Of a stretch of 64,000 bases of DNA, positions 1 through 64,000 are shown piece by piece. Location: positions 28,561 to 92,560 of the forward strand of contig JAJEDY010000002.1 in assembly GCA_022821275.1 (NCBI GenBank). Reading direction: 5' to 3'. Each line of letters begins with the position of its first letter. Within the stretch, counting starts at the first letter, position 1. The position numbers and the translations under genes were made by a program. The notes below the pieces were generated by a model. That model was not told the DNA's origin and did not search any database. It worked only from the letters and a program-made list of their open reading frames with translations. This stretch comes from Candidatus Latescibacterota bacterium. GTDB taxonomy: Bacteria; Latescibacterota; UBA2968.

Positions 1-1
1 A

Positions 2-250
2 GAGGCCATGCTCGAAAACTCTATGGCAGAGGAAATACGCACCGCGCTCAACACACTGGCGCCGCGCGATGCCCGCGTGTTGCGCCTCTATTTTGGCATT
101 AACAGCGGTGAAACAATGACGCTGGAGCAAATCGGCAACATCCTCAACCTGACCAAAGAGCGCGTGCGTCAAATACGCAACAAAGCCCTGGCGGCACTCA
201 AACATCCCTCTCGCATGCGTAAAATGAGAACCTTATTGATGGAGAATTGA
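2..250 (+). CDS. rpoD: RNA polymerase sigma-70 factor RpoD, C-terminal region 4 (5'-truncated by window edge)
   Basis: Translation ...LAPRDARVLRLYFGI...TLEQIGNILNLTKERVRQIRNKALAALKHPSRMRKMRTLL matches the conserved sigma-70 region 4 (LTPREAKVLRMRFGI / [20 protein letters not shown]). The frame runs off the 5' edge. Confidence 0.8.
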   Translation, partial: EAMLENSMAEEIRTALNTLAPRDARVLRLYFGINSGETMTLEQIGNILNLTKERVRQIRNKALAALKHPSRMRKMRTLLMEN

Positions 251-254
251 TCCG

Positions 255-647
255 GTGGCCAATCGCACGGAATCGGCTGGCATGGGCATCACCCGCGTCA
301 GCCACATCACATTGATTACGGGTAACCTCGAGCGCGCATCGGCATTTTACGAAAAGTTTTTGGGGCTGCAACCCATTCCCCGGCCAGATTACGACTTTGC
401 AGGTGCCTGGTATCGCTGTGGCGACACCGAAATCCACCTGATCCTCGCCGAAGAATACCCCCGCCCTTCGCGCCGCCACATCGCCTTTGAAGTCGCTGAC
501 TTCGATCGCGTCATCACCTCGCTCGACCGCGAACGCGTGCGCGTTGCCTCCGGTCCCGGCGTGCGCCCACACGACGGCACGCGCTATGTTTTCGTACACG
601 ACCCGGACGGCAACCTCATCGAAATAGGTCGTCCGGGAAAGACGTGA
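255..647 (+). CDS. VOC/glyoxalase-bleomycin resistance family protein
   Basis: 130 aa. ITRVSHITLITGNLERASAFYEKFLGL...GDTEIHLI is a typical VOC beta-alpha-beta-beta-beta module with His/Glu ligand positions. Confidence 0.65.
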   Translation: MANRTESAGMGITRVSHITLITGNLERASAFYEKFLGLQPIPRPDYDFAGAWYRCGDTEIHLILAEEYPRPSRRHIAFEVADFDRVITSLDRERVRVASGPGVRPHDGTRYVFVHDPDGNLIEIGRPGKT

Positions 648-700
648 AAAGCAGCCACCGATAAACACAGATAAACACAGATGAAAGGCAACAGACCTGA
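645..700 (+). repeat. Intergenic repeat element copy 1 (GAAAAGCA-CCAC-[GATRAACACR]x2-3-GATGAAAGGCA)
   Basis: TGAAAAGCAGCCACCGATAAACACAGATAAACACAGATGAAAGGCA lies directly after the VOC stop. It aligns with the copies at 3289-3336 and 5770-5812 and contains 10-bp-period internal direct repeats. Confidence 0.55.
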
Positions 701-735
701 GTTAGTGTTGAGTGGTACAGCTAAATGAGAGGAAC

Positions 736-777
736 AAAACAGGCCGCGGTCTCAAGGGATCGCGGCCTGTTTTTTAG
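736..777. terminator. Bidirectional rho-independent terminator (convergent VOC/rpoD and Gfo-sulfatase operons)
   Basis: 9-bp GC stem CAGGCCGCG/CGCGGCCTG with a 12-nt loop, followed by T7. The complementary strand also reads hairpin plus TTTTGTT. Confidence 0.6.
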
Positions 778-793
778 TAGTCATCCCACCTCT

Positions 794-1999
794 TTACACC
801 AAACCCCACATCTCATCAACATCCTCCTGATACGCACAAACCTCGCCGGATATCACATCATCCACCTTGACGACCTGCCCGCTTTTCCCCGACTCGTAAA
901 TCGCCTCGCTCACGGCCTTGCTCTTAAGCCCCTCTTCGGCATCGATTTCCACATCGCGCCCAACACTCAGCGCATCGATAAAATCCCACAACTCAATCGC
1001 CATGCCATCGGTTAGCCCATAGGGAAAGAGACGATCCTTCTCGCCCTGGCTCAGTGAACCGAGAAACATATCTTTCAGTTGGGACACACCATAAGTCGTC
1101 CCATCTACAAATTGGCATTCGCCGCGCGCCTGAGACGCCGCCGGATGGAAAATATCGCGCTCCACAATCGTCCCCTTGCTCCCGGTGAGATTGAGCTGGG
1201 TAAATCCCTTGCCGGGCGCGCTAACCGTCCACGACCACGTGCCGATCACACCACTTTCAAAATTGAAAATACTGGTCCAAAAATCCTCGCGACTGTCATC
1301 GACCAGATCATCGCCTTTTTTGTGGGGACGCTGTTCCATTTGTTCCACACGCGCATAAACACTCTCGACCTCCCCAAACCAGTAACGCATCGTATCCACC
1401 CAATGTGCGCCGCTATCCATAACCATTCCGCAACCGCCGAGTTTGCGATCCACGCGCCAGTGCCAATCGGGATAATTCGCGGGATCCTGCCATCCCGACC
1501 TGATGGCGTACCACAACCTGGGCTCGCCGAGCGGACCGCCGTTAAACGCCCAGTGAATCGTGCGCTGTCCAACACTGCGACGACACTGTTCGGCATTCGC
1601 GGCGATCTTATTGCAACGTTTGGCTGTCTCGATAATTTTATGCGTGGCTTTAACCGTCACGCCAATGGGTTTTTCGCACAGAATATTCACACCGCCTTCG
1701 AGCAACTCACAGGCGAGCACGTGATGCAGACCGTGCGGACTGCATATATCGGCCCCATCGAGATCGGACTCTGAATTGAGCAGATCCTCAACCGAGGGAT
1801 AACTTTTAACCTCCCATCCGGTCTTCCCATTGATCTGATCGGCAAATGCCTGCGCGCGACTGATATCGCTATCAACCGTGGCCACAATGCGAAATCGGTC
1901 TTCTCCCTTATCGATAAGCTCTCCATACCGCCGAAGATGCCCACCGGCAATACCGCCACAGCCGACAAGCGCGAGATTTACAATTTTTCCTCTGGACAT
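794..1999 (-). CDS. Gfo/Idh/MocA family NAD(P)-dependent oxidoreductase
   Basis: N-terminal Rossmann MSRGKIVNLALVGCGGIAGGHLRRY. Start chosen at ATG 1997-1999, preceded by GAAAGGAAAA. That ATG overlaps the upstream sulfatase stop (TGATG), suggesting translational coupling. Confidence 0.8.
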   Translation of the reverse strand: MSRGKIVNLALVGCGGIAGGHLRRYGELIDKGEDRFRIVATVDSDISRAQAFADQINGKTGWEVKSYPSVEDLLNSESDLDGADICSPHGLHHVLACELLEGGVNILCEKPIGVTVKATHKIIETAKRCNKIAANAEQCRRSVGQRTIHWAFNGGPLGEPRLWYAIRSGWQDPANYPDWHWRVDRKLGGCGMVMDSGAHWVDTMRYWFGEVESVYARVEQMEQRPHKKGDDLVDDSREDFWTSIFNFESGVIGTWSWTVSAPGKGFTQLNLTGSKGTIVERDIFHPAASQARGECQFVDGTTYGVSQLKDMFLGSLSQGEKDRLFPYGLTDGMAIELWDFIDALSVGRDVEIDAEEGLKSKAVSEAIYESGKSGQVVKVDDVISGEVCAYQEDVDEMWGLV

Positions 2000-3279
2000 C
2001 AATTTTCCTTTCTCTGGTGATAGTCCGCCATCGCCTCCCAATAGTAAGGCGTGGGAATCGGACTCTTGAGCGACGGATCATTTACATCTTCCATCCATTG
2101 CCATAGGCGTTGGCTCAACGCATGATACACATCCCGATATTCGGGTTTATGGGCAACATCCTCAAACTCATTGGGATCTTTTTCCAGATCGTAGAGTTGC
2201 GCCACGGGCTGTTTGATACGCGGCCTGGGAGGATCGGTCATATCCACGGGCACATCTATCAAACGCCGCGGGCTAAAATTGCGAATAAACTTGTAGCGAT
2301 CGGTGCGAACACTGCGACTATCGCTACCCTGAAAAATAGAAAAAGCCGCATCGCGCGTGGGTCCCGCATCGGGGTTCTTGAACACACTGGCAAAACTCAA
2401 ACCCTCCACATTATCGGGAATGGGATGGTCTATGAGATCCATAAGCGTGGACAAAAAATCGACATTGCTGAGCAAATGGTCACAACTCTGTCCTCCCCGA
2501 ACAACGCCACCGGGCCAGCGCATAAGCAATGCAACGCCAATACCCGCATCATAGCAAAACCACTTCGCCCTCGGAAATTCAATCCCGTGATCAACCGTAA
2601 AAACCAGCAGCGTATCGTCTTCCAACCCACTCTCTCTCAACGCATCGGTAATAATCTGAACTGCCTCATCAACGCGGCGGATCGCACCCTGTTGCAGAGC
2701 GAGTTCCCGGCGCGACATCTCGTCATCAACCAGATAAGGCGGCACATCAATACCCTTGCTATCATCAGGCCCCACATCGCCAAAATCGTGCGGACGATGG
2801 GTCTCAAAAAAACCGACCTGCGCGTAGAACGGCGTCCTGGAACCCGCGTCTGCCTTGAGAAAATCCGCCAGCGCATGAGCAACCACAAGCGCATTTGCGC
2901 GACGGCCCGTTTCATCGCGCTGTGCAAAAACCGCTTCAAAACCCAGATTCTCGGTATTGGACGCCTCGTGTTGCAAACCAAAAAGAGCTGTATAATATCC
3001 CGCATCGCGCAAAATATGCGAAAGGTGTCGCTCGCCCTCATTAAAACACCAATCCCACGGCGAATGCGTCAGACCAACCAAACCATTGCTCTGTGGATAG
3101 CGCCCCGTAAGCATAGCCCCCCGACTGGGGCTACACACCGGACTCGTCGTAAAATAATTGGTAAACTTAAACCCATCGTCGGCAATCGCGTCAATCGCAG
3201 GTGTGTGTACCGTATCGACACCATAACACCCAAAATGCCGTCCTGTATCGTGCGTGGTAATAATGATAATATTTGGCAT
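1999..3279 (-). CDS. Formylglycine-dependent sulfatase (arylsulfatase family), no signal peptide
   Basis: MPNIIIITTHDTGRHFGCYG...SPVCSPSRGAMLTGRYP gives the C-x-P-x-R sulfatase signature plus LTG. Start at the ATG giving MPNIIII (3277-3279), 6 nt downstream of GGAGAT. The N-terminus is not hydrophobic. Confidence 0.85.
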   Translation of the reverse strand: MPNIIIITTHDTGRHFGCYGVDTVHTPAIDAIADDGFKFTNYFTTSPVCSPSRGAMLTGRYPQSNGLVGLTHSPWDWCFNEGERHLSHILRDAGYYTALFGLQHEASNTENLGFEAVFAQRDETGRRANALVVAHALADFLKADAGSRTPFYAQVGFFETHRPHDFGDVGPDDSKGIDVPPYLVDDEMSRRELALQQGAIRRVDEAVQIITDALRESGLEDDTLLVFTVDHGIEFPRAKWFCYDAGIGVALLMRWPGGVVRGGQSCDHLLSNVDFLSTLMDLIDHPIPDNVEGLSFASVFKNPDAGPTRDAAFSIFQGSDSRSVRTDRYKFIRNFSPRRLIDVPVDMTDPPRPRIKQPVAQLYDLEKDPNEFEDVAHKPEYRDVYHALSQRLWQWMEDVNDPSLKSPIPTPYYWEAMADYHQRKEN

Positions 3280-3288
3280 AGAATCTCC

Positions 3289-3336
3289 GGAAAATGCAAC
3301 CACCGATGAACACGGATAAACACCGATGAAAGGCAT
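3289..3336 (+). repeat. Intergenic repeat element copy 2
   Basis: GGAAAATGCAACCACCGATGAACACGGATAAACACCGATGAAAGGCA sits 10-60 nt upstream of the sulfatase start codon on the opposite strand. The flanking GAGTGGTGTTG also resembles copy 1's GAGTTAGTGTTG. Confidence 0.55.
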
Positions 3337-3373
3337 CTGTCTTTTGAGTGGTGTTGGGCGGACTGACCGCTGA

Positions 3374-3694
3374 CTACTTCTTAAAGTGCTCAATAAAATG
3401 ACAACGCCTGCAGCAAACAATCACATCCTCCACGCCCTCATTCCCCAGCGTCTTGTAGTGCAGGTGGTGAACGTGCAAGTGCGCTTTGCTCCCGCACAAA
3501 ACGCACTGGCAATTGTAATGGGCGAGAAACTTCTGCCTCTTGATCTGCCATGATTTGGATCGTATATAACGGTCGTAATCGGGCGGCGGATCAGCCTGGG
3601 ACAACTGTGCCAGCAGGCGTTTTCTATCCACCTTGCGAATCCCCTTCGGATGCGGCGTGGATTGCAGAATTTTCTTTCGCGTCTGTTCGTTCAT
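3374..3694 (-). CDS. Small standalone HNH endonuclease
   Basis: 106 aa from MNEQTRKK. C-x2-C...LHVHHLHY...GNEG...CCRRCH shows the HNH Zn-finger plus His-Asn-His pattern. The upstream leader is AT-rich. Confidence 0.6.
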   Translation of the reverse strand: MNEQTRKKILQSTPHPKGIRKVDRKRLLAQLSQADPPPDYDRYIRSKSWQIKRQKFLAHYNCQCVLCGSKAHLHVHHLHYKTLGNEGVEDVIVCCRRCHFIEHFKK

Positions 3695-3815
3695 GCGCTC
3701 ATGATAATGAAAAATAAAAAATGAAAAACGAAAAATAAACTTGCGTGGGTCGCGTTTTTCTTTGACTGTGAAGGGAGATATTATATTTATTGTAGCCAAG
3801 AAGCCCGCCCTGCCA

Positions 3816-3847
3816 TCCAACGGGCGGGCACAGGGGCACCGCCCCTA
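3816..3847 (+). repeat. GC-rich hairpin element copy 1 (CAACGGGCGGGCACRGGGGCACCGCCCCTAC) in the 5' leader of the TIM-barrel gene
   Basis: 32-nt element with 1 mismatch to the copy at 9303-9334. GGGCGG(3822-3827) can pair either with downstream CCGCCC(3840-3845) or with upstream GCCCGCCC(3803-3810), an alternative-pairing arrangement. Confidence 0.5.
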
Positions 3848-3881
3848 CGTTGATTCGTATAACCATTTACAGGAGGAAGGG

Positions 3882-4694
3882 ATGGAACTGTGTTATTTTG
3901 CAGATGAAATTGACAAAGCCGATTTTGATAAATCTGTGCGCCTGGGCGTAGAAGCGGGCGCAACGGGCATTGAACTGCGCGGCGGCATCTGGGGCAAACG
4001 CGTACAGGAAATCGACAACGACGAATTGCAACGCGTCCAGGACGTACTGGCAAAGTACAACGTAACCGTCATGTCCGTCGGCTCGCCCGTGGGCAAATGC
4101 GCGCACGACAGCGACGCAGAAAAAGCCGAACACCAGCGCATATTTGACCGCATGATCGAACTCGCGAAAGCATTTGATACAACCGTCATCCGCGGATTTT
4201 CCCTGTGGAACCCCAATCGAAAAAAAGGAGACCGGGAAAATCGGCCCGGCGTTGAAAACTATCTCGACGTCATCGTGCCATTTCTCGAACCCATAGCCAA
4301 AACAGCCGAACGCGAAGGCGTCACCCTATCGCTGGAAAACGAAGGCGCAACCATTGCCGGCACCTGTGCGGAAGCGAGAATGGTCGCCGACGCCCTCGGC
4401 GACACCTCGGGATTCAGCTTCTGCTGGGATGTAAACAACGGCATCGGATGTGGCGAACAAGCCATCCCCGATGGATACGAACAAATTAAGGGACGGATCA
4501 CCCATCTGCACGTCAAACCCAACCCCGACAAAGAACTGGACCCCATTCGCGACAGCAATATAAAATACGAAGACCTGCTCAAAATGGTCCTATCAGACGG
4601 TTATACGGGCAACGTGAGCATTGAACACTGGGGCTCCCCTGAACTAATGCTAAAAGGCGTGCGGCAACTGCGCGCTGTGCTGGACAGGTTGTAA
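3882..4694 (+). CDS. Sugar phosphate isomerase/epimerase (xylose isomerase-like TIM barrel)
   Basis: AGGAGGAAGGG precedes ATG at 3882 (MELCYFADEID...). TIM-barrel His/Glu/Asp metal-ligand pattern (ENEG, HLHVKP, EHWG). Confidence 0.7.
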   Translation: MELCYFADEIDKADFDKSVRLGVEAGATGIELRGGIWGKRVQEIDNDELQRVQDVLAKYNVTVMSVGSPVGKCAHDSDAEKAEHQRIFDRMIELAKAFDTTVIRGFSLWNPNRKKGDRENRPGVENYLDVIVPFLEPIAKTAEREGVTLSLENEGATIAGTCAEARMVADALGDTSGFSFCWDVNNGIGCGEQAIPDGYEQIKGRITHLHVKPNPDKELDPIRDSNIKYEDLLKMVLSDGYTGNVSIEHWGSPELMLKGVRQLRAVLDRL

Positions 4695-4695
4695 C

Positions 4696-5769
4696 ATGGA
4701 CTTACACAAATTATTCACAGATGTATTTCATCCCGAACCCGACGAAACAGTAGTCATCATTGCCGACATCCCGCACGGTGAACTGCGCGATAGCGAGACC
4801 TGGCGCGAGCGCAGAGAAATGGCCGCCGAATGGCGTGCGGCCTGGGTATTGCTCGGCAAACAAATTGGCTTTGACGTCCTGCCCCTCATCACCTTTCCCG
4901 CGACCGGTGCTCACAATGGCAATCTGCCCCTCGACAAAGGCGATCCCATCCCCTTGCGCGACGGTTTGACGCGGGCGACAATAGCAAATGCACTCACGCA
5001 ATTCTCCGCCACCGCGCCACTATCTGCCTGGGCGCGTTCACACAAAGACTTTCGCGCCGCGTCATTGCCAGGCGTTGCGCGCCGCATGGAAAAAACCGCG
5101 CTTTCTGCGGATTATACCGAAGTAGCGCGTCGCTGCCAGATATTAATGGACGCACTCTCCGAAGCAGAATACGCACGGGTTATTTTTTCAACCGGCCACA
5201 AATGGACCGTTGACCTGCGCTTCCGCGAAGCCCACAAAGACGACGGACAACTGCCCCGAGAAAAGGCAAACACGGCATTTCCCATCATCAACTTGCCGAG
5301 TGGCGAAAGCTTCCAGGTACCCTATGAAGGGGAAAGAGACAGCGAACCGAGCCGCACAGAAGGCGAAATACCCGTCAGTGATAATGGCGACGTCATCGTA
5401 TTTCGGGTCGAAAACAATCGGATAGTAGATGTCGCGGGCGAAACAACACAGGCCGCGAACTTCAAAACCTATTTCGACGAAGACCCGACACGCGGCAACA
5501 TCGCCGAACTCGCCCTGGGATGCAATCCAAAAGCCGTTGTTTGGGGCAATGTCTTAGAAGATGAAAAAGCGGGCTTTCACTGGGCTTACGGACGCAGCGA
5601 ACATCTCGGCGGCACAATTGGACCAGAACATTTCAAGACCCCCGCACACATTGTTCACGAAGACATCGTCTATGCCAAAGACAGCCCGATACAAGTGGCG
5701 TCACTCCTGTTGATTTCAGCAAACGGAGAAACACGCCAAATCATCCGGGATGGCGCATATCTGATTTGA
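4696..5769 (+). CDS. M29-like (aminopeptidase T family) metallopeptidase, tentative
   Basis: The C-terminal block RGNIAELALGCNPKA...LEDEKAGFHWAYG...HIVHEDIVY resembles the AmpT block EVALVPADNPIA...FDENAASHIAFGQAY...HVDWMIG. The protein is shorter than canonical AmpT. Confidence 0.45.
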   Translation: MDLHKLFTDVFHPEPDETVVIIADIPHGELRDSETWRERREMAAEWRAAWVLLGKQIGFDVLPLITFPATGAHNGNLPLDKGDPIPLRDGLTRATIANALTQFSATAPLSAWARSHKDFRAASLPGVARRMEKTALSADYTEVARRCQILMDALSEAEYARVIFSTGHKWTVDLRFREAHKDDGQLPREKANTAFPIINLPSGESFQVPYEGERDSEPSRTEGEIPVSDNGDVIVFRVENNRIVDVAGETTQAANFKTYFDEDPTRGNIAELALGCNPKAVVWGNVLEDEKAGFHWAYGRSEHLGGTIGPEHFKTPAHIVHEDIVYAKDSPIQVASLLLISANGETRQIIRDGAYLI

Positions 5770-5812
5770 AGGGTGAAAAGCAACCACAGATGAACACAGA
5801 TGGACACAGATG
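5770..5812 (+). repeat. Intergenic repeat element copy 3
   Basis: GGGTGAAAAGCAACCACAGATGAACACAGATGGACACAGATGATCAGGG lies directly after the M29-like stop, about 80 nt upstream of the amidohydrolase gene. Confidence 0.55.
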
Positions 5813-5892
5813 ATCAGGGTGGTTTACTATGACCGCAGGTAGGGATAACCTCCTGTGGTCGTCTCACCTCTTGCCCGTAAAAGGAGCCTCAC

Positions 5893-6753
5893 ATGTTAAT
5901 CGACGCGCACAATCACCCAAACTGGCACGGATTCAACGCCGAAAAAATATTGAAAAACATGGACGAGCAAAACATCGACCAGTTGTGGCTGTTCTCATGG
6001 GAAGCGCCAGAAGACGAATACAGCCCCAGCTATCACAAAGTATTGCCCCCAACAGGCGTGTGCATCCCCCTCGAAGACGTGATACAGGTGGGACGCACAG
6101 CCCCCGACCGATTCGTACTGGGATATATGCCACATCCAAAGCGGCCCGATGCGATTGACCGCTTGAAAGCAGCCGTAGAAATTCACGGGATACGGGTAGC
6201 CAGCGAACTAAAGGTACGAGTGGTATTCGACGATCCAGACGCCATCAGACTCTACCACGTCTGTGGTGACATGGGCCTGCCGATCACCATCCATCTCGAC
6301 TATCCCATCGATCACGGAAGAGGAGATTACCCGCGACCAAACTGGTGGTATGGCGGCAGCATCGAAGCATTTGAACGGGCGATTGTCGCATGTCCCGAAA
6401 CTGTGTTCATCGGCCATGCCCCGGGATTCTGGGCACACATTTCCGGCGACGGCAAATTCGACAAAGAAGCGTATCCCAACGGTCCGGTTGAACCGGGCGG
6501 CAAAGTGCCCGAGATGCTCAAGCAATACGACAATCTATACGCCGACCTCTCCGCGGGATCGGGACTGACGGCAATCAGCAGAGACGAAACATTTGGCAGG
6601 CAATTCCTGATCGATTTTCAAGATAGCCTGTTATTTGGACGGGATTATTTCGACACGCGCTTAATGGACTATCTACAGCGTCTGAACTTACCCAAAGAAG
6701 CATTCGACAAAATAACATATCAAAATGCACAGAAGTTATTGGGTGATGATTGA
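5893..6753 (+). CDS. Amidohydrolase-2 family metal-dependent hydrolase (TIM barrel)
   Basis: MLIDAHNHPNWHG, HLDYP, GHAPGFWAHISGD and D-x-x...F motifs. AAAGGAG RBS upstream. Confidence 0.7.
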   Translation: MLIDAHNHPNWHGFNAEKILKNMDEQNIDQLWLFSWEAPEDEYSPSYHKVLPPTGVCIPLEDVIQVGRTAPDRFVLGYMPHPKRPDAIDRLKAAVEIHGIRVASELKVRVVFDDPDAIRLYHVCGDMGLPITIHLDYPIDHGRGDYPRPNWWYGGSIEAFERAIVACPETVFIGHAPGFWAHISGDGKFDKEAYPNGPVEPGGKVPEMLKQYDNLYADLSAGSGLTAISRDETFGRQFLIDFQDSLLFGRDYFDTRLMDYLQRLNLPKEAFDKITYQNAQKLLGDD

Positions 6754-6778
6754 ATTTACTGCGAGGAGGTAAGATACC

Positions 6779-7291
6779 ATGAAATGGTCAGAAATCCTTG
6801 AAGACAAAACACTTGTGGACCTTCCTTACAAAATTGAACAGGATCAATGGGGAAATATCGTCATGAGTCCAGCATCAAACAAACACGGCTTTATTCAGAC
6901 ACTCTTATCCATGATGTTAGGCCAGCACAGTGATAGTGGCACCGCCTTTGTCGAGTGTTCTGTACAGACATCAAAAGGTGTAAAAGTTGCCGATGTGATT
7001 TGGGCATCAAGGCAATTCTTTCAGAATAATGGCCTGGAAACACCTTATCAGAGCGCGCCAGAAATCTGTATTGAAATCAGATCGCCTTCAAATTCTATGG
7101 CAGAGTTAGAAGAAAAAAAAGAACTGTACTTTGCCCGGGGTGCCCGTGAAGTGTGGATATGTGACGAGTCAGGACAGATTCATTTTTATAATCATATCTC
7201 TGCAATAGATAGCTCGAAAATTTTTGCCACCTTCCCCTGCGATATTTCAGATAAAATCGAAGATGCTGGTGGGCATGCGCCGTCGATATAA
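6779..7291 (+). CDS. Uma2 family (DUF820) PD-(D/E)xK endonuclease
   Basis: ...SAPEICIEIRSPSNSMAELEEKKELYFARGAREVWICDESG matches the Uma2 signature (P-D/E-L-x-I/V-E-V-x-S-P...YA..GV.EYW). Local GC is clearly lower than the flanks. Confidence 0.65.
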   Translation: MKWSEILEDKTLVDLPYKIEQDQWGNIVMSPASNKHGFIQTLLSMMLGQHSDSGTAFVECSVQTSKGVKVADVIWASRQFFQNNGLETPYQSAPEICIEIRSPSNSMAELEEKKELYFARGAREVWICDESGQIHFYNHISAIDSSKIFATFPCDISDKIEDAGGHAPSI

Positions 7292-7312
7292 TGGTGTCAA
7301 ATAAGTTATGGG

Positions 7313-7564
7313 GTGTATATCCATACCGAATTGAATCATTTAAAAAGAGCGGATATGAGAACTGATACTGAAATACGAGTACAAGGACTACGTGTGCTGG
7401 TAGATGCTTTGGGTATCGTTGAAGCTGAGAAATTTATCAGCTTGATCTTGCGAGAGCCATTCGATTATACGAAATGGCAGCAAAACCTCTGGCCCGATAA
7501 AAGTGTCGCTGAAATAAGTGACACAGCGATGGAATCGCGAAGAATGCTGGATAAACAAATATGA
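7313..7564 (+). CDS. Hypothetical small protein (low-GC islet)
   Basis: 83-aa ORF with no recognisable motif. Possibly starts at an internal Met (MRTDTEIR). Confidence 0.3.
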   Translation: MYIHTELNHLKRADMRTDTEIRVQGLRVLVDALGIVEAEKFISLILREPFDYTKWQQNLWPDKSVAEISDTAMESRRMLDKQI

Positions 7565-7604
7565 ACTTAAAAGACCTCGATTTCTCCAATAGACTTGACA
7601 CACA

Positions 7605-7841
7605 TTGGACTTGGCAGGGAAAAATGTTCGTATTGAATCGCTCTTTATCGATGAGGGTTTTGGCAGTCTGGATTCAGAAGTTCTCGACCTCGCCATTGGA
7701 ACCCTTGAAGGATTGCATCAGGACAGTAAAAGTGTGGGTGTGATCTCGCATGTCGAACTTCTAAAGCAGCGTATCGCAACCCAGATCAGGGTAAAAAAAC
7801 TAACAGCCGGCAACAGTACATTAAAAATCGTTGAAGGTTAA
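7605..7841 (+). pseudogene. sbcC: Remnant of the sbcC 3' end (last ~75 codons of the SbcC ATPase C-terminal lobe)
   Basis: VRIESLFIDEGFGSLDSEVLDLAIGTLEGLHQDSKSVGVISHVELLKQRIATQIRVKK matches the SbcC C-terminus (IDSLFLDEGFGTLDSETLD...GKTIGVISHVEAMKERIPVQIKVKK). In-frame TGA(7596) and TAG(7590) lie immediately upstream. No coiled-coil or Walker A part is present. Confidence 0.7.
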
Positions 7842-7847
7842 CCTTCT

Positions 7848-9263
7848 TCACAACCTCTGCTCCCGCAACCCAAACCCCACCATCATCCCCAGAACGGGAA
7901 ATATCGCAAGCACCATAAACACCCTCTGATACGCATCGAGGGTAGCCAGATTCGCATCAAAGAAAAACTGCAACACCACCCCGATCAGTGCCGTACTGAT
8001 CGCCATCCCCATAAACCGCAGCATGCTATACAGCCCCGCAGCAGCACCCATCTGGTCTGAATCAACAGTCCCCATAACCGTACTGTGCAGTGCAGCCAGC
8101 ATCAACCCGGCGCCAAGCCCATAATACGCCAGCAGACCAGCAATAACCCATGTCGAAACCGTATCGGACAAATGGGCAAAACCCAGCATCACCGTCAACT
8201 GCACAAACATCCCAATCATCACCAGCCACCGACTCTGAAAACGATCGGACATCTGCCCACCAAACCGCACAATCAGCGTCATCGCCGCAGAGCTAATAAT
8301 CAAAAACACGCCCAACAGTGCTGGCCCCATGCGGTGAACATCGACCAGGTACAGCGGCATCAACACCCCAATACCCCCCTGCACAAACATCCGCATCGAA
8401 GCGCAAAACGTCACCCGGCAAAACATGCGATTGCCAAAAAAATTGAGCGGAAGAAAAGGATCTCTCCGCCCTCTTTCCCACCACCAGAAACCCGCAAAAA
8501 ACAACCCCGCGCCCGAAAGCAACCGCCAATCCTCAAACGGGGCAACCCCCGTCACAGACCGACTGGACAGATAAAACATCAAAAACACAATCCCACCCGA
8601 CAACAAACCCACCCCACCCCAATCGAACTGCCGCAAAAATTTGGAAGCCTCTCCAATCACCTGAGAAGGCACCCCCCTGTAAATCGCGACAAAAGTCACC
8701 ACACTGAGCAAAAGCCCCGGCACAAAAGCGGCGCGCCACCCCCATAGAGCAATGAGAAGACCCGCGACAAACGACGACGAAAAACTCATCGCCGGACCCA
8801 CCGCACTCCACGTACCCAGGACGCGCCCGCGTTCTCCCTCACTAAAAATCGACACGAGCAGCGCCATACCCATCGGCGTCATCCCCCCCACGCCAATACC
8901 CTGAATCGCCCTGCCAGCCATCAACCAGCGCATATTCGGCGCCAGAAACGTCATCGTGGAACCAACGCCAAAAATCACAGTCCCCGCCAGAATCAACAAC
9001 CGCCGGTCAACCCCATCGCTCAAACGCCCATAAATCGGCATCAAAACGACAAAAGGCAGCATAAAAGCTGCCAGAACCCACGCCGTCAAATCCGCGGGAA
9101 TCCCAAAATCATCTCGAATAACCGGCAGCGCAACCCGCGACATGCCAGACACCATAGGCATCAGCATAGACGAAAACATCAGGCTAATCAACACGCGCCG
9201 GGCCGCCCGGGGAGACAGCGGTTCTGCCTCCCCGGGTTCAACCTGTGCCTTAGACAAATGCAC
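7848..9263 (-). CDS. MFS transporter (DHA2-like, 14 TMS)
   Basis: 471 aa, 14 hydrophobic segments, RRVLISLMFSSMLMPMVSGMSRVALPVIRDDFG MFS N-terminus, GRLSDGVDRR motif A. Confidence 0.8.
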   Translation of the reverse strand: MHLSKAQVEPGEAEPLSPRAARRVLISLMFSSMLMPMVSGMSRVALPVIRDDFGIPADLTAWVLAAFMLPFVVLMPIYGRLSDGVDRRLLILAGTVIFGVGSTMTFLAPNMRWLMAGRAIQGIGVGGMTPMGMALLVSIFSEGERGRVLGTWSAVGPAMSFSSSFVAGLLIALWGWRAAFVPGLLLSVVTFVAIYRGVPSQVIGEASKFLRQFDWGGVGLLSGGIVFLMFYLSSRSVTGVAPFEDWRLLSGAGLFFAGFWWWERGRRDPFLPLNFFGNRMFCRVTFCASMRMFVQGGIGVLMPLYLVDVHRMGPALLGVFLIISSAAMTLIVRFGGQMSDRFQSRWLVMIGMFVQLTVMLGFAHLSDTVSTWVIAGLLAYYGLGAGLMLAALHSTVMGTVDSDQMGAAAGLYSMLRFMGMAISTALIGVVLQFFFDANLATLDAYQRVFMVLAIFPVLGMMVGFGLREQRL

Positions 9264-9302
9264 CTCGCAAACGAATAGACGAATAGACGAATCAGCGAAT
9301 CA

Positions 9303-9334
9303 ACGGGCGGGCACGGGGGCACCGCCCCTACAAC
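9303..9334 (+). repeat. GC-rich hairpin element copy 2, followed (in minus-strand gene direction) by tandem GATTCG-type 8-9-mers, in the MFS leader
   Basis: CAACGGGCGGGCACGGGGGCACCGCCCCTAC preceded by ACGAATAGACGAATAGACGAATCAGCGAATCAAC (9268-9302). Confidence 0.5.
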
Positions 9335-9352
9335 ATCGTACAACCGACATCG

Positions 9353-10096
9353 CTATCCAATCTTCATACCACACTCGCGGCCGTGTGCTTCGAGCAACGC
9401 CTTACCCGCATCGTAGATCGCGCCAAAAGCATCCACACTAACCGTCACATCGCCAATCATGTGCTTCCCCGCTGCACGTACCTTATCACACGCCGCCTCA
9501 TACGCCGCTATACATTCCGGATGATTCGGCTCTCCCGGATACCCCATAGACTGCGCGATATCTTGAGGACCACCCGCAAAAAACATAAGCCCGTCAACCT
9601 GAAGAATCTCATCCAAATTATCAAAAGCCGTCTTGCTCTCGAGCTGCGGCACAATAATGGTATTGTCATTTGTGAACTCGAAAATCTTCCGACTATCGCT
9701 GGTATCGTTCAAACTATACGCCACGCGCTGGCTCATCGCGCTTCGCCGTCCCAAAGGCCCGTAAAAACCAAACTGAACAATCTGCTCGGCCTCCTCAGCA
9801 GTCTGCAAATTGGGCACCGTAATCATCTGCATACCCCGGTCCAGCGCCGTCAAAATAGCCGCCTCGGACTGATCCACAACCCGCATAGCTGGCGTCATAC
9901 CATACGCATCGCAAAGGCGACAGACCGTCTCAATAGTCGGCAGCGTCAAAGCGCCGTGCTGCCCATCTAACGTAATAAAATCCATCCCCATCTTAGCCGC
10001 CACTTCGATCACAATTTCCGAAACAAAACTCATCTGCACGCCAACGGCTTTTTCGCCATCGCGATAACGCTCGAGAATGCGATTTGGTGTAGCCAT
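9353..10096 (-). CDS. HpcH/HpaI family aldolase (2-keto-3-deoxy-sugar-acid aldolase-like)
   Basis: 247 aa with the (beta/alpha)8 aldolase pattern. Divalent-cation ligand region ...TLDGQHG..., MQMITVPN. Confidence 0.7.
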   Translation of the reverse strand: MATPNRILERYRDGEKAVGVQMSFVSEIVIEVAAKMGMDFITLDGQHGALTLPTIETVCRLCDAYGMTPAMRVVDQSEAAILTALDRGMQMITVPNLQTAEEAEQIVQFGFYGPLGRRSAMSQRVAYSLNDTSDSRKIFEFTNDNTIIVPQLESKTAFDNLDEILQVDGLMFFAGGPQDIAQSMGYPGEPNHPECIAAYEAACDKVRAAGKHMIGDVTVSVDAFGAIYDAGKALLEAHGRECGMKIG

Positions 10097-10130
10097 AAAA
10101 TCCTCGCTATGTTGTGGTTACTTGAAAACC

Positions 10131-11012
10131 CTAAACTCTCGCAAATTTTTGCAACCGCTGCCCCTGTCCTCCCATACCGATCTCAGCCACATAAATACTA
10201 CCCTCGTCATCCACGCAAAGCCCGTGCGGCGACTGCACGGCACGCTTATCTTCAAAGCGACAAATCAACTCCCCATCAGCAGACCACACACTGATGCGCC
10301 CCCCACCCCCTTGCTCGGCCACATAAATCGTATTGTCATCCGTAATCCACACATCGCCCGGCATCATCACATCGGTCCACATCTCCATAAACTCGCCGTC
10401 TGGATCGAAAATCTGAATGCGACTATTCTCCCGATCACACACCAGAACCCGCCCGGTCTTATCGCACCCGATATTGTGTACCAATGCAAACTGCCCCGGT
10501 CCACTTCCCCCCTCGCCCCACACCGCGAGATGCTCGCCCTCACGCGAATACTTGTGAACACACCGGCTGCCATATCCATCCGACACGTAAAACGAATTGC
10601 CATCTGGCGCATAAGCAACACCCGTTGGCATATTGTACTCCCTGCGGTGAAACGTCGGACCGGGAACCCCTCGGGTACCCCATTCGCGTTCCAACTCGCC
10701 CAACCGGGTATAACGCCTCACAATATGCTGATACGAATCCGTCAAAAACACCTTATCGTCCGGATCGATAAAAATGCCGTGTGACTGACTGATCAAATTC
10801 GGCGAAATGCCAAAATCGCCATACCCCCACGACGTAATAAAATTGCCATCCTTATCAAACACGACCACGGGATGAATCCCACGCGTAAAAGCGTAAATGC
10901 GGCCCTGTGAATCCACCGCAGCATCCGACACCTGCGTAAACACCCACCCCTCGGGCAACTTCGCCCATCCCTCAACTTCCTCGTACCGATAATCGCCTTC
11001 TCCGAACAACAT
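10131..11012 (-). CDS. NHL-repeat beta-propeller protein (peptidylglycine amidating lyase-like)
   Basis: Repeated D-x-x-G-x-I/V-Y-V-x-D blades (GRIYAFTRG, DKVFLTDSY, NSFYVSDGY, GRVLVCDREN, NTIYVAEQG, GSIYVAEIG). No signal peptide. Confidence 0.6.
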   Translation of the reverse strand: MLFGEGDYRYEEVEGWAKLPEGWVFTQVSDAAVDSQGRIYAFTRGIHPVVVFDKDGNFITSWGYGDFGISPNLISQSHGIFIDPDDKVFLTDSYQHIVRRYTRLGELEREWGTRGVPGPTFHRREYNMPTGVAYAPDGNSFYVSDGYGSRCVHKYSREGEHLAVWGEGGSGPGQFALVHNIGCDKTGRVLVCDRENSRIQIFDPDGEFMEMWTDVMMPGDVWITDDNTIYVAEQGGGGRISVWSADGELICRFEDKRAVQSPHGLCVDDEGSIYVAEIGMGGQGQRLQKFARV

Positions 11013-11045
11013 GTCGCACCTCCTTGAAAAATGGGCAAACTACCA

Positions 11046-12800
11046 TCAAGTACCTTCATATTGCAACTGGTAAAGCCGGGCATAAATCCCATTCTGATTG
11101 ATCAGCGTATCGTGATCGCCTTCCTCGCGGATTTGACCGCGGTGCATCACCAGAATCTTGTCCGCATTTCGAATCGTCGAAAGGCGGTGTGCAATCGCAA
11201 TCGAAGTCCGCGACCGCATCAATTTTGCCACCGCATCCTGAATCCACATCTCGGTCTCCGTATCCACATTCGCCGTCGCCTCATCCAAAATGAGAATATC
11301 TGGTCCAGAAGCCAGCGTACGCGCAAAAGATATCAACTGCCGCTGACCAACCGAAAGCGAACTCCCCCGCTCCAGCACCTCGTGCTGATAGGTATCGGGC
11401 AACTTGTCGATAAACCGGTCTGCATTGACATCGCGCGCGGCTTGCTCGACCTCCTGGCGGCTAATGCGCGGATGCCCCAGACTGATATTGGTTTCAATAT
11501 CGCCAGCAAAGAGAAAAACATCCTGTTGCACAACCCCAATGCGCCTGCGAAGCGCCTCCACATCCCACTCGCGAATATCGACACCATCCACCAGAATCGC
11601 ACCCCGCTGAATATCGTAGAACCGACACACCAGACCAATCACCGTACTCTTACCCGCGCCCGTCGCCCCGACCAATGCCAAACTCTGCCCCGGCGCAACG
11701 CGAAAAGACACATCGCGCAACACCCATTCGCCTTCGTTGTACGCAAACCAGACATTTTGAAACGCGATCTCGCCCTTCAAGTGATCGGCCTTCACAGTGC
11801 CGCCAAGTGATTCTGGTTTTGTATCCAGCAATTCAAAAATGCGCTCTGAAGACGCCATCGCAACCTGAAGCACGGTAAACCGATCGGCAATATCGCGGAG
11901 GGGCATAAAAAACCGAGGAACATATTGCAACATCGCCACCAGCACGCCCCACTGAATTTCTCCGCCCAGCACCTGTACGCCGCCATACCACAACACCAAT
12001 GCGGACAGCAAAACACCGCCCAACTCCATAATTGGAAAATAAACCGCATGGTAAAACGTACTCTTTAGCCGCGCATCCAGATACTCTTCATTCGGATCTT
12101 CAAACCGCTTCACACAGCGACCTTCACAACCGAATAACTGCACCACCTCCATCCCGGACACGGTCTCCTGCAGCGATGAACTAAATCGCGCGAACAACGT
12201 GCGCGCAACGCGATACGCAAAAAAGGTCTTATTCTGAAGCCACATCGTCGCGATAAAAGCCACCGGTAATGCGAGACAGATCAACAAGCCGAGCGTGACA
12301 TCCATATAAAAAATGTACGCGAGAATGGCGACAATCGTAAAAATATCGCTGATCATCGACACAATGCCATCGGTAAACAACTCGTTGAGGGCATCCACAT
12401 CATTTGTATTGCGCGCCATCAAACGGCCCACAGGCGTGCGGTCGAAAAAACGCATGGGCAACCGCTGCAAATGCATAAAAATCTGCAACCGCACATCGTG
12501 CATAGCCCATTGCCCGATCATATTGGTCGTCCAACTCTGGCAATACCCCACGCCAAATTGCGCGACAAGCAGACCGATATAGATCATGACCAGATAGGTC
12601 AACCCATCGGCATCGCCCGGCACGATATAATCATCCACCGCAATCTTGGTCAAATAAGGCCCGGCCTGCCGCACACTCGCTGCGACAACAATGAGCACAA
12701 ACGTGAGAACAACCCACCACGCGTAGGGCCTGAGAAAGTTCATCAACCGCGCCATCAAACGCAGATCAAAACCCTTATGACCAATTTCCTCTTCTTCCAT
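11046..12800 (-). CDS. ABC transporter permease/ATPase (type I exporter half-transporter)
   Basis: 6 TMS followed by NBD with GATGAGKST Walker A, LSVGQRQL signature, ILILDEATA Walker B. Confidence 0.85.
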   Translation of the reverse strand: MEEEEIGHKGFDLRLMARLMNFLRPYAWWVVLTFVLIVVAASVRQAGPYLTKIAVDDYIVPGDADGLTYLVMIYIGLLVAQFGVGYCQSWTTNMIGQWAMHDVRLQIFMHLQRLPMRFFDRTPVGRLMARNTNDVDALNELFTDGIVSMISDIFTIVAILAYIFYMDVTLGLLICLALPVAFIATMWLQNKTFFAYRVARTLFARFSSSLQETVSGMEVVQLFGCEGRCVKRFEDPNEEYLDARLKSTFYHAVYFPIMELGGVLLSALVLWYGGVQVLGGEIQWGVLVAMLQYVPRFFMPLRDIADRFTVLQVAMASSERIFELLDTKPESLGGTVKADHLKGEIAFQNVWFAYNEGEWVLRDVSFRVAPGQSLALVGATGAGKSTVIGLVCRFYDIQRGAILVDGVDIREWDVEALRRRIGVVQQDVFLFAGDIETNISLGHPRISRQEVEQAARDVNADRFIDKLPDTYQHEVLERGSSLSVGQRQLISFARTLASGPDILILDEATANVDTETEMWIQDAVAKLMRSRTSIAIAHRLSTIRNADKILVMHRGQIREEGDHDTLINQNGIYARLYQLQYEGT

Positions 12801-14578
12801 TACAATATTTCCAATTCCCGAGCCAGGTGCTGGCGTCGAAACATATCGGCATAAATCCCATCGTGAGCAACCAATTCGTCGTGTGTCCCCTGCTCGACAA
12901 TGCGCCCCTCATCCAGCACAATAATATGATCGGCATCTTTCACAGTCGAAATGCGATGGGCAATCAAAATCGTCGTGCGCGAAGCCATAATCTCGCGCAA
13001 ATGTTTGAGAATCTCTTCTTCAGTCCGCGTATCCACGCTGGCCAATGCATCGTCCATAATCAGAATCCGCGGCTCTCGAATCACCGCACGCGCAATAGCG
13101 GTGCGCTGTTTTTGTCCCCCCGAAAGCGTGACCCCGCGCTCTCCCACAATCGTCTCCAACTGCTCGGGAAAAAGGTGCAAATCGGGAGCCAATTGCGAAA
13201 TCTCGGTCGCGCGCACAACATCGCCCTCTGCCCGCGTGCCCAAAGCCACATTTTCCCGAATCGTATCCGAAAACAAAAAGGCGTCCTGCGGCACATACCC
13301 GGTCGCGTCTCGAATCGTCTGAAGCGGTATATCTTCCACCGGCTTGCCATCGACAAAAACCTGCCCTGCATCCGCCTGAATCAACCGGGGGATCAAGCGC
13401 GCCAGCGTGGATTTTCCCGACCCCACGCGCCCCACCACGGCAAGCGTACTCCCCGCTGGAATCCGAAGATTGATATCTTTGAGCACCCGTTGTCCATTGT
13501 ACGAAAAGCTCGCATTGCGAAACTCGATCTCACCCCTGATATCCCCCGTTGTGCCACCCGCCACATCGGGTTGCGGCGATATTTCTAAAACCTCTTCAAT
13601 ACGCCTCAGCGAAGCCACGGCGCGTTGATACTCATCGACAATTCTCCCCAACATCGACATCGGGCGACTCATGCGCAGCAAATACGCATTGAACGCCACA
13701 AATGCCCCCAGGCTCAAACTCCCCTCAATCACCCGCAGACCGCCCAGCCACAAAATCACAATCATAGAAACACCGCTCAACAAAAACGTGAACGGATAAT
13801 ACAGACTGCGGATTTTAATCAAATGGCGGTTGCGCGTGACGTATTCTTCATTGAGAATCCCAAAATCTACGATCTCAAGCGGGCGCATGGCAAAGGCTTT
13901 GACCATTCGCATACCCGTCAAATTTTCCTGAATTTTTGAACTAACGGCGGCAAATTGTTCCTGAACCCGCCGGTATCCCACGCGCACCTTTTGCCCGACC
14001 CACCGCGCACAAAAAGCCATCACGGGCATAGGCGCCAGCGCCAAAAGGGCCAACTGCCAGTCAATGATGCACATCAAAATGAGACTGATCGCAAAATTCA
14101 AAACCGCCTGTAGCGACAGGCGATACGCAAAATAAAAAAACCGCTGAATCGCTTCCACATCATTGGTCGCTCGCGCCATTAAATCGCCCACGCGCTGCGC
14201 CTGGAAAAAGCTCAGCGGCAGCCGCACGATATGTCGCACATAAAGCGTGCGAATATCGCGCTCTATAAAGCGAGAAGCACTGGCAATAAACCAGCGCATC
14301 CCAAATGACATGCCCCATTGCGCGATACCGAGCGCGGCCATGAGTGCCCCGTACATCTGCAAATCGCCTATCGGGCTACCCGTAATTGTATCGACCGTAT
14401 CACCTGTAAAATCCCCGGCATCCAGCCCGGCTTTGGCCGTATCAATCGCCCATTTCATCAACATCGGAACGAGCGCCTGAACCGCCTGCGTACCCAGCAA
14501 CAGCACCAACCCCCAGAAAATCTTCCATCGATGGGGATATACATATTCCGCAAAGGGTTTAAAAAAATTGAGACTCAT
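12800..14578 (-). CDS. ABC transporter permease/ATPase (partner half-transporter)
   Basis: GRVGSGKST, LSGGQKQR, ILIMDDALASVD. Its stop overlaps the start of the downstream ABC gene, consistent with a heterodimeric exporter. Confidence 0.85.
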   Translation of the reverse strand: MSLNFFKPFAEYVYPHRWKIFWGLVLLLGTQAVQALVPMLMKWAIDTAKAGLDAGDFTGDTVDTITGSPIGDLQMYGALMAALGIAQWGMSFGMRWFIASASRFIERDIRTLYVRHIVRLPLSFFQAQRVGDLMARATNDVEAIQRFFYFAYRLSLQAVLNFAISLILMCIIDWQLALLALAPMPVMAFCARWVGQKVRVGYRRVQEQFAAVSSKIQENLTGMRMVKAFAMRPLEIVDFGILNEEYVTRNRHLIKIRSLYYPFTFLLSGVSMIVILWLGGLRVIEGSLSLGAFVAFNAYLLRMSRPMSMLGRIVDEYQRAVASLRRIEEVLEISPQPDVAGGTTGDIRGEIEFRNASFSYNGQRVLKDINLRIPAGSTLAVVGRVGSGKSTLARLIPRLIQADAGQVFVDGKPVEDIPLQTIRDATGYVPQDAFLFSDTIRENVALGTRAEGDVVRATEISQLAPDLHLFPEQLETIVGERGVTLSGGQKQRTAIARAVIREPRILIMDDALASVDTRTEEEILKHLREIMASRTTILIAHRISTVKDADHIIVLDEGRIVEQGTHDELVAHDGIYADMFRRQHLARELEIL

Positions 14579-14588
14579 AAAAAAACCT

Positions 14589-17500
14589 CTACACCATCCC
14601 TCTCACCTGCTCCAATTTATCGTACAATCGCTTTGGCGACACCTTTTGCGCCGTACCGAGTTCCTGTGCAAACACCGACACCCGAAACTCCTCGACCATC
14701 CACCGCAACGCCTGCACTGCATCGCGCTTCTCCCCCGTCAATTCCGAATCCATCAATTCATCCACCGCGTCTTGAAAGGGTTGAACCTGCTCGGCCTTTT
14801 GTCGGTCCTTCATCGGATCGAGCATCGCGCGTTCGGCCCGTATCGCAATCGCCTTCAAAAACCGACTCAAATGCAACACCTGATCATAAGGCGTCTGTCG
14901 CAAAAAATCCGGCGGCATCAAACGCGCGAGATCCGCCTCCATCTCGGGATATCCACCGCGCAACAGACGGATTTCCCGGTGCGTTTCAAACAACGACTCC
15001 ATCGCCTGAATCAACTGCGGCGCCAGATGCTGCAAATACAACCGCGCCTGTTGAACGCGCGATTCAAAGCGCTCGCGCGTTATGGGAAACGCCGCATCTC
15101 GCGTGAACAGATGTGCCATTAAATTTGCGTACGCACCCTCGCGCAAAGCCTCGCGCGCCCCCTCAAACTGCTTCAAATCGCCCAAAGACCGCTTCAACGC
15201 CCGCATCTCATCCCGCATTTCGCGCTCGCACAACCGCATCCAACCCGCCTGAGTCTCGCGTTCCGCTTCGTCGGCACGCTTAAACAAACACACCTCCACG
15301 CGATCCCCTTCGCGCTTCAACCCCACATAGCCAAACACCGGCATCCCGCCGGCTTGCATCACCTCCACGCGCTCGGGCAATTCACCCAGCGCCTGCCCCG
15401 TCACATCCCGCCGCGCCACCTGCTTCTGCGCCCGCAACCACGCATCGGACTGCACATCTTCTTCGCGCGCATCTAACTGATCGCGCAACACGCGCAAATC
15501 CCGCGCTGCCACAATCGCCTTCTCTTTCTCGTCTCGAACTTCCACGCGCATCTGCAAATGCTCGGGCAAATCGCGCACATTCCAATCGCTTTGAGAAATC
15601 TCAATACCGTATGTACCCAGAATATGAGCAGACAGCGAATCCAAAAACGCGCCGTGCGTTGGCTGCAAAGCCGCGGCAATCTCGCGCGCCTTATCCGGCA
15701 CGGGAACAAACCGCTTGCGAATACTTTTTGGAAGCCCGCGCAACAAATGCGTAATCTTCTCCTCCAACAACCCCGGCACCAGCCAGTCCAGCACCTCCGG
15801 CTGTACAAAATGCACCAGCTTGTAGGGCAACTCCAGTGTCACGCCATCCCGATCCTGCCCGGGCCGATACGCATAAGAAAGCGGCACCTCTTCGCCATCC
15901 ACCTCCAAAAAATTGGGAAACGCATCCCGATCAAAATCCACCTGCTCGCCCGCCAGATGCTTCTCGGACATCAGCAAAAAATCCGCGCCCTTTCTCTTAA
16001 TCAGGCGATTCAAATCGTGCGTAGAAGATATATCCTCCAATCGCTCGGCATAAAACCGATACGCAGCCTCGTCCAGATCCAGAAATTGCATCAAACGCTG
16101 TTGCATCTGCCATGTTTCCACGCGCGCGCGCAAATCCCGATTCTGAGCCACAAATTCATAGGGCAACGCCACCTCATCATTCACCAGCGCCCCGCGGATA
16201 AAAATCTCCGTCGCAGCACTGGCATCTATACCGCCATACCCCACGCGCTTTTGCCCCACCTGCAAACCGTGCAGCGTCAAAGTCTCAGTCGCCAGCACCC
16301 GCCCCGATCGCGCGCTGTAAAACGGCTCCTTATAAGACGCCCGGCACAAATGCGCGCCCAACGCCACCAGCCAGGACGGCTGTATGCGAGCCACAGTGCG
16401 CGCAAACAAACGCGACGTCTCCACCACTTCCGCAGCCACCACCCAACCGGGCGTACTCTTTTTCTCTTCCTCTCTTCCCTCTTTCCGCTGAAACAGGCCA
16501 GATCCGGGAAACAACATCACATCGCGACCGCGCGCTGCGCGATACATATTGCCTTCCTTCTTTTGCGCCACATTGCCCAACAACCCACTCACCACCGACC
16601 GATGAATCGCATCGTATCCCGCATCGTCCCGATTCATCCGAAAACTGCCCATCTCGCGCAAAGTGTGTCGAATCTGCATATAAATATCGCGCCATTCGCG
16701 CATGCGATTAAAAGACAAAAAGTGCTGCTTGCAAAACTTCCGCATCTGGCTCTGCGTTCTCAATTTCTCAAACGTATCGTGATACGCCTTCCAGATATTC
16801 AGCAACGCGATAAAATCCGACTCCCCATCTACAAATCGCCGATGCTCCTGATCTGCCGCTTTCTCTTGCTCGAGCGGCCGCACGCGCGGATCCTGAATGC
16901 TGATTGCCGACGCAATAACCAGCACCTCGCGCAAAGCGCGTTCTCGTTGCGCTTGCAAAATCATCCGCGAGACCGTCGGCGCAAGCGGCAAACGCGCCAT
17001 ACCGCGTCCCAGCGGCGTCAAACGCTTGTGATCATCAATCGCGCCCAACGCCCTCAACACATCAAATCCCCCCTGAATCGCCTGAGAACGGGGGGGATCA
17101 ATAAATGGAAACGTCTCGACATCGCCCAGCCGCAGCGCAATCATCCGCAAAATGACCTCAGCCAAATCCGACCGCTGAATCTCGGGCTGCGTGTACTCTG
17201 GCCGCGCGAGAAAACTCTTCTCATCGTACAGACGAATACACACCCCATTTTGCACGCGCCCACACCGCCCTGCCCGCTGCCTGGCACTGCTTTGAGAAAT
17301 ATCTTCTACCGGTAGCCGATGCGTCTGATTGCGCGGATTGTGCCGGCTGATCCGCGCCAGGCCCGTATCGATCACATACCGAATACCCGGAATCGTAATC
17401 GACGTCTCCGCAATATTCGTCGCCACCACAATGCGCCGATACCTCTGCTTGTAAAACACCTTCTGCTGATCGCCCGCTGTCAACCGCCCAAACAGTGGCA

Positions 17501-18482
17501 GAATTTCTGTAAAGCGAAACTGTCGCCCCTCCAAACGCCTGCGCGTCTCATGGATATCCTTCTCAGTGGGCATAAACACCAGAATATCGCCTCGCCCCGA
17601 ATCAACCACCATATCCACAGCAGTCACCGCCGCATCGATATACGTCTCCCCGGCGAGATCTTCTATAGGCCAGTATTGCACATCCACCGGATACATCCGC
17701 CCGGACACTTCAATAATAGGCGCATTGTCAAACGCCTTAGAAAACGCCTCCGTATCAATCGTCGCCGATGTAATCACAATCCGCAACTCGGGGCGACGCT
17801 TCTGCAACAGGCGCAAATACCCCAACAAAAAATCGATATTCAAACTGCGCTCGTGCGCCTCATCAATAATAACCGTATCGTACTCATACAAATTCGGATC
17901 GCCCTGAATCTCCGCGAGCAACATCCCATCCGTCATCATCTTGATCCGCGTCTCGGGCGCCGTTTCATCCTTAAACCGAATTTTGCACCCCACCTCAGCA
18001 CCCCACGCAACATTCAACTCCTCGGCAATGCGCCGCGACACCGACAGCGCCGCCACGCGCCGGGGTTGGGTACACGCAATTTTCGCCGCCACACCGCGAC
18101 CGGCCTCCAAACACATCTTGGGCAACTGCGTCGTCTTCCCCGAACCTGTCTCACCTGCCACAATTACCACGGGATGTTCTCGAATCGCCCGAACAATCTC
18201 ATCCTTCCGCGCCTCAATCGGCAACGCCTCTGGATACGTCAGATGCAGCGGATTCTCCTCCCGGTCTTTCCGCAACGCCGCCGACCGCTCCGCCTGTACC
18301 TTCAAATTCTTCAACCGCCCCGTATCGCGCCGCTTTTGCCGCTGTATCTGACGCAACTGCCGCGCAATCTCCATGCCATCTTTGAGCATACACGCGGGCA
18401 GCAGCGACCACACTGCCGACATCAGACTCGGTCGCTTTCTGCGCGATCTGCGTTTTTTTGTCTGTTCGTTTTTACTCGCCAT
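14589..18482 (-). CDS. hrpA: ATP-dependent RNA helicase HrpA (DEAH-box)
   Basis: About 1,300 aa with GETGSGKTTQLP, IIDEAHERS, helicase C, HA2 and OB domains and the long HrpA-specific C-terminal extension. Start at MASKNEQ (ATG 18480-18482) after GAAGGATAGG. Confidence 0.85.
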   Translation of the reverse strand: MASKNEQTKKRRSRRKRPSLMSAVWSLLPACMLKDGMEIARQLRQIQRQKRRDTGRLKNLKVQAERSAALRKDREENPLHLTYPEALPIEARKDEIVRAIREHPVVIVAGETGSGKTTQLPKMCLEAGRGVAAKIACTQPRRVAALSVSRRIAEELNVAWGAEVGCKIRFKDETAPETRIKMMTDGMLLAEIQGDPNLYEYDTVIIDEAHERSLNIDFLLGYLRLLQKRRPELRIVITSATIDTEAFSKAFDNAPIIEVSGRMYPVDVQYWPIEDLAGETYIDAAVTAVDMVVDSGRGDILVFMPTEKDIHETRRRLEGRQFRFTEILPLFGRLTAGDQQKVFYKQRYRRIVVATNIAETSITIPGIRYVIDTGLARISRHNPRNQTHRLPVEDISQSSARQRAGRCGRVQNGVCIRLYDEKSFLARPEYTQPEIQRSDLAEVILRMIALRLGDVETFPFIDPPRSQAIQGGFDVLRALGAIDDHKRLTPLGRGMARLPLAPTVSRMILQAQRERALREVLVIASAISIQDPRVRPLEQEKAADQEHRRFVDGESDFIALLNIWKAYHDTFEKLRTQSQMRKFCKQHFLSFNRMREWRDIYMQIRHTLREMGSFRMNRDDAGYDAIHRSVVSGLLGNVAQKKEGNMYRAARGRDVMLFPGSGLFQRKEGREEEKKSTPGWVVAAEVVETSRLFARTVARIQPSWLVALGAHLCRASYKEPFYSARSGRVLATETLTLHGLQVGQKRVGYGGIDASAATEIFIRGALVNDEVALPYEFVAQNRDLRARVETWQMQQRLMQFLDLDEAAYRFYAERLEDISSTHDLNRLIKRKGADFLLMSEKHLAGEQVDFDRDAFPNFLEVDGEEVPLSYAYRPGQDRDGVTLELPYKLVHFVQPEVLDWLVPGLLEEKITHLLRGLPKSIRKRFVPVPDKAREIAAALQPTHGAFLDSLSAHILGTYGIEISQSDWNVRDLPEHLQMRVEVRDEKEKAIVAARDLRVLRDQLDAREEDVQSDAWLRAQKQVARRDVTGQALGELPERVEVMQAGGMPVFGYVGLKREGDRVEVCLFKRADEAERETQAGWMRLCEREMRDEMRALKRSLGDLKQFEGAREALREGAYANLMAHLFTRDAAFPITRERFESRVQQARLYLQHLAPQLIQAMESLFETHREIRLLRGGYPEMEADLARLMPPDFLRQTPYDQVLHLSRFLKAIAIRAERAMLDPMKDRQKAEQVQPFQDAVDELMDSELTGEKRDAVQALRWMVEEFRVSVFAQELGTAQKVSPKRLYDKLEQVRGMV

Positions 18483-18514
18483 CCTATCCTTCTGTATTCC
18501 AACGCGGAATCCGC

Positions 18515-19252
18515 CTATAATCCATCCCAATACGCCCACATATCATCCGGCGTCTCAAAGCGCATCTCGTTATTATCCTTTCGCCGAAAACGACTCACAA
18601 ACGCCATGCGAATATCCCGCCCGCAATTTACGCCCGGGCTATGCAACATCAAATGATGCCAGAACGTCACCGTGCCCGGCGGTCCCGTAACATCAACCGG
18701 CGTGGGAAGGTCGTAATACTCCCCCTGCGCATTGCGAAACGCATCCAACCCATTCACCAGACTGTGCGTCTTAAAATATTCATAAGCTCGCTTGTGCGCG
18801 CCGGGCCATATCGAAAACCCTCCCGAACGCGGCTTGACGTGATTGATATTCACCGTCACCGCAATCGCAAACGTATCCACCACGCCTTCACACGTATAGC
18901 CATCCAGATGCATCTGCCTGGCCGGCGTCCAATTGTCGTGCCCCTCGGGATAAATCATCTTGGCAAATGTGTAATTCGACACAGTCAACTTATTTTTGCC
19001 CACCATCTCTTCGCACATATCCTGAATCGGGGTCTCCGTCAACGTCGCCCGCACATCGGGATGGTTGCTGCATTTCAAATTTCCCCTCGGTCCCGCATTG
19101 ATCCACGTCTCGGGATCGTCGCGGTCTGCCTCAATCTCCTCCCATACCACATCCACCGCCTTCTCGATCAAATGCATCGGCACGACATCGCGTTTGACAA
19201 CATACCCCTGTTCTTTGAAATGCAATTTCTCTTCGTCGGTAAAATAAGCCAT
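18515..19252 (-). CDS. Phytanoyl-CoA dioxygenase (PhyH) family Fe(II)/2OG oxygenase
   Basis: 245 aa with MHLDGY (H-x-D) and distal His. Overall PhyH-like composition. Confidence 0.6.
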   Translation of the reverse strand: MAYFTDEEKLHFKEQGYVVKRDVVPMHLIEKAVDVVWEEIEADRDDPETWINAGPRGNLKCSNHPDVRATLTETPIQDMCEEMVGKNKLTVSNYTFAKMIYPEGHDNWTPARQMHLDGYTCEGVVDTFAIAVTVNINHVKPRSGGFSIWPGAHKRAYEYFKTHSLVNGLDAFRNAQGEYYDLPTPVDVTGPPGTVTFWHHLMLHSPGVNCGRDIRMAFVSRFRRKDNNEMRFETPDDMWAYWDGL

Positions 19253-19414
19253 AACCTTCTCTCCTCAGTAAAAATTTGTAGAAATCCGACAAGTGAAATA
19301 TCGGTTCTTTTTTTAAAAAATCAACTACACACACAGCGCGAATTTTTGAATTATATCCCAATCCATGCCTCTATTTCCTTCAAAATTCATGCAAGGTAGC
19401 CAACATAATATACA

Positions 19415-19918
19415 CTATTTTGTGCAATTCTCTGTTGTGTCGCGCATATTGGGATCAATAACGTCAAGGTCTTCACCCATTGCTGCGTCGTTGAGTGCCA
19501 TATCCGCAGATACAAAAGAGAACGAAGGAATACTCAAAATCTGACACAGGGAATGGACCTCTATCCCAGAAGCCAATTGTACAGCGTCATAACCACGTAA
19601 CGCATAGGTTTCTGCTAACATCATCGCACGTTCAGCCAAAGAACGCGTCACTTCAATAACGCGATATTGATTCTTGAAATCTTGTCGAAATTGTTCAATC
19701 GCTGTTCCAGCAACCATCTCAGAAAGTGCGCCAGCTTTCTTCTGTCTGGAAATTGCAGAGACCACTTCCACACCTGTAATTCGAGTGAGATAGATCCGGT
19801 TGCCAGTTGAAGGATTTGTCGTATCAACCACCCACGCTGTGCCTGTCTCCTGGATATAACGTTTGACCACAGCACTGCTATCAAAAAAAAAGATAGCCAC
19901 CTTATCGACGCTCCTCAA
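19415..19918 (-). CDS. vapC: PIN-domain toxin (VapC family)
   Basis: VAIFFFDSSAVVKRYIQE is the N-terminal PIN acidic motif. It overlaps the upstream small ORF by about 17 nt. AT-rich islet. Confidence 0.65.
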   Translation of the reverse strand: MRSVDKVAIFFFDSSAVVKRYIQETGTAWVVDTTNPSTGNRIYLTRITGVEVVSAISRQKKAGALSEMVAGTAIEQFRQDFKNQYRVIEVTRSLAERAMMLAETYALRGYDAVQLASGIEVHSLCQILSIPSFSFVSADMALNDAAMGEDLDVIDPNMRDTTENCTK

Positions 19919-20171
19919 TGATCACTTTAGACAGCGGTTTGCCTGTTGTCTTACCTGGCTTGCGATTTTGATAGGGAGTTAAATCGACCGATGAAGGAGG
20001 AACCTCACTGAGTAGATTCGCTTTGAGTAATCTGCGTTCCAATTCGTCCTCTTTTGAGCATGGAGGCGTTTCATTTAGCAGGTCGTTGAGCCGCTTGCTT
20101 AATTCCTGCTGTTCTTCTGGTGACAACGCTTTTGCTCGGTCTAAAATGCTCTCTAAATTGACGTTCGCCAT
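19902..20171 (-). CDS. Putative antitoxin partner of VapC
   Basis: 89-aa ORF immediately upstream of and overlapping the PIN gene. Charged helical protein. Role inferred from arrangement only. Confidence 0.4.
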   Translation of the reverse strand: MANVNLESILDRAKALSPEEQQELSKRLNDLLNETPPCSKEDELERRLLKANLLSEVPPSSVDLTPYQNRKPGKTTGKPLSKVIIEERR

Positions 20172-20410
20172 AGATAATTAGAACCTCCATAAAAAATATT
20201 TTCTCTATCACGATTAAGTCCTTTTACAAGATACATTGCAAATCTACAAGTGTCAATCAACGGACAAGCTATCGAAACGGCACTCTGACTTAAAAAAGAG
20301 CATTTCTTGTCTAATAACGAGCGACAGATTGAAATATTCTGTCGCATTGATGCCGACAGGTATTCGCCTGTGCTGACCGGCAATAAACAGATTTTGGCGT
20401 GTAATATCAA

Positions 20411-20436
20411 AGAGTTATGGGCTAAACCATAACTCT
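20411..20436. promoter_or_regulatory. Perfect 10-bp-arm palindrome AGAGTTATGG-N6-CCATAACTCT about 100 nt upstream of the OMP gene
   Basis: Exact inverted repeat seen in sequence. Candidate operator site. Confidence 0.3.
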
Positions 20437-20533
20437 GGCATGTTATTTGCAGATAGACAGGAAAAACACACGCATCCCTAACCCATTCCATAAGTGGTCT
20501 CACATGCCAGATCAACTGTATCTCAGTTCGCTT

Positions 20534-21343
20534 ATGCGAACAAAATATCGTCAGATTGTCCTTGTTTTACTTTTCTCACTCTTCCCTTCATCTGCTCACG
20601 CAGCCTTTGAATTTCAACCCATTGGCGCCCATACCTCGGGTACTGGCGATGCAGGCGTAGCCTGGGCAACTGGTGCCTCAGGCGCATTTTGGAATCCCGC
20701 GGCATTAGCCTGGGGCAAGCGACTGAGCTTGTTTGGCATGTATGATCGACCATTTGGAATAGCCGAACTGGCAACCCATGCGCTCAGTGCTGGGCTGCGG
20801 ATTGACCGCCACGGCCTGGGCGCGAGATACAAGGGATTTGGATTCGCGCTATACAAAGAGCAAGAATTTGGTCTCATTTATGGACTGCGCGTCTTTCAAC
20901 AACTGAGCCTGGGATTTGGCATACGCGCCTTACAACTCAGCACAGCGGGAATGCCCACACAACGCTGGGTGGTATTCGACGCGGGTATAAGGTCGCAGAT
21001 ACGCAAAGGCGTCTTTCTGGGCGCAGCGATCTGGAATGCGGGTGGTAGGCACACATCGCTTTTGGGACAAAGTGGCACTGTGGGAATGGGTATTACCGTC
21101 ATGCCGCAAGTTGTATTGGTGGCAGACATACAGAAAGAAGCGAATTTTCCCACAGGTGCGGGCATTGGGATCATGTATCATATCCACCCCCAACTGGTAC
21201 TAAGCACAGGTGCAGGCAGCCGCCCAGAACGATTGAGCGCGGGATTTGGCTTGCGAAAAAGCGGCTTCGCAATTGACTATGCCGCAGTATGGCACACAGT
21301 ACTGGGAATCACGCATCGCGCTTCAGTGGTCTATGAGTATTAA
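20534..21343 (+). CDS. Outer-membrane beta-barrel protein with signal peptide
   Basis: MRTKYRQIVLVLLFSLFPSSAHA reads as a signal peptide (AHA|A). Alternating amphipathic beta-strands, Gly/aromatic-rich, C-terminal ...VVYEY aromatic terminus typical of OMPs. Confidence 0.55.
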   Translation: MRTKYRQIVLVLLFSLFPSSAHAAFEFQPIGAHTSGTGDAGVAWATGASGAFWNPAALAWGKRLSLFGMYDRPFGIAELATHALSAGLRIDRHGLGARYKGFGFALYKEQEFGLIYGLRVFQQLSLGFGIRALQLSTAGMPTQRWVVFDAGIRSQIRKGVFLGAAIWNAGGRHTSLLGQSGTVGMGITVMPQVVLVADIQKEANFPTGAGIGIMYHIHPQLVLSTGAGSRPERLSAGFGLRKSGFAIDYAAVWHTVLGITHRASVVYEY

Positions 21344-21402
21344 CCCCTTGTAATAAGGTATCCGCGCTTGACAGGATTTGGGCCTTCGGCTATTTTGGGA
21401 TC

Positions 21403-22143
21403 ATGAATTTGGCTTTGAAAATATTGCGCGAAATCGGCCTTTTTGGAACGTGTGCCATATTTACTGCAATAATCGGATTGATCGTAATCGATCAAATTGC
21501 AATGCCGATCTACGTGCGGCAAGGCGTAGAAGTCGCTGTTCCCGACCTCATCGGACTTACCCCCTCGCAGGCACAGGCGCAATTGCAAGACAAGGGCCTG
21601 CGCATGAAAGAACGAGAACCGCGCTGGGATGCTTCTGTACCTGCCGGACACATCATATGGCAAAATCCGTCTGCCCTCTCCCATGTAAAACCCAATCGCA
21701 CAGTCTATGTTGCGCCGAGTTTGGGACAACGTCTCCACGCCGTACCCGATCTCCTCAACCGCCCTTTGCGACAGGCACAGTTATGGATTGCACAGGCGGA
21801 TTTGAGCGTTGGTAAAGTCACCGAAATATCATCTTCGGAAATAAAAGAGGGCAATATTATCGATCACAAACCCAAAGCTGGCGAAAAAGTCGCCCGGGGA
21901 ACGCAGGTCGAACTGACTGTAAGCACGGGGCCGCCTCGTGCATTTGTCAACATGCCCCGGGTTACCGAGCTAAAATTAGACGAAGCCCGGCGCTTGTTAT
22001 TGTCGCTCGGTCTGCAACCCAATAATATCCGATACGAATTTAGCACCGCTTATGAACCCGATGTCGTAATCCGTCAGAAGCCAGAATCGGGCACGCCAAT
22101 AAAACGCGGCTCTCCTGTGATACTGATTGTGAGTAAACTGTAA
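21403..22143 (+). CDS. PASTA-domain protein (N-terminal TM anchor plus three PASTA repeats)
   Basis: One N-terminal TMS then three ~65-aa repeats (VPDLIGLTPSQAQAQLQDKGL..., VPDLLNRPLRQAQLWIAQADL..., MPRVTELKLDEARRLLLSLGL...). Confidence 0.65.
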   Translation: MNLALKILREIGLFGTCAIFTAIIGLIVIDQIAMPIYVRQGVEVAVPDLIGLTPSQAQAQLQDKGLRMKEREPRWDASVPAGHIIWQNPSALSHVKPNRTVYVAPSLGQRLHAVPDLLNRPLRQAQLWIAQADLSVGKVTEISSSEIKEGNIIDHKPKAGEKVARGTQVELTVSTGPPRAFVNMPRVTELKLDEARRLLLSLGLQPNNIRYEFSTAYEPDVVIRQKPESGTPIKRGSPVILIVSKL

Positions 22144-22165
22144 AAAGTTTTTATTTGAGGTTAAA

Positions 22166-22822
22166 ATGGTAAAAATCGCCCCATCATTTCTCTCTGCCGA
22201 TTTCCGCACACTCGAAAATCAAGTGCGCCTGGTCGAAGAGGCCGGTGCCGAATATATCCATCTGGATATTATGGATGGACATTTTGTGCCCAATATCACA
22301 TTTGGTGCGCTGGTCGTCGAAGCCATTCGCAAAACAACAGACCTGGTGCTGGACGTGCATCTCATGATCTCTGAACCCGGTAAATATCTGCAAGATTTTG
22401 CCGATGCGGGCACAGATATTTTGACCGTTCACGTCGAGGTCGAAGAAGATGTGCCCGCACTGTTGGATCGCATCCGAAAAGCCAATATGAAAGCCGGTGC
22501 TACCCTGCGCCCGGGCACGGAGATCGAGACATTATTTCCACTATTACCCAAATTGGATCTCGCGCTCATTATGTCCGTCGAACCGGGCTTTGGCGGCCAG
22601 TCGTTTATGCCGGCGTCTCTCGATCGGGTGCGGGCATTAAAAGCCGAAATTGTGCGGCGGGAATTGGACGTCGAAATAGAAATTGACGGCGGCATAGGCG
22701 TGGAAAACGCGCGTCAGGTAGCCAAAGCCGGCGTGCGAGTTCTCGTAGCTGGCTCGGCGGTATTTCGCGACGGAGCCATTGCAAAAAACGTACAGGCCAT
22801 TCGCCAGGCGGCAACGGGATAG
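22166..22822 (+). CDS. rpe: Ribulose-phosphate 3-epimerase
   Basis: MVKIAPSFLSADFRTLENQV...HLDIMDGHFVPNITFG...VHLM...MSVEPGFGGQ are canonical Rpe motifs. Confidence 0.85.
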   Translation: MVKIAPSFLSADFRTLENQVRLVEEAGAEYIHLDIMDGHFVPNITFGALVVEAIRKTTDLVLDVHLMISEPGKYLQDFADAGTDILTVHVEVEEDVPALLDRIRKANMKAGATLRPGTEIETLFPLLPKLDLALIMSVEPGFGGQSFMPASLDRVRALKAEIVRRELDVEIEIDGGIGVENARQVAKAGVRVLVAGSAVFRDGAIAKNVQAIRQAATG

Positions 22823-22850
22823 TTGCTGCGGATTTTTCGTCCGCTTATTT

Positions 22851-22879
22851 CTTGCATAAAATTGACGAATCCTCTATAT
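22851..22879 (+). promoter_or_regulatory. Putative sigma70 promoter of the ffh-rpsP-rimM-trmD-rplS operon
   Basis: TTGCAT-17 bp-TATATT, about 40 nt upstream of ffh. Confidence 0.4.
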
Positions 22880-22916
22880 TCTTCAGTCTTGTCCCGCCAT
22901 TTTTAAGGGTCTTTTT

Positions 22917-24242
22917 ATGTTTGAAATGTTGACAGATCGCCTCGATGGCGTATTTAAGCAACTTCGCAGCCGCGGTCGATTGAGCGAGTCGAACATCGAC
23001 GACGCCATGCGAGAGGTGCGCCGGGCATTGCTCGAAGCAGATGTCAACTACAAAGTTGCCCGCTCGTTTATTGCGCGGGTCAAAGAACGCGCCATAGGGC
23101 GTGAAGTGCTCAAAAGCATCACGCCCGGACAGCAAGTTGTCAAAGTTGTCCACGACGAATTGATCGCGTTGATGGGCAATCAAAATGCCGCGTTGCAATT
23201 TGCCGAATCGCCACCCTCAGCAATCATGATGGTTGGTCTTCAAGGATCGGGTAAAACGACAGCCTCCGCAAAATTGGCCCGATTATTGGCATCGCAAAAC
23301 AAAAAGCCTCTGCTCGTAGCGGCTGATATTTATCGTCCTGCGGCAATTGATCAACTTTGCGTGCTCGCCGAGCAAGTGGGCGTGCCCGTACATCGGGCGC
23401 CAGAAGGCACCGATCCGGTCGATATTTGCACACAGGCGATGGACCGGGCAAAAAATGAAAACCGCGATGTGGTCATTCTCGATACCGCGGGTCGGCTACA
23501 CGTTGATGACGAGCGAATGGATGAAGTATTTCGCATTCGCGAGGCCGTATCGCCCTCAGAAATTCTGTTTGTGTGCGACGCCATGACCGGGCAAGATGCC
23601 GTATCGTCAGCCTCGGCCTTTTACGAAAAACTCAAATTCTCAGGGGTAGTACTCACGCGCATGGACAGCGACACCCGCGGCGGTGCGGCACTATCCATCC
23701 GAGAGGTTGCGGGCGTCCCGATTAAATACATCGGCGTCAGCGAAAAAGTCGATGGTCTGGAAGTATTTCATCCCGACCGCATGGCCTCTCGCATTTTGGG
23801 CATGGGCGATGTGGTTACACTGGTGGAAAAAGCACAGACGAGCATTGACGCCGAACAGGCAAAAAAAGTCGAGCAAAAGCTCCGCTCTGCATCGTTCACA
23901 TTTGACGATTTTCTCGAGCAAATGGCGCAAATCAGGCAGATGGGTCCCTTGGATCAACTGATGAAAATGATCCCCGGAGTGAGCAAGTCCATGCCGGACT
24001 TGCAGGTGGATGAAAAATCCTTCTCGCATATCGAGGCAATCATCTATTCAATGACACCCGCAGAGCGCGAAAAACCGCATATAATTAATGGCAGCAGGCG
24101 CAAACGCATTGCAAATGGCAGCGGGCGCAGCATTCAAGATGTCAACAAATTGCTCAAGCAATTCAGCATGATGCAAAAAATGATGAAACGCATGTCCCGT
24201 ATGGAAAAACAGGGCAAAATGGCAATTCCGATGTTCGGATAA
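22917..24242 (+). CDS. ffh: Signal recognition particle protein Ffh
   Basis: N domain, GTPase G domain ([18 protein letters not shown]) and Met-rich M domain (MMQKMMKRM). Confidence 0.9.
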
Positions 24243-24258
24243 CACAAAGGAGTACGAT

Positions 24259-24561
24259 TTGGTTCGACTTCGCTTACGTCGTATGGGCGCGAAAAAAGCG
24301 CCGTTCTATCGCGTGGTAGCGGCCGATTCCACCTCACCCCGCGATGGTCGGTTCATCGAAGTTCTGGGGCATTATAATCCGACCAAAAATCCCCAGATTA
24401 TCGAGTTGAAAGAAGACCGCATAAAGTATTGGTTGGACGTGGGCGCACAGCCCTCCGATACAGTACTCAGTTTATTTCGCCAAAAGGGCCTGCTCTCAAA
24501 AACTCAGGATGAGGACGCACAACCTGCCGATGCTGAGCCAGATGCCCCATCCGAGGAATGA
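24259..24561 (+). CDS. rpsP: 30S ribosomal protein S16
   Basis: (TTG)[40 protein letters not shown] is canonical bS16. TTG start. Confidence 0.9.
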
Positions 24562-24564
24562 GCC

Positions 24565-25098
24565 TTGGAGCCGGATACTGGATTAAACCACTCCAGCACA
24601 GGCTTTGTCACGATTGGCAAAATTATGAAACCCCGAGGCATTCGGGGAGAAGCTTTTTTGCTACCGTTGACCGATTTCCCGCAACGATTTGACGATCTGG
24701 ATACTGTCCGCGTTGAAGCGCCCGATGGCACATATTCCGCATTGAATGTGGCTTATGTACGCGCTTATGGTTCTCGCCTGGCAATCAAATTTCAGGGCAT
24801 TAACACCCCTGAGGATGTGAGGCGATTGCGCGAACACTTTGTTTTAGTAGCTCGCGATGCCGTGTATCCCTTGCCCGACGGTTCGTTTTACGTTTTTGAA
24901 CTCGAGGGACTGCCAGTTGAAACAGCATCGGGAGCGATGATAGGACACGTCGTAGAAGTCTTATCGTATCCGGCCAACGATGTATATGTGGTAGATCGCA
25001 ATGGCGAAGACGTATTGATCCCGGCCGTGCGCGAGATTATCTACGTAGATCAAAAAGCCGGCAAAATTGTCGTGCAGGAAATCGAAGGGCTTTTGTAG
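24565..25098 (+). CDS. rimM: Ribosome maturation factor RimM
   Basis: VTIGKIMKPRGIRGE... plus PRC barrel. Conserved position between rpsP and trmD. Exact start uncertain (TTG). Confidence 0.8.
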   Translation: MEPDTGLNHSSTGFVTIGKIMKPRGIRGEAFLLPLTDFPQRFDDLDTVRVEAPDGTYSALNVAYVRAYGSRLAIKFQGINTPEDVRRLREHFVLVARDAVYPLPDGSFYVFELEGLPVETASGAMIGHVVEVLSYPANDVYVVDRNGEDVLIPAVREIIYVDQKAGKIVVQEIEGLL

Positions 25099-25107
25099 GA
25101 CATATCT

Positions 25108-25776
25108 GTGATGCGAATAGACGTGATCACAATTTTTCCCGGCCTGATTCGGGATGTATTGAAGTACAGTATCCCCCGACGCGCCATTGACGCGGAATTG
25201 ATCGACATTTTAGCGCACGACCTTCGAGACCACGCAGACGACAAGCACAAAACAATCGACGACACGCCTTATGGGGGTGGCGCGGGGATGATCTTCAAAC
25301 CCGAACCCATTGCACGCGCGATAGAAGCACTCCCTCCAGGTGGCCGCGTGATATTTCTCACGCCTGAAGGACGACAATTCACGCAGTCTGTGGCCAATGA
25401 ATTGTCTTTATCGGATCATCTGGTATTACTGTGCGGTCACTATCGCGGCATTGATGAGCGCGTCCGCGAAAACTATGTCGATGATGAAATTTCAATTGGT
25501 GATTATGTACTCAGCGGTGGCGAATTGCCCGCCCTCATTTTGATCGATGCATTGATCCGGTTGATTCCCGGTGCCATAGGCAATGCCGAGTCAGCACTTG
25601 AAGACTCGTTTCAAAATGGCCTGTTAGATTGCGCGTGGTACACGCGGCCTCGTGAATTTGAAGGCTTAACCGTACCAGAGGCATTGCTCAGTGGAGATCA
25701 CAAAAAAGTCGCCCAATGGCGGCGAGACAACGCGAGACAACGCACGCTTGAGCGCCGCCCCGATCTGTTGGAATAA
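25108..25776 (+). CDS. trmD: tRNA (guanine37-N1)-methyltransferase TrmD
   Basis: MRIDVITIFPGL...DDTPYGGGAGM...GHYRGIDERV is the SPOUT TrmD signature. Confidence 0.9.
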   Translation: MMRIDVITIFPGLIRDVLKYSIPRRAIDAELIDILAHDLRDHADDKHKTIDDTPYGGGAGMIFKPEPIARAIEALPPGGRVIFLTPEGRQFTQSVANELSLSDHLVLLCGHYRGIDERVRENYVDDEISIGDYVLSGGELPALILIDALIRLIPGAIGNAESALEDSFQNGLLDCAWYTRPREFEGLTVPEALLSGDHKKVAQWRRDNARQRTLERRPDLLE

Positions 25777-25819
25777 CCAATTTTTTTGAACCTTTATTTT
25801 TTTCAGGAGTATGTAAATC

Positions 25820-26167
25820 ATGGATGCCATTTTAAAATCTGTTTCCGAAGCACAACTGCGCGATGATGTGCCCGGGTTTGAAGCTGGCGATACCGTGCGC
25901 GTGCATGTCCGCGTGGTAGAAGGCGAAAAAGAACGCACCCAGCTTTTTGAGGGTGTGGTCATCCAACGCCGAGGATCCGGTATTCATGCGACATTTACGG
26001 TTCGCAAAATTAGCACGGGTGGCATTGGCGTAGAGCGCATCTTTCCTCTGCACACGCCTCGCATAGCTAAAATTGAAGTACTGCGTCGCGGTAAAGTGCG
26101 GCGATCAAAAATTTATTACCTGCGCAACCTGCGCGGCCGTGCTGCCCGTATTACAGAACGTCGATAG
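25820..26167 (+). CDS. rplS: 50S ribosomal protein L19
   Basis: ...[35 protein letters not shown]...[22 protein letters not shown] is canonical bL19. Confidence 0.9.
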
Positions 26168-26175
26168 GGATTATT

Positions 26176-26430
26176 ATGCCTCCTCGCCGAACGCGACAAC
26201 GTCCCAAACCCCGGCCAAAGTTGCCCTATTCAAAACGGAATATGTGGCTTTTTGGGCTTGGACTTATCGCCATTGCACTGGGCTATGTTTTTCTCTCCCT
26301 ACCGCCAGTCGATGGTTTTATGTCGCTCACGCTTGCCCCGTTGCTACTCGTACTCGGTTACTGCGTATTGATCCCAATAGCCTTGCTCAGCTACAAAAAA
26401 GAAGATGAGCCATCAACCGATGTGAGATAG
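26176..26430 (+). CDS. Small two-TMS membrane protein (hypothetical)
   Basis: 84 aa, basic N-terminus then two hydrophobic helices. Immediately downstream of rplS. Confidence 0.4.
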   Translation: MPPRRTRQRPKPRPKLPYSKRNMWLFGLGLIAIALGYVFLSLPPVDGFMSLTLAPLLLVLGYCVLIPIALLSYKKEDEPSTDVR

Positions 26431-26444
26431 ATTTAACCTTATCC

Positions 26445-26521
26445 GGGCGGTTAGCTCAGCTGGTTAGAGCGCCTGCCTTACAAGCAGGAGGTCACTGGTT
26501 CGAATCCAGTATCGCCCACCA
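26445..26521 (+). tRNA. tRNA-Val (anticodon TAC) with encoded CCA
   Basis: Cloverleaf by eye: acceptor GGGCGGT/ATCGCCC, D-arm AGCTCAGCTGGTTAGAGC, anticodon stem-loop CCTGC-CTTACAA-GCAGG, T-arm GGTTCGAATCC, discriminator A plus CCA. Confidence 0.85.
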
Positions 26522-26529
26522 TAAACACA

Positions 26530-26563
26530 AAAAGGCTTACAAGAATTCTTGTAAGCCTTTTTT
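26530..26563 (+). terminator. Rho-independent terminator after tRNA-Val
   Basis: Perfect palindrome GGCTTACAAGAATTCTTGTAAGCC followed by T6. Confidence 0.7.
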
Positions 26564-26680
26564 AATTTAAAACTCATGGACGAATGTCAATCTATTATCC
26601 TTGATTTTTGAGTATAAGAAGCTAATTTGAAACATCGTGAGTAATCTGTATTCCTTTCCGTCTTTTGAATTGAGGACCCC

Positions 26681-27832
26681 ATGAAAATTACAGACATCGA
26701 AGTGATTACATTCCGCACGCCAGGCGGCAGGTCTCGACCGAGTAAGTGGGGCTACGGCATCTGGGGAGAAGAGCAAAAAGAGTCGGCAAGCTCAATCTTC
26801 AAAATCGTAACAGATGAAGGCCTCGAAGGATATATGATCGGCGGCGACCGCCGATACCTCGAAGGCCCGATCAAGCGCATGTTGATCGGCGAAGATCCCC
26901 TATCCCGTGAAACCATCTGGAACTGGATGGACCAACTCGTCACTTTCGGTCACAGCTTACCCGAGCATGTTATGGGCGCAGTCGATTGCGCCCTTTGGGA
27001 TCTGCTCGGCAGAATGGTTGACCTGCCCGTACACAAAATCCTCGGTGGTGCCCGCGACAAAGTCAAAGCTTATGCCAGCACCTATCCCAACATCGGCAAA
27101 CCCGAAGATTATGCCGAACATGCACTCGAGTGCAAAAAGCAGGGATACAAAGCCTACAAAGTTCACGCGTACATCTGCTGGAACCCACACACCTGGGAAC
27201 CTGCCCCACAGGTGCCCGGATTCCCCAAAGAAGACATAGAAGTCTGCAAAGCCGTGCGCGAAGCTGTCGGCGATGACATGGTCTTAATGCTCGATCCCTT
27301 CGGCGTATATACCCTGGAGCAATCTTTGTGGGTCGGTCGCGAACTGGAAAAACTGAACTATTACTGGCTCGAACACCCCATGATCGAAACGCGAACAGAA
27401 GCATACCGACGATTGACCCGCGAGTTGGACATCGCCATTCTCTCGCCAGAACATATTCCCGGCGGCGTCTTCACACGCGCCGAATGGGTGCTCCAGGGTG
27501 CATCTGACATGCTGCGCATCGATCACAACTATGGCGGCATCACGGGATCCTACAAAATGGTGAATGTGGCACAGGCCTTCGGCATTCAGTGTGAAATGCA
27601 CTATGGCGGATGGGCAAACTGCCAAATCCTGGGCGCAACAACAGAAGCAACCTGTGAATACTACGAACGCGGTCTCTTGCGCCCCGACTTCGACTACGAA
27701 ACCCCACCCCCCTATCTGAATTCCATTGTAGATCCCCTGGATGACGACGGCAACGTCATCCTCCCCCAGCTACCAGGTCTGGGATTTGATTTTAACTGGG
27801 ATTACATTAACGACAATCTAATTGAGCCATAA
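26681..27832 (+). CDS. Enolase-superfamily enzyme (mandelate racemase/muconate lactonizing family; sugar-acid dehydratase-like)
   Basis: N-terminal capping domain plus barrel with KVH (K-x-K-like), D-x-F, E, D metal ligands (MLDPFG, ILSPEHI). Confidence 0.75.
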   Translation: MKITDIEVITFRTPGGRSRPSKWGYGIWGEEQKESASSIFKIVTDEGLEGYMIGGDRRYLEGPIKRMLIGEDPLSRETIWNWMDQLVTFGHSLPEHVMGAVDCALWDLLGRMVDLPVHKILGGARDKVKAYASTYPNIGKPEDYAEHALECKKQGYKAYKVHAYICWNPHTWEPAPQVPGFPKEDIEVCKAVREAVGDDMVLMLDPFGVYTLEQSLWVGRELEKLNYYWLEHPMIETRTEAYRRLTRELDIAILSPEHIPGGVFTRAEWVLQGASDMLRIDHNYGGITGSYKMVNVAQAFGIQCEMHYGGWANCQILGATTEATCEYYERGLLRPDFDYETPPPYLNSIVDPLDDDGNVILPQLPGLGFDFNWDYINDNLIEP

Positions 27833-27881
27833 CAGGACGTTGGCCGCCAGGACCAGAAGGCAATAGAAAAGGAGACCAGCT

Positions 27882-29030
27882 ATGGCTAAAACACTTGAAG
27901 AAGAGGCAAATGGCGCTGTCGTCTATCAAATTACCGATGACCCACTCGAAAAATCCAATATTTACTGCGAACAGCCCTATTGTTCGGCGGACTCCCGGGT
28001 TTTTGTGTACGAACGGCAAAATCCGAAACTCGGCCCGAATTATAACGAATATGTGACCTGCGAATTCGGGACATGGAAGTCCGAGGTTATAGGACAGGGA
28101 CTGCGAGCGCCAGGAATGAGCCACACCGGGATATTTTACTACCGCCACGTTCGGGAGGGAAAATGCCTGGAACTGCGGCGGGTTGATCTCGCCACGGGCG
28201 AATGGGAGGTAATTTTCGAATTTCCCGAAGATTTTCAGCACCGGGGGATGGACACAGTATCTCCCGACGAACGCTACTATGCCTACGGCGTAACCCTCAG
28301 CCTGGAACCCCAGATGTTCGGGATCGAACTTCTGGATTTGAAGACCGGCACGCGGGATCTCATCCACACCGATCCGGATATTTGCAACCCACACACTCAG
28401 TTCGAGCCCACCTGGGGCAAGCAAATTATGGTGCAGCACAACCGGGGGTGCAAAGTGCTGCCCGACGGTACCAGGGCGATAATCTTCGGAGAACAGGGTG
28501 CCACGGAATTTCTCCTGGACATCCCGAGCGGAAAGGTGACGCGATTGCAGGTGGGGGAACCTTATACACCCAGCATCGTGGGACACGAGGCCTGGATTGC
28601 AGGAACGAACGAGATATTGCTCACGGTCCGTGCCCCAAACGCCCGGGGGCTACACAGCCCCGAAGAATGGTATTTTGCAGAAGGCGACTACACCCCCGAA
28701 AAGGGCAATCTGCTGGGGGTAAAAGCCGGAGGACCGCCCCGGATCGTCTCGCGCGGGTACCGGTTTAACCACCTGGGGACATCTCCGTGCGGCCGGTACT
28801 TTTTTGCCGATGACTGGCAGGGATCCGGCAAGCTCATACTGGGATCCATCCAGACGGGAAAAAATGCGGTCGTATGCGACGCCCGCACCTCAATTCTCGT
28901 CAAAAAAGCGCATCCGCACGCCTATGCCTCTCCGGATATGCGGTGGCTGGTGTTCACATCCGACCTGAGCGGACAACCCCAGATTCACGTCGCGTCCATA
29001 CCGCCGGATCTGGTGTCCGGGCTGAATTGA
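27882..29030 (+). CDS. ogl: Oligogalacturonate lyase-like beta-propeller (PL22 family)
   Basis: The C-terminus KAHPHAYASPDMRWLVFTSDLSGQPQIHVASIP closely parallels Ogl ...HPHPSFTPDDKHVLFTSDVDGKPALYLAKVP. The mid region RRVDLATGEWEVIFEFPEDF matches MRVDLTTLEEKTIYQVPDDW. No signal peptide. Recalled from memory, not searched. Confidence 0.6.
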   Translation: MAKTLEEEANGAVVYQITDDPLEKSNIYCEQPYCSADSRVFVYERQNPKLGPNYNEYVTCEFGTWKSEVIGQGLRAPGMSHTGIFYYRHVREGKCLELRRVDLATGEWEVIFEFPEDFQHRGMDTVSPDERYYAYGVTLSLEPQMFGIELLDLKTGTRDLIHTDPDICNPHTQFEPTWGKQIMVQHNRGCKVLPDGTRAIIFGEQGATEFLLDIPSGKVTRLQVGEPYTPSIVGHEAWIAGTNEILLTVRAPNARGLHSPEEWYFAEGDYTPEKGNLLGVKAGGPPRIVSRGYRFNHLGTSPCGRYFFADDWQGSGKLILGSIQTGKNAVVCDARTSILVKKAHPHAYASPDMRWLVFTSDLSGQPQIHVASIPPDLVSGLN

Positions 29031-29065
29031 AAAGCGATATACACTTTAGTCGAAAGGAGTAAATC

Positions 29066-30265
29066 TTGAACAGTGATCCAGGACTTCCCACCGTTGCACC
29101 AGAAGATGTGGGACTATCAGCTACGCGCTTGCACCGCATCAATCACCTGATGCAACGCTATATCGACGAAGACAAACTCGTCAGCATTATAACGATGGTT
29201 TGTCGGCAGGGCAAAATCGCGCATTTTTCATGTTTTGGCACACAAGACAAAAAAGTACCCACAACGCGCGATACGATCTTTCGGATTTATTCAATGACCA
29301 AACCGATCACAACTGTCGCGGCCATGATGCTCTTTGAAGAGGGGCTTTTTCAACTGGACGATCCCGTATCGGATTTTATTCCAGAATTAAAAGACGTGAA
29401 AGTCTTCGCCGGTACAGACGCGCCACCAGAGGACCTGGAACGAGAAATCACAATTCGCCATTTGATGACCCACACATCGGGCCTGACGTATGGCTTTATG
29501 GGCAATTCGCCCGTCGAACAAATGTATAATCAGGCAAAAATTAATCGGCCAGACCATTCGACAAAAGAAATGGTGCAAACACTAGCAACGCTACCTCTGG
29601 CAAATCAACCGGGTACTGCCTGGCGCTACAGCGTATCGACCGATGTACTCGGTCATTTTGTCGAAGTTGTCTCCGGCATGTCTCTCGATGCGTTTTTCAG
29701 AGAGCGAATTTTAGATCCCCTGGGCATGGAAGACACGGAATTTTGGGTGCGCGAGGGACAGGGACATCGGTTTGCAACAAATTACGGCCCGGCACAAGAA
29801 GGTGGGATTCGCGTGATTGACGACCCGGCGACCAGCAAATTTTCCAGTCCGCAAAAATTCTATTCCGGGGGGGGCGGATTGGTCTCCACAGCCGCTGATT
29901 ACATCCGCTTCTGCCACATGATGCTCGATGGGGGCGCGTTTCAAGGCGTACGCCTTCTGGGGCGCAAAACCGTCGAACTGATGACAATGAACCACTTGCC
30001 CGATGAATTGATGCCCATCTCTCTCGGACTGGCAAATCTATCGGGTGAAGGTTTTGGATTGGGAGGCGCGATTTTGCTCGATGCGGCCGCTGGCGGTCCC
30101 GGCAGTGTGGGAACATTTCGCTGGGGTGGCGCGGCAACAACTGCGTTCTGGATCGATTATGAAGAAGAACTCGTCGGATTATTGCTCACGCAATTTATGC
30201 CCGCAAATTACTACCGCATTCGCGCTGAATTTAAGACACTGGTGTACCAGGCACTGATTGGATAA
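29066..30265 (+). CDS. Serine hydrolase (class C beta-lactamase/esterase family)
   Basis: S-x-x-K motif IYSMTKPIT, Y-x-N-like and H-x-G (TFRWGGAATT) elements. TTG start. Confidence 0.7.
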   Translation: MNSDPGLPTVAPEDVGLSATRLHRINHLMQRYIDEDKLVSIITMVCRQGKIAHFSCFGTQDKKVPTTRDTIFRIYSMTKPITTVAAMMLFEEGLFQLDDPVSDFIPELKDVKVFAGTDAPPEDLEREITIRHLMTHTSGLTYGFMGNSPVEQMYNQAKINRPDHSTKEMVQTLATLPLANQPGTAWRYSVSTDVLGHFVEVVSGMSLDAFFRERILDPLGMEDTEFWVREGQGHRFATNYGPAQEGGIRVIDDPATSKFSSPQKFYSGGGGLVSTAADYIRFCHMMLDGGAFQGVRLLGRKTVELMTMNHLPDELMPISLGLANLSGEGFGLGGAILLDAAAGGPGSVGTFRWGGAATTAFWIDYEEELVGLLLTQFMPANYYRIRAEFKTLVYQALIG

Positions 30266-30291
30266 TGTTTTTTTGATAATGGAGACAATAA

Positions 30292-31088
30292 TGAGCGGAC
30301 GATTTGGATACAACATGGACAAAAATATACCCCTTGAAGAGAGTATTGTGTGGGGTGCAGAAAATGGATTTCGCTATATCGACTTTCAGGCAGATATGCC
30401 CCCAAATAATCTTGCCTCTTTTGATAATGCACGCGTAAAACGCATTCGAGATCTGTGTGAAAAACACGCAGTGCAAATCGGCGTACATCCCTCTTCCGCC
30501 ATTAACAATGCCGAATACGTACCGATATTATCCGAAGCAGTCGATGACTATGTAAACGCCAATTTTGACCTCGCGGTTCGGTTGGGATGTGGCTGGGTCG
30601 TCGGCCATGGGGGCTATCATTTTGGCGATACAGGTCCTCGCCGCGATGCTGCCATAGAACGCATGAAACGGTTGGTACACCGAGCGGAAAAAACCGATGT
30701 AGCGATCTATTTTGAAAATCACAATCTGGAACCCGAACACGCCGAAATTCACTATTTGCCGCACAACGTCGAAGAGACAAAGTGGTTTTTTGAAGCCATT
30801 CAATCCGATCATTTCAAATGGGCTTTCAACGTCGCGCACGGGCATCTCGTGCCCGAAGGCTGGGCGGGATTTCTCGATGCGTTTGGCGTAGATAACATCG
30901 GCCAGGTACGCGTCAATGATAACAATGGCGATTATGAAATACACCTGGTGCCAGGAGAAGGAACAATCGACTTTGACGCACTCTTCAAACGCTTAAACGC
31001 CATGGGCTACGACGGATGGTTCAGCCTGGGCTTTGGGAATGCAGCCGACAAAATTCGCATCAAAAATGAGTTCGAAAAAAAGCTATAA
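30292..31088 (+). CDS. Sugar phosphate isomerase/epimerase (xylose isomerase-like TIM barrel)
   Basis: GGAGA precedes ATG 30292. FENHN...E..., HGHLVPEG ligand pattern. Confidence 0.7.
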
Positions 31089-31100
31089 GGAGGAAGAACC

Positions 31101-31823
31101 TTGTCGTTAATCACAGTTATCGGACGCGGACATTCGGGCACGCGGTTAATCTCGCACACGCTCTATGCCAGCGGTATGTACATGGGGCGCTTGATCAATG
31201 CATCGGGCGATAAAATGCCTCCCCAAGCGCTTTATGATGCGTGCCGTGTAATGGCAAAATACGTAAAATGGAATGGCGATCTATCGTGGGATTTTGATGA
31301 CCTGCACACCATGGATATCGATCCCGAATTTACCCACCTGGTCGAAACCTATTTGCAAGACGTGCTTCCCCCCAGAAATCGCTACGAGAACTACGGATGG
31401 AAATTGCCCGAAACCACACTGGTCTATCCGTGGATCGTGCGCATGTTTCCCGATGCCAAATACATTCACTGGGTGCGCGATCCGCGCGATTGTATTTTGA
31501 GTGGACACAAAACAGATGATTTGCGCGACTTCGATATTCAATATCCGCACACAGATGACATACGCGAACGGCGGGCAATTTCCTGGTTGTATCAGTATGA
31601 AATCATGAAATCCACGCCCGTGCCCAAACACTGCATCACCGTGCGATTTGAGGATGCGATATTAAATCAGGATGAGACATTTGCGCGGGTAGAGAAATTC
31701 CTCGGATTTCCATTGGGCAAAGTAATCGTGCGTCCCGATTCCGTGGGCAGGTGGAAAACCGATGATGGCGTCTATGATTTTGAGTTCTTGCATCCCGCGA
31801 TGAAAGAATACCAATACATTTAG
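31101..31823 (+). CDS. Sulfotransferase-family protein (PAPS-dependent fold), tentative
   Basis: VIGRGHSGTRL resembles the 5'-PSB P-loop (x-R/K-S/T-G-T-T-x). KYIHWVRDPRDCILS resembles the 3'-PB motif (R-D/N-P-x-D...S). AAGGAGG precedes TTG at 31101. Confidence 0.5.
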   Translation: MSLITVIGRGHSGTRLISHTLYASGMYMGRLINASGDKMPPQALYDACRVMAKYVKWNGDLSWDFDDLHTMDIDPEFTHLVETYLQDVLPPRNRYENYGWKLPETTLVYPWIVRMFPDAKYIHWVRDPRDCILSGHKTDDLRDFDIQYPHTDDIRERRAISWLYQYEIMKSTPVPKHCITVRFEDAILNQDETFARVEKFLGFPLGKVIVRPDSVGRWKTDDGVYDFEFLHPAMKEYQYI

Positions 31824-31833
31824 AACCGCGAAC

Positions 31834-32793
31834 ATGCCCTACAAAACCTTCGACCGCTCCAAACTCAAACTCCGACCGCTCAACCAGCGGGAACACGATC
31901 TCTCTATCGATCAAATCACCGACCTCAACGCGCCAATACCCCCTTTTGACAACCCCAGCCTTCCCATCGTCGCTGATCGAATCGTGCGCGCCAGACAAAA
32001 CAATCGCGCGGTCATCTTCATGATCGGCGCACACGTCATTCGCGCTGGCGCCGCGCGCTATCTCATCGACCTGATGGAACGCGGCCTCATCACCCATATT
32101 GCCGGCAATGGCGCCTGTGCCATTCACGACTACGAATTTGCCCGCATTGGCGCAACCACCGAAAGCGTGGGCAAATACATCCGCACCGGAGAATTTGGGC
32201 TGTGGACAGAAACAGGCGACCTCAACCTCATTGCCCAAACAGCGGCACAAAAAGGCATTGGACTGGGCGAAGCCGTTGGGCGCAACATCCTCGAAAGCAA
32301 TTACCCGCACAAAGACATCAGCATTTTTGCCGCTGCTGTCCGACTCAACATCCCCATCACCACACACGTCAGCATCGGTTATGACATCGTTCACGAACAC
32401 CCCAACTGCGACGGTGCCGCAATTGGCGCGAGCACCTACACCGACTTCTTAATTTTCACAGAATCCATCTCCCACCTCGAAGGCGGCGTCCTCCTCAACA
32501 TCGGCACGGCCATCATGGGTCCCGAAGTCTATCTCAAAGCCCTCGCCATGGCCCGCAATGTCGCCCGCCAGGAAAATCGCAGCATCGCCAGATTTACCAC
32601 AGCAGTCTTTGACCTCATTCCCCTCGGCGACGACCTCGACACCGAAGCCCCCAAAACCGACCCCCGCTACTACTACCGCCCCTTCAAAACCATCCTCGTC
32701 CGCACGGTGCAAGACGGCGGCGAAAGCTATTATATTCAGGGCGACCACCGGGAGACAATCCCAAATTTACATCGACAGATAAGAGCAAAGTAG
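31834..32793 (+). CDS. Deoxyhypusine synthase-like family protein (tentative)
   Basis: AVIFMIGAHVIRAGAARYLIDLMERGLITHIAGNGACAIHDYEF parallels the DHS block [44 protein letters not shown]. The alignment is by eye only. Confidence 0.35.
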   Translation: MPYKTFDRSKLKLRPLNQREHDLSIDQITDLNAPIPPFDNPSLPIVADRIVRARQNNRAVIFMIGAHVIRAGAARYLIDLMERGLITHIAGNGACAIHDYEFARIGATTESVGKYIRTGEFGLWTETGDLNLIAQTAAQKGIGLGEAVGRNILESNYPHKDISIFAAAVRLNIPITTHVSIGYDIVHEHPNCDGAAIGASTYTDFLIFTESISHLEGGVLLNIGTAIMGPEVYLKALAMARNVARQENRSIARFTTAVFDLIPLGDDLDTEAPKTDPRYYYRPFKTILVRTVQDGGESYYIQGDHRETIPNLHRQIRAK

Positions 32794-32799
32794 GCCCAC

Positions 32800-34779
32800 T
32801 CACCACGCGACATGGATCATATGTCCCTGCCCGTGGAACCAGATCCAATCTATAACGACACCGATTGCCGTACCCGCCATATAGGCAACCATCATCCCAA
32901 GAAAAAGCGGTGTCAACTTGCGATAGCGTTCCAAGCCGCCAAGCCGCAACACAATCGTCTTCAAAGCCCAAACCATAAAAATCGTCAGCGTTGTATTGCG
33001 AAGCGGTGCAGAAGCTGAAATCGTAAACCCAATCGGATGAAGCGGAAAACCCGGAAACTGATACCGCAGGAAAAACAACAAACCCGTAAATGCGGCGCCA
33101 ACCCCCAAAAAACCGATGCGATCCCAACTCGTGCCCATTGTACCGGCTTGAATGCGCCCCACGGCGAGTTGGCTAAACCCCGCCAGATTCAGCGCCCCAA
33201 TACCCCGAAAACTCACAGTTCCAAAATTGTAACTCCCCATGACGAAATAGCCGTAATACAAAATAAACCCCACCGCCGTCGCAGCCCCAATCAACGCCCC
33301 CAACATCACCCCCGGCGCGAGCACCTTGCGCAACCTGCTATTTATCGCCATCCCCAACCTCGGCACATGCGCCATAGGCGTCATCGCAAACGTCTTGGCA
33401 TCGCATGCAAACGCATTGGTCAGTGTCAAAATCACCGCACTGCCCGGGCCCATGCCCAAAACGCCGAACAAATGCCAGGTAAAAGCCTGCGCCGTGATCG
33501 GTCCCCGCAAAAAAATAAGCCCGCTCTCCACCATAATCCGCGCCAATCCCAAATACAAGACCAGCGTGGCAAAATAAAATGCAAAAATGGGTGCCCAGGC
33601 CATACCCGCACTTTTCAACCACAACAAAAGATATGCAGAACAACCCAGCATCACCCACACAGAGGTCCGGTACGACATCAATTCCCCGGTATCATCCACG
33701 CGATCATCACCCTTGAAAGCTTTGCGAAAAACATCCCGCAAATGCGACCGCGCAATCCACAAACCCCAGCCCACAAAGACGATCATCCCCCCAAAACTCT
33801 GCCATCCCACCGCCGCGTGAAAAGACCCCCACGGATCCACACTCCCCACTTCCAGACCAACGCGATTGAACACCCCCGCCTGCACAAGAGCCAGCACGTG
33901 AAAAAACCAGATTGAAAACAGCACTTCCAGATTCGTGAAATAGCCAAACACCAGTGTCAAAATACTGAACCGCAACTGAAAAGGCGGAAAACCCCGCGCA
34001 AGCGGCAACAATTTAGCCGCAAAATTCCCACTCAAAATGGGCGGCGGCGGCACAGCCACATAAAACCAGGTGAGCATAAACCAGCAAAGAATCAAAAAAG
34101 TGATCGCAAATCCCACCAAAAAAAATCGCGACCGCACCAGCGAAGAAAGCGTACCGCGCGTCCCAGACACACCCGTCAGTTCCAAAAGCGCGCGCGCCAC
34201 GGGAAAAGATAGCCGCTCATGCGCCATCCACTGCTTTCGCAAAATCACGCTCAAGCAGAGATTGACACCCAGTATAGCACCCAAAAAAGTGCCCCACCAG
34301 AACAGCGGGGCAATCCATAAACGCCACGGAAACCCCTCCCCAGGCGGGAGTCCCTCATAAAAATGCGTCACAGCCGTGCGATCATTTACCACAGCCCACC
34401 CCGGCAAATGCGGCAACAAAAACTCGCCCCATCGGTTCTCTGCCGACGCAAAATAGTGCGGCATAGTGAGCGCTTCTAAAAAATAATTCGACAACCACTC
34501 CCCCTGCATACACGCAGCCACGATGCCTATACAACACACGACCAGCAACTCAGACGGCGACAAGCTGCGCCGTCCCAGAAACAGATTGCCCACCAGCAAA
34601 AACAAATACGGAATGAGCAGAGCCACAGACAAATGCGCGTGGTCAGCCCGCGTGGAATGCAGCACCAGACTCGCGTACACAGGCCAAAAATTGACCCACG
34701 CCGCCATGACCAAACCAATTATCAGGGACCGGTGCGTCACTTTTGAAAAAACAGTGCTCTTCGAAGTCACGTTTTTCAT
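32800..34779 (-). CDS. Large polytopic integral membrane protein of unknown function (~14+ TMS, Trp/Phe-rich)
   Basis: 659 aa, many hydrophobic segments, no recognisable transporter signature. Confidence 0.5.
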   Translation of the reverse strand: MKNVTSKSTVFSKVTHRSLIIGLVMAAWVNFWPVYASLVLHSTRADHAHLSVALLIPYLFLLVGNLFLGRRSLSPSELLVVCCIGIVAACMQGEWLSNYFLEALTMPHYFASAENRWGEFLLPHLPGWAVVNDRTAVTHFYEGLPPGEGFPWRLWIAPLFWWGTFLGAILGVNLCLSVILRKQWMAHERLSFPVARALLELTGVSGTRGTLSSLVRSRFFLVGFAITFLILCWFMLTWFYVAVPPPPILSGNFAAKLLPLARGFPPFQLRFSILTLVFGYFTNLEVLFSIWFFHVLALVQAGVFNRVGLEVGSVDPWGSFHAAVGWQSFGGMIVFVGWGLWIARSHLRDVFRKAFKGDDRVDDTGELMSYRTSVWVMLGCSAYLLLWLKSAGMAWAPIFAFYFATLVLYLGLARIMVESGLIFLRGPITAQAFTWHLFGVLGMGPGSAVILTLTNAFACDAKTFAMTPMAHVPRLGMAINSRLRKVLAPGVMLGALIGAATAVGFILYYGYFVMGSYNFGTVSFRGIGALNLAGFSQLAVGRIQAGTMGTSWDRIGFLGVGAAFTGLLFFLRYQFPGFPLHPIGFTISASAPLRNTTLTIFMVWALKTIVLRLGGLERYRKLTPLFLGMMVAYMAGTAIGVVIDWIWFHGQGHMIHVAW

Positions 34780-34787
34780 CCGTGATC

Positions 34788-37700
34788 CTATCGCGCACGA
34801 GCCACTGCGACAACGCGTTTGGTAAATTGGGAGAGGTCATCCATCAGGGAATACATGGTGGGCAGGAGGACAAGCGTCAGAATGGTTGAAATGGACAACC
34901 CCGATACGACGACCAGACCGATGGGACCCCAGCGCCGAGCTGTGCCTTCGGCATGGCCAAAAAGCATCGGGATAACCAGTGGCATCAGGCCAATAATAGT
35001 AGTCGTGGCGGTCATCATAATCGGACGCAGGCGATCTTGACCACCGCGGATAATGGCATCGCGGCGAACAAGCCCCTGTTTTCGGTATCTGTTGATATGA
35101 TCAACCAGAACAATGCCATTGTTCACCACAATACCAAAAAGCACCAGAAGGCCGTACTTGGCATTGCTATCCATAGCGATCTTGAAAGTATAAAGACCGA
35201 GCGCGACGCCGATAAATGCGAAGAAAATGCAGAACATAATGGTGAGCGGATGAACGTAGGACTCAAAGAGCGAAGCCATGATAATATAAATGAGAATCAG
35301 CGCAAAAATCATCGTCTCAAAATCCCGATCCTGTTCTGCATTCATAGACTTGAAGCGGCGGTCCATCTGATAGGTATATCCCTCAGGTAGGGGCACATCT
35401 TCCATGCGCGCTTTCATAATCTGCCCCACGCTGAATACTGCTTTTTGTTCTGTATTGGCAAAAACAGTTAGCGTGGGCATGCGATCTTCGCGGGAAATGG
35501 CATTGGGTCCCTGTATCAGATTGAAATCCGCCAAACTCGAGAAAGTGACCATACCGCCCTTATCGCTTTCAAACTCCGTTGTTTTGATCTGCTCAAGAGT
35601 AGCGCGATCTTCTTCGCGGAGTTGAACGGTAATATCGATTTCGCCCTCGGGTGTTTTGAAGTGTGAAGCCCCGCGCGACCCGAGTGCCGAAGCGATATTC
35701 GTAGCAATATCGCGCGGAGAAATGCCATACCGCTGCGCCCGTTCGCGATTTACAACCACGCGGATCTCTTCCATACCCGTCTCAAGGCTGGTCTCGATCT
35801 CGTGAACACCGGGCATCCCCTGCATACTCATTTCAATATCCTCGGCCAGAACCTCCAGAATCTCCTGCTTCCGCCCTTTGAGTTCAACCCCCACCCCCGC
35901 AGTCCCGCCCGACTTGCCCCCGCGAGGTCTGAAACGCACACCGGGAATATCCTTCGGAAGAAGCGCGATGATCCTGTGCTGAACTTCGTCTGTCGTCAAC
36001 TTACTCTCTTCTGCAGACGTGAGATAAATGGTCAAAAGTGCATTTCTCTTTCCCTGGCGATTACCCGTATTGAACTTCGTCGCAATAGCCTCTATGTCGA
36101 GTTCCTCTTTCATAGGAATGAGCATATCTTCAGCTATTTTGAACGTATTACTCGCCTGCTCCAAATCGTACGTGCGGGGCATCTCCACTGTCAGCCTGAT
36201 CGCGCGGGTGGGTTGATAGCGGAAGGGGGCTTGTTCTATTTTGCCGTAGATGTGATTGCCCAAAAAGAGAAGAACGCACGCAACGGACAGCGTTGCCCAG
36301 CGATAGTGCAGGGTATTGGCGACCACCCTCGCGTAGAAGGCTCTGGCACCAATGCCGCGGTAACGAAAATACAAAAAAATCGTCAGTGCCATTGCTGCGG
36401 GAAAACCAATTTTGGCAAATAAAGGCAAACCAGCGATGGTACTCGCAATTGCGTCCCACAGGCTCGCGTAATCAATCTTACTAAAATCCGTATAATATAT
36501 ATATGCCCCCACCCCGACACTCGCTGCGAGTACAAAAATGCTTTTGAGAACGCGATCAAGCGTTTGACCACCTTTATTAAAGGCACGAGATGCTGCCAAC
36601 GGAATCAGGGAAAGCGCGACACAAAACGATGCAATAACAGACACGACAACTGTCAACGAGAACTGCCGCATAAAGAGCGAAGTGCCCGAATCAGTCACAA
36701 AAATGACCGGAACAAATACACACACAGTGGTAAGCGTAGCTGCCAGAACCGGAAGACCAATTTCCTCACTGCCCTCAAGCGCTGCCTGTGTTGCACTCTG
36801 ACCTTCATCAAAACATTTGCGAAAAATATTCTCCAGCGCCACAACAGCGGGATCCACGAGCATCCCAATAGCGACCATCAGCCCCATCATCGATATCAAA
36901 TTCAAAGTGATATCCGTACCCGATTGCCGCAGAAAATACATCATGAGAAACACTGTGAGCGCGCTAATTGGAATGGCGGAGCCAATGATGAGGGTACTGC
37001 GAAAGTTGCGGAGAAAAATGAAGATGGCAATAACGGCTAAGAGACCGCCCATAATCGCCGATTGGCTGAGACTGGTTATGCTGGCAATAACATCCGTTGA
37101 CTGGTCGCGAACCAGAAGCATGCGAAGATTATCTTTGCCAACCTCCTCGTTAATACGGACGAGTTCTTCCCGGGCGCGCTTGCAAACATCGACCATATTT
37201 GCAGTTGAAGATTTATGCACAGAAAGATACAGAGAAGGTATGCCATCGAGGCGATCAAATCGACGAGCGGGGGGATAATCGTAAGTAACCGATGCAACGT
37301 CGGACAGCGCCAGATTTGGGCGAATGGGCAGATTGCGAATCTGGTCAACAGTCTCAAACTCGCCCACACTTCGCACGGCGAATCGCCTATCGCCATCGGT
37401 GACATAACCCGCCGAGATATTGATATTATTTCTGCGAAGCGCGCGATTAATCGTGCGAAAATCCAATTTGTGCGCGATCAGAGCACGCTGATCGACCTCG
37501 ACGAGGAGATCTTTCCGCTGTAAACCCCTCAATTCAACACTTGCCACGCCATCGAGCCTCTGCAACCGCGGCAACAGGCGCTGGTTATAGACCGAGATGA
37601 GGTCTTCGGGATCTTCACCGAGCCACGAAACAGTATATTCGAGAGCCGGAATATCTTCGGTATCGAAACTTTTAATCGAAATATAATCCACGTCATCGGG

Positions 37701-38057
37701 CAAATCTGCGCGAACCTGATCGAGCCTATCGCGCAAATGAATACCGACGAGATCCATATCCGCATCCATTGCAAATTCCAGGCGAATGGTCGAAGAAGAT
37801 TCATTGGATGTGGATCCCATATTTTCAATACCGGGCATGGTGCCCAATATCTCTTCAACTGGGCGCGTGATAAACCGTTCAATTTCCTCTGGGGACGAAG
37901 AGGGATACCGAATAGACACAAAAAGGACCGGAAACGTCACGCTGGGCAAATATTCGAGCGGCAACTTGAACAGGGAAATAAAACCCATCACCACGAGACT
38001 AAGTGCGATCATAATTGTGCTAATAGGCTTAAAAATGGCAAAGCGACTGAGCTTCAT
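34788..38057 (-). CDS. RND superfamily efflux permease (AcrB/HAE1-like, 12 TMS plus two large periplasmic loops)
   Basis: 1,089 aa. MKLSRFAIFKPISTIMIALSLVVMGFISLFKLPLEYLPSVTFP is the canonical AcrB N-terminus. No adjacent membrane-fusion or outer-membrane-factor gene. Confidence 0.85.
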   Translation of the reverse strand: MKLSRFAIFKPISTIMIALSLVVMGFISLFKLPLEYLPSVTFPVLFVSIRYPSSSPEEIERFITRPVEEILGTMPGIENMGSTSNESSSTIRLEFAMDADMDLVGIHLRDRLDQVRADLPDDVDYISIKSFDTEDIPALEYTVSWLGEDPEDLISVYNQRLLPRLQRLDGVASVELRGLQRKDLLVEVDQRALIAHKLDFRTINRALRRNNINISAGYVTDGDRRFAVRSVGEFETVDQIRNLPIRPNLALSDVASVTYDYPPARRFDRLDGIPSLYLSVHKSSTANMVDVCKRAREELVRINEEVGKDNLRMLLVRDQSTDVIASITSLSQSAIMGGLLAVIAIFIFLRNFRSTLIIGSAIPISALTVFLMMYFLRQSGTDITLNLISMMGLMVAIGMLVDPAVVALENIFRKCFDEGQSATQAALEGSEEIGLPVLAATLTTVCVFVPVIFVTDSGTSLFMRQFSLTVVVSVIASFCVALSLIPLAASRAFNKGGQTLDRVLKSIFVLAASVGVGAYIYYTDFSKIDYASLWDAIASTIAGLPLFAKIGFPAAMALTIFLYFRYRGIGARAFYARVVANTLHYRWATLSVACVLLFLGNHIYGKIEQAPFRYQPTRAIRLTVEMPRTYDLEQASNTFKIAEDMLIPMKEELDIEAIATKFNTGNRQGKRNALLTIYLTSAEESKLTTDEVQHRIIALLPKDIPGVRFRPRGGKSGGTAGVGVELKGRKQEILEVLAEDIEMSMQGMPGVHEIETSLETGMEEIRVVVNRERAQRYGISPRDIATNIASALGSRGASHFKTPEGEIDITVQLREEDRATLEQIKTTEFESDKGGMVTFSSLADFNLIQGPNAISREDRMPTLTVFANTEQKAVFSVGQIMKARMEDVPLPEGYTYQMDRRFKSMNAEQDRDFETMIFALILIYIIMASLFESYVHPLTIMFCIFFAFIGVALGLYTFKIAMDSNAKYGLLVLFGIVVNNGIVLVDHINRYRKQGLVRRDAIIRGGQDRLRPIMMTATTTIIGLMPLVIPMLFGHAEGTARRWGPIGLVVVSGLSISTILTLVLLPTMYSLMDDLSQFTKRVVAVARAR

Positions 38058-38079
38058 GGCTTATTTTTCATTTAAGCGA

Positions 38080-39231
38080 TCAGGGCCACAGCGCATCGGT
38101 GGCCAGCAGGTTGGAAAACTGTGAAAAAGGAAGAATCTCAATACCATCTGCAGTTTGCAATTCAGGCCCTTCGGGATAGACGACAATGCGTCTGCACAAA
38201 CCCTTCAGGTCGGACAGCGCTCTCAATCCCTTGCACCATGCTTCTGAAAATGTGCCACCGGACTTGACCTCAATCGCGACAAATTCTCCCGCGCGTTTAA
38301 GCAGGAAATCGACTTCTGTTTGAGTCTGTGCAGCTGTTGCCCAGTAGAAGTATTCGTCACACAAATTGCGATAGTCTTTGTAGGATCGAATCAACTGTGC
38401 AATCAGCCCTTCGAACAGGGCACCGCGTTCCTCCGGTGTTGGGGGCGTCGTAACCCTTTTCATAGCACGCACAATACCGGGATCACACCAGTACCATTTG
38501 GGCAATTTGCGTTCGCGCACGCGCAATCTGGTTTCATAAGCCGGAAGTTGAAAGCAGAGAAGCGTTTCCTCCAGGATATCCAGATAACCCGTCACAGTCG
38601 TGCGTGCAACCTGAGCTTCTCTCGCAATATTGGCCACATTCAGGGTTTGCCCGTGAAAAAGCGCTGCAATCGGCAGAAAACGCGCGAATCCCGGAAGGTT
38701 GCGCACCAGAGCCTCAGCTTGAATCTCTTCTTTTAGATACATCTGTGTATAGGCAGTCAGCGTCTCTGCTCTATCCTCTGAATCCCATACAATGGGTAAC
38801 AAACCGTGTTGCAAAGCATCGTTGAATGCGAATCGCTCTCCCAATTCCTCGGGAATAAAGGGGTGCATTGCGCGATACAGGGCGCGACCGGCAAGCAGAT
38901 TGACACCTGCCCGTTTGAGCTTTCTCGCACTCGATCCGCATAACACAAAACGCAGACCCTTTTCCTCAATAAAACGGTGTACTTCATTGAGCAACGCAGG
39001 CAATCTCTGTATTTCGTCTAAAACCACCCAGCGGTCGCCGGGCACAGCCCGAAGTTCTGCAGATAGGAGGCCCGGATTTGCAAGCAGACGCTGGTAAATA
39101 TCTTCGGCGAGCAAATTGATGACGTAAGCATTGGGAAAAGCGATTTGCAAATACGTGCTTTTTCCAACGCCACGCGGACCCAAAAGAAAAAAGCTTTTTT
39201 TAGGTGCCTCAAAAATACGTGGAATTGTCAT
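38080..39231 (-). CDS. AAA+ ATPase with C-terminal DUF4143-type domain
   Basis: LLGPRGVGKST Walker A, VVLDEIQ Walker B, and the typical ~380-aa AAA_14/DUF4143 architecture. Confidence 0.7.
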   Translation of the reverse strand: MTIPRIFEAPKKSFFLLGPRGVGKSTYLQIAFPNAYVINLLAEDIYQRLLANPGLLSAELRAVPGDRWVVLDEIQRLPALLNEVHRFIEEKGLRFVLCGSSARKLKRAGVNLLAGRALYRAMHPFIPEELGERFAFNDALQHGLLPIVWDSEDRAETLTAYTQMYLKEEIQAEALVRNLPGFARFLPIAALFHGQTLNVANIAREAQVARTTVTGYLDILEETLLCFQLPAYETRLRVRERKLPKWYWCDPGIVRAMKRVTTPPTPEERGALFEGLIAQLIRSYKDYRNLCDEYFYWATAAQTQTEVDFLLKRAGEFVAIEVKSGGTFSEAWCKGLRALSDLKGLCRRIVVYPEGPELQTADGIEILPFSQFSNLLATDALWP

Positions 39232-39393
39232 TTGACTATCTCGTCGTCATTTTTCACAACAATTTGACGACAATATATACATTTTTCACAGCATGTCAAG
39301 ATTTGCGCTTTCAACTCATCATTGATTTTCGACGCACAATTGCGTATCCTGAAATGCTCACAAATGCAAACGACACTAGAGAAAGGAAAGAAA

Positions 39394-40230
39394 ATGAAGC
39401 TCACGTACATCATGTTCACGAAGCACCTCGAAGGCCTGGACATTCCCGAAATCATCGAAGCTCTCCAATCGGTAGGTGTGCAGGGCGCAGATTTGTGTGT
39501 GCGAGAGGGATATCCTGTAAACCCGGACAATATCGACAAAGCACTACCCGAAGCCGCCAAACAGTTTGAAGCCGCGGGCCTGTGTATTCCACTCGTAACA
39601 GCTCCCGGTGATTTTAATCGCCCGGATATGGATTACACCGAGCGTTATTACGGCGCACTGGGCGAAGCCGGCGTGGCGCATGTGAAACTGGGCTACTGGC
39701 ACTGGTCGGATGCGAAATACTATTGGGATCAGTTGGATGAAATCCGGGGCTGGATGGAAGGCTTTGAGAAATTGTCGGAAAAACACGGCGTAAAAACCGT
39801 GGTACACAACCATTCGGGCAAATCGATGGGATTAAATTCATGTGCCGTCATGAACGTGGTCAAGGGATTCAACCCCGAACACATCGGCGTATTTTCCGAC
39901 CCGGGACACCTGTCGATATGTGGCGAACCCATAGAAATGGCGCTGGATATCGTGCGCGAGTACCTCTCCGTCCTGGCATTCAAAGACTTAATCCGCCAGC
40001 GACCTCTGGGACGAACCGTACAGGGGACGCCCACGGGCGGAACAATGCGACTGGGACAGGGATTTGGCGATTGGCCCGCAGTCGTAAAAACACTGGATCG
40101 ATTGAACTTTGAAGGACCCGTGAGTTTCCACAGCGAATACAGCGGCGAACCAATAGAAACCGTAATTGACCTGGCGAGGATCGACGTGCGTTTCTTCAAC
40201 GCAATGCGGGCAGAACACGAAAGCGCGTAA
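39394..40230 (+). CDS. Sugar phosphate isomerase/epimerase (xylose isomerase-like TIM barrel)
   Basis: GAAAGGAAAG precedes ATG 39394 (MKLTYIMF...). VHNHSG, DPGH and FHSEYSGEP ligand pattern. Its stop is 3 nt before the next sulfatase start. Confidence 0.7.
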   Translation: MKLTYIMFTKHLEGLDIPEIIEALQSVGVQGADLCVREGYPVNPDNIDKALPEAAKQFEAAGLCIPLVTAPGDFNRPDMDYTERYYGALGEAGVAHVKLGYWHWSDAKYYWDQLDEIRGWMEGFEKLSEKHGVKTVVHNHSGKSMGLNSCAVMNVVKGFNPEHIGVFSDPGHLSICGEPIEMALDIVREYLSVLAFKDLIRQRPLGRTVQGTPTGGTMRLGQGFGDWPAVVKTLDRLNFEGPVSFHSEYSGEPIETVIDLARIDVRFFNAMRAEHESA

Positions 40231-40233
40231 TCT

Positions 40234-41655
40234 ATGCCCAACCTGCTCTACATCTTCGCCGATCAACTCCGCCCGCAATCCTGTGGCTATATGGGCGACA
40301 ACCGCGCCCACACCCCCAATATCGACCGCCTATCATCTGAAGGCATCAGCTTTGTCAATGCCACCTCGGTCTATCCCGTGTGCAGCCCGCATCGCGCATC
40401 CCTCTTTACGGGCTGTTATCCCACCACCAATGGCTACGTGATGAACGAATTGAGCGCCCGCACCGATTTGCCAACGCTTGCCGGCACATTGACGCGGAAC
40501 GGCATAAATTGTGCCTACATCGGCAAATGGCACATTTACGCAACCGAAGGCAAAGTTTATAAACAGGCCGGCGATTTTCACAAGAATCCCGCCAATCAAT
40601 TCGTGCCCCCAGGCCCGCACCGATTGGGATTTGACCACTATTGGGCAGCCTACAACTTCAACCACAGCTATTACAAGGGATTTTATTACGAAGACAAATT
40701 TGAACGCATCGACATTCCTGCTTATGAACCCGATGCCATGACCGACCTCGCCATCTCCTATCTCGAAAACGCATCCGAAAATCCAAATCCCTTCGCACTC
40801 TTCGTCTCTTATGGCACACCTCATCAGCCCTGGAACTGGGACAATGTCCCCGAAGAATGGGGTATGCACTTCAAAGACATGGCCTTTGATCTGCCGCCAA
40901 ATTACCGGGACGGATCGGGAGAATACTGGCACGCATGGTTCGACCGCGATTGGTGGATGAAATCCGTCAAACCCAACCTCGTTGAATGGCAGCAAATCTA
41001 TGCCGCTATGACGGCCAACCTCGACTGGAACGTGGGCCGAATTTTAGACGCGATAGACAGATTCAACCTCGCGCACGACACGCTCGTCGTCTTCACATCA
41101 GACCACGGCGAAATGTTTGGCGCACACGGTCGCGTTCAGAAAAATATCTACTATGAAGAAGCCGCGCGCGTCCCCTTTCTCATGCGCTGGCCCAATCGCA
41201 TCGCACCCAACTCTGAAAGCGATGCCTGCCTCAACACGCCCGATATCATGCCCACGCTACTCTCACTTATAGACGTCGATATCCCCGATGGTATCGATGG
41301 ATTTGACCTTTCGCATTGCGTATTTGGTCAGCGTGGAGACGAACCCGAAGCCGCATTCTTACAGGGCATGGGTCCCAGTGTCGATTGGGACGATGGCTTT
41401 GAATGGCGCGCTTTGCGCGACAAACAATATACCTACGCCATTGAAAACCAGGGAGAATCCCTCTACAATCACTGCGAAGACCCTCTGCAATTGCACAATC
41501 TCGCCAGCAACCCCGACCACGCCAGAACAATCCAGCATTACCGCGACCAGATCCGGGCGCGCATGGACGCATTAAACGACACCTTTGAACCCATTACCTT
41601 TTACCGCGATCACTGGATCGAAAATGGCCGCGTTATCAGAGGCGCGCGCGATTGA
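40234..41655 (+). CDS. Formylglycine-dependent sulfatase, no signal peptide
   Basis: MPNLLYIFADQLR...SVYPVCSPHRASLFTGCYP (C-x-P-x-R). Confidence 0.85.
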   Translation: MPNLLYIFADQLRPQSCGYMGDNRAHTPNIDRLSSEGISFVNATSVYPVCSPHRASLFTGCYPTTNGYVMNELSARTDLPTLAGTLTRNGINCAYIGKWHIYATEGKVYKQAGDFHKNPANQFVPPGPHRLGFDHYWAAYNFNHSYYKGFYYEDKFERIDIPAYEPDAMTDLAISYLENASENPNPFALFVSYGTPHQPWNWDNVPEEWGMHFKDMAFDLPPNYRDGSGEYWHAWFDRDWWMKSVKPNLVEWQQIYAAMTANLDWNVGRILDAIDRFNLAHDTLVVFTSDHGEMFGAHGRVQKNIYYEEAARVPFLMRWPNRIAPNSESDACLNTPDIMPTLLSLIDVDIPDGIDGFDLSHCVFGQRGDEPEAAFLQGMGPSVDWDDGFEWRALRDKQYTYAIENQGESLYNHCEDPLQLHNLASNPDHARTIQHYRDQIRARMDALNDTFEPITFYRDHWIENGRVIRGARD

Positions 41656-41667
41656 GGAGATCACCCA

Positions 41668-43098
41668 TTGACATCAAAACGTCCCAACATTCTCTGGATC
41701 TGCACAGATCAACAACGCTACGACACCATCCATGCCCTCGGCAATGAACACATCCAGACACCCAACCTCGACCGCCTCTGCGCCGAAGGCGTCGCATTCA
41801 CACATGCCCACTGCCAGAGCGCGATATGCACGCCCAGTCGTTCCAGCTTTCTCACCGGGCTTTATCCCAGCACCGTACACGGCAACCGCAATGGCAATGC
41901 CTATTTCCCGGCAAATGAACGCGTACAACTCATCACCAAACGCCTCGCAGATGTCGGATACGATTGCGGTTTATCGGGCAAACTCCACCTCGCCTCTGCC
42001 TGGAACGGTGAAGAACAACGCGTTGACGATGGATATCGCAAATTCTGGTATAGCCACTCACACAATCAGGGCATCGGTATTGGCAACCAGTACACCGACT
42101 GGGTCACCGAACAGGGCATAGACCTCGGCGACGTCTTCCAAAGAAAAAAAGACGGCACATACGGCAACTATCGCCCCGACATGAATCCCCAACACCACCA
42201 GACCACCTGGTGTGCGGACCGCGCCATTGAATTTATCGAATCCCCCCACGACGGCCCCTATCTCATGAGCGTCAACCCCTTTGACCCGCACGGACCTTTT
42301 GACGCCCCCGACACGCACAAATACAATCCCGCCAGTCTGCCGCCGCCGCTTTTTTGCGAAAACGACCTGCAAACACAAACGCGACTCAAACGCTTTTTTG
42401 CTGACAAAGAAGGCAACCCTCCCGGGGACCGCGAACAGCACAACAAAGCGTCATACTACGGCATGATCGCCCTTATCGACGAAAACGTCGGCCGCATGCT
42501 CGATGCACTTGAGCGCACGGGCCAACGCGAAAACACCGTCGTCATCTTCACGAGTGACCACGGCGAAATGCTCGGCGATCACGGCCTCACCGGCAAAGGT
42601 TGTCGCTTCTACGAAGCCCTCGTGCGGGTTCCCCTCATCATCTCGTGGCCCGGCACCTTTCTCCAAGGACACCGCGCAGATGGCCTCACCGCGCTCTTAG
42701 ACATTGCGCCCACTCTCGCCGACCTCGCTGGCATCCCTCTCGAATGGACACACGGCAAATCCCTCATCCCAATACTCACGGGCGAACATCCCGGGCACGC
42801 GCACCACGAATTTGTGCGCTGTGAATACTACGATGTCGTCGATAAATTTGCCCCACACGCCTCCGAAAAACACAAACCCTGTTGGGCGACCATGTTGCGC
42901 AACGACCGCTACAAACTCGTCGTTTACCACGATGCCGACTATGGCGAACTCTACGACCTGCGAGAAGACCCCGATGAATTTCACAACCTCTGGGAAGACC
43001 CATCTCACACAGATCTGAAATACCAGCTCACAAAACAAAATTTCGACCACACCATTATATGCGCCGACCCCGGTCCCCAGCGCATCGGAAGGTATTAA
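41668..43098 (+). CDS. Formylglycine-dependent sulfatase, no signal peptide
   Basis: (TTG)TSKRPNILWICTDQQR...SAICTPSRSSFLTGLYP. GAGGAG RBS. Confidence 0.85.
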   Translation: MTSKRPNILWICTDQQRYDTIHALGNEHIQTPNLDRLCAEGVAFTHAHCQSAICTPSRSSFLTGLYPSTVHGNRNGNAYFPANERVQLITKRLADVGYDCGLSGKLHLASAWNGEEQRVDDGYRKFWYSHSHNQGIGIGNQYTDWVTEQGIDLGDVFQRKKDGTYGNYRPDMNPQHHQTTWCADRAIEFIESPHDGPYLMSVNPFDPHGPFDAPDTHKYNPASLPPPLFCENDLQTQTRLKRFFADKEGNPPGDREQHNKASYYGMIALIDENVGRMLDALERTGQRENTVVIFTSDHGEMLGDHGLTGKGCRFYEALVRVPLIISWPGTFLQGHRADGLTALLDIAPTLADLAGIPLEWTHGKSLIPILTGEHPGHAHHEFVRCEYYDVVDKFAPHASEKHKPCWATMLRNDRYKLVVYHDADYGELYDLREDPDEFHNLWEDPSHTDLKYQLTKQNFDHTIICADPGPQRIGRY

Positions 43099-43129
43099 CA
43101 CGAGCCAGCGTTTCAATGGAGAGCGCAAC

Positions 43130-43897
43130 ATGAAATTCAAAACACCGTTAGACGTCAGACTCGCTTGCAGAGCCAACGAACTCGAAGGCTTCGCCTCCCG
43201 CGCCCTGCCCGGCTACCTGTGTGTCAACGTCGCCTTTCTGGACACAGACTACGCCGACGATTTCGAGGCATTCTGTCGCGCCAACCCGAAACCCTGCCCG
43301 CTGATCGCTAAAATGGAACCCGGCCAAACGGACTGCCCCAAGTATGCACGCGCCCTCGACATCCGAACCGACCTGGGTTCATACGACATCGTACGCGATG
43401 GCGAAGTCACCGAACAGCGACAGGACATCGTAGATCTGTTCGACGACCGAACCGTTACCTTTCTGATCGGATCGAGCGTCTCCTTTGACGGCCTCCTGAC
43501 CGAGAAAGGCTACCCCGCCGCATTCGGACCGACCATCCAACTCACGTCGCTCCCGTGCGAAACAGTCGGACCCTTCTCGGGCAACATGGCCGTCACCATC
43601 CGCTCATTCGATTCGGCCATGATCGACGATGTATGGGAGTTCACCAGCCACTTCCCCGGATGTCACGGCGCCCCAATCGGAAAAAACAATGCGGATGAAC
43701 TTGGCATCGAAGAACTGAACGTCAACATGGACGGTCACACGTTTGAAGTACCCGAAGGAACGGACCGCTTGTATTGGGCTTGCGGCATCACACCCCGCAT
43801 TGTCGCCGAGCAGGCCAGGCTCCCGTTCATGATATCCTACACCCCTGGCCACGCAATGATCACCGACATTCCGACAGAGAGCCTGTACCAGGCCTGA
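43130..43897 (+). CDS. DUF1445/putative hydro-lyase (D-glutamate cyclase-like) family protein, tentative
   Basis: YLCVNVAFLDTDYADDFEAFCRANPKPCPLIAKMEPGQ resembles the family block (ANLVILP...A.DFL.FCQRNPKPCPLL). Size ~255 aa fits. Confidence 0.5.
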   Translation: MKFKTPLDVRLACRANELEGFASRALPGYLCVNVAFLDTDYADDFEAFCRANPKPCPLIAKMEPGQTDCPKYARALDIRTDLGSYDIVRDGEVTEQRQDIVDLFDDRTVTFLIGSSVSFDGLLTEKGYPAAFGPTIQLTSLPCETVGPFSGNMAVTIRSFDSAMIDDVWEFTSHFPGCHGAPIGKNNADELGIEELNVNMDGHTFEVPEGTDRLYWACGITPRIVAEQARLPFMISYTPGHAMITDIPTESLYQA

Positions 43898-43956
43898 CCT
43901 GGATCTCGAAACACCCAGTTCATACCCCGGTCCCAAACGCATAGGAAGATATTAGC

Positions 43957-45333
43957 ATGAACCAGCGACCCAACATCTTGCTCATCATGAGCGACGAACA
44001 CGATCCCGCAGTCACCGGCTGTTACGGTCACCCCCATATCGAAACGCCACACCTGGATCGCCTCGCATCCGAAGGCACCACCTTTGACAACGCCTATACT
44101 GCCTGCCCGATATGCGTACCGGCGCGCATGTCCTTTATGACCGGACAATACGTCCACCAGATCGGCACCTATGACAACGGCTCGCCTCTCGCGGGAACAA
44201 TCCCCACAATGGGCAGCTATCTCGAAGCCGCTGGCTACGAAACCGCAGTCTGTGGTCGCACCCACTTCATAGGACCCGAACGCCTGCACGGCTTTGGCGT
44301 GCGACTCATGGACGACGCCGAAAAATGGAAACACTGGAGTATGAGTGCCCCCTCGCGCACACCCGACAACCGGCGTGGGAGCAACAGCCACGTCACCGAA
44401 TGCGGTCCCGGCGAAAACTGGCAAATCGACTACGACAGCACAGCCACCGACCTCTCCGAACGCTTCCTCAAATCCCGCGCGCAATACCCCGACCGTCCCT
44501 TCTTCCTCTACACCGGCTTCATGAACCCCCACTTCCCACTTCTGTGTCCGCGGGAATACTTCGACCGCTACTATCCCGACCGCGTCGCCCTGCCACACAC
44601 GAGAACCGAACCCTGTGACACCCAACACCCCTCTATACAGCAACTCCGATACTGGCTGCGCAATGAAGAGCCCCTGAGCGACGACATCTCCACCACTGCA
44701 ACCGCTGCTTACTACGGCCTCATCTCTTTCACGGACGACCTCATTGGTCGCCTGCTCGACATTATCGATAACTCACCCCTGCGCGACAACACCGTCGTCA
44801 TCTACGTCAGCGACCACGGCGAAATGGGTGGACACCACGGCATATGGCAAAAACAATGTTTCTACGAGCACTCCGTGCGCGTCCCCATGATCATTCGCCA
44901 TCCAAACGCCGAGGGCAACCAGCGCATCGCCGCAGGAGCCAACCTCATCGACATCCTCCCCACCCTTCTCGACCTCGCCGAACAGGACCCCGCGCCACTA
45001 CCCGGCAGCAGCCTCCGCCCCGCCATCCTCGGTCATCCCTTCCCCGACCGCCCCATCTTCAGCGAATACCATGCCCTCGGTGCTCTAACTGGCGGCTTCA
45101 TGATTAAAAAAGGCGACTGGAAATACATCCACTACGTCGGCCTTCCCGACCAATTATTCAACGTCGCCAACGACCCCGATGAAATTGAGGACCGCGCCGA
45201 CGATCCCACCTGTGCCGACATCCTCTCCGATCTGCGCGCCGACCTCCACAACATCGTCAACCCCGAAGAAATTGATCAACGCGCCAAAGCAAATCAAAAA
45301 ATCAAAGGCATTAACAGAGCGGCCAGGGGTTAG
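43957..45333 (+). CDS. Formylglycine-dependent sulfatase, no signal peptide
   Basis: MNQRPNILLIMSDEHD...ACPICVPARMSFMTGQY (C-V-P-A-R). Confidence 0.8.
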   Translation: MNQRPNILLIMSDEHDPAVTGCYGHPHIETPHLDRLASEGTTFDNAYTACPICVPARMSFMTGQYVHQIGTYDNGSPLAGTIPTMGSYLEAAGYETAVCGRTHFIGPERLHGFGVRLMDDAEKWKHWSMSAPSRTPDNRRGSNSHVTECGPGENWQIDYDSTATDLSERFLKSRAQYPDRPFFLYTGFMNPHFPLLCPREYFDRYYPDRVALPHTRTEPCDTQHPSIQQLRYWLRNEEPLSDDISTTATAAYYGLISFTDDLIGRLLDIIDNSPLRDNTVVIYVSDHGEMGGHHGIWQKQCFYEHSVRVPMIIRHPNAEGNQRIAAGANLIDILPTLLDLAEQDPAPLPGSSLRPAILGHPFPDRPIFSEYHALGALTGGFMIKKGDWKYIHYVGLPDQLFNVANDPDEIEDRADDPTCADILSDLRADLHNIVNPEEIDQRAKANQKIKGINRAARG

Positions 45334-45335
45334 AA

Positions 45336-47534
45336 TCAGTTCCCAGGATCTAAAACCTCGTACTCACCCTGCGCCCATGCGTCTAACCCAGACGTATAGT
45401 ATTTGGAAAAACGGCGATCAGAAGCTCCCCCTGCAACATTTGTGTGTAGCACATCCTCTCCAAAATCGCAAATCATTCGAAAAGTTGGTGCAAGCGCGCC
45501 GCCTTTGAACACGCCAGCTTGAGAAACCGTCGAACGACTCCCAATATTTGCAAACGAATAATCAAAACCCAAAACCCTCGGCAACTTCCCCCTGAAAAAA
45601 ATATGCTCAATATAAACCTTACTCACCTCGCCGTGCGGCACGGCTTTTTCCCTCAACCCGCGCTCAATCGCCGTTCGATACAGGTCTTCGCGCGACTGAT
45701 CTCCAAACCAGACCGATGCCTCGCTCAAAAGAATGCGATCAAAATATCCATGCAGAACACTGAACAGTGTCGTACCATCCAGCAAATGGATCATCATCTC
45801 TCGCCCCAAACCACTATCCCCAAAAACGAGCAAAACGAGTTCGCGATAAACGCGCTCAAAAAGCGTCGCCCCCAGCGAATCCGCATCATAACAAAGATCC
45901 CAGTCCCGCAATATATCCCCGTTCTCCGATTCTGGTAACAACGGACGTATAATTGCCATAAACTCCCTGGCCTGAATTGCGTGGAGGTCGTAGTGAATCC
46001 GCTTCATATCTTCTACGGTCAGGTCACCCTTCTCCCGCAATAGCTCACAAATTCGATCCGCGCGATAAGACGAAATCGACAATTTCATCGGATCAGTCTG
46101 CCCCATAAAATTGAGATCCTGATTTGCCGTCACAATAAAATCACATTCTGGATTCATCGCACGCGGATACAATATTGGATCGACCATCCCATCCCAATTC
46201 TGTTTCTCATCCCACCCCAAATACGGAAGCAACCCCGATGTCCCCTCGGGTTGTTTGGGCACCAGCCCCCCGAGTTGATAGCCAATATTCCCCGCCCGAT
46301 CTGCAAACACCCAATTAAACGGCGCAAATGTCAACCCCGAAAAATAATCCCGTGCCTCTTCAACACCCTTTGCCTTTACAATTCTAAAAACACAATCCAG
46401 CGCATCCGCACCCGTTCCTTTTTGCTGCTTGCCCGTCCACGCATAACACAAATAATACCCATCCTCATCGACCTCACCTTCCAACAAACCGCGATCCGTT
46501 TCGCAAACACGCACCCCTATCGGATCCCGTTTTTTGGGCCGAATGACCTCTTCCCGCACACGCAAAGGCATCCATTTATCTCCACGCCTGTACCTCCCAT
46601 CCTTCACCTCCTCCACAAAATAATCACACACATCGGCGGTACCATAAGTCGCTGCCCACGACAAATGTTGTGATCGTCCCATAGCCACAACCGGCAATCC
46701 CGGCAAAGTCGCACCCATCAAATAGTCCTGATCCCCAGCCAGCACCGCCGGATACCACACCGAAGGCAATTGCAATTGCAGATGCGGATCCCCACACAAC
46801 ATCGCCCATCCAGATGCCGTCTTTGACGGACGAACAGCCCAATTATTGCTCGCTGAAAAATCGGGCAACAAATCGCGCCACATCACATAAGATGGAATCA
46901 TCGGACGCACCAGACGCACCTTCTTTATCAAATCGATGTACTCCTCTGATACATCATCCCGAATCGCCGGAAAAAGTTCCTTCAACCGCCCGATATCCAC
47001 ACCCTTTTGAATCAACTGAACAATCAACTTCTCCATATCGCCTTGCACTTGTGAAAGCCCCACAAACCCGATCAGCTTGACCATCAGCAGTGCATCTGCC
47101 GGCGTCCACTCATCCGGTTGATATCCCATCAGCTTAAATTCAAAAGGCGTTCCCGTTGCGCGAACCGCCTCATTCACCCCCTTGCAATACGCATCCAGAA
47201 CCGCTTGCAATTCCGGTGACAAATGCCGCGCTTCCCGATCTGCATCACCCGCTATATTGAGCCAGCGCATAAACCGATCTGCCTCAATCAAATTCTCATC
47301 CGCTTTCAGATATGCCGACGCATTCCCGCGTCCAATGAGCTTCAGCAACCACATATGCATCTGCCGATCCCGACCATGGGCATAACCCAGACCGTAATAC
47401 CGGTCTCCTTCATCCCGCGCCAAAATATGCGGAAACCCATGCGCCATCCGCCGAATACACACCTCGCCTTTAATACCTGGTATCACAATTTTTTTTGCAT
47501 CGCGTTTCATGCATTGACCTTTTACACATTCCAC
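45336..47534 (-). CDS. Penicillin acylase family Ntn-hydrolase (penicillin amidase/AHL-acylase-like), no signal peptide
   Basis: 730 aa, GYAHGRDRQMHM, and the catalytic beta-subunit N-terminus SNNWAV. Start may be the second ATG (47510, MKRDAKK, preceded by AAAAGG). Confidence 0.75.
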   Translation of the reverse strand: MECVKGQCMKRDAKKIVIPGIKGEVCIRRMAHGFPHILARDEGDRYYGLGYAHGRDRQMHMWLLKLIGRGNASAYLKADENLIEADRFMRWLNIAGDADREARHLSPELQAVLDAYCKGVNEAVRATGTPFEFKLMGYQPDEWTPADALLMVKLIGFVGLSQVQGDMEKLIVQLIQKGVDIGRLKELFPAIRDDVSEEYIDLIKKVRLVRPMIPSYVMWRDLLPDFSASNNWAVRPSKTASGWAMLCGDPHLQLQLPSVWYPAVLAGDQDYLMGATLPGLPVVAMGRSQHLSWAATYGTADVCDYFVEEVKDGRYRRGDKWMPLRVREEVIRPKKRDPIGVRVCETDRGLLEGEVDEDGYYLCYAWTGKQQKGTGADALDCVFRIVKAKGVEEARDYFSGLTFAPFNWVFADRAGNIGYQLGGLVPKQPEGTSGLLPYLGWDEKQNWDGMVDPILYPRAMNPECDFIVTANQDLNFMGQTDPMKLSISSYRADRICELLREKGDLTVEDMKRIHYDLHAIQAREFMAIIRPLLPESENGDILRDWDLCYDADSLGATLFERVYRELVLLVFGDSGLGREMMIHLLDGTTLFSVLHGYFDRILLSEASVWFGDQSREDLYRTAIERGLREKAVPHGEVSKVYIEHIFFRGKLPRVLGFDYSFANIGSRSTVSQAGVFKGGALAPTFRMICDFGEDVLHTNVAGGASDRRFSKYYTSGLDAWAQGEYEVLDPGN

Positions 47535-47591
47535 TTGTTTCTATTATAAAATCACGCTATTTTATTTTTTCAAAATTAAAAGGATACTTCA

Positions 47592-47819
47592 ATGAGTAAT
47601 TTCGTAATTTGCATTAGTAATGAAAGTAATCCCGCAAGTCTAATTGTGGGCAAAGCCTATCGCAAATTGCCAGATGCAGATGCAGAAAGCAAGGGCCTGT
47701 CCCGTATTGTTGATGAGGACACATCAGAGCTTGATGGCTACCTCTATCCATCGTCCATCTTTGTACCTATTGACTTGCCAGAAGTAGCGGAAAAGGCTTT
47801 CATGGCGTCGAGAGGTTAA
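47592..47819 (+). CDS. Hypothetical small acidic protein (low-GC islet)
   Basis: 75-aa ORF, no motif recognised. Confidence 0.3.
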   Translation: MSNFVICISNESNPASLIVGKAYRKLPDADAESKGLSRIVDEDTSELDGYLYPSSIFVPIDLPEVAEKAFMASRG

Positions 47820-47849
47820 TGGTAAAACTCAAATAGATCAAGTAGAAAA

Positions 47850-47889
47850 CAAAAAGCGGAGCTCTGAAAAATGCTCCGCTTTTTGTTTT
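47850..47889. terminator. Bidirectional rho-independent terminator
   Basis: A5-AGCGGAGC-loop10-GCTCCGCT-TTTTGTTTT. Confidence 0.6.
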
Positions 47890-47988
47890 GAGATTCGCCT
47901 GCTCAGGATGAGCTTATCAGCCGAGTTTGAACAGAATGAGCGTTCCAAGAGTGATAAGCGTGGTAAACTGAATGCCGATAATCCACCT

Positions 47989-48123
47989 CTAGCCTGTTTC
48001 CAAGCTGGTCAATCGCGTCTCGAGGCTGGACAGGCGCTTGTCTATCTGCTCAACAATGCCTTCAATGCGAGACAAGCGGGCGTCAAATTCTGCGAGTTTG
48101 CCTTGTGGTGTTGGAATCTGCAT
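47989..48123 (-). CDS. Hypothetical 44-aa coiled-coil peptide
   Basis: MQIPTPQGKLAEFDARLSRIEGIVEQIDKRLSSLETRLTSLETG with AAGGGAAAAACC upstream. Heptad-like Leu/Ile spacing. Weak call. Confidence 0.25.
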   Translation of the reverse strand: MQIPTPQGKLAEFDARLSRIEGIVEQIDKRLSSLETRLTSLETG

Positions 48124-48192
48124 GGTTTTTCCCTTTTCGATACTCCTGATATCATAATATACCGTCATGGGCATCATTTTACAATTGTGATC

Positions 48193-49731
48193 TTACTCCC
48201 ACAATCGTCTGTCCAGACTTCGGTACTGAATCGCCTCGGCAACATGGCGCGATTGGATATCCTCCTCCCCCTCCAGATCTGCTATCGTGCGGCTCGCCTT
48301 CAGAATGCGATCATACGCCCGCGCCGAAAGCCCCAATCGCGTAATCGCCATCCGCAACAACTCCTCGCTCTTATCATCTATTTTGCAAAACATCCGAATC
48401 TCTCGCGACCCCATATGCGCGTTGCTAAACAAATCTCTATAATCCGCGAACCGGTCCAACTGTATTTGCCGCGCGGCTTGCACGCGCCTGCGAACCTCTG
48501 CTGAAGACTCGCCGGCGGGTTCCTCAGCCAGTTCTTCATACGGCACAGCCGGAGCTTCCACGTGAATATCAATGCGATCCATCAATGGACCCGAGATCCG
48601 ATTGACATAGCGCTGCACCACAGGTGGCGAGCAAATACACTCGTGGTGTGGATCTCCCAAATACCCGCATGGACACGGATTCATGGCGCAAACGAGCATA
48701 AACTGCGCGGGATACGAAAGCGACACCGCCGCGCGTGCAATCGTCACAAAACTGTCCTCAACAGGTTGGCGAAGAGATTCCAGAACCTGTTTCTTAAACT
48801 CGGGAAGCTCATCCAAAAACAGCACCCCGTGATGAGCCAACGACACCTCTCCCGGCCGAGGATAGGGACCCCCACCGATCAACCCCGCATCTGAAATCGT
48901 GTGATGCGGCGAGCGAAACGGCCTGATCGCCACCAGTGCTGTATCGGGCGGCAACAACCCCGCCACCGAGTGAATTTTTGTCGTCTGCAGAGCCTCATCC
49001 AAGGTCAGATCGGGTAAAATGGTCGGCAATCTTCGGGCGAGCATCGTCTTACCCGATCCGGGAGGCCCCATGAGAATCGCGTTATGCGCGCCCGCCGCTG
49101 CCACCTCCAGCGCGCGCTTGGCATGCTCTTGCCCGCGCACATCCTTAAAATCCACCCGATGCATCCGCGCCTGCCGAAAAATCGCCGTGCTATTGATTTC
49201 AAAGGGCATGATATCGCAGTACCCCTCAAAAAAATCCAGTGCCTCACTCAAATCGCGCACCGGCAAAACATCTAACCCGCCTGTAATCGCCGCCTCTCGC
49301 GCATTCTCCACAGGAACGAGCAACCCTTTTAAACCCGCCTTTTTGGCTTCCACAGCCATTGACATCGCACCGCGTACGGGCCGCACCGTGCCATCTAAAG
49401 CCAACTCGCCCAAAATGAGATATTGCGACAACCTCTCGGGAGAAATAGAACCGCTCATCGCGGCAATAATGCCGATCGCAATCGGCAAATCAAATGCCGA
49501 GCCTTCCTTTCGGATATCTGCCGGTGCCAAATTCACCGTAATCCGATTATTTGGAAATGTTCGCCCGGCATTTTTAATCGCAGCCATCACCCGATCTCGG
49601 CTCTCCTTCACAGCGCTATCGGGCAAACCCACCACTGAAAATGAGGGAAGCCGACGCGAAATATCCGCCTCAATATGCACGATATACGCATCAATACCCA
49701 GCGTTGCACAACTCAACACACGCGCAGTCAT
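48193..49731 (-). CDS. yifB: YifB/ComM family Mg-chelatase-like AAA+ ATPase
   Basis: N-terminal Lon-protease-like domain, GPPGSGKT Walker A, and C-terminal ChlI-like domain with the Zn-ribbon-like CPCGYLGDPHHECICS. AAGGAGG precedes ATG. Confidence 0.85.
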   Translation of the reverse strand: MTARVLSCATLGIDAYIVHIEADISRRLPSFSVVGLPDSAVKESRDRVMAAIKNAGRTFPNNRITVNLAPADIRKEGSAFDLPIAIGIIAAMSGSISPERLSQYLILGELALDGTVRPVRGAMSMAVEAKKAGLKGLLVPVENAREAAITGGLDVLPVRDLSEALDFFEGYCDIMPFEINSTAIFRQARMHRVDFKDVRGQEHAKRALEVAAAGAHNAILMGPPGSGKTMLARRLPTILPDLTLDEALQTTKIHSVAGLLPPDTALVAIRPFRSPHHTISDAGLIGGGPYPRPGEVSLAHHGVLFLDELPEFKKQVLESLRQPVEDSFVTIARAAVSLSYPAQFMLVCAMNPCPCGYLGDPHHECICSPPVVQRYVNRISGPLMDRIDIHVEAPAVPYEELAEEPAGESSAEVRRRVQAARQIQLDRFADYRDLFSNAHMGSREIRMFCKIDDKSEELLRMAITRLGLSARAYDRILKASRTIADLEGEEDIQSRHVAEAIQYRSLDRRLWE

Positions 49732-49760
49732 CAAAACCTCCTTGCCTGAAAAACACTTGA

Positions 49761-49781
49761 GAATTAGGAATTAAGAATTGC
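49761..49781. repeat. Three tandem GAATTNN heptads (gaattag gaattaa gaattgc), 35-55 nt upstream of the yifB start
   Basis: Seen directly. The same heptad family and the exact 13-mer GGAATTAAGAATT recur at 55761-55797. Confidence 0.5.
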
Positions 49782-50075
49782 CCCGCCACCCGGATAAACG
49801 TGCGACGGTTTCAACTCTTTATTCGCATTGAATGAAGTCCTAAAATCAGGCAAGGAGCGTGCCAGAACCGATCAGATCATAACTTGTTGTTATAGAAACA
49901 AATACGTAATACCAAAGCAAGTGTGCGTTGAACGATGTGTTCACAATGGGTGGTTTGGATAGAACAAAATGTGCAAAGGAAAGAGCAGGGCGCGAGGGTT
50001 TCACATAAAGACACGAAGACACAAAGAAAGGCAAAGAAGGGGCTGGAGACTTGAGGCTGGGGCTGGGCGGACTGA

Positions 50076-53000
50076 CTACTCATAAAAAAACAAACTCTCT
50101 CGTTCTCGACAAAATTCGTAAAACGCCTTGAAACATCGGTTGGCTTTTAATGCGTCCTCTGATTGTGGAATGGCAGAGAAAAATGCCCGGCTACCCACCA
50201 CAATCAACTTTTGTCTGGCGCGTGTGATCGCCACATTAAAGCGATTGGGATTGTTCAAAAATGGACTGGTGACATAGTCGGGATCGGATGTGGTGAAAGC
50301 ATACAAAATGACATCGCGTTCCGCGCCCTGAACGCGTTCTACCGTATCGATCAAGGGCAATTTGGCATTGGCATCGCCCAGTCGCTTTGCAAGGCTGTCA
50401 GCGGTGGCGTTATTTTGTGCGCGGTGGGGAGAAATCAGAGCGATTTGATCGGCATCCAAACCGTGTTCGGCGATCAACCGATGGGCGAGTTGGGTTGTGA
50501 TCTCGATTTCTTCATCGGATTTCTGGTGGTGACCGCGGTGATCTACGATGAGGAGTACGACCGGTTTTGCCGGGTCGAGAACGCGATCTAACAGATCGCG
50601 GTGGTCGGTGTGTTGCAGCGCGAGGCGGTTTCGCGCATTGCCAGCGTCTGCGCGAAGTTCGCCATCATACCACATGTGACTGGGAAAAGAGCACAAGTCT
50701 TCGTTCATTCGATACGTGCGATCCAGGCGGACGCGGTGGGCAGAGTCGTATTGACTGAGCAGATAAGACAGCGCGGAATGGTGTGTGCCATTTTCCTCCT
50801 TGCGATCTGACAGGACAATGGGTGGCAATTGTTTGGTGTCTCCTGCAAACAGGAAATTCCCCTTGCCATAGAGCAAGCTCAACAGGGCCTGGGGAATGAG
50901 CATCTGAGATGCCTCATCGAATACAACCCAATCAAACACCTGTGGGAAAGTTCCCTTGTGACCTTCAAAAAGCTGATAGAGGCCAAATCCCGTGGCACCC
51001 AAAATCGCATAAGAAGACTCTGCAAGTGTTTCCACATCCTCTAAGCGTTCTACCCCGCGCTCTGTCAAATCCCACCGTCCCAATTTGAAGCATCGTGCGG
51101 GAAAGCCTTGCAAGCCGTGTTGTTCCACGAGCGCGACCACTTTGGCGAGCACCTGGTCAATGGCCTGATGCGTCAACGCGCTAACGGCAATCCGAAACGG
51201 CCTGCCCTCCTCTTGAGCATGCAGGATCAATGCAATGAGTATCCAACCCAACAAGTGCGTTTTGCCCGTTCCAGGCGGCCCTTCAATCAGGCTCAAGCGA
51301 TGTGTAAAAGGCAATGATAATGCCTGTTGTTGCGTCTCATTGAGTCCTGCTATTGCGCCAAATCCGCGCATCCAATTTTGCACCCATCTCAACGCATCGG
51401 GTTCTCGCGCCGCCTGCCAGTTGCCGGACAGAAGTTGTGACAGGGGATGCGCGCGGTCTTCCGAAAAAACGGTCTGAACAGCGTGAACCAGCCGAGGGCC
51501 ATTCCAATCGGTCAAGTCCTCTTCCAGAGAATACATAAGCTTCGGATTTAAGGCCAATCGCCCCTGCCGAGATTGTACCCATAAGTGCTCTGCGCTGTAA
51601 TCTGTAAGGATGACGGGCAAACCGTTTTGTACATCTGACAGGCCAATGGGCGCGAGTTTGAGAAAATCGCCCGCGCGGAATTTTGAGAGGCCGGTTTCTG
51701 GTACAATTTGAAATTCGTAGAGAAAACGGCCTTCGCGGTCAAGCGTGGTTTTTCGAAAACGGATGGGGCCCAGGGCGCGAAAGCGTTCCACGCGCTCAGA
51801 CAGGGGAAGGGCTTGTACGGCGAGCACGTCTTCTTCGTGGAGCCGCCGCTCCTCGGACAGAAAATTCAAATAGGCCGTTTGTGTGCTCTGCATATCATCT
51901 ACCGCGGGATCCCATTCGCCCTTTTCCCACGCGCTCGTCAAGTGCGAAGACACCCATTGCCACAGCGATATTTGCAAGCGCAATACGGTGTTGAGATATT
52001 CGACCATTTTTTTTTCTTGTATCCCTTCGCCATCATCAAAATGAAACAGACTTTGCGGCTCATTGAGTTCGGCATTGAGACCCAACAGGCGGTTGAGTGC
52101 GAAAAGCGTGGGATTGCCCGGCATGGGAAAATCGAATTGCGAAGCAATCAGCTTTTGTAAATCTGTGCGGTGGTTGCGATGGGGCAAAAACAAAAAAGAC
52201 AGGTCTTCTGATCCCTCGCACCAATCCTCAAAAGTCTGCCAGCAGCGCGTTCCAAAATGAAAAACATGTGGCCCTCGTCCGCCTTTGATACCTCGATTCC
52301 AGACGGACAAAAAACGCGCCGTGAAATCCCGCAACGCCTCTGGCAACTCGCCCTCTGATGCGACTTCGAGGATCTGGCTCTCGACCACCGTTTTCCCCTG
52401 CAGGGCGCGCCAACCTATCACGCGTGGGTGTCCCGAAACGGAGTCTTCTGCGATGTGTATGAAAATGGCTGTGGATAAATTACTCGGATAAGACCGCGTT
52501 TGTTCTTCCTTCAGACCGATTTTATTTTCTTGTAGCGCGGCGAGTTGGCCCGAAAGTTGTGTTTTCTGGTGTGGGCTGAAAAGATCGTCCCCGGAAACGG
52601 AAACAGATTCAAACCACGCATGGGCAGATGCGATGGTTTTGAGATCGCATTGGCGAAACTTTTGCAGCGCACCCGCGCTCAAATGCGGCACAAGCTGAAT
52701 ATCCTCTTGAAGTGCATCCCGATAACACGCCTCAAAATTGGGGCACGTCGTACAGTGGGTTTGGAGGTGATAACGCGCGCGGGCTGGGGCGCGTTGCAAT
52801 ATGCTGTTCATATTTCGAAACAGCGTGGGCAGTGCCGCCAGGTAGGGTTCGAGATCAAAAATGTGCGGTTCGGGCGTTTTGTCATGCCGAGAAGAGCGCA
52901 GCATCAAGAACCCCGAAGATGCCACGCACATGGGCAACTCGTGTTGCGCGATCACGCGGTCGAGTATATAGGCGTAAAATGCAACCTGCCACTTCTGTGT

Positions 53001-55745
53001 CTCGTAGGGCCTGCGGCTGTTTTTGATATCGCCCACCTGCAACACGACGCCGCGGTCTTCTTTTGAAATGCGGATGAGATCGGGAATGCCGATGCCATCT
53101 ACATGGCTCATCCAGTGGTCTTGTTGCCCCAAAACAGATGGCTGGATCAGAACGGCTTGAAACAAAAATGTCGATTGATCGGAGATTGTGTCTATGTCTT
53201 TCAACAGCGCGAGCGTTTTTTCAAACCGCGATTTGAGGGAAAGTCGCCTGCCCGTGTGGTCGCATGCCATCACTTCGCGCAAAACATTGACCTTCCGAAT
53301 GCGATTCAACACCTGTTTTTCGTGTAGATTTCCCCGTTCCATCCGAAGCGCGTTCAAGTCTGTATCGCTATCTCGCCATTGGGTTTGTTCAGCGGGTACA
53401 AAATTGAGGGCCAACCAGCGTTCACATTGATGGTGCAAAAAATACGCGCCCACCATTGTACCCGTAAGTGACCGCGGGCGATACTGCAGATCGGAGGTCT
53501 GTTCCGCGTGTCGGTCCGCAGGCCACCGCTGTTTTTCCCATGCGAGCAGATCGGTTTGTATTTTTGTATCGAGATAAATGGGGTGAGATTCGATCTCATA
53601 AATAGTTTCCACGAGCAGGGCGGGATCGCCAGACGCGATTTCTGAAGGGTGTTTCAGGTAGTGCTGGAAGGTTTTGGCAACGCGCGGATCAAAGAGGAAA
53701 TCCGTTACTTCTTCGACCAACAGAGGGCGGGGCAAGACCTCACAAAAGGCATTGAGAGGAAACAGGCTGTACAGGGATTCCAGGTGTTCTTTCATCCAGT
53801 GGGCAAAATCTTCTCGGTCTTGCGGGAGAGGGAGCGCTTGAAAATTGACCCAATGAGAACAGTCGATACCGATACTGTCTGAAGTCACCGTAAAATCTTT
53901 CAGATCGCCATACTCGCGTTCAATGATCCACTGTAACACGAGATTGCCCACAGAACCGAGATAGGTGCGATAGCGATACAGGCCGCCCAAACTGCGTTCA
54001 ACTTCAATGCTATTGTGCAAAACAACCGTGCGCTTCAGACTTCTCGCCGCATCGTTGAGCAATTTTCGCGTGCGGGAAAACAGGCCCAACGCGCTTTTTT
54101 CAGTATCCTTATGAAGAATATCTCGAACCGATTGTGCGACTTCATAAGACACCCGAAATCCCGCACCCAGCCAGAAAAGCTCTTTCTCGTCTATTCGATC
54201 CGTCGGTTGGGCAATCACTCTTTTGCGTTCACCCGTATCAATATTCAAAACGCATAATCGCTTGCCCGTCAGTTGCACGCGGTCACCGAGTTCCAATTGT
54301 CGAACGATGAATTTGGGCAAATCTGCAATGGCTTCGCCCGCAAATTCCAGCACATAATCCTCTTCGGTCTCGGGGAAATTGCTCCAAATACGCCGTTCCA
54401 AAAAATAATCGCGATAGCGTCGTCCCCCCTTAAAAAGACCCGTGACGTGATCTTTTCGCAACCACTGTTGCCGCGCCAAGGCCTCAAACAAATGGGCGAT
54501 CATGTTCCGCTGATCGGGAAACAAATCGCAAAGAGCAGACTGCGTGATGGTTTTCTTTTCGTACAAGCAGGAAAGCATTTGCTGGACGAGAACGCTGGGC
54601 AGAGTTTTGGGTTGCGGTGTTTCAATATGGCCGCGGCGCGCCATGTTCAGCATGCCCAAAAATCTGAGCAATTGCGCCTGTGCATCTGTGCCTCGGCATA
54701 TCCCCCAAAAATGCGTGTGTCCTTCTCGCCGGTTGGACCGCCCAATGCGCTGGAGAAAAGCCGATGTGGCATCCGGCGGTTCGTAGAGCAAGACGCTATC
54801 GACATCGCCGATATCAATGCCGAGTTCAAGTGTACTCGTGGCGATGCAAAGGGCGTGTTCGCGGCGGCGAAAACGGTATTCTACGGCGCGGCGCGTACTG
54901 GCCTTCAGGTTGGAGTAGTGGAGGTCGGTAACGCCTTGAAACGCACCTTGACGCGACAAAAGAGAAAACAGCCGATCACAACATCCTCGGCTGTTGGCAA
55001 ACAACAAAATTTTGCGATCCCCGTAGGTTTCGTAGAGATCGTTTAAGAGCGCGACGAGTTCGACCTCATCGTTTTTGAGGTGGATCAAATGGGGAATGAT
55101 ATCGCGTTGGACGGATTCGATGAGGCATACCGCATCGGGTCGAAACCCAAAAAAACGGGCAACCTCCTCGACATCGGCGAGCGTGGCGGAAAGAGCTATT
55201 TTTTGCAGGGGATGGGCGATGCGGCGTTGCAGGCGCGTGAGCAAATAGGATAATTGCCGGCCACGATACTGGTGAATGAAGGGATGTGCTTCATCGATAA
55301 TGACCGTGCGAATGCGCTGGACAAAATATTTCAAATCCGCATTTGAACTGCCCAAGAGCACGTCAAAAGATTCGGGCGTCGTCAATAACAGATCGGGCAG
55401 TGCCCCGCCTGTCCGTTTGAAATCGCCCGTGCGTATCCCCATTTGCAGGCCGAGTCTATCCTTCAATACAGGTGTGAGACGGCGTTCTAAATCTACGGCC
55501 AGTGCCCGCGTGGGAACCACATAAAGCGCGGTTTGTTGCCGCCCCGATTGAATGACGCGCTCGATGCACGGCGCCAGCACAGCTTCGGTTTTGCCAGAGC
55601 CAGTTGCAGATTGCAAGATCAGATCTCTGCCTTGCAAAATCGGTTCAATGCTTTGCTTTTGAAAGGGATAGAGGTGGGGAAAAGAGCTGTAAAATGCGCG
55701 GTAGGTATTGGGCAGTTGAAGCAGAGGAGAGATGGATTCGGACAT
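50076..55745 (-). CDS. 1,889-aa multidomain protein: Lhr-like SF2 DEAD/DEAH helicase plus Cas4/Dna2-like PD-(D/E)xK nuclease with Fe-S Cys cluster plus Upf1/Dna2-like SF1B helicase
   Basis: aa 48-53 SATGSGKT, 150-153 DEAH, 332-339 QRIGRSNR (SF2). aa 774 Cys, 886-889 GIPD, 906-908 D-I-K, 920-924 Q-x-x-F-Y, 998-1007 C-x2-C-x5-C (nuclease plus Fe-S). aa 1489-1496 GPPGTGKT, 1610-1613 DEAS, 1806-1813 QGAERDVI, 1837-1844 NVAITRAR (SF1B). Single uninterrupted ORF. No SD before the ATG. Confidence 0.8.
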   Translation of the reverse strand: MSESISPLLQLPNTYRAFYSSFPHLYPFQKQSIEPILQGRDLILQSATGSGKTEAVLAPCIERVIQSGRQQTALYVVPTRALAVDLERRLTPVLKDRLGLQMGIRTGDFKRTGGALPDLLLTTPESFDVLLGSSNADLKYFVQRIRTVIIDEAHPFIHQYRGRQLSYLLTRLQRRIAHPLQKIALSATLADVEEVARFFGFRPDAVCLIESVQRDIIPHLIHLKNDEVELVALLNDLYETYGDRKILLFANSRGCCDRLFSLLSRQGAFQGVTDLHYSNLKASTRRAVEYRFRRREHALCIATSTLELGIDIGDVDSVLLYEPPDATSAFLQRIGRSNRREGHTHFWGICRGTDAQAQLLRFLGMLNMARRGHIETPQPKTLPSVLVQQMLSCLYEKKTITQSALCDLFPDQRNMIAHLFEALARQQWLRKDHVTGLFKGGRRYRDYFLERRIWSNFPETEEDYVLEFAGEAIADLPKFIVRQLELGDRVQLTGKRLCVLNIDTGERKRVIAQPTDRIDEKELFWLGAGFRVSYEVAQSVRDILHKDTEKSALGLFSRTRKLLNDAARSLKRTVVLHNSIEVERSLGGLYRYRTYLGSVGNLVLQWIIEREYGDLKDFTVTSDSIGIDCSHWVNFQALPLPQDREDFAHWMKEHLESLYSLFPLNAFCEVLPRPLLVEEVTDFLFDPRVAKTFQHYLKHPSEIASGDPALLVETIYEIESHPIYLDTKIQTDLLAWEKQRWPADRHAEQTSDLQYRPRSLTGTMVGAYFLHHQCERWLALNFVPAEQTQWRDSDTDLNALRMERGNLHEKQVLNRIRKVNVLREVMACDHTGRRLSLKSRFEKTLALLKDIDTISDQSTFLFQAVLIQPSVLGQQDHWMSHVDGIGIPDLIRISKEDRGVVLQVGDIKNSRRPYETQKWQVAFYAYILDRVIAQHELPMCVASSGFLMLRSSRHDKTPEPHIFDLEPYLAALPTLFRNMNSILQRAPARARYHLQTHCTTCPNFEACYRDALQEDIQLVPHLSAGALQKFRQCDLKTIASAHAWFESVSVSGDDLFSPHQKTQLSGQLAALQENKIGLKEEQTRSYPSNLSTAIFIHIAEDSVSGHPRVIGWRALQGKTVVESQILEVASEGELPEALRDFTARFLSVWNRGIKGGRGPHVFHFGTRCWQTFEDWCEGSEDLSFLFLPHRNHRTDLQKLIASQFDFPMPGNPTLFALNRLLGLNAELNEPQSLFHFDDGEGIQEKKMVEYLNTVLRLQISLWQWVSSHLTSAWEKGEWDPAVDDMQSTQTAYLNFLSEERRLHEEDVLAVQALPLSERVERFRALGPIRFRKTTLDREGRFLYEFQIVPETGLSKFRAGDFLKLAPIGLSDVQNGLPVILTDYSAEHLWVQSRQGRLALNPKLMYSLEEDLTDWNGPRLVHAVQTVFSEDRAHPLSQLLSGNWQAAREPDALRWVQNWMRGFGAIAGLNETQQQALSLPFTHRLSLIEGPPGTGKTHLLGWILIALILHAQEEGRPFRIAVSALTHQAIDQVLAKVVALVEQHGLQGFPARCFKLGRWDLTERGVERLEDVETLAESSYAILGATGFGLYQLFEGHKGTFPQVFDWVVFDEASQMLIPQALLSLLYGKGNFLFAGDTKQLPPIVLSDRKEENGTHHSALSYLLSQYDSAHRVRLDRTYRMNEDLCSFPSHMWYDGELRADAGNARNRLALQHTDHRDLLDRVLDPAKPVVLLIVDHRGHHQKSDEEIEITTQLAHRLIAEHGLDADQIALISPHRAQNNATADSLAKRLGDANAKLPLIDTVERVQGAERDVILYAFTTSDPDYVTSPFLNNPNRFNVAITRARQKLIVVGSRAFFSAIPQSEDALKANRCFKAFYEFCRERESLFFYE

Positions 55746-55760
55746 GATAGCTATAAATGC

Positions 55761-55795
55761 GAATTAAAAATTGGGAATTGGGAATTAAGAATTAA
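55761..55795. repeat. Five tandem heptads (gaattaa aaattgg gaattgg gaattaa gaattaa), 16-50 nt upstream of the big helicase-nuclease gene start
   Basis: Seen directly. On the coding (minus) strand it reads TTAATTC TTAATTC CCAATTC CCAATTT TTAATTC then GCATTTATAGCTATC-ATG. Confidence 0.5.
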
Positions 55796-55843
55796 GGGTC
55801 GGGAACGGTGCGGGCCGCAATGATAATCGCTATTCCTGTCGTC

Positions 55844-55868
55844 ACGCCTGCAGGTCTTAAGCAGGCGT
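55844..55868. promoter_or_regulatory. Perfect 8-bp-stem palindrome/hairpin ACGCCTGC-N9-GCAGGCGT between ATPase gene C and the big gene
   Basis: About 20 nt downstream of the gene C stop. No U-run follows on the transcribed strand, so it reads as an operator or RNA-stability/processing element rather than an intrinsic terminator. Confidence 0.35.
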
Positions 55869-55887
55869 CCAGTACGCTTTATTCGCA

Positions 55888-57105
55888 TTATAAAATTTGA
55901 GCTTGATGGGCGAGGTCCAATTCATCGACCAGACCTTTGAGCCGATAGCGCGTCTCCTGCCCTTGCATGTGCGATAATCGCTGCGCCATTTCGCGCCGCA
56001 CAGCGGCCTTGAGTGGCTGCCATTGATAGGCTTTAGCATGTAAGTGCATCAACTTCTCGATCAACGCGTGCCATTCTTTCGCAGACAAATCGCGAAGTAG
56101 ATAGTGTTTCATATCTGTCCATGCACTGGCGTAATCTTTCTCAAAATAGGGAATTTCCTCTTCATTGCGGATTCGCACCCGGTCGTATTCTTCTTCATCT
56201 ACTTTTTGAAAAAAGTCGTCTGTAAAAGCAAAAACCGGATAAATAGATGCGGATGGAACGGCGGAGAAAAGCATCTGATCCAAATTCTGATAACTGCGAC
56301 TGCGGCTGGTCACGCGCACTTGAGAAATCGATTCTCCCTCGTCAAACAGCAACACCCATCCGCGGTAGCCCATCAATTGAAAAAGCCGCCCCAATCCGCG
56401 AATTACTTGCAGGTAGGGTTCTGCACCTTTACAGGTAAGCGATGTATCATTGTAAAAATCAACCTGTCGGTATTTGAGTGCGTGGCGCAAGCGATAGACT
56501 GGCACCACATCACCTGCAAGTGCGCGGGAAAGCAGGTAGGGAAATTCGCGCGGGCGGTATGCCGCGTGTTTTTTAGTGCCGCGCTGTCGCTTTGAAAGGG
56601 AGATTGTTTTTTGAGCCATCGCGGTCAGGACAGATCGGAACAGGTGCGGCATTTCCCGCTGCAAAAGCGGCGCGACTCGGGCCTCAAAGTCTTTGCGTGA
56701 TAGGTCACTTGCCCAGGCGCGCCATCGCGCTGCCAACGTGGTGTCTGCATCGGGAAATCTCATAGAGGCGACCAGGGCATGATAGACTCGTCGCATATCG
56801 TGAAAGGGAATCTCTCGAGGATCTAAATTGATGAAGGTGGTTACAAAATTTTCGCGCAGGGCCAGATCGTGGATGTAATTCAAACTGTGCGATTTGCCCT
56901 GCCCATAAGCCCCACAGATGCACAGATGGGTTGGCTTATTTTGGTCGAGTTGTTGAAAATCGCGGTCAATGATTTTTTTTAGATGGCTTTCGCGGGCTGT
57001 GAGCAGACGAACCGCAACAGGATCAAAAAGTCCTTCTCGCAGGCGTTCTATGGCACGCCGTAGGTGGAATGCCGTTTCATTGGATCGCGTTTGGAGAGAG
57101 GTCAT
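55888..57105 (-). CDS. BrxD-like (DUF2791-type) P-loop ATPase, paralog 2
   Basis: Walker A LCICGAYGQGKSHS, Walker B WVLLFDEGES, ~400 aa. Start at the ATG giving MTSLQ (57103-57105), overlapping the upstream gene stop as TGATGA. The first in-frame ATG (57117) is also possible. Confidence 0.55.
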   Translation of the reverse strand: MTSLQTRSNETAFHLRRAIERLREGLFDPVAVRLLTARESHLKKIIDRDFQQLDQNKPTHLCICGAYGQGKSHSLNYIHDLALRENFVTTFINLDPREIPFHDMRRVYHALVASMRFPDADTTLAARWRAWASDLSRKDFEARVAPLLQREMPHLFRSVLTAMAQKTISLSKRQRGTKKHAAYRPREFPYLLSRALAGDVVPVYRLRHALKYRQVDFYNDTSLTCKGAEPYLQVIRGLGRLFQLMGYRGWVLLFDEGESISQVRVTSRSRSYQNLDQMLFSAVPSASIYPVFAFTDDFFQKVDEEEYDRVRIRNEEEIPYFEKDYASAWTDMKHYLLRDLSAKEWHALIEKLMHLHAKAYQWQPLKAAVRREMAQRLSHMQGQETRYRLKGLVDELDLAHQAQIL

Positions 57106-58394
57106 CAGGCATCCCATGTCGGTTGAAGTTGTTCAACTTTTTCCTGCTCCATTTCTCGCTGGCTGACCACGAGTTGCTCGGCCATATCCATATCTTCGTC
57201 TGGCAGCACACCTTGCTCGGCCATGTCGAGTATGCGAATGACCTGCTTGATATAGAGCCGGACCTCGCTTAAAAGCCCCATGCGCTTTTGAGCGACACAC
57301 ATTTTGTTTAACAAATCTTCGCCGACATGTTCCTGGGCATCCCATCGGTAGGACAATTCGTGAATGCGTTTCAGGCAAAGCCCCAGATTGACCAGTTCGC
57401 TGGTTTCCAAAGGCGTCCTGTGAAGATCAACCAACACGCTGCGGTAATTCAGCCGTTTGCTTTCGCCAATAGAACGCACGCGACTCCACAGCGCGTCGTA
57501 GGACTTAAAACCCTTTTCCGAGAGCGTCACATCGGGAATAATGGACATAAAAATGTGCAAATAAGACGCTTGCTCGGCATTGTCGATCAGTAAGCGGACA
57601 TTTTCATAAGACGCATTGCGAATGGTTGTCGATTGGGCGATTACGGTTTCCAATTCGTCCATCAGCAGTACGAGGCCCTTGTAGTTGAGATGCCGCAAAA
57701 AGACAATGAGCGAGGTCAAAAAGCGTTTGCTATTGGTCTTATCGAGGGCTTCAAAAATCTGGAACGGTTTGAGCTCTCGCTTGCTCACCCGCGCACCTTC
57801 AAACCACTGGTAGAGAATTTCCCGCTGATATGCACGCGCCTCTTCGTCTTCACCTGCTTCAAGCGGTCTGAGGCGATTGTCTGCCAACCCGATCAGCGCA
57901 TTGGCAAAATTGAGATCCATCCCAGAAAGCGCACGCAGGCTTTCCCCCACAGAGAAGAGTTGTTCTTCGAGAGGTGCATCATCTGTCAGATTGGCTTTCA
58001 GATTTTCGACCCAATCATCCACGAATTGGCGGATACCCACGCCTTCAAAAGAACCGCAGAGCTGGCGCGCGATGGTTTGATAGACAATCTCAAATTTGTG
58101 TATGGGCACTTCGCGCGTGAGCACCACAAAAGACACGGCGAACTTTTTTTTAAGCGCGAGGTGCTTGATAACCGACATAAAATGCGTTTTGCCATCGCCA
58201 TAGTCCCCGTTGATAAAGCGAACCTTCGCGCCCCCTTCGGCGATGTAGTTATCCAGGTCTTCTTCGATAAACTTCAACCAGTTCTGACGCCCCACACTAA
58301 AAAAGGGCACGTAATCAATCGGCACGCTGCCTTTGCGGAGATCTTCAATAATGGCCCGCGCCTCAAAGGGTTTGAGCTGATCCAATTGTGTCAT
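57105..58394 (-). CDS. BrxD-like (DUF2791-type) P-loop ATPase, paralog 1
   Basis: Walker A RFINGDYGDGKTHF, Walker B LVLLMDELET, 429 aa. AGGAGAAAGG RBS. Similar domain order and length to the downstream paralog. Confidence 0.55.
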   Translation of the reverse strand: MTQLDQLKPFEARAIIEDLRKGSVPIDYVPFFSVGRQNWLKFIEEDLDNYIAEGGAKVRFINGDYGDGKTHFMSVIKHLALKKKFAVSFVVLTREVPIHKFEIVYQTIARQLCGSFEGVGIRQFVDDWVENLKANLTDDAPLEEQLFSVGESLRALSGMDLNFANALIGLADNRLRPLEAGEDEEARAYQREILYQWFEGARVSKRELKPFQIFEALDKTNSKRFLTSLIVFLRHLNYKGLVLLMDELETVIAQSTTIRNASYENVRLLIDNAEQASYLHIFMSIIPDVTLSEKGFKSYDALWSRVRSIGESKRLNYRSVLVDLHRTPLETSELVNLGLCLKRIHELSYRWDAQEHVGEDLLNKMCVAQKRMGLLSEVRLYIKQVIRILDMAEQGVLPDEDMDMAEQLVVSQREMEQEKVEQLQPTWDA

Positions 58395-58417
58395 GTGTCA
58401 TGTCCTTTCTCCTGCAT

Positions 58418-59251
58418 TTATTCTTGAAAAGCAATGGTGGTAATCTGTCGCCGTTCTCCATCGCTGTCAATCAGCCAAAGGGCCTTGTTCCGCCCCGGCC
58501 TTAGCTGCACGGCATAACCCTCTGACGTACCCCCCGTTCCAGCCTGAAAATAACGCCAAATATCTACGGCGAATTGATCCAGGCTATATCCTCGAAACCG
58601 TCCCTTATCCATGTCCTGAAAAAATGCCCGGCTCTGAAGAGAGAGCACATATTCCAGATATAATTGCTGCATTGCAACAGGCTCCCCCATCTCTCGATCT
58701 TCTTTTTTTAGAATTTCCGCATATACGTCATATAGCTTATCAATAAACACCTGTGGATCATAAGGGCGGTCATAGAGTTGCTGCTTTACCCTGCGGAGAG
58801 CAGTAATGATGCGCTTTGGATCAACGGATTTCAGGGTTTTTTTATTGATCACAGTTTTCCGCTGTGCAAAGTCAACATCTCCCTCTATGCCTTTGAGCAC
58901 CTCAATACGCGGAAAATCGACCTCTATTGGAAGTTCCGCTTCACGCGCCAATGTCGCCAGATCTTCTATAAATTGGATTCGGTATCGCTCCACCTGTTCA
59001 TCCGCATAAGTACGCAATTGATCTAAAAACTCTGCACCCTCCTTTAGTCCCACTTCTTCTTCCACATCCCGCGCCATTTTGGACTTGAGCAATTCGTCGA
59101 GTTGAAAAAAGTCATTCCTCCCGGCACTGCGGATACATTGTTTCACAAAATCGGCCATTCGCTGACGGCGGTTTTGCTGCTGTTGATAGGGCCTGACCAC
59201 GTCCGTCAATTTCTCTTGCATTTGCTCGAGAAATTCTTCTCGATCTACCAT
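58418..59251 (-). CDS. Hypothetical 277-aa protein, first gene of the operon
   Basis: Charged, helical-looking, no recognisable motif. GAAGG RBS. Driven by the predicted promoter at 59299-59327. Confidence 0.5.
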   Translation of the reverse strand: MVDREEFLEQMQEKLTDVVRPYQQQQNRRQRMADFVKQCIRSAGRNDFFQLDELLKSKMARDVEEEVGLKEGAEFLDQLRTYADEQVERYRIQFIEDLATLAREAELPIEVDFPRIEVLKGIEGDVDFAQRKTVINKKTLKSVDPKRIITALRRVKQQLYDRPYDPQVFIDKLYDVYAEILKKEDREMGEPVAMQQLYLEYVLSLQSRAFFQDMDKGRFRGYSLDQFAVDIWRYFQAGTGGTSEGYAVQLRPGRNKALWLIDSDGERRQITTIAFQE

Positions 59252-59298
59252 TTTGATTACCTTCTATTTTGGATGTAAGTGATTTCCGATCGCGTGTA

Positions 59299-59327
59299 AT
59301 TTTATCGCTGTACACAAAATGTGTCAA
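59299..59327 (-). promoter_or_regulatory. Near-consensus sigma70 promoter for the 4-gene operon
   Basis: Minus strand TTGACA(59327-59322)-17 bp-TAAAAT(59304-59299), about 45 nt upstream of the gene A ATG. Confidence 0.45.
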
Positions 59328-59355
59328 GTCGGAAATATCGGCGAAACAAACGCGC

Positions 59356-60600
59356 TTACTTCATCCGATCCAGCACGGGTTGTAATTTTTGTCGCACTGC
59401 CTCTGCTTCTGCACCTCCATCGACAATGGGATACTCTTCCAACTCATCTGCTACCACATCGTACAAATCGCCCGTATCGTAGAGCTTCCAGCGTTTATCC
59501 TGTGCCCATCGCTTTAAGTAATAGCCCTCCTTACCCCATCCGGGCAAAGGATCGTGATGGGCAAAAATCCACTCGCGCGGCGTTCCCGTCTCGCCCTTTA
59601 ACTGCGACAAAAAAGACACCCCATCAAACACATCGTCCTCGGGCAAAGGAACGCCAGCCATATCCATCATAGTGGGCACAAAATCGCTGCAATCGATCAA
59701 ATCATCACACACAGACCCCGGTGGAATCGTACCCGGCCAACTCGCAACAAATGGCACCCGCGTACCCGCATCAGTCGAAAGCCCCTTTCCCCCCTGGAAC
59801 TCGCGACCATGAATAATAGAAGTCACCTGACGAGGCGAACCATTATCGCCTATAAACAAAAGTAAAGTATCCTCTCTAAGCCCAAGCTCATCCAATTGAT
59901 CCACAATCCGCCCAATCACCACATCCATATACTCAACCATATCTTTAAAATACTTCACCCCACTATCGTGTCGATTCTCAGACCATATTTCACTATGGGG
60001 CGTGGGTTCAAACGGACCGTGTGTCAGCGCCATGGGATAATACACAAAAAACGGCTCATCTTTATGCCGCTCGATATAATCGCAAATATAAGCCGTATAA
60101 ATATCTGGACCGTACTTACCCTCTGTATCCTCCAAATACGCTCCATTTTGTTGAATCACCGGATCGGCATATCGCGACCCCTTATCCTCGGTATGTTCCG
60201 TATGCCACAAACAATACTCGTCAAAACCCGAATCTTCCGCCAATTGCCCCTTGCCGCGCCACTCGGGCTCAAAATCCGGCGGATTATAGCTATACATTTG
60301 CCATTTACCCGAAATACACGTTTTGTACCCAGCCGCTTGCATCAAATGTCCAAAAGTGCGCTCCTCGGGGTCCATAACGCCAAAAGCTCTCCAATTGCGA
60401 AAATTGTATTTACCCGTCATCAACTGTAACCGCGTCGGCGTACACAACGGCAGGACATACGCATGATCAAAACGCATTCCCTCCTTGCTCAAACCATCCA
60501 GCACGGGCGTTTGATACGACTCACCTCCATAACACCCCAGGCATTCATATCCCAAATCATCGGACAGAATCAAAATAATATTCGGTTTATCAGAAGCCAT
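59356..60600 (-). CDS. Formylglycine-dependent sulfatase, no signal peptide
   Basis: MASDKPNIILILSDDLGYE...VLPLCTPTRLQLMTGKY (C-T-P-T-R). GAAAGGAG RBS. Confidence 0.85.
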   Translation of the reverse strand: MASDKPNIILILSDDLGYECLGCYGGESYQTPVLDGLSKEGMRFDHAYVLPLCTPTRLQLMTGKYNFRNWRAFGVMDPEERTFGHLMQAAGYKTCISGKWQMYSYNPPDFEPEWRGKGQLAEDSGFDEYCLWHTEHTEDKGSRYADPVIQQNGAYLEDTEGKYGPDIYTAYICDYIERHKDEPFFVYYPMALTHGPFEPTPHSEIWSENRHDSGVKYFKDMVEYMDVVIGRIVDQLDELGLREDTLLLFIGDNGSPRQVTSIIHGREFQGGKGLSTDAGTRVPFVASWPGTIPPGSVCDDLIDCSDFVPTMMDMAGVPLPEDDVFDGVSFLSQLKGETGTPREWIFAHHDPLPGWGKEGYYLKRWAQDKRWKLYDTGDLYDVVADELEEYPIVDGGAEAEAVRQKLQPVLDRMK

Positions 60601-60671
60601 AAAATCTCCTTTCAGTAGTCAGCGAAGGGGCAGGTTTGAAACCTGCCCGTACAAAACCAGCCCCTCTTTTT

Positions 60672-60698
60672 TATCTGCTTTCATCTGCGTCATCTGCG
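60672..60698. repeat. Three tandem 9-mers (ttatctgct ttcatctgcg tcatctgcg) directly after the enolase-family stop, in the sulfatase leader
   Basis: Seen directly. A GGGCAGGT-TTGAA-ACCTGCCC hairpin (60627-60647) lies 30 nt upstream of the sulfatase ATG. Confidence 0.45.
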
Positions 60699-60700
60699 GA

Positions 60701-61846
60701 TCACAACTCTCCAATCCGATTTTTCTCAAAAAATTCCCAATCCCATTCGGCACCCCAACCGGGATTATTGGGCGGTGTAATATGACCATTCTCGGGCAAA
60801 GGTGGATTGAGCAATCCAATCTCACGACCGCGCACATCCCGGGAACCTCCGGGGAAAAACTCGTAATAACTCGTATTCGATATGGCACAAACCAGATGTG
60901 CATGCACCAGTCCAAATAACCCCCCCGGTCCATTAAATTCAATATTTGCGCCGTGCATCTCCGTCAAATGTGCCAATTTCAACGTCGGAGTTGTACCCAG
61001 CCGCGCATTGGCGCGCAAGGCATCGGTTGCCCCGGAAATAATCCATTGCGCGCTCAAATCCACATCGTGCATCAAAGTCTCAGGTGCCAAAATGGGAATA
61101 TCCAGCGCGGCGCACAAACGCTGCAAATTCTTTTGATCTCGATCCGCCAAAGGCTCTTCAAACCATCCAAACCGCAACGCCTCCAGAGTCTTACCCACCC
61201 GAATCGCATCTTGCAACGTATAATCACATCCCGCGGCATCGTGCAAAATATCGACATCACCACCAACCGCATCGCGCACAGCGTGAAAACACGCGATATT
61301 TTCATCTGCCGTACCCCCAAAGTGATCTTTTACAGCCAAAAATCCCCGTTCCACTGCCTTTATAGCATCGGCTACAGCCTCCTCTTTTGATCCACTTCTA
61401 AAATTGTAATAAACCGCACAACGAGACCGCGCCCGACCAATCAGACTATAAACGGGCAACCCCGCAACCTTGCCAGCAATATCCCATAAACAATTGTCAA
61501 AAGCACCAAACCATCCGGGGCGCGTGAACATGCCGCGCGTTGCTTTGTGTAATTTTTGAGTAAGTCGTTCCCGGTCAAATGGATCTTCGCCAATCGCCAG
61601 CAACCGCAATTGCTCCAGATCTTCAGAGCGCATCGTCGTGTACCGCGCATCCCCCACTGTACACACCCCTTCGACGCCTTCGTCAGTTTGCACATGCAAA
61701 ACGTGTACCTGCTCTGCCGACTTACCCGTACCCCGCTTTGCCCATCGCTTGTGGGCACCCTGACCGGATTGTTCCATCCGAAACCGACCCGTATTGGCGG
61801 ACAACTCAAAAACCGAAATCGAAATCGCACGAATCTTCACTTCCAC
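60701..61846 (-). CDS. Enolase-superfamily enzyme (MR/MLE family)
   Basis: 381 aa with capping domain plus barrel. KDHFGG (K-x-K region), DAAG and EEP metal-ligand motifs. Confidence 0.75.
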   Translation of the reverse strand: MEVKIRAISISVFELSANTGRFRMEQSGQGAHKRWAKRGTGKSAEQVHVLHVQTDEGVEGVCTVGDARYTTMRSEDLEQLRLLAIGEDPFDRERLTQKLHKATRGMFTRPGWFGAFDNCLWDIAGKVAGLPVYSLIGRARSRCAVYYNFRSGSKEEAVADAIKAVERGFLAVKDHFGGTADENIACFHAVRDAVGGDVDILHDAAGCDYTLQDAIRVGKTLEALRFGWFEEPLADRDQKNLQRLCAALDIPILAPETLMHDVDLSAQWIISGATDALRANARLGTTPTLKLAHLTEMHGANIEFNGPGGLFGLVHAHLVCAISNTSYYEFFPGGSRDVRGREIGLLNPPLPENGHITPPNNPGWGAEWDWEFFEKNRIGEL

Positions 61847-61856
61847 CTCCTATCTA

Positions 61857-62501
61857 TCAAAACAAACTCCTGCGTCCATACGCACTACAAATGCGGCACT
61901 GACGGGGATCATGCCCCCTCGCCGGACAATATTCTCGGCCAAAAAAAATAATCTGCAAATGCAGCTTATTCCAGATTTCTGCGGGGAAAATGCGTTTCAA
62001 ATCGCGCTCGGTCTGCACCACATTTTTGCCATTGGACAATCCCCAGCGATAGGCGAGACGGTGAATATGCGTATCCACGGGAAATGCCGGCACGCCAAAA
62101 GCCTGAGCCATCACCACCGACGCAGTCTTGTGTCCCACGCCGGGCAATGCTTCCAAATCTTCATAAGATTGAGGCACCTCGCCATCGTGTTCATCCAGCA
62201 AAATATGAGACAAATCGAAAATCGCCTGTGATTTGCGAGGTGCCAACCCGCACGGACGAATAATGCCTTCAATTTCCTCAACCGACAGCGCAATCATTTT
62301 CTCCGGCGTATCCGCCCTGGCAAACAGAACCGGCGTCACCTGATTGACCCGCACATCGGTACACTGCGCCGACAACAACACCGCGACCAGCAAGGTATAA
62401 GCACTTCCGTGTCTCAGCGATCCTTCGGGATTGGGATACAACTCGTCCAAAATCTCGGCAATTCTCTCGGCTTTCTCGGCTTTACTAAAACGCTTTTTCA
62501 A
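61857..62501 (-). CDS. nth: Endonuclease III
   Basis: HhH-GPD (LPGVGHKTASVV), catalytic K/D, and C-x6-C-x2-C-x5-C [4Fe-4S] loop. TTG start 62499-62501 preceded by GGAGGA. Confidence 0.85.
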   Translation of the reverse strand: MKKRFSKAEKAERIAEILDELYPNPEGSLRHGSAYTLLVAVLLSAQCTDVRVNQVTPVLFARADTPEKMIALSVEEIEGIIRPCGLAPRKSQAIFDLSHILLDEHDGEVPQSYEDLEALPGVGHKTASVVMAQAFGVPAFPVDTHIHRLAYRWGLSNGKNVVQTERDLKRIFPAEIWNKLHLQIIFFGREYCPARGHDPRQCRICSAYGRRSLF

Positions 62502-62526
62502 ATTTATCCTCCACACAAATTGAAAA

Positions 62527-63678
62527 CTAATCGCCCGCCTGCGGCACAAACCCTCTGGGAGCTTTCATTTTATGGATAAACAACTGAATACCTATCGTCA
62601 CCAGAATAACCATACTACCCATCAGATAGGGCAATCGCGCACTGAAATGCTCGGCAACAAGCCCGCCGAGAAGGGGACCAAATAAAAAACCACTCCCCAC
62701 AATCGCTTCGTGAATACCCGTGCGACGGCCTCCCGGCCCTCCGGCGTACAAACTGTAAAAAATACTCGCTGTAAACGTCATACCAATAAGCCCACCCAAC
62801 AGCAAAAAACCACATGCAAAAACAATCGGCTGTGTACCTATCCCGATCAAACCGAGACCAAAAGCTCCCAGAAGCTGAGCAAAAATAATGGGTGACAGGC
62901 GAAATTGCCATCGATTTGTCCGCGACAGAAAATAAAAAACCGCAAGTTGGGTCAAAGCGATCAGCGCGAGCAAAACCCCCAGCAAATTCGGTGAAATGCC
63001 GAGATCCGTCGCCAGTTTTGGAAAAAGCGCACGTATAAGCCCAATCACAAAAAACGTTGCAAAATTCGCCAGCAATGCAAGGGGAAAAAAATGGCCTGAC
63101 GTCGCAACAACCGATCTCGTAGCCACAACATCTGGCTCCGATTCCGAAATGGGAACGACGATCAGCCCCAGAAATAACAAAAGCACAAAAAAGCCAGACA
63201 AAACAAATCCGCTAAACGGGTGGAATGCGAACAACACACCACCTGCGGCTGGGCCAACAAACACACCCAATGTCCACGCCACATTGAATCGCCCCAATGC
63301 GGGTAACAGCATATCTCGCGATTTCCCACGCCCAAGATAGGCTTGCATTGGGGGCCAATAATGTGCGATAGCAACAGCAGTAAGCACAGAAAGCAAAACA
63401 AAGTGCCAGATGCGATTGACACCGAGATATCCCACAAATGCCAGAAAAAGACAAAAACTCCCAATTCTCATAATCTGGCGATAACCCATCCGATCTGAAA
63501 GGCGGCCTGAAACGAGACTGGTCAAAGAATAAGCCAATGCACCCCAGGCATTGATGTGCCCGAGATCGTCATAAGTCGCACCAAAATGCAAGGCGTATAA
63601 TGGAACGCAAATGCCCACAATGGAAAAACAGCCATCCATCAAAAAGGCACTGATATACAAAAAAGTATCTTTTTTCAC
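62527..63678 (-). CDS. MFS transporter (12 TMS)
   Basis: 383 aa, 12 hydrophobic segments, GRLSDRMGYRQ motif-A-like loop. GTG start. Confidence 0.75.
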   Translation of the reverse strand: MKKDTFLYISAFLMDGCFSIVGICVPLYALHFGATYDDLGHINAWGALAYSLTSLVSGRLSDRMGYRQIMRIGSFCLFLAFVGYLGVNRIWHFVLLSVLTAVAIAHYWPPMQAYLGRGKSRDMLLPALGRFNVAWTLGVFVGPAAGGVLFAFHPFSGFVLSGFFVLLLFLGLIVVPISESEPDVVATRSVVATSGHFFPLALLANFATFFVIGLIRALFPKLATDLGISPNLLGVLLALIALTQLAVFYFLSRTNRWQFRLSPIIFAQLLGAFGLGLIGIGTQPIVFACGFLLLGGLIGMTFTASIFYSLYAGGPGGRRTGIHEAIVGSGFLFGPLLGGLVAEHFSARLPYLMGSMVILVTIGIQLFIHKMKAPRGFVPQAGD

Positions 63679-63696
63679 AAAAGGAGGTATCTCCTA

Positions 63697-63735
63697 TAAA
63701 AAAAGGGACTCACAAAGAGTCCCTTTTTATTTTTC
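63697..63735. terminator. Bidirectional rho-independent terminator
   Basis: A6-AGGGACTC-ACAAA-GAGTCCCT-T5ATTTTT. Confidence 0.6.
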
Positions 63736-63755
63736 ACAAAGAGTATTGTACTGCT

Positions 63756-64000
63756 TTACTGTGCCTCTTCTTCTCCACCGCCCATTGGATTGAGAATGCG
63801 ATCAATCTGGTCTTCGGCATATTTCTTGTATTGGCGATTCCCAAGCGCTTTTTTGTAGTGTGCAATCGCCCTTTCTTTTTGGCCAAGCTCGCGATAACAA
63901 TCGCCCAGAATGACATTGGCGGGCACTCTCCATTTAGACGAAGATACAGCTCTATTGGCGTGCCTGATGGCATTCTGATATTGCTTGAGTCCAAAATAAG
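63756..64000 (-). CDS. TPR-repeat protein, C-terminal end (runs off window edge)
   Basis: A frame not listed in the ORF track (no Met inside the window) translates to ...YFGLKQYQNAIRHANRAVSSSKWRVPANVILGDCYRELGQKERAIAHYKKALGNRQYKKYAEDQIDRILNPMGGGEEEAQ*, a typical TPR (W-LG-Y-A-Y-A-P) pattern ending at TAA 63756-63758. Confidence 0.45.
   Translation of the reverse strand, partial: YFGLKQYQNAIRHANRAVSSSKWRVPANVILGDCYRELGQKERAIAHYKKALGNRQYKKYAEDQIDRILNPMGGGEEEAQ

Follow-up and report, generated by a model that had tools for sequence, protein, structure and literature searches.

The five-gene cluster and its surroundings

The window analysed here, a 64-kb stretch of DNA, comes from an uncultured marine bacterium; MAGs closely related to it have been deposited under Gemmatimonadota or Candidatus Latescibacterota. 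The plus strand of the window contains a cluster of five co-directional genes, separated by spacers of 3, 12, 31 and 59 nt. Pfam matches agree with the cluster as it was drawn in the preliminary description, and so does a public gene call made independently for this scaffold, which places all five starts identically. That description counted six sulfatases in the window; there are only five, the three of the cluster (A to C) and two on the minus strand (D and E):

39394..40230, plus strand: TIM-barrel gene, first of the cluster, 278 aa, xylose-isomerase-like; PF01261 (AP_endonuc_2), E 6.5e-17
40234..41655, plus strand: sulfatase A, 473 aa, motif CSPHR, leaderless, Cys-type S1; PF00884, E 2e-47
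41668..43098, plus strand: sulfatase B, 476 aa, TTG start, motif CTPSR, leaderless; PF00884, E 9e-47
43130..43897, plus strand: DUF1445/UPF0317/D-glutamate-cyclase-family protein, 255 aa; PF07286 (D-Glu_cyclase), E 1.3e-27
43957..45333, plus strand: sulfatase C, 458 aa, motif CVPAR, leaderless; PF00884, E 1.2e-52
59356..60600, minus strand: sulfatase D, 414 aa, motif CTPTR, leaderless, downstream of enolase-superfamily and MFS genes on the same strand
1999..3279, minus strand: sulfatase E, 426 aa, motif CSPSR, leaderless; ATG at 3279 with GGAG 5 nt upstream, with a GFO/IDH/MocA oxidoreductase gene following directly

The five cluster genes carry consecutive NCBI accession numbers in two MAGs, and the cluster is conserved in a second strain (L114), where dN/dS values of 0.05-0.13 across all five genes indicate purifying selection. 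For the TIM-barrel gene the value is 0.05. Its product had been labelled an epimerase; the TIM barrel stands (PF01261), but the label is a generic superfamily assignment only, the best PDB match being IolE at just E 3.9e-5. The sulfatases of the window are surrounded by genes for MFS transporters, MR_MLE/enolase-superfamily and GFO_IDH_MocA proteins, TIM barrels and amidohydrolases. No GH, PL, CBM, SusC/D or TonB genes were found within the 64 kb, and no bet, ats or phosphonate genes near the cluster.

Sulfatase families, leaders and maturation

All five sulfatases have the Cys-type C-x-P-x-R motif, including the three motifs previously read in the cluster, and their sequences support real, catalytically intact formylglycine enzymes. 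Sulfatases A, B and C share 28-33% identity with one another. Sulfatase A retains the D-Q, GKWH, PH.P, SDHG and K motifs in intact form, and the PDB entries that it matches best are 2qzu, 8di0 and 6j66. Sulfatase B, with best matches 4upi, 4upl and 2vqr and the NCBIfam relative PehA, belongs to the arylsulfatase/phosphonate-monoester-hydrolase-like group; some of its homologues at 59-65% identity have Tat or Sec leaders and some have none. Sulfatase C matches 6fny (E 1.7e-63), but scores 336 bits against the 433-bit cut-off of TIGR03417, covering only positions 2-456 of that 500-position model, and has GRTH in place of GKxH (arginine for lysine); it is best described as choline-sulfatase-like and not as an equivalog. 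The best structural relatives are only ~30-37% identical. The groups closest to B and C are arylsulfatase/phosphonate-monoester hydrolase and choline sulfatase, respectively, and not carbohydrate-specific subfamilies.

Sulfatases A, B and C have an in-frame stop 1, 4 and 4 codons ahead of their respective starts, that of A being the stop codon of the TIM-barrel gene itself. Such a stop occurs 1-6 codons before the start in four of the five sulfatases of the window, and sulfatase E starts at a GGAG-preceded ATG that was likewise chosen in the public gene call. Matches to the Pfam sulfatase model set in at residues 2, 6 and 5 of A, B and C, with the catalytic first beta-strand, and the maximum 12-residue Kyte-Doolittle score of the sulfatase N-termini is below 1.0. 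These features together leave no room for an N-terminal leader, and the earlier reading of the sulfatases as lacking signal peptides holds, with longer N-termini excluded by the upstream stops for four of the five. Cys-type enzymes without leaders would naturally be placed in the cytoplasm, although non-classical export or Tat 'hitch-hiking' is possible. The alignment of Pseudomonas aeruginosa AtsA (1hdh) with sulfatase C begins at residue 1 of AtsA, in keeping with AtsA being a cytoplasmic enzyme, and presumably the other classic relatives (BetC, 6fny; 4upi, 4upl and 2vqr) are cytoplasmic as well.

A location of this kind is not, as had been supposed, unusual. Leaderless S1 sulfatases are already documented, with 141 of 521 and 106 of 480 S1 sulfatases (22-27%) predicted to be soluble and cytoplasmic in two Kiritimatiellales strains (PMC6388578); the window's cluster would be a further case of a known type. 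The reported lack of a maturation enzyme in the window was confirmed, since there was no Pfam match to FGE or anSME among ~40 scanned ORFs (the internal gaps in the scan contain no ORF above 170 aa) and no FGE motif in the six-frame translation. The sole radical-SAM-type CxxxCxxC match in the window falls within an ORF of 162 aa that runs antisense to an AAA_14/DUF4143 gene. This absence carries no meaning, because a single anSME or FGE, wherever its gene lies, serves every sulfatase of a genome, and one remote maturase per genome is normal (PMC6388578).

The DUF1445 gene at the sulfatase B-C junction

The DUF1445 gene is flanked by a decayed direct duplication of 44 nt, derived from the junction of sulfatases B and C, which was found by repeat search and aligned with the single-copy junction of the relative L108:

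43067..43110, plus strand: junction copy 1, the 3'-terminal 32 nt of sulfatase B including the stop codon, followed by a degenerate copy of the sulfatase C start in which ATG has become ACG
43111..43923, plus strand: inserted cassette of ~813 nt between the junction copies, containing the DUF1445 gene, a GGAG leader of its own and a tail of 26 nt
43924..43967, plus strand: junction copy 2, a decayed non-coding sulfatase B 3' end that provides a GGAAG ribosome-binding site, then the true sulfatase C start

The copies match at 37 of 45 positions, whereas 100 shuffles gave at most 28, and in strain L114 the repeat is further and differently decayed. In L108, which is the nearest distinct relative, the sulfatase B orthologue (86% identity) ends at 9434 and the sulfatase C orthologue (83%) starts at 9436, with a single base and no DUF1445 gene between them. 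A more distant genome (L110) has orthologues of B (65%) and C (57%) in one five-sulfatase operon, again without a DUF1445 gene.

In our favoured reading, which we regard as probable, the locus is a mosaic operon: an otherwise ordinary gene cluster, coding for a TIM-barrel enzyme and three cytoplasmic sulfate-ester hydrolases, received the DUF1445 gene in a recent, secondary insertion. The conserved core would be the sulfatase B-sulfatase C pair, in which, as in the close relative, the ribosome-binding site of C lies in the last bases of B. The cassette would later have entered just inside the sulfatase C start, duplicating ~44 nt of the junction, so that both the start codon and the ribosome-binding site of C were kept. 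That the event was an insertion here and not a precise loss in L108 is suggested by the duplicated junction and by L110, and not by a rooted phylogeny. The inserted gene would be the lineage's ordinary orthologue, relocated, and not a conserved component of a sulfatase pathway. Its dN/dS of 0.06 relative to L114 points to a functional gene under purifying selection, and it is probably co-transcribed with the sulfatases.

The preliminary description had remarked that a DUF1445 hydro-lyase between sulfatases has no described role in their pathways; the puzzle dissolves if the gene is an insertion, as its absence from L108 and L110 and the duplicated junction indicate; a secondary insertion calls for no hidden role. 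The alternative is that it was functionally recruited, such that desulfation in the cytoplasm is followed by cyclisation or dehydration of the product by the DUF1445 hydro-lyase and isomerisation by the TIM-barrel enzyme. The gene is indeed co-oriented and tightly spaced with its own Shine-Dalgarno, it is retained in the second strain under the constraint noted above, and the 90%-identity clusters of all five proteins hold 145-217 members each. Furthermore, a 75%-identity orthologue in L093/L094 immediately follows the gene of a different sulfatase paralogue, a second and independent adjacency. Yet this is the only sulfatase found beside orthologues at 59-86% identity, and ~10 further contexts have none; an alpha/beta-hydrolase (GCE/CE15-like) mostly adjoins these orthologues, the other neighbours being MFS, PhyH, CN-hydrolase, TyrRS, DegT, GH92 and Glu_cyclase_2. 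One or two chance adjacencies are expected in ~22 neighbour slots in genomes so dense in sulfatases. Among homologues at 34-39% identity, any sulfatase occurs within 10 kb in just 2 of 80 genomes, and the wider family goes with LysR, LamB/YcsF and TRAP genes, the commonest neighbours being LysR (17), LamB_YcsF (13) and DctP (11). The co-occurrence check therefore shows an association that is not conserved beyond the immediate lineage (~95% identity or more). With the B-C pairs that lack the gene and a junction duplication that is the mark of recent insertion, recruitment seems quite unlikely, although selection on the gene within the operon and the L093/L094 adjacency make some benefit from co-expression possible.

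Proposed function and comparison with known systems

Under the insertion reading, the sulfatases would remove sulfate from small esters imported across the inner membrane, candidate substrates being organosulfates of low molecular weight, sulfated mono- or oligosaccharides among them. An FGE or anSME from another part of the genome would act in the cytoplasm to turn the catalytic cysteine of the sulfatases into formylglycine. The surrounding gene set (MFS, enolase-superfamily, GFO/IDH/MocA and TIM-barrel genes, with no GH, PL or TonB) fits such substrates. Of the earlier proposal of cytoplasmic desulfation, then, the leaderless enzymes and the fit with small sulfate esters stand, while the closest affinities of B and C lie outside the carbohydrate-specific subfamilies.

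Were the enzymes instead exported to the periplasm or surface, their leaders missed through mis-called starts or non-classical secretion, they might degrade sulfated polysaccharide in the manner of a PUL. Among the sulfatases of characterised degraders, export predominates, and four homologues of sulfatase B (P0214, P0215, P0223 and P0245; 59-65% identity) have clear twin-arginine or Sec leaders. Set against the stops upstream of four of the five starts, the position of the first beta-strand and 64 kb without GH, PL, CBM, SusC/D or TonB genes, this is highly improbable. A further, unlikely alternative is scavenging of nutrients and not carbon catabolism, after the fashion of Pseudomonas AtsA-type systems. 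The nutrient would be sulfur, or else phosphorus if the PMH-like sulfatase B hydrolyses phosph(on)ate esters promiscuously. The promiscuity of B's closest relatives and the proximity of C to choline sulfatase are consistent with this, as is the L110 operon, which is GntR-headed and stands beside cysN/cysC and sulfite-reductase genes. However, cys genes, a CysB-type regulator and a sulfate-ester ABC transporter are all missing from the cluster's surroundings in the window, and the partners of sulfatases D and E are sugar-type oxidoreductase and dehydratase genes. Related contigs, to judge from record names (e.g., the Tara-derived GCA_003444455.1), come from seawater-type metagenomes, and seawater is sulfate-rich, making sulfur limitation unlikely.

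The best PDB matches of B and C are leaderless, small-ester Cys-type S1 sulfatases (Sinorhizobium meliloti BetC, Silicibacter pomeroyi 4upi and 4upl, Rhizobium PMH 2vqr and AtsA), with which the window's enzymes share the PF00884 fold, the C-x-P-x-R motif, metal ligands and catalytic His/Lys. They differ in their modest identity, the sub-threshold score of C and the missing bet, ats or phosphonate neighbours. The DUF1445 protein is full-length homologous to the UPF0317/YcsI/D-glutamate cyclase family (3db9 Atu3911, E 2e-41; 2pif) with the invariant residues present, but it is just 34-39% identical to typical proteobacterial members, falls below the NCBIfam cut-off (PRK05463; 215 against 324 bits) and sits in a sulfatase operon without LamB/YcsF, LysR or TRAP neighbours. 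Clustering of several sulfatase subfamilies with accessory enzymes recalls Bacteroidota polysaccharide utilisation loci; unlike these, the window has no SusC/D, GH, PL or signal peptides, and its layout therefore points to cytoplasmic and not periplasmic action. Marine heterotrophs such as Kiritimatiellales F1/F21, Rhodopirellula, Lentisphaera and PAUC34f/Latescibacterota likewise have numerous paralogous Cys-type S1 sulfatases in each genome, with one anSME or a few FGEs encoded at other sites (PMC6388578) and, for PAUC34f, recognised sulfatase enrichment (PMC7081726). What sets the window apart from these is that all five sulfatases within 64 kb are leaderless and lie amid small-molecule catabolic genes, not glycoside hydrolases.

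The five-gene cluster and its sulfatases

Five plus-strand ORFs, separated by spacers of 3, 12, 31 and 59 nt, occupy positions 39394-45333. This is the layout claimed in the preliminary description, which was largely correct except for its count of sulfatases, and a public gene call made independently for the same scaffold (ENA ERZ23491296, metagenomic scaffold_77, 181 kb) gives identical gene boundaries.

Genes of the cluster
39394-40230 (+), xylose-isomerase-like TIM-barrel protein, 278 aa (PF01261, E 6.5e-17)
40234-41655 (+), sulfatase A, 473 aa (PF00884)
41668-43098 (+), sulfatase B, 476 aa, TTG start (PF00884)
43130-43897 (+), DUF1445 protein, 255 aa (PF07286, D-Glu_cyclase/DUF1445)
43957-45333 (+), sulfatase C, 458 aa (PF00884)

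The stop codon of sulfatase C lies two bases from that of a converging penicillin-amidase-family gene (45336-47534(-)), which is intact in the window at 732 aa; its counterpart in a second strain, L114 (13646-15828(-)), is called in two pieces of 311 and 430 aa, possibly a frameshift or a pseudogene. A scan of the window for promoters and terminators returned counts near shuffle expectation. Clusters of window proteins at 90% identity contain 58-217 members each, named 'MAG: Gemmatimonadota bacterium' or 'Candidatus Latescibacterota bacterium', and consecutive NCBI accessions span all five genes of the cluster in one MAG (MCE2432232 to MCE2432236) and the first four, up to the DUF1445 gene, in another (MCY3683520 to MCY3683523). 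In L114, with ~95% protein identity, all five genes are present with the same flanks, and dN/dS against the window is 0.05-0.13 across the five, indicating purifying selection.

Six sulfatases had been counted originally. A six-frame search for C/S-x-P-x-R-xxxx-TG, combined with phmmer searches using each sulfatase against all stop-to-stop segments, gave five, and a sixth was rejected on this basis; besides A, B and C these are D (59356-60600(-)) and E (1999-3279(-)). Pairwise identity among them is only 28-33%, so that they are old paralogues and not recent duplicates. All exceed the Pfam gathering cut-off of 25 bits (A 162, B 160, C 180, D 165 and E 138 bits), and each has a formylglycine motif (CSPHR, CTPSR, CVPAR, CTPTR and CSPSR, from A to E) followed by xxxxTG. 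The catalytic set is complete in A and B, comprising the metal-binding acidic pair, Cys-x-Pro-x-Arg, GKxH, the PHxP His, SDHG and a distal Lys; in C an Arg replaces the Lys of GKxH (GRTH, 44242-44253) and the rest is intact. Sulfatase D has GKWQ where GKxH is expected; in E the corresponding motif is GLQH, and the first metal-binding Asp is replaced by His.

The nearest PDB entries differ among the three clustered enzymes. For A these are 2qzu, 8di0 and the 4-O-endosulfatase 6j66 (E 1e-52 to 1e-58); for B they are 4upi, 4upl and 2vqr, of the promiscuous arylsulfatase/phosphonate-monoester-hydrolase group; and for C it is the choline sulfatase 6fny (E 1.7e-63). We rejected a choline sulfatase identity for C, which scores 335.8 bits with TIGR03417 (the choline sulfatase BetC equivalog), below the cut-off of 433.45, and which has no bet context: neither betA/betB nor choline/betaine transport genes were found in the window or in the related loci L108 and L110. 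SulfAtlas placement in non-carbohydrate families had been named in advance as an outcome that would tell against the carbohydrate reading; using PDB and NCBIfam matches as a proxy, this is partly the outcome for B and C.

Origin of the DUF1445 gene at the B-C junction

The preliminary description singled out the DUF1445 gene as a hydro-lyase embedded between sulfatases, with no described role in their pathways. Viewed from the side of the sulfatases, it reads as an insertion, a relocated gene. In L108, the nearest distinct relative, a single base separates the orthologues of sulfatase B (86%, last base 9434) and sulfatase C (83%, first base 9436); the junction reads ...CGCATCGGAAGGTATTAAC|ATG..., so that the ribosome-binding site of C lies within the 3' end of B. 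In the more distant L110 (GCA_964384625.1), the orthologues of B (65%) and C (57%) also share an operon that lacks DUF1445. The window retains this junction twice, once on either side of the DUF1445 gene.

Elements of the B-C junction
43067-43110, junction copy 1: authentic 3' end of B including the stop codon, then ACGAGCCAGCG
Between the copies, ~813 nt, DUF1445 cassette: 19-nt leader with its own GGAG, ORF, 26-nt tail
43924-43967, junction copy 2: decayed non-coding 3' end of B, then the real start of C

Within copy 1, ACGAGCCAGCG is a degenerate version of the sulfatase C start, ATGAACCAGCG. Aligned with each other, the copies agree at 37 of 45 positions, whereas none of 100 shuffles gave more than 28. 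Both copies are recognisable in L114, where they have decayed differently and copy 1 has a 9-nt deletion. The simplest reading is that the cassette entered once, within the opening codons of sulfatase C, in an ancestor shared by the window strain and L114, and that this event brought with it a duplication of ~44 nt that preserved the translation signals of C. Comparison of the DUF1445 flanks across relatives revealed no conserved flanks or mobile-element features that might define a mobile-element boundary. If this reading is right, the locus would offer a clean and datable case of a cassette entering a translationally coupled junction, with the 44-nt duplication keeping the start signals of the downstream gene. 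The remainder of the cluster is also composite: in L108 the B orthologue is preceded by two amidohydrolases and a different sulfatase, and the TIM barrel and A are unlinked to B-C, so at least three modules make up this mosaic operon.

The alternative is that the DUF1445 protein is a conserved partner of sulfatases, and this depends on how often the two occur together. Its family membership is secure (PF07286, 96.9 bits against a gathering cut-off of 25), and it matches PDB 3db9 over residues 22-251 (E 2.2e-41); with the NCBIfam 'putative hydro-lyase' model PRK05463 it scores 215.1 bits, below the equivalog cut-off of 324. The sole biochemical assignment found for UPF0317/D-glutamate cyclase is for the mammalian enzyme (PMC5339696). 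Orthologues with 59-86% identity occur in ~11 other distinct contexts, among GCE/CE15-like alpha/beta-hydrolase, MFS, PhyH, Glu_cyclase_2, CN-hydrolase, TyrRS, DegT aminotransferase, DUF3604 and GH92 genes, and these loci have no synteny with the window beyond DUF1445 itself, no flanking gene being orthologous. Only at L093/L094 (75% identity) does a sulfatase directly precede the gene, and this one is another paralogue, sharing 27-33% identity with A, B and C. Since ~10% of window genes are sulfatases, one or two adjacencies would be expected by chance among ~22 neighbour slots. As a family background, and not to judge the synteny of orthologues, we used distant homologues (34-39% identity), for which 80 genomes were among the matches listed; in two of these 80 there is a sulfatase within 10 kb of DUF1445. 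The commonest families among 131 flanking ORFs, again from the matches listed, are LysR (17), LamB/YcsF (13), DctP TRAP binding proteins (11) and GLUCM-like_C (5), with no sulfatase in the top 25; the LysR/LamB/DctP surroundings are the known YcsF/YcsI-type, amino-acid-lactam-like context. DUF1445-sulfatase adjacency is thus found only in the window's own lineage (~95% identity or more) and, with a non-orthologous sulfatase, in L093/L094. It is absent from ~10 other orthologue contexts, from 78 of the 80 distant genomes among the matches listed and from the B-C junctions of L108 and L110, and so the supposed pairing is not conserved; the duplicated junction and the DUF1445-free B-C arrangement point to insertion.

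A less likely possibility is that the inserted DUF1445 hydro-lyase has since been recruited to a cytoplasmic pathway for organosulfates, in which it would act on the product that sulfatase B or C releases by desulfation; purifying selection inside the operon and the second, independent sulfatase adjacency in L093/L094 are compatible with this. We regard such co-option as improbable; were it true, a bacterial UPF0317 protein would for the first time have a physiological role, linked to sulfate-ester catabolism.

The most recurrent neighbour of DUF1445 is an alpha/beta-hydrolase of 366-382 aa with weak similarity to glucuronoyl esterases (PF22244), which lies directly upstream of the orthologue (82-86%) at five loci (L001, L003/L088, L005, L089 and the place of protein P0012) and is perhaps the original partner of the gene. 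At another locus, L100 (2571-4199 (+)), a 542-aa ORF has the DUF1445 domain at residues 396-533 only, its N-terminal half being without Pfam match; this could be a fusion, or the start may have been called too far upstream.

Cellular location, maturation and likely role

That the sulfatases lack leader sequences is borne out. The Pfam model begins at residues 2 (A), 6 (B) and 5 (C), in-frame stops lie 1 (A), 4 (B), 4 (C) and 6 (D) codons upstream of the starts, making a longer N-terminus impossible for these four, and the maximum N-terminal hydrophobicity (12-residue Kyte-Doolittle) is below 1.0. Sulfatase E has 47 codons of open frame upstream, and its start at ATG 3279 is preceded by GGAG 5 nt upstream and is the same in the public gene call; a longer form from TTG 3420, which would overlap a 106-aa upstream ORF, was rejected. 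That ORF (3374-3693(-)), also called in the public record, is Cys/His-rich (...CQCVLCGSKAHLHVHHLHYKTLG...CCRRCHFIEHF) and by eye looks HNH-like. The absence of any N-terminal extension predicts a cytoplasmic location. A literature search on cytoplasmic sulfatases returned nothing relevant. The leaderless state is less surprising than was first supposed, being a documented minority condition: soluble cytoplasmic forms make up a predicted 22-27% of the sulfatases of two Kiritimatiellales strains (PMC6388578). Other degraders export 87-96% of theirs.

Location is evidently also changeable within a family. Among sulfatase B homologues with 59-65% identity, some have twin-arginine (MKRRDFLKK..., MNRRKFLGQ...) or Sec-like leaders (P0214, P0215, P0223 and P0245) and others have none (P0211, P0216 and P0222), so that export status evidently switches within one orthologous group. 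The occurrence of putatively Tat-exported and leaderless forms in a single sulfatase family, at 60% identity or more, makes location an evolutionarily labile trait.

No maturase converting Cys to formylglycine, whether FGE (PF03781) or a radical-SAM enzyme, was found among the ~40 window ORFs scanned with Pfam, nor was the FGE motif found in a six-frame translation of the window, in which the sole radical-SAM-type CxxxCxxC match is in a 162-aa antisense ORF. Internal gaps outside the Pfam scan are of 1.2 kb or less, the two largest holding ORFs of 170 aa or fewer. The absence noted in the preliminary description is therefore confirmed for the window, but it says little, because elsewhere one anSME serves a whole genome: sulfatase-rich Kiritimatiellales have a single anSME for ~500 sulfatases, and one serves all the sulfatases of Bacteroides thetaiotaomicron (PMC6388578). 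The main effect of these results is to remove a false lead, the hydro-lyase between the sulfatases being apparently relocated and the missing maturase uninformative.

We rejected a PUL-type locus for sulfated polysaccharide. Such loci combine co-located GH/PL genes, TonB/SusCD genes and exported sulfatases, whereas no glycoside hydrolase, polysaccharide lyase or TonB/SusCD gene was found by Pfam among the ORFs of the 64-kb window, and all of its sulfatases are leaderless. The window instead contains MFS transporters, two enolase-superfamily (MR_MLE) genes, GFO/IDH/MocA, HpcH aldolase and amidohydrolase genes, three further TIM-barrel genes and one sulfotransferase; sulfatase E is directly followed by a GFO/IDH/MocA oxidoreductase gene, and MR_MLE and MFS genes lie upstream of D. 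This small-molecule context fits best with small sulfate esters being imported and then processed in the cytoplasm. The earlier suggestion of imported esters agrees with the gene context, although it would be no novelty, given the predicted cytoplasmic sulfatases of Kiritimatiellales (PMC6388578). With all sulfatases seen in the lineage predicted to be cytoplasmic, amid small-molecule catabolic genes, the arrangement suggests uptake-first organosulfate processing and not extracellular attack on polysaccharide. A live alternative is that the sulfatases serve nutrient scavenging, in favour of which are the cysNC and sulfite-reductase neighbours in L110.

In that genome (GCA_964384625.1, 6461-13746) a GntR regulator precedes five consecutive leaderless sulfatases of 472-496 aa, including the B and C orthologues, and the run adjoins cysN/cysC and sulfite reductase, with a radical-SAM gene ~3 kb downstream; it may be a sulfur-linked sulfatase operon. 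The sulfotransferase of the window (31101-31823 (+), Sulfotransfer_3 family) lies in a plus-strand run with beta-lactamase-family and TIM-barrel genes.

Adjacent to sulfatase D is a defence-island-like block (50076-59251 (-)) that resembles a Shango- or BREX-accessory-type system. It encodes a 1889-aa helicase (PADLOC BrxHI/SngC, E 2e-87 and 7e-73), two BrxD/SngB-like ATPases and a 277-aa protein without family match. L114, otherwise syntenic, is without this block, the sulfatase D orthologue there coming immediately after the ChlI-like gene.

Follow-up and report, generated by a model that had tools for sequence, protein, structure and literature searches.

The anti-phage system Shango, which consists of a TerB protein, an ATPase and a DEAD/DEAH helicase, has been demonstrated experimentally to act against phages (10.1101/2022.11.11.516204). 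Its helicase SngC, together with BrxHI, DruE and DpdJ, forms a defence-specific clade of SF2 helicases (PMC12278908). In BREX type 2 (Pgl), the genes of BrxD and BrxHI are tightly linked; BrxD is classed as an ORC/Cdc6-type AAA+ protein and, by one proposal, loads BrxHI or activates it (PMC12839542). We analysed a 64-kb stretch of DNA from a Latescibacterota bacterium (hereafter, the window), in which four genes, A to D, combine two ATPases of the BrxD type with a helicase of the BrxHI type inside a much longer protein. Judging from its sequence, this cassette most likely belongs with the anti-phage modules Shango and BREX type 2, as a relative not described before. The original prediction held that it corresponds to no known named system. 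Literature searches on DUF2791/BrxD-like proteins, Shango and Lhr-Dna2 antiphage proteins indeed turned up no account of its architecture, but the cassette is not without a named relative, as Shango is as close to it as BREX type 2.

The likeness to Shango lies in a BrxD/DUF2791-type ATPase that adjoins a BrxHI/SngC-clade SF2 helicase within a single operon, and in a third, non-enzymatic-looking gene at the start of that operon. Remote members of the family, with a helicase of ~700 aa, also equal Shango in overall size. B and C both match SngB and D matches SngC, but BrxD scores higher for the ATPases, which are duplicated into two ancient paralogues where Shango has one copy, and the SngC-like part of D is fused to ~1,190 further residues. 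In D, as in most close relatives, a single protein joins this helicase to a predicted nuclease of the Cas4/Dna2 type, a DnaQ-like domain and a second helicase, of SF1B. Further, the first gene of Shango encodes the TerB protein SngA, whereas A is not a TerB protein. As for BREX type 2, BrxD and BrxHI are the top defence profiles for B/C and for the N-terminus of D, and D lies directly downstream of B and C, so that a BrxHI-type gene stands beside BrxD-type genes. However, PglX, PglZ, BrxC/PglY and PglW of that system are missing in the window. Neither a methyltransferase nor any other modification gene accompanies the cassette, which would therefore lack epigenetic self-marking.

Gene layout and the C-D spacer

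The cassette comprises four co-directional minus-strand genes in the order A, B, C and D, and an ORF check of the window recovered all of them at the positions originally claimed. The insert of ~9.4 kb is bounded by the stop codon of a sulfatase gene and the upstream region of yifB.

49980..59350, minus strand: inserted cassette, approximate extent, from alignment of the empty-site contig L091 to both junctions
59299..59327, minus strand: sigma-70-type promoter TTGACA-17-TAAAAT upstream of A, read in the sequence
58418..59251, minus strand: gene A, 277 aa
57105..58394, minus strand: gene B, 429 aa, BrxD/SngB-like P-loop ATPase
55888..57117, minus strand: gene C, 409 aa, or 405 aa from an alternative ATG at 57105
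55746..55887, minus strand: C-D spacer, 142 nt, one copy of a small repeat dispersed between genes (AATGCGAATAAAG ... hairpin ... AATTC heptads)
50076..55745, minus strand: gene D, 1,889 aa

The predicted promoter of A, located at 59327-59299, agrees with the consensus at 11 of 12 positions, and is as near to it as had been proposed. It is the only 11/12 match and the only strong promoter-like site within 49.6-59.45 kb, a segment in which promoter-like sites are fewer than in shuffled sequence. The spacing of 23 nt between A and B was likewise correctly predicted, and this spacer contains an AGGAG ribosome-binding site. B and C are coupled by overlapping reading frames, although not through the literal ATGA junction first suggested: counted from its first ATG, C (409 aa) overlaps B by 13 nt, and counted from the alternative ATG (405 aa) it has one base in common with the stop codon of B (TGATG). 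Base composition was examined for signs of foreign origin. Coding-strand GC skew is about -0.04 in C and D and +0.16 to +0.34 in the adjacent genes; other genes of the window are near zero too.

The C-D spacer had been described as 142 nt holding a perfect palindrome and five heptads. Its length and the five heptads, YYAATT(C/T), stand, but the inverted repeat, ACGCCTGC-9 nt-GCAGGCGT, is a hairpin with a 9-nt loop and not a contiguous palindrome. The repeat is missing in two related Latescibacterota loci (L003 and L004), two others (L001 and L002) differ at this place, and its ends recur at 49755-49829, upstream of yifB, in a copy that is absent from the empty-site contig. Because the repeat is missing in relatives of 96-98% identity and has a second copy at yifB, the idea that palindrome and heptads serve as an operator, or as a regulatory site within the operon, was rejected. 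The spacer is a lineage-specific repeat insertion that lies outside the system.

ATPases B and C and the partner protein A

The proposal that B and C are paralogous BrxD-like ATPases is supported by two model collections. Both exceed the gathering threshold (22.2 bits) of the Pfam family BrxC_BrxD (PF10923, formerly DUF2791), B with 1.9e-54 and 185.6 bits and C with 1.4e-23 and 84 bits. Among the PADLOC defence models, BrxD ranks first for both (B 1.5e-42, C 6.7e-18) and SngB second (B 1.6e-32, C 9.5e-11). In the NCBIfam equivalog model BREX_BrxD (NF033438), B reaches 142.8 bits and C 64.3 bits, both under the cut-off of 350, a further difference of B from BREX type 2; the two proteins are relatives of BrxD at the family level, not equivalogs. 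Homologues go by the name 'DUF2791 family P-loop domain-containing protein' or by 'BREX system ATP-binding domain-containing protein'. The Walker A (GxxGxGKT) and Walker B (DE) motifs of B are invariant in 74/74 sequences, as are Walker A and B of C in all 58 sequences. B and C align over their full length with 23% identity (E=1e-13), and the remote loci L082 and L087 still hold distinct B-type and C-type copies; the two are ancient paralogues, of which C is the divergent one.

Gene A had been noted to have no recognisable motif, and searches of Pfam, NCBIfam and PADLOC models and of solved structures likewise returned no match. In its predicted model, a helical hairpin forms the N-terminus (aa 2-104) and is followed by a small beta-sheet and then by an alpha/beta part at the C-terminus, perhaps of a winged-helix-like kind. 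A divergent TerB/SngA protein was considered and ruled out: A and 72 relatives have no SngA/TerB match in PADLOC, nor does A itself have one in Pfam, hhalign of the A family against the TerB-N protein of a Shango-like plasmid locus gives a probability of 0.2%, and there is no TerB fold match. The family of this signature protein comprises 370 clusters at 50% identity, and its remote members (~24-29% identity to A) adjoin BrxC_BrxD ATPases.

Domain architecture of D

D had been predicted to be a helicase-nuclease-helicase fusion. This order is correct but the list was incomplete, as an extra DnaQ-like fold had been overlooked:

53646..55745, minus strand: aa 1-700, Lhr/BrxHI/SngC-type SF2 (DExH) helicase with C-terminal accessory domains
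52686..53468, minus strand: aa ~760-1020, predicted Cas4/Dna2/AddB-type PD-(D/E)xK nuclease, its Fe-S signature made up of four cysteines
52026..52523, minus strand: aa ~1075-1240, domain with a DnaQ/DEDDh-like fold (RNase H fold), of uncertain activity
51516..52016, minus strand: aa ~1244-1410, helical stalk and beta-barrel, like domain 1B of Upf1/IGHMBP2/Dna2-type helicases
50076..51368, minus strand: aa ~1460-1889, SF1B (Dna2/Upf1-type) helicase core

The Lhr-like DEAD/DEAH start of D is matched end to end by the PADLOC model BrxHI (PDLC02503, 1.9e-87, model positions 22-687 of 698), by SngC over aa 22-622 (7.3e-73) and by Pfam DEAD and Helicase_C, and SF2 motifs I, II, III and VI are kept in 27/27 orthologues. 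Among solved structures, those of mycobacterial Lhr come closest (5V9X and 7LHL, 2e-33), and the second-best profile is the ligase-associated DNA-damage-response DEXH helicase (TIGR04121, 3e-59); with both, D has a homologous helicase core and downstream domains. This relationship speaks for an accessory DNA repair or end-resection machine, in which D would process ends in the manner of RecBCD/AddAB or of Dna2, and A-B-C would load or regulate it at breaks or stalled forks; slow-growing sediment bacteria would keep such a cassette as an aid to genome maintenance. The nearest solved relatives of the two helicase parts, Lhr and DNA2, are repair enzymes. However, D lies far below the equivalog cut-offs of the NCBIfam housekeeping and repair helicase models (200 vs 850 bits), and BrxHI beats every housekeeping helicase model over the N-terminal 700 aa. 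The partners also differ from those of the Lhr and ligase-associated enzymes, with no MPE nuclease and no ligase in the cassette, and BrxD-like partners are known solely from BREX type 2 and Shango.

The middle region of D carries the motifs of an Fe-S PD-(D/E)xK nuclease, from which Fe-S binding and nuclease activity are predicted. Residues of the D...(D/E)xK...QxxxY and C...CxxCx5C motifs are kept in 23-27/27 orthologues, and D889, K908, C998, C1001 and C1007, which had been numbered correctly, in 26-27 of the 27 full-length orthologues. Profile matches are modest, with Pfam PDDEXK_1 at 21.7 bits, slightly below its 22-bit cut-off, and PADLOC Cas4 at 1.8e-5, and fold matches include Cas4, Dna2, MGME1 and ExoV. 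The motifs and folds together uphold the Cas4/Dna2-type assignment. The DnaQ/RNase H-like fold that follows resembles ERI1, RNase T and REXO2, and no recognisable DxE motif was found in it.

The predicted Upf1/Dna2-type SF1B helicase is likewise borne out at the C-terminus, by Pfam AAA_11 (2.2e-22) and AAA_12 (4.4e-30) and by mouse DNA2 as the closest solved relative (5EAN, 9.7e-27). Walker A, DEASQ and motifs V and VI of this core are kept in 27/27 orthologues, and PADLOC DpdJ scores 8e-50. The C-terminus also matches Mokosh MkoA (PADLOC, 3e-45), Upf1, IGHMBP2 and Sen1, and mycobacterial Lhr prefers RNA:DNA hybrids. Together with the likeness of the DnaQ-like fold to the RNases named above, these features would suit a Mokosh-like surveillance directed at RNA or RNA:DNA hybrids, with the helicases acting on phage transcripts or R-loops, and with RNA or hybrids, in place of duplex DNA, as the target of the nuclease and DnaQ-like domains. 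We regard this as improbable: the SF1B part has its best solved match in DNA2, nucleases of the Fe-S Cas4/AddB/Dna2 class work on DNA, the DnaQ-like domain lacks the DxE motif, and the contexts of BrxHI/SngC, such as BREX, are DNA-centred.

From aa ~760 to 1889, D has the same order as Dna2, namely an Fe-S PD-(D/E)xK nuclease, a stalk with beta-barrel and an SF1B helicase, but with the extra DnaQ-like domain inserted. RecBCD, AddAB and AdnAB likewise join two motors of opposite family polarity to a RecB/Cas4-type nuclease. Unlike Dna2, AddAB and RecBCD, D is a single polypeptide that includes an Lhr-type SF2 motor, and the cassette encodes dedicated AAA+ partners beside it. The PADLOC model of Nhi barely matches D (3e-3).

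Genomic distribution, context and proposed mechanism

A-B-C is contiguous in all fetched loci of sufficient length, and the hosts are mainly Latescibacterota and Desulfobacterota. D is found in 44 of 54 informative loci, six loci have A-B-C without D inside 6-10 kb, and in some the N-terminal helicase alone is left. Electrothrix is an example of a host with a D-less A-B-C locus. Remote loci, where the contig permits, have an unfused helicase of 701-715 aa beside A-like and BrxD-like genes. A scan of species genomes gave 87 matches in 185,579, across several phyla and at 50-93% identity. The cassette is accessory, because the metagenome contig L091 of a relative has the sulfatase (88% identity) and yifB (87.5% identity) directly adjacent, ~290 nt apart, with no cassette between them. 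It occupies one shared site in five related Latescibacterota (the window and L001-L004) and other genomic contexts in more distant ones. The block is thus not core genome, and appears to have been acquired horizontally.

One remote copy lies on the Desulfomonile tiedjei plasmid pDESTI.01, beside AbiEii/AbiEi and ParA. A toxin-antitoxin pair on a small plasmid, the variable contexts and the loss of D or of all but its N-terminal helicase in some loci would be compatible with a selfish, addiction-type module or a decaying remnant, which brings the host no benefit and maintains itself by its own mobility or in competition with other mobile elements. We consider this very improbable. All ORFs are intact and the catalytic motifs are kept across phyla, a sign of strong purifying selection. 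In the window, the cassette neither contains nor adjoins an integrase or transposase, and none is consistently linked in other loci, where the flanks vary (183 clusters among the 221 flanking ORFs of 76 loci); an integrase follows C in L036. A phage or viral origin was also ruled out, as no relative of A was found in IMG/VR contigs or GenBank phages.

The neighbours are mostly housekeeping genes, and in the window the original description of housekeeping and metabolic neighbours (yifB and a sulfatase) applies. A PADLOC scan of the 41 ORFs in the rest of the window found no PglX, PglZ, BrxC, BrxA, BrxB or PglW, as had been claimed, and BREX core genes are neither among the top families of 145 flanking ORFs nor consistent in the 76 other loci. 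A degenerate BREX type 2 locus was therefore ruled out. As for other defence genes, toxin-antitoxin or Abi-type neighbours are present but few (PIN x5, AAA_21 x3, AriA x3 and AbiLi x3 of 145), and the commonest PADLOC matches in neighbours (mad3, mad8 and PDC-S01) occur at a similar rate in the housekeeping ORFs of the window, so that enrichment above background is weak. In L018, an Eco57I-like methylase, a GmrSD-like gene and a RelA/SpoT-like gene sit between C and D.

Several of these observations sit less easily with a defence role. Five related species keep the cassette at a single site, a stability that many defence islands lack, its neighbours are mostly housekeeping genes, neither an integrase nor a transposase accompanies it in the window, Lhr-type and Dna2-type enzymes double as repair enzymes, A, B and the helicase are 60-70% identical across phyla, which is unusually high for immune genes, and six loci have no D. 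The shared site and the high conservation also favour the repair machine described above, as do the housekeeping neighbours, including nth (endonuclease III) 2.6 kb away in the window. Against it stand the rarity and patchiness of the cassette, the empty site in a relative, the plasmid copy beside AbiE and the defence genes nested in one locus, and we judge the repair reading to be unlikely.

On balance, the cassette, which is self-contained and horizontally mobile, probably represents an apparently unnamed family built on the ATPase-helicase pair of Shango and BREX type 2, with a function in surveillance and defence against mobile elements (anti-phage or anti-plasmid); homology and mobility point to this defence role. 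B and C, with their intact Walker motifs, would form a hetero-oligomer with A, which may be a coiled-coil, winged-helix-like adaptor or sensor. The A-B-C complex would recognise a feature of foreign or aberrant DNA and spend ATP to load or release the effector D. D itself would act as a single-chain two-motor enzyme, in which an Lhr-type motor (family polarity 3'->5') and a Dna2/Upf1-type SF1B motor (family polarity 5'->3') flank the Fe-S Cas4/Dna2-type nuclease and the DnaQ-like domain. Like those of RecBCD, AddAB and AdnAB, its two motors would each take one strand at a duplex end or fork and advance the same way overall, with the nuclease degrading the DNA. Because no modification gene is present, self and non-self would be told apart by structure (ends, damage or replication intermediates) and not epigenetically. 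A bolder version, which we put forward only tentatively and hold to be doubtful, has a heteromeric ORC/Cdc6-type AAA+ pair B/C and a Cdt1-like winged-helix A loading a one-chain bipolar helicase-nuclease, as a bacterial immune or surveillance machine that mirrors helicase loading in eukaryotes and archaea; D would then be a one-chain functional analogue of RecBCD/AddAB on foreign DNA, with discrimination by DNA structure.

The BrxD-BrxHI/SngB-SngC pair is among the least understood phage-defence modules, and it is found here in a separate family that brings a new partner protein, A, and a duplicated ATPase. The chemistry of D can be read from its sequence as two motors of opposite-polarity families and a predicted Fe-S nuclease, with no modification gene. 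The branch with D may therefore offer a tractable model for BrxD-like control of Lhr-like helicases, which bears on Shango and BREX type 2, and a single polypeptide predicted to behave like RecBCD/AddAB would be of enzymological interest of its own. The family also adds defence-type gene content to little-studied sediment lineages, including Latescibacterota, cable bacteria and other Desulfobacterota.

Gene layout and protein content

The four genes of the cassette lie exactly where the original prediction placed them, behind the near-consensus promoter it described, which is the only 11/12 match within 49.6-59.45 kb:

59327-59299, minus strand: promoter TTGACA-17-TAAAAT, 11/12 consensus match
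58418-59251, minus strand: gene A, signature protein, 277 aa
57105-58394, minus strand: gene B, BrxD-like ATPase, 429 aa
55888-57117, minus strand: gene C, BrxD-like ATPase, 409 aa
50076-55745, minus strand: gene D, helicase-nuclease-helicase fusion, 1,889 aa

The sequence bears out the 23-nt spacing between A and B, and the gap holds an AGGAG ribosome-binding site. The first ATG of C gives a 13-nt overlap with B (409 aa), while an ATG sharing one base with the B stop (TGATG) gives a 1-nt overlap and a 405-aa product. The B-C junction is one of translational coupling as proposed, though not through a literal ATGA.

Protein A had been described as free of motifs, and sequence searches of Pfam, NCBIfam, PADLOC and PDB likewise returned no match; PADLOC-DB v2 has no model covering it. 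Its AF2 model is confident (pLDDT 86) and opens with a long helical hairpin before passing into alpha/beta domains; fold searches with protein A gave at most weak winged-helix-type similarity (ORC, Cdc6, Cdt1, Stn1, MukE, JetA/B). A TerB-like identity was rejected by hhalign against the TerB-N protein of a Shango-type plasmid locus (probability 0.2%).

B and C are paralogous BrxD/DUF2791-like P-loop ATPases, as predicted, related over their full length (23% identity, E=1e-13). Both exceed the threshold of Pfam BrxC_BrxD (PF10923; B 1.9e-54, C 1.4e-23), and BrxD is the top PADLOC defence model for each (B 1.5e-42, C 6.7e-18), followed by SngB of Shango (B 1.6e-32, C 9.5e-11). Both score far under the 350-bit cut-off of the NCBIfam BrxD equivalog (142.8 and 64.3 bits). 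All 74 B-type and 58 C-type sequences carry invariant Walker A and Walker B motifs.

Gene D is organized as follows:

N-terminal 700 residues: BrxHI/SngC/Lhr-type helicase (PADLOC BrxHI 1.9e-87 end to end; SngC 7.3e-73)
Residues ~760-1020: Cas4/Dna2-type PD-(D/E)xK nuclease
52026-52523, minus strand (aa ~1075-1240): domain with a DnaQ/DEDDh-like (RNase H) fold, lying after the Cas4-like nuclease and ahead of the SF1B helicase
Residues ~1244-1410: stalk and beta-barrel, resembling domain 1B of Upf1/IGHMBP2/Dna2
Residues ~1460-1889: SF1B helicase core (AAA_11 and AAA_12)

The three parts originally recognized in D were all recovered. The closest solved relative of the Lhr-like start is mycobacterial Lhr. 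The nuclease matches PADLOC Cas4 (1.8e-5) and Pfam PDDEXK_1 (2.2e-4, slightly below its cut-off), and 23-27 of 27 orthologues conserve the residues originally named (D889, K908, C998, C1001 and C1007) as well as C774 and Q920..Y924. The Upf1/Dna2-type SF1B part has mouse DNA2 as its top solved match (9.7e-27), with every motif conserved. The additional DnaQ-like domain is detected by no Pfam model. Its Exo I DxE motif is not recognisable, which makes exonuclease activity uncertain; the domain may be an inactivated exonuclease serving nucleic-acid binding.

The empty site and its surroundings

The most decisive observation on accessory status is the metagenome contig L091, in which the same sulfatase (88% identity) is directly followed by yifB (87.5% identity) at a distance of ~290 nt, with no cassette in between; another contig, L093, is similar. 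The two junctions in the window, aligned with the empty site of L091, delimit the insertion:

~49,980-59,350: cassette insertion

The yifB/sulfatase/nth context is common only to four 92-98% identical Latescibacterota (L001-L004) and is absent at 77% identity (L005, L006). Clustering the 221 flanking ORFs of 76 loci gave 183 clusters; no neighbour is therefore conserved. Given the empty site and these variable contexts, the cassette is an insertion/deletion polymorphism between relatives, patchy in presence, the opposite of a block that is core and syntenic throughout. It is very probably a genuine accessory module of the BrxD/BrxHI type.

The sulfatase-yifB spacer of L091 (2650-2800) has short GTCGAAA-type repeats in a run, together with a strong terminator hairpin (GCGCCGATTCC...GGAATCGGCGC) that leads into a T-run; in the window, the cassette stands in place of this stretch.

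The 142-nt C-D spacer has the five YYAATT(C/T) heptads reported, but its supposed perfect palindrome is a hairpin with an 8-bp stem, ACGCCTGC-9-GCAGGCGT, whose arms lie 9 nt apart. As a cassette component the spacer was rejected, since it differs in L001-L004 (another 33-nt spacer in L001 and L002, a C-D distance of ~10 nt in L003 and L004) and its ends recur upstream of yifB:

55761-55889, minus strand: intergenic repeat copy 1, directly upstream of the D start codon
49755-49829, minus strand: intergenic repeat copy 2, directly upstream of the yifB start codon

Both copies start with AATGCGAATAAAG, continue through a variable core and end in AATTC-type heptads. Each is absent from close relatives or from L091, the latter lacking the yifB copy. 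The spacer is thus a small dispersed intergenic repeat, perhaps a MITE/REP-like element belonging to this Latescibacterota lineage.

Defence-type neighbours across the relatives are present but not abundant (among 145 ORFs, PIN x5, AAA_21 x3, AriA x3, AbiLi x3). The commonest PADLOC neighbour matches, mad3, mad8 and PDC-S01, are background, because housekeeping ABC transporters and helicases of the window match at a similar rate. In an Electrothrix locus (L018:10250-17460), ~7 kb inserted between C and D encodes a methyltransferase of the Eco57I type, a GmrSD_N (DUF262) protein and one with a RelA/SpoT domain, making up a defence mini-island nested within the operon. Another locus, L036, has a tyrosine integrase 3' of C.

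Elsewhere in the window, five ORFs carry Pfam Sulfatase/SGSH_C domains and several have xylose-isomerase-like TIM barrels, which fits a polysaccharide-degrading Latescibacterota genome. Plus-strand ORFs at 40234-45333 have a strongly negative coding-strand GC skew, unlike other genes.

Known systems and proposed function

BrxD has been classed among the AAA+ ATPases of ORC/Cdc6 type; it shows tight linkage to BrxHI, of which it is a suggested loader or activator (PMC12839542). BrxHI, SngC, DruE and DpdJ together make up an SF2 clade specific to defence (PMC12278908). The BrxD-BrxHI pair is common to the cassette and BREX type 2, whereas every BREX core gene is missing from the cassette, as originally noted. 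Shango, in which the same ATPase-helicase pair accompanies a TerB protein, protects against phage (10.1101/2022.11.11.516204). The claim that the cassette matches no named system stands in that full-text literature searches returned no description of the A-B-C-D architecture; yet two of Shango's three components are common to it, and the two would work alike. In contrast to Shango, the cassette is without the defining TerB component, its ATPase is duplicated and its effector is much larger.

On balance, we favour a defence system. An accessory repair or end-resection machine is unlikely, RNA or R-loop targeting in a Mokosh-like manner is still harder to credit, and a selfish or decaying module is very improbable. 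As a defence system, the cassette would rely on a hetero-oligomer of the ATPases B and C, in which A serves as adaptor or sensor; the A-B-C complex would govern how D is loaded or activated. Motors of the Lhr family move 3'->5', SF1B motors of the Dna2/Upf1 family 5'->3'. D has one of each on a single polypeptide, on either side of a RecB/Cas4-type nuclease, and would act on a DNA end or fork in a RecBCD/AddAB/AdnAB-like manner. Target discrimination would be structural, because no modification gene is present. This specific combination of loader and bipolar degradation is advanced only tentatively.

Distribution and ancestry

Close homologues of A (470, 60-93% identity, all annotated hypothetical) occur in Latescibacterota, cable bacteria and many further Desulfobacterota. 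Scanning one genome per species gave 87 matches in 185,579 species, including SAR324, Nitrospirota, Chlamydiae and Legionellaceae bins, and a profile search with A across 1.84 billion representatives recovered 370 clusters (E<=1e-3), mostly full-length at 260-300 aa. Phage and viral collections yielded no relative of A. L023 (JAIWHJ010000256.1), a 3.9-kb contig assigned to a Promethearchaeota (Asgard) MAG, carries A-B-C at ~63% identity, which reflects either contamination of the bin or transfer to an archaeon.

In the 80 fetched loci, A-B-C are adjacent wherever the contig permits, and the full fused D is found in 31 of 54 informative loci, once upstream of A. D is truncated by the contig end in 13, apparently reduced to the ~730-aa N-terminal helicase in four, and absent within 6-10 kb in six (L009, L013, L015 and L021 of Electrothrix; L036 and L051 of the Eth-SRB1 group).

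Remote A relatives with a readable contig (~24-29% identity where measured) are followed by BrxC_BrxD ATPase gene(s) in every case, and a 701-715-aa DEAD/DEAH helicase adjoins where the contig extends (L081, L082-84, L085, L089). A remote version with complete annotation lies on the 26.9-kb Desulfomonile tiedjei plasmid pDESTI.01 (L087; NC_018026.1, record 10215-15641). In order, it encodes a hypothetical protein of 279 aa, a pair of proteins annotated 'BREX system ATP-binding domain-containing' and a DEAD/DEAH helicase of 701 aa; AbiEii/AbiEi, ParA and a PD-(D/E)XK nuclease are its neighbours. The plasmid's host is a cultured strain and therefore a convenient experimental entry point. From these remote loci, with unfused helicases, it follows that the ancestral unit was A, B, C and a BrxHI-like helicase, and that the window represents a branch whose helicase gained a Dna2-like nuclease-helicase tail.

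Follow-up and report, generated by a model that had tools for sequence, protein, structure and literature searches.

Why does one locus of a Latescibacterota bacterium hold two neighboring genes for BrxD-like ATPases? BrxD is an ORC-Cdc6 AAA+ ATPase that forms a tightly linked dyad with the helicase BrxHI, and it has been proposed to load or activate that helicase (PMC12839542). The Shango system, consisting of SngA (a TerB protein), the ATPase SngB and the helicase SngC, was found experimentally to be anti-phage (PMC10250203). Both canonical systems make do with a single ATPase, as a sequence-only reading of the locus had pointed out for BREX: there is one brxD in a Rhodococcus BREX-2 locus and one ATPase in each of two Shango loci. 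Within the window (the whole stretch of DNA that was analyzed, 64,000 nucleotides) this reading had picked out two adjacent ATPase genes of about 400-430 aa and suggested that their products form an obligate heteromer. Both genes were recovered, together with the overlap that joins them:

57105..58394, minus strand: gene B, 429 aa, BrxD-family (PF10923) ORC/Cdc6-type AAA+ ATPase
55888..57105, minus strand: gene C, 405 aa, divergent PF10923 paralog (409 aa if the start is at 57117)
57100..57108, minus strand: overlap of the B stop and the C start, cTGATGAcc (stop TGA at 57107-57105, start ATG at 57105-57103)

At 57105 the overlap reads exactly as had been claimed. On the coding strand the junction is ...TGG GAT GCC TGA TGA CC, with one A common to the stop codon and the ATG, and this shared base supports translational coupling of the two genes. 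The list of open reading frames agrees on B (57105..58394, minus strand, 429 aa) and extends C to 55888..57117 (minus strand, 409 aa), since a second in-frame ATG lies upstream at 57117 and would make C overlap B by 13 nt. The start of C is nonetheless likely to be 57105, because its orthologs are 403-415 aa long and begin at the TGATG position.

The relationship between the two proteins was examined by pairwise and by profile comparison. BLASTP aligns B and C with 23% identity over 414 columns (E 1e-13), and hhalign aligns their family profiles over 369 columns with a probability of 99.5% (E 1.2e-22), the homology being full-length. Against Pfam PF10923 (BrxC_BrxD, DUF2791), B scores 185.6 bits, with residues 11-394 on profile positions 5-400 of 414, and C scores 84 bits, split over two stretches; both lie above the gathering threshold of 22.2 bits. 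The BrxD model of PADLOC is the best hit of both proteins (1.5e-42 and 144 bits for B, 6.7e-18 and 63 bits for C), and with its SngB model the values are 1.6e-32 and 9.5e-11, respectively. With the BrxD equivalog NF033438 of NCBIfam, B reaches 142.8 bits and C 64.3 bits, both far under its 350-bit cut-off. Profile searches hence return the two similarities on which the sequence-only reading depended, that between B and C and that of both to BrxD/DUF2791. Judged from their sequences, B and C are ancient, divergent BrxD-family paralogs of the ORC/Cdc6 type of AAA+ ATPase.

The catalytic motifs lie approximately where they had been placed. The Walker A motif of B is GDYGDGKT (residues 63-70, nt 58185-58208, with K69/T70) and its Walker B motif is VLLMDELE (nt 57648-57671, with D246/E247), while in the 405-aa form of C they are GAYGQGKS (residues 65-72, nt 56890-56913, with K71) and WVLLFDEGE (nt 56332-56358, with D255/E256). 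Residues K69, T70, D246, E247, R259, R267, R305, R307, P425, W427 and D428 of B are invariant in 120/120 homologs. The last three belong to an acidic C-terminal tail (residues 414-429) that ends in P-x-W-D and is invariant among B homologs, whereas C has no such tail. Candidate arginine-finger positions in B are the invariant R259, R267, R305, R307 and R318; those in C are R268, which is invariant, R309 (86%) and R313 (74%).

The AF2 model of C (pLDDT 86.1, pTM 0.82) predicts an AAA+ core whose topology is ORC/Cdc6-like, followed by a helical lid at the C-terminus. When this model was compared with the PDB by Foldseek, Orc4, Orc5, Cdc6, archaeal Orc2/Cdc6, ATPase_2 proteins, RuvBL, RdrA and BrxC came out on top, among them Orc4 (7tjj_D), Aeropyrum ORC2 (1w5t), the Sulfolobus Cdc6/Orc1 heterodimer (2qby) and BrxC (9zll). 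These hits concern C only and have probabilities of 0.99-1.00, but E-values of 5.6e-4 and weaker and a TM of ~0.35-0.4. Sequence-profile searches of B and C against PDB chains gave no hits.

What the sequence-only reading had missed is the wider setting, a conserved cassette of four genes, A-B-C-D, which has the B-C pair at its core and is neither a BREX nor a Shango system. The four genes follow one another in this order on the minus strand, and the remaining features of the operon are as follows:

59299..59327, minus strand: sigma-70-like promoter by consensus match only, TTGACA-17-TAAAAT, 11/12 matches, ~48 nt upstream of the A start
58418..59251, minus strand: gene A, 277 aa, conserved, no known family
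55746..55887, minus strand: C-D spacer of 142 nt with an inserted element of ~130 nt, made of a hairpin (CGCCTGC...GCAGGCG) and heptamer repeats (TTAATTC/CCAATTC)
53646..55745, minus strand: D residues 1-700, BrxHI/SngC/Lhr-like SF2 (DEAD/Helicase_C) helicase with C-terminal accessory domains
52716..53528, minus strand: D residues ~740-1010, predicted Cas4/AddB/Dna2-type PD-(D/E)XK nuclease with four conserved Cys (C...CxxCx5C)
51471..52715, minus strand: D residues 1011-1425, conserved region without an assignable domain
50076..51428, minus strand: D residues ~1440-1889, Dna2/Upf1/IGHMBP2-like SF1B helicase (AAA_11/AAA_12)

One promoter-like site was found in 55600-59500, against a mean of 4.2 in shuffles. 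The spacer element is missing from two loci that are 98% identical (L001 and L002), in both of which 5 nt separate C from D; a shorter second copy of it is present at 49755-49827.

Gene A has no hit in Pfam, NCBIfam or PADLOC, and every one of its 470 homologs is labelled 'hypothetical'. In its AF2 model (pLDDT 87.9), a long hairpin of helices and a small beta unit are combined with a C-terminal helix/3-strand module which, going by the model, may be winged-helix-like; the fold has no significant match in the PDB or BFVD. Homology to TerB or SngA was considered and rejected, as Pfam returns nothing for A and its profile aligns with two SngA proteins at an hhalign probability of <=0.2%.

Gene D, downstream of C, encodes a single polypeptide of 1889 aa. 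Residues 22-693 match nearly the entire PADLOC BrxHI model (positions 22-687 of 698, 1.9e-87), and the same N-terminal part matches SngC of PADLOC (7e-73), Pfam DEAD (1.2e-36) and Helicase_C (3.8e-15), as well as the Lhr-like DEXH_lig_assoc family of NCBIfam (3e-59, under its cut-off). The region behind it carries the motifs HxQCxRW, GIPDLIR, GDIKxS, QKWQVAFYA and CTTCPNFEACY, kept across 18 orthologs, of which 17 match Pfam Cas_Cas4 and 15 match PDDEXK_1 (best E 4.7e-7); the D of the window alone scores 19.8 bits, under the Pfam cut-off of 22.7. Four cysteines (C35, C259, C262 and C268 in alignment A4 of this region) are invariant. Thus D has the motif pattern of Cas4, AddB and Dna2, namely D...(D/E)xK...QxxxY with one N-terminal and three C-terminal Cys, and is predicted from it to contain such a nuclease. 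Profile searches of the nuclease region against PDB chains gave no hits, and residues 1011-1425 have no Pfam or PDB sequence match, either as a single sequence or as a profile. The C-terminal helicase is recognized by Pfam AAA_12 (4.4e-30) and AAA_11 (2.2e-22), by the IGHMBP2 family (1.3e-45) and PLuB_AAA (1.1e-45) of NCBIfam, and by DpdJ (7.9e-50) and MkoA (3.1e-45) of PADLOC.

How does this cassette compare with the systems already described? With BREX type 2 it shares the ATPase family, B and C belonging to the same Pfam family PF10923 as BrxD, and the helicase, the first 700 aa of D matching the full BrxHI model; in both, the ATPase gene or genes lie immediately upstream of the helicase gene. 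It differs in having two ATPases in place of one, an extra gene A, and a helicase with an added Cas4-like nuclease and SF1B helicase. PglX, PglZ, BrxC/PglY and PglW, moreover, are found nowhere in the 64-kb window (no PADLOC hits in the operon), and tblastn with PglZ and PglY from two BREX-2 loci and with SngA finds no hit in the whole window. The cassette resembles Shango in the order of a small or adaptor gene, ATPase and helicase, in being self-contained without a methyltransferase, and in the homology of its ATPase and helicase, which in PADLOC is real but weaker towards the SngB/SngC models than towards BrxD/BrxHI. Unlike Shango, a three-gene operon with one SngB, it has four genes and two ATPases; A shows neither a TerB domain nor detectable similarity to SngA, and D has 1889 aa where SngC has ~710-745 aa. 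The cassette is therefore not BREX, lacking PglX, PglZ and BrxC, and not Shango, lacking TerB. It seems to be related to these two anti-phage modules, BREX type 2 and Shango, and to be undescribed: PADLOC 2.0 does not include it as a system, and no description of a two-ATPase cassette was found in the searchable literature, whose coverage is incomplete and which is no proof of absence.

The order of the genes is conserved well beyond the window. Among 78 informative loci from about ten phyla, 73 have B immediately in front of C; the automatic count was 71/78, to which two loci flagged as distant were added, L074 (really adjacent) and L055 (with a 1-kb insert). A precedes B in 69 of 74 informative loci, and a homolog of the D N-terminus directly follows C in 47 of 65, D being missing or displaced in the other 18. 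The B-C junction nearly always falls between -4 and +3 nt (-1 nt in 27, +3 nt in 18 and -4 nt in 6, or 51 of 72 related loci). Five loci depart from the rule, with C alone in four (L022, L023, L025 and L039) and C-D without A-B in the fifth (L028); at all five, tblastn finds A and B absent up to 10 kb upstream. Strain HSG8 has a B-type protein (P0318) on another contig.

Remote 'short' cassettes were found on two plasmids, the Aulosira conjugative plasmid (plasmid3) and D. tiedjei pDESTI.01 (NC_018026.1, positions 10215-15641). On the former, a genuine BrxD-BrxHI pair is the neighbor of the short A-B-C-D, and the two are separate units. In a neighbor-joining tree, the C family falls into one clade with the second ATPases of the short cassettes (bootstrap 99/100, a support that long-branch attraction may have raised in this distance-based tree). 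By the tree and by HMM scores, this clade leaves out B, the first ATPases of the short cassettes, BrxD and SngB; the SngB proteins form a clade of their own, apart from B and C. C-like proteins occupy the second position in every cassette sampled. Because C-type proteins join the second ATPases of the short cassettes, apart from B, BrxD and SngB, the pairing of B and C appears to be ancient. PF10923 proteins as a whole number 2457 representatives at E<=1e-3. Two further proteins, P0417 and P0491, contain two PF10923 modules per chain, the first module of P0417 being degenerate; either may be an artefact of gene calling, and orthology of their modules to B or C is not clear.

Taken as a whole, the explanation that we favor, though with moderate confidence, is that B and C form a hetero-oligomer that controls D, in an accessory module with a role in defense. 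The two genes are translationally coupled and co-transcribed, and their products would assemble, as a heterodimer or as a ring of alternating subunits, such that ATP sites are completed in trans; by their motifs, B and C are both catalytically competent. This B-C complex, probably together with A, a coiled-coil protein whose C-terminal module may be winged-helix-like, would recognize a DNA substrate or a cue of the invader, and would then recruit, load or license D as ORC/Cdc6 or another AAA+ loader would. D would be the effector, in which an SF2 helicase (family polarity 3'->5'), an Fe-S nuclease and an SF1B helicase (family polarity 5'->3') make up a helicase-nuclease with two motors, a formal analog of AddAB, RecBCD or Dna2, that would unwind and degrade DNA.

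Two comparisons bear on these steps. ORC/Cdc6 loaders are like the cassette in the predicted fold of C, closest to Orc4 and archaeal ORC2/Cdc6, in having paralogous subunits that are encoded together, and in having a helicase as presumed client; they differ in that B and C have no detectable sequence similarity to the solved chains and no appended winged-helix DNA-binding domain, and the cassette has as its client not a ring helicase but a monomeric SF2/SF1 helicase-nuclease. By this analogy, the resemblance may reflect a possible way of working, not family membership. As for D, it resembles AddAB, RecBCD, AdnAB and Dna2 in joining motors of two helicase superfamilies, the characterized members of which are of opposite polarity, and like AddB, Dna2 and Cas4 it has a RecB/Cas4-type PD-(D/E)XK nuclease with the four-Cys pattern. 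What sets D apart from this group is that a single polypeptide contains everything, that one of its motors belongs to SF2 (Lhr-like) and not to SF1A, and that ~400 aa form an unassigned region.

The heteromer itself has to be weighed against a less probable arrangement in which B and C are each homo-oligomeric with separate jobs, for example one sensing or binding DNA with A and the other loading D, or one serving each motor of D. Each protein has complete catalytic motifs and could in principle hydrolyze ATP alone; their identity is only 23%, the invariant C-terminal tail is on B alone, a single BrxD or SngB is enough in BREX-2 and Shango, and D offers two motors for two ATPases. The last of these points does not hold as 'one ATPase per motor', since both ATPases are kept beside a single-motor helicase of ~700 aa at L011, L035 and L074 and in the Aulosira and D. 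tiedjei plasmid cassettes. Strict adjacency with a stop/start overlap over a large evolutionary distance is, however, typical of stoichiometric partners, and two-module fusion proteins exist. ATPases of the ORC/Cdc6 clade are typically hetero-oligomers with sites completed in trans, and 2qby is a heterodimer. The obligate heteromer that had been proposed is a candidate arrangement: it is strengthened by the order and junction in 73/78 loci, the invariant catalytic residues, the second-position C clade and the two-module polypeptides, but five loci have C and no adjacent B.

The second half of the favored explanation, defense, rests on the genomic setting. The operon is flanked in the window by genes for a sulfatase, an enolase-superfamily protein, Nth, an MFS protein, ComM and penicillin amidase. 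On a related metagenome contig (L084) the sulfatase gene (88% identity) adjoins ComM (87.5%) with no cassette between them, and from these same flanks without it the cassette is accessory. Relatives occur at 234 places among 185,579 species genomes, spread over many phyla. The long-D family of the window was found neither in 2.9 million viral contigs (IMG/VR) nor in 72,556 plasmids (PLSDB); among the latter C has no match, and B matches only BrxD/SngB proteins at <30% identity.

These data must also be read against a chromosomal role, in which the cassette is a DNA-repair or recombination machine, that is, an end-resection or fork-processing helicase-nuclease with its own AAA+ loader. Lhr-like helicases, Cas4/Dna2-like nucleases and SF1B helicases also occur as parts of repair enzymes, and the neighbors at the loci examined are mostly housekeeping genes, not defense islands. 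Synteny around the cassette is stable in four Latescibacterota species, and there is no compositional anomaly (GC 51.1% against 51.9% in the surroundings). B is 59-82% identical across phyla, unusually conserved for a defense system, and the family was not found on phages. Presence and absence at an otherwise conserved site and the very patchy distribution nevertheless speak against such a machine, as does the fact that the closest named relatives belong to two defense systems. Moreover, the remote plasmid versions adjoin defense genes, BREX-2 in Aulosira and AbiEi/AbiEii on D. tiedjei pDESTI.01, and in Electrothrix toxin-antitoxin genes and restriction-modification-like genes (methyltransferase and GmrSD_N) are nested inside the cassette, between C and D. 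We regard a repair machine as unlikely; the behavior of the cassette is that of an accessory module spread horizontally, most plausibly one for anti-phage or anti-plasmid defense.

Finally, it is very improbable that C is a degenerate, non-catalytic pseudo-ATPase that serves B only as scaffold or regulator, for although its family scores are weaker than those of B (84 vs 186 bits in Pfam, 63 vs 144 bits with PADLOC BrxD), its candidate fingers R309 (86%) and R313 (74%) vary where R305 and R307 of B are invariant, and P0417 has a degenerate first module, the Walker A motif GxxGxGK[ST]H, the Walker B motif DExxE and the residues K71, D255, E256 and R268 are invariant in 121/121 C homologs, a conservation that argues for selection on nucleotide binding and hydrolysis and on which this reading was rejected.

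BrxD-type ATPases and BrxHI-type helicases are parts of two validated anti-phage systems, and a single idea of how they work has been published, namely loading or activation of the helicase by BrxD (PMC12839542). The cassette makes this idea testable, as its ATPase is permanently split into two paralogs that are co-inherited and both apparently active; heteromers permit asymmetric mutants, and the nuclease fused into D names the likely effector. An experimental entry point is offered by the short version on the 27-kb plasmid of the cultured Desulfomonile tiedjei DSM 6799, and annotation pipelines would miss the cassette or mislabel it as 'BREX'. More tentatively, A-B-C-D may represent a distinct, unnamed immune family. 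In it a heterodimeric ORC/Cdc6-like ATPase, B together with the position-specific C clade, would be guided by the novel adaptor A in loading a bipolar helicase-nuclease onto the DNA of an invader. The clade of the second ATPase would then be its signature and the short plasmid form would be ancestral, the form of Latescibacterota and Desulfobacterota being derived from it by fusion of a Cas4 nuclease and an SF1B motor to the helicase. If true, this would give the first mechanistic handle on the BrxD-type ATPases of BREX type 2 and Shango.

The two ATPase genes belong to a run of four consecutive minus-strand genes, A to D, apparently an undescribed cassette whose signature is a "second ATPase" clade. 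Its features in the window are:

59327-59299, minus strand: sigma-70-type promoter, near-consensus TTGACA-17-TAAAAT (a consensus match), just upstream of A
59251..58418, minus strand: gene A, 277 aa
58394..57105, minus strand: gene B, 429 aa
57105..55888, minus strand: gene C, 405 aa (409 aa if begun at the upstream ATG at 57117)
55745..50076, minus strand: gene D, 1889 aa
D residues 1-700, minus strand: BrxHI/SngC-like helicase part (PADLOC; whole BrxHI model 1.9e-87, SngC 7e-73)
D residues ~740-1010, minus strand: Cas4/AddB/Dna2-type PD-(D/E)XK nuclease (GIPDLIR, GDIKxS, QKWQVAFYA)
D residues ~1440-1889, minus strand: SF1B helicase of Dna2/Upf1/IGHMBP2 type (Pfam, PADLOC and NCBIfam matches)

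The sequence-only reading had described tandem, translationally coupled BrxD-like ATPases at 55888-58394. This is exactly B plus C, and the Walker A and Walker B strings of each gene are present as it gave them, as is the junction cTGATGAcc. The stop codon of B (TGA, 57107-57105) shares one base with the start codon of C (57105-57103), and C orthologs of 403-415 aa start at the same position as C at 57105.

Both proteins exceed the Pfam gathering score for PF10923 (BrxC_BrxD, formerly DUF2791), with E-values of 1.9e-54 for B and 1.4e-23 for C, and for both the top PADLOC model is BrxD, followed by SngB of Shango. Aligned end to end, B and C are 23% identical (BLASTP, E 1e-13), while their family profiles match with a probability of 99.5% (hhalign, E 1.2e-22). 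Pairwise alignment, profile comparison and BrxD-family models all concur with the proposed paralogy: B and C are BrxD-like paralogs. No solved structure was detectable for either protein by sequence. The AlphaFold2 model of C (pLDDT 86, pTM 0.82) has Orc4, Orc5, Cdc6, archaeal ORC2/Cdc6, RuvBL, RADAR RdrA and BREX BrxC as its nearest structures, and these predicted likenesses agree with a 2026 comparative study (PMC12839542) that assigned BrxD to the ORC-Cdc6 clade among AAA+ ATPases.

Across 120 B-type and 121 C-type sequences, the Walker A glycines, Lys and Ser/Thr are conserved without exception, as is the Walker B Asp-Glu, which rules out C as a pseudo-ATPase. Yet the two subunits are not equivalent, since their arginines and tails differ. 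Five arginines are invariant among the 120 B homologs (R259, R267, R305, R307 and R318), compared with one (R268) among the 121 of C, where the positions aligned to the R305/R307 region are less conserved (R309, 86%; R313, 74%). Moreover, B ends in an acidic tail, E..EK.E.L.P.WD (residues 414-429, window 57105-57152), which is invariant in the 120 homologs, absent from C, and may serve as a docking peptide for either A or D. The sequence of one remote relative, P0364, ends in ...YNPNW.

No Pfam, NCBIfam or PADLOC model matches A, and its family comprises at least 470 sequences, every one annotated "hypothetical". Its model (pLDDT 88) combines a long helical hairpin with a small beta unit and, at the C-terminus, a module of helices and three strands, with no significant structural neighbor in the PDB or among viral models. 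D is a composite protein. Its nuclease region carries four invariant cysteines (C...CxxCx5C) and matches Pfam Cas_Cas4 in 17/18 orthologs and PDDEXK_1 in 15/18, and residues 1011-1425 had no assignable domain in Pfam and PDB sequence searches with either a single sequence or a profile. D is also modular: at four loci (L037, L056, L057 and L071) it is encoded by two ORFs, with the break after the nuclease domain, including the isolate Desulforhabdus sp. TSK with 293 nt between the two, it is short, with the BrxHI-like part only, at three (L011, L035 and L074), and at four more it is unlinked from A-B-C, with no D within 10 kb (L017, L021, L027 and L042).

A scan for C relatives in 185,579 genomes, one per species, found 234 places, and the six-frame ORFs of the best 80 of these were searched with A, B, C and D of the window. 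B lies directly upstream of C at 71 loci by automatic count; two loci flagged as having a distant B proved to be adjacent (L074) or to carry a 1-kb insert (L055), giving 73 of the 78 with enough upstream sequence. Among the same best 80, A is upstream of B in 69/74 loci, and a homolog of the D N-terminus directly follows C in 47/65, lies 7-8 kb away in 3/65, and is missing from what downstream sequence is available in 15/65. B and C overlap by 1 nt (TGATG or TAATG) at 27 loci and by 4 nt at 6, and are separated by 3 nt at 18, large gaps stemming mostly from fragmented genes or insertions. Hosts include Latescibacterota, Desulfobacterota (Desulfobacter, Electrothrix, Syntrophobacteraceae), SAR324, Nitrospirota, Nitrospinota, Chlamydiota, Methylococcales, Legionellales and Entotheonella. 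A Candidatus Latescibacterota MAG (L001) shares ~98% identity with the window; with the closest relatives excluded, identities to the window proteins are 47-77% for A, 59-82% for B, 38-68% for C and 36-65% for D. At five loci an intact C has neither A nor B in the upstream sequence, searched for up to 10 kb (C alone in L022, L023, L025 and L039; C-D in L028), and for one such organism, Desulfococcaceae bacterium HSG8, there is a record of a B-type protein on another contig. A 3.9-kb low-coverage contig of a "Promethearchaeota" MAG (L020, JAIWHJ010000256.1) carries A-B-C 54-66% identical to those of the window; binned as an Asgard archaeon, it reflects either horizontal transfer or binning contamination.

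A tblastn search of plasmids with B reached a remote, short version of the cassette:

L164 11577-16971 (AP018310.1 18893-24287), Aulosira laxa NIES-50 plasmid3: short cassette of 279, 420, 398 and 697 aa
L166 10215-15641 (NC_018026.1), Desulfomonile tiedjei DSM 6799 pDESTI.01: short cassette of 279, 430, 397 and 701 aa

The first, on a conjugative plasmid, immediately follows a BREX-2-like PglZ-BrxD-BrxHI block, all four genes being annotated as hypothetical or generic helicase. The second has overlapping or near-abutting junctions and an AbiEi/AbiEii pair ~3 kb away. The A profile finds both 279-aa proteins (E 9e-14 and 1e-16), and the short-cassette helicases are 32-35% identical to the D N-terminus, against 26% for the adjacent true BrxHI. 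In a neighbor-joining tree, the C family groups with the short-cassette second ATPases in a single clade (bootstrap 99/100), outside which B, the first ATPases, BrxD, SngB and other representatives are poorly resolved. Because of this shared clade, the B/C split is older than the divergence of short and long cassettes and specific to gene position, on a tree that is distance-based and in which long branches may attract.

In the wider family, a B-profile search of 1.84 billion representative proteins returned 2457 members at E<=1e-3, with all B-type proteins in one full-length cluster (library clustered at 50% identity) and no C-type protein identifiable among the best 150 of the 2457 matches, all >= 126 bits against the profile. 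Two PF10923 modules in one chain occur in P0417 (783 aa; Walker motifs degenerate in the first module, intact in the second) and in the N-terminally truncated P0491 (563 aa; remaining motifs intact in both), and the family also includes fusions with a NERD nuclease domain (P0441) or with a SAP domain (P0490). A haloarchaeal plasmid (L165 4458-15224, CP002989.1) carries a Shango-like triad of a large hypothetical protein, a PF10923-like ATPase and a DEAD/DEAH helicase, followed directly by metallophosphoesterase, SMC-domain and NurA genes, a set resembling Mre11, Rad50 and NurA.

The cassette is homologous to both the BrxD-BrxHI dyad and Shango and would work like them, but it belongs to neither. 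The 64-kb window contains no BREX core genes, and B and C score 143 and 64 bits, below the NCBIfam equivalog cut-off for true BrxD (350 bits); unlike Shango, the cassette has no TerB protein. Canonical BREX-2 and Shango loci have a single ATPase and a ~700-aa helicase, in contrast to the two ATPases and 1889-aa D here, so that the distinction from single-ATPase systems, like the classification in the sequence-only reading, holds. Neither a model for A nor a system of this composition exists in PADLOC 2.0, and full-text literature searches found no description of the cassette. In RefSeq, both ATPases of pDESTI.01 carry the label "BREX system ATP-binding domain-containing protein"; public records thus show the tandem but give it no name.

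Four Latescibacterota species have the cassette at the same site, with a sulfatase on one side and ComM on the other. In a related organism, a metagenome contig (L084 1404-4476, Ga0187827_10013423) has the sulfatase (88% identity), ~290 nt and then ComM (87.5%) without A-B-C-D, its spacer aligning with the window sequence downstream of D; the 9.3-kb cassette is thus an insertion/deletion polymorphism. L086 appears like L084. GC content (51.1%) matches that of the surroundings (51.9%), and searches of IMG/VR viral contigs and PLSDB plasmids did not find the long family of the window. As exceptions to the mostly metabolic or translational surroundings seen at other positions, two Electrothrix loci (L034 10218-17421 and L043 3736-10413) have a 7-8 kb island inserted between C and D, with BrnT, MNT/HEPN, an Eco57I-like methyltransferase, GmrSD_N (DUF262), a RelA/SpoT-like protein and PIN; elsewhere HigB follows C (L027) or a PIN gene precedes A (L049).

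Around the cassette in the window are four sulfatase genes and a D-glutamate cyclase-like gene (40234-45333 and 59356-60600), with ComM/YifB (48193-49734) directly downstream of D, an adjacency limited to close Latescibacterota relatives. An intergenic element occurs twice, in the C-D spacer (55746-55887) and just before ComM (49755-49827), with shared ends AATGCGAATAAAG ... AATTCTTAATTCC[C/T]AATTC[C/T]CAA and, in the longer copy, an internal hairpin (CGCCTGC-9 nt-GCAGGCG). The spacer copy has no counterpart in the 98%-identical L001 and L002, and L084 lacks the ComM copy. Placed in front of gene starts, the element could be mobile or regulatory, and it is small.

In the best-supported reading of how the four products might act together, B and C would form a hetero-oligomeric ORC/Cdc6-type ATPase which, together with A, would control access to DNA of D, a putative two-motor helicase-nuclease that would unwind and degrade its target. 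The physical B-C complex, suggested earlier as an obligate heteromer, remains a prediction, plausible and now strengthened. The loader role of B-C would follow ORC/Cdc6 and the helicase-loading type of role proposed for BrxD with BrxHI (PMC12839542), and the activities and polarities of D are those predicted from its domains. An arrangement of one ATPase per D motor is contradicted, both ATPases being kept with single-motor helicases in L011, L035, L074 and the Aulosira and D. tiedjei plasmid cassettes. A repair function, in keeping with housekeeping neighbors (mostly metabolic or translational genes at some 20 other positions) and high sequence conservation, is a live alternative to the defense role that we infer. 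The short cassette on the 27-kb plasmid of D. tiedjei, a cultured strain, is a possible experimental model, and the cassette offers a tractable way into the function of BrxD-type ATPases.
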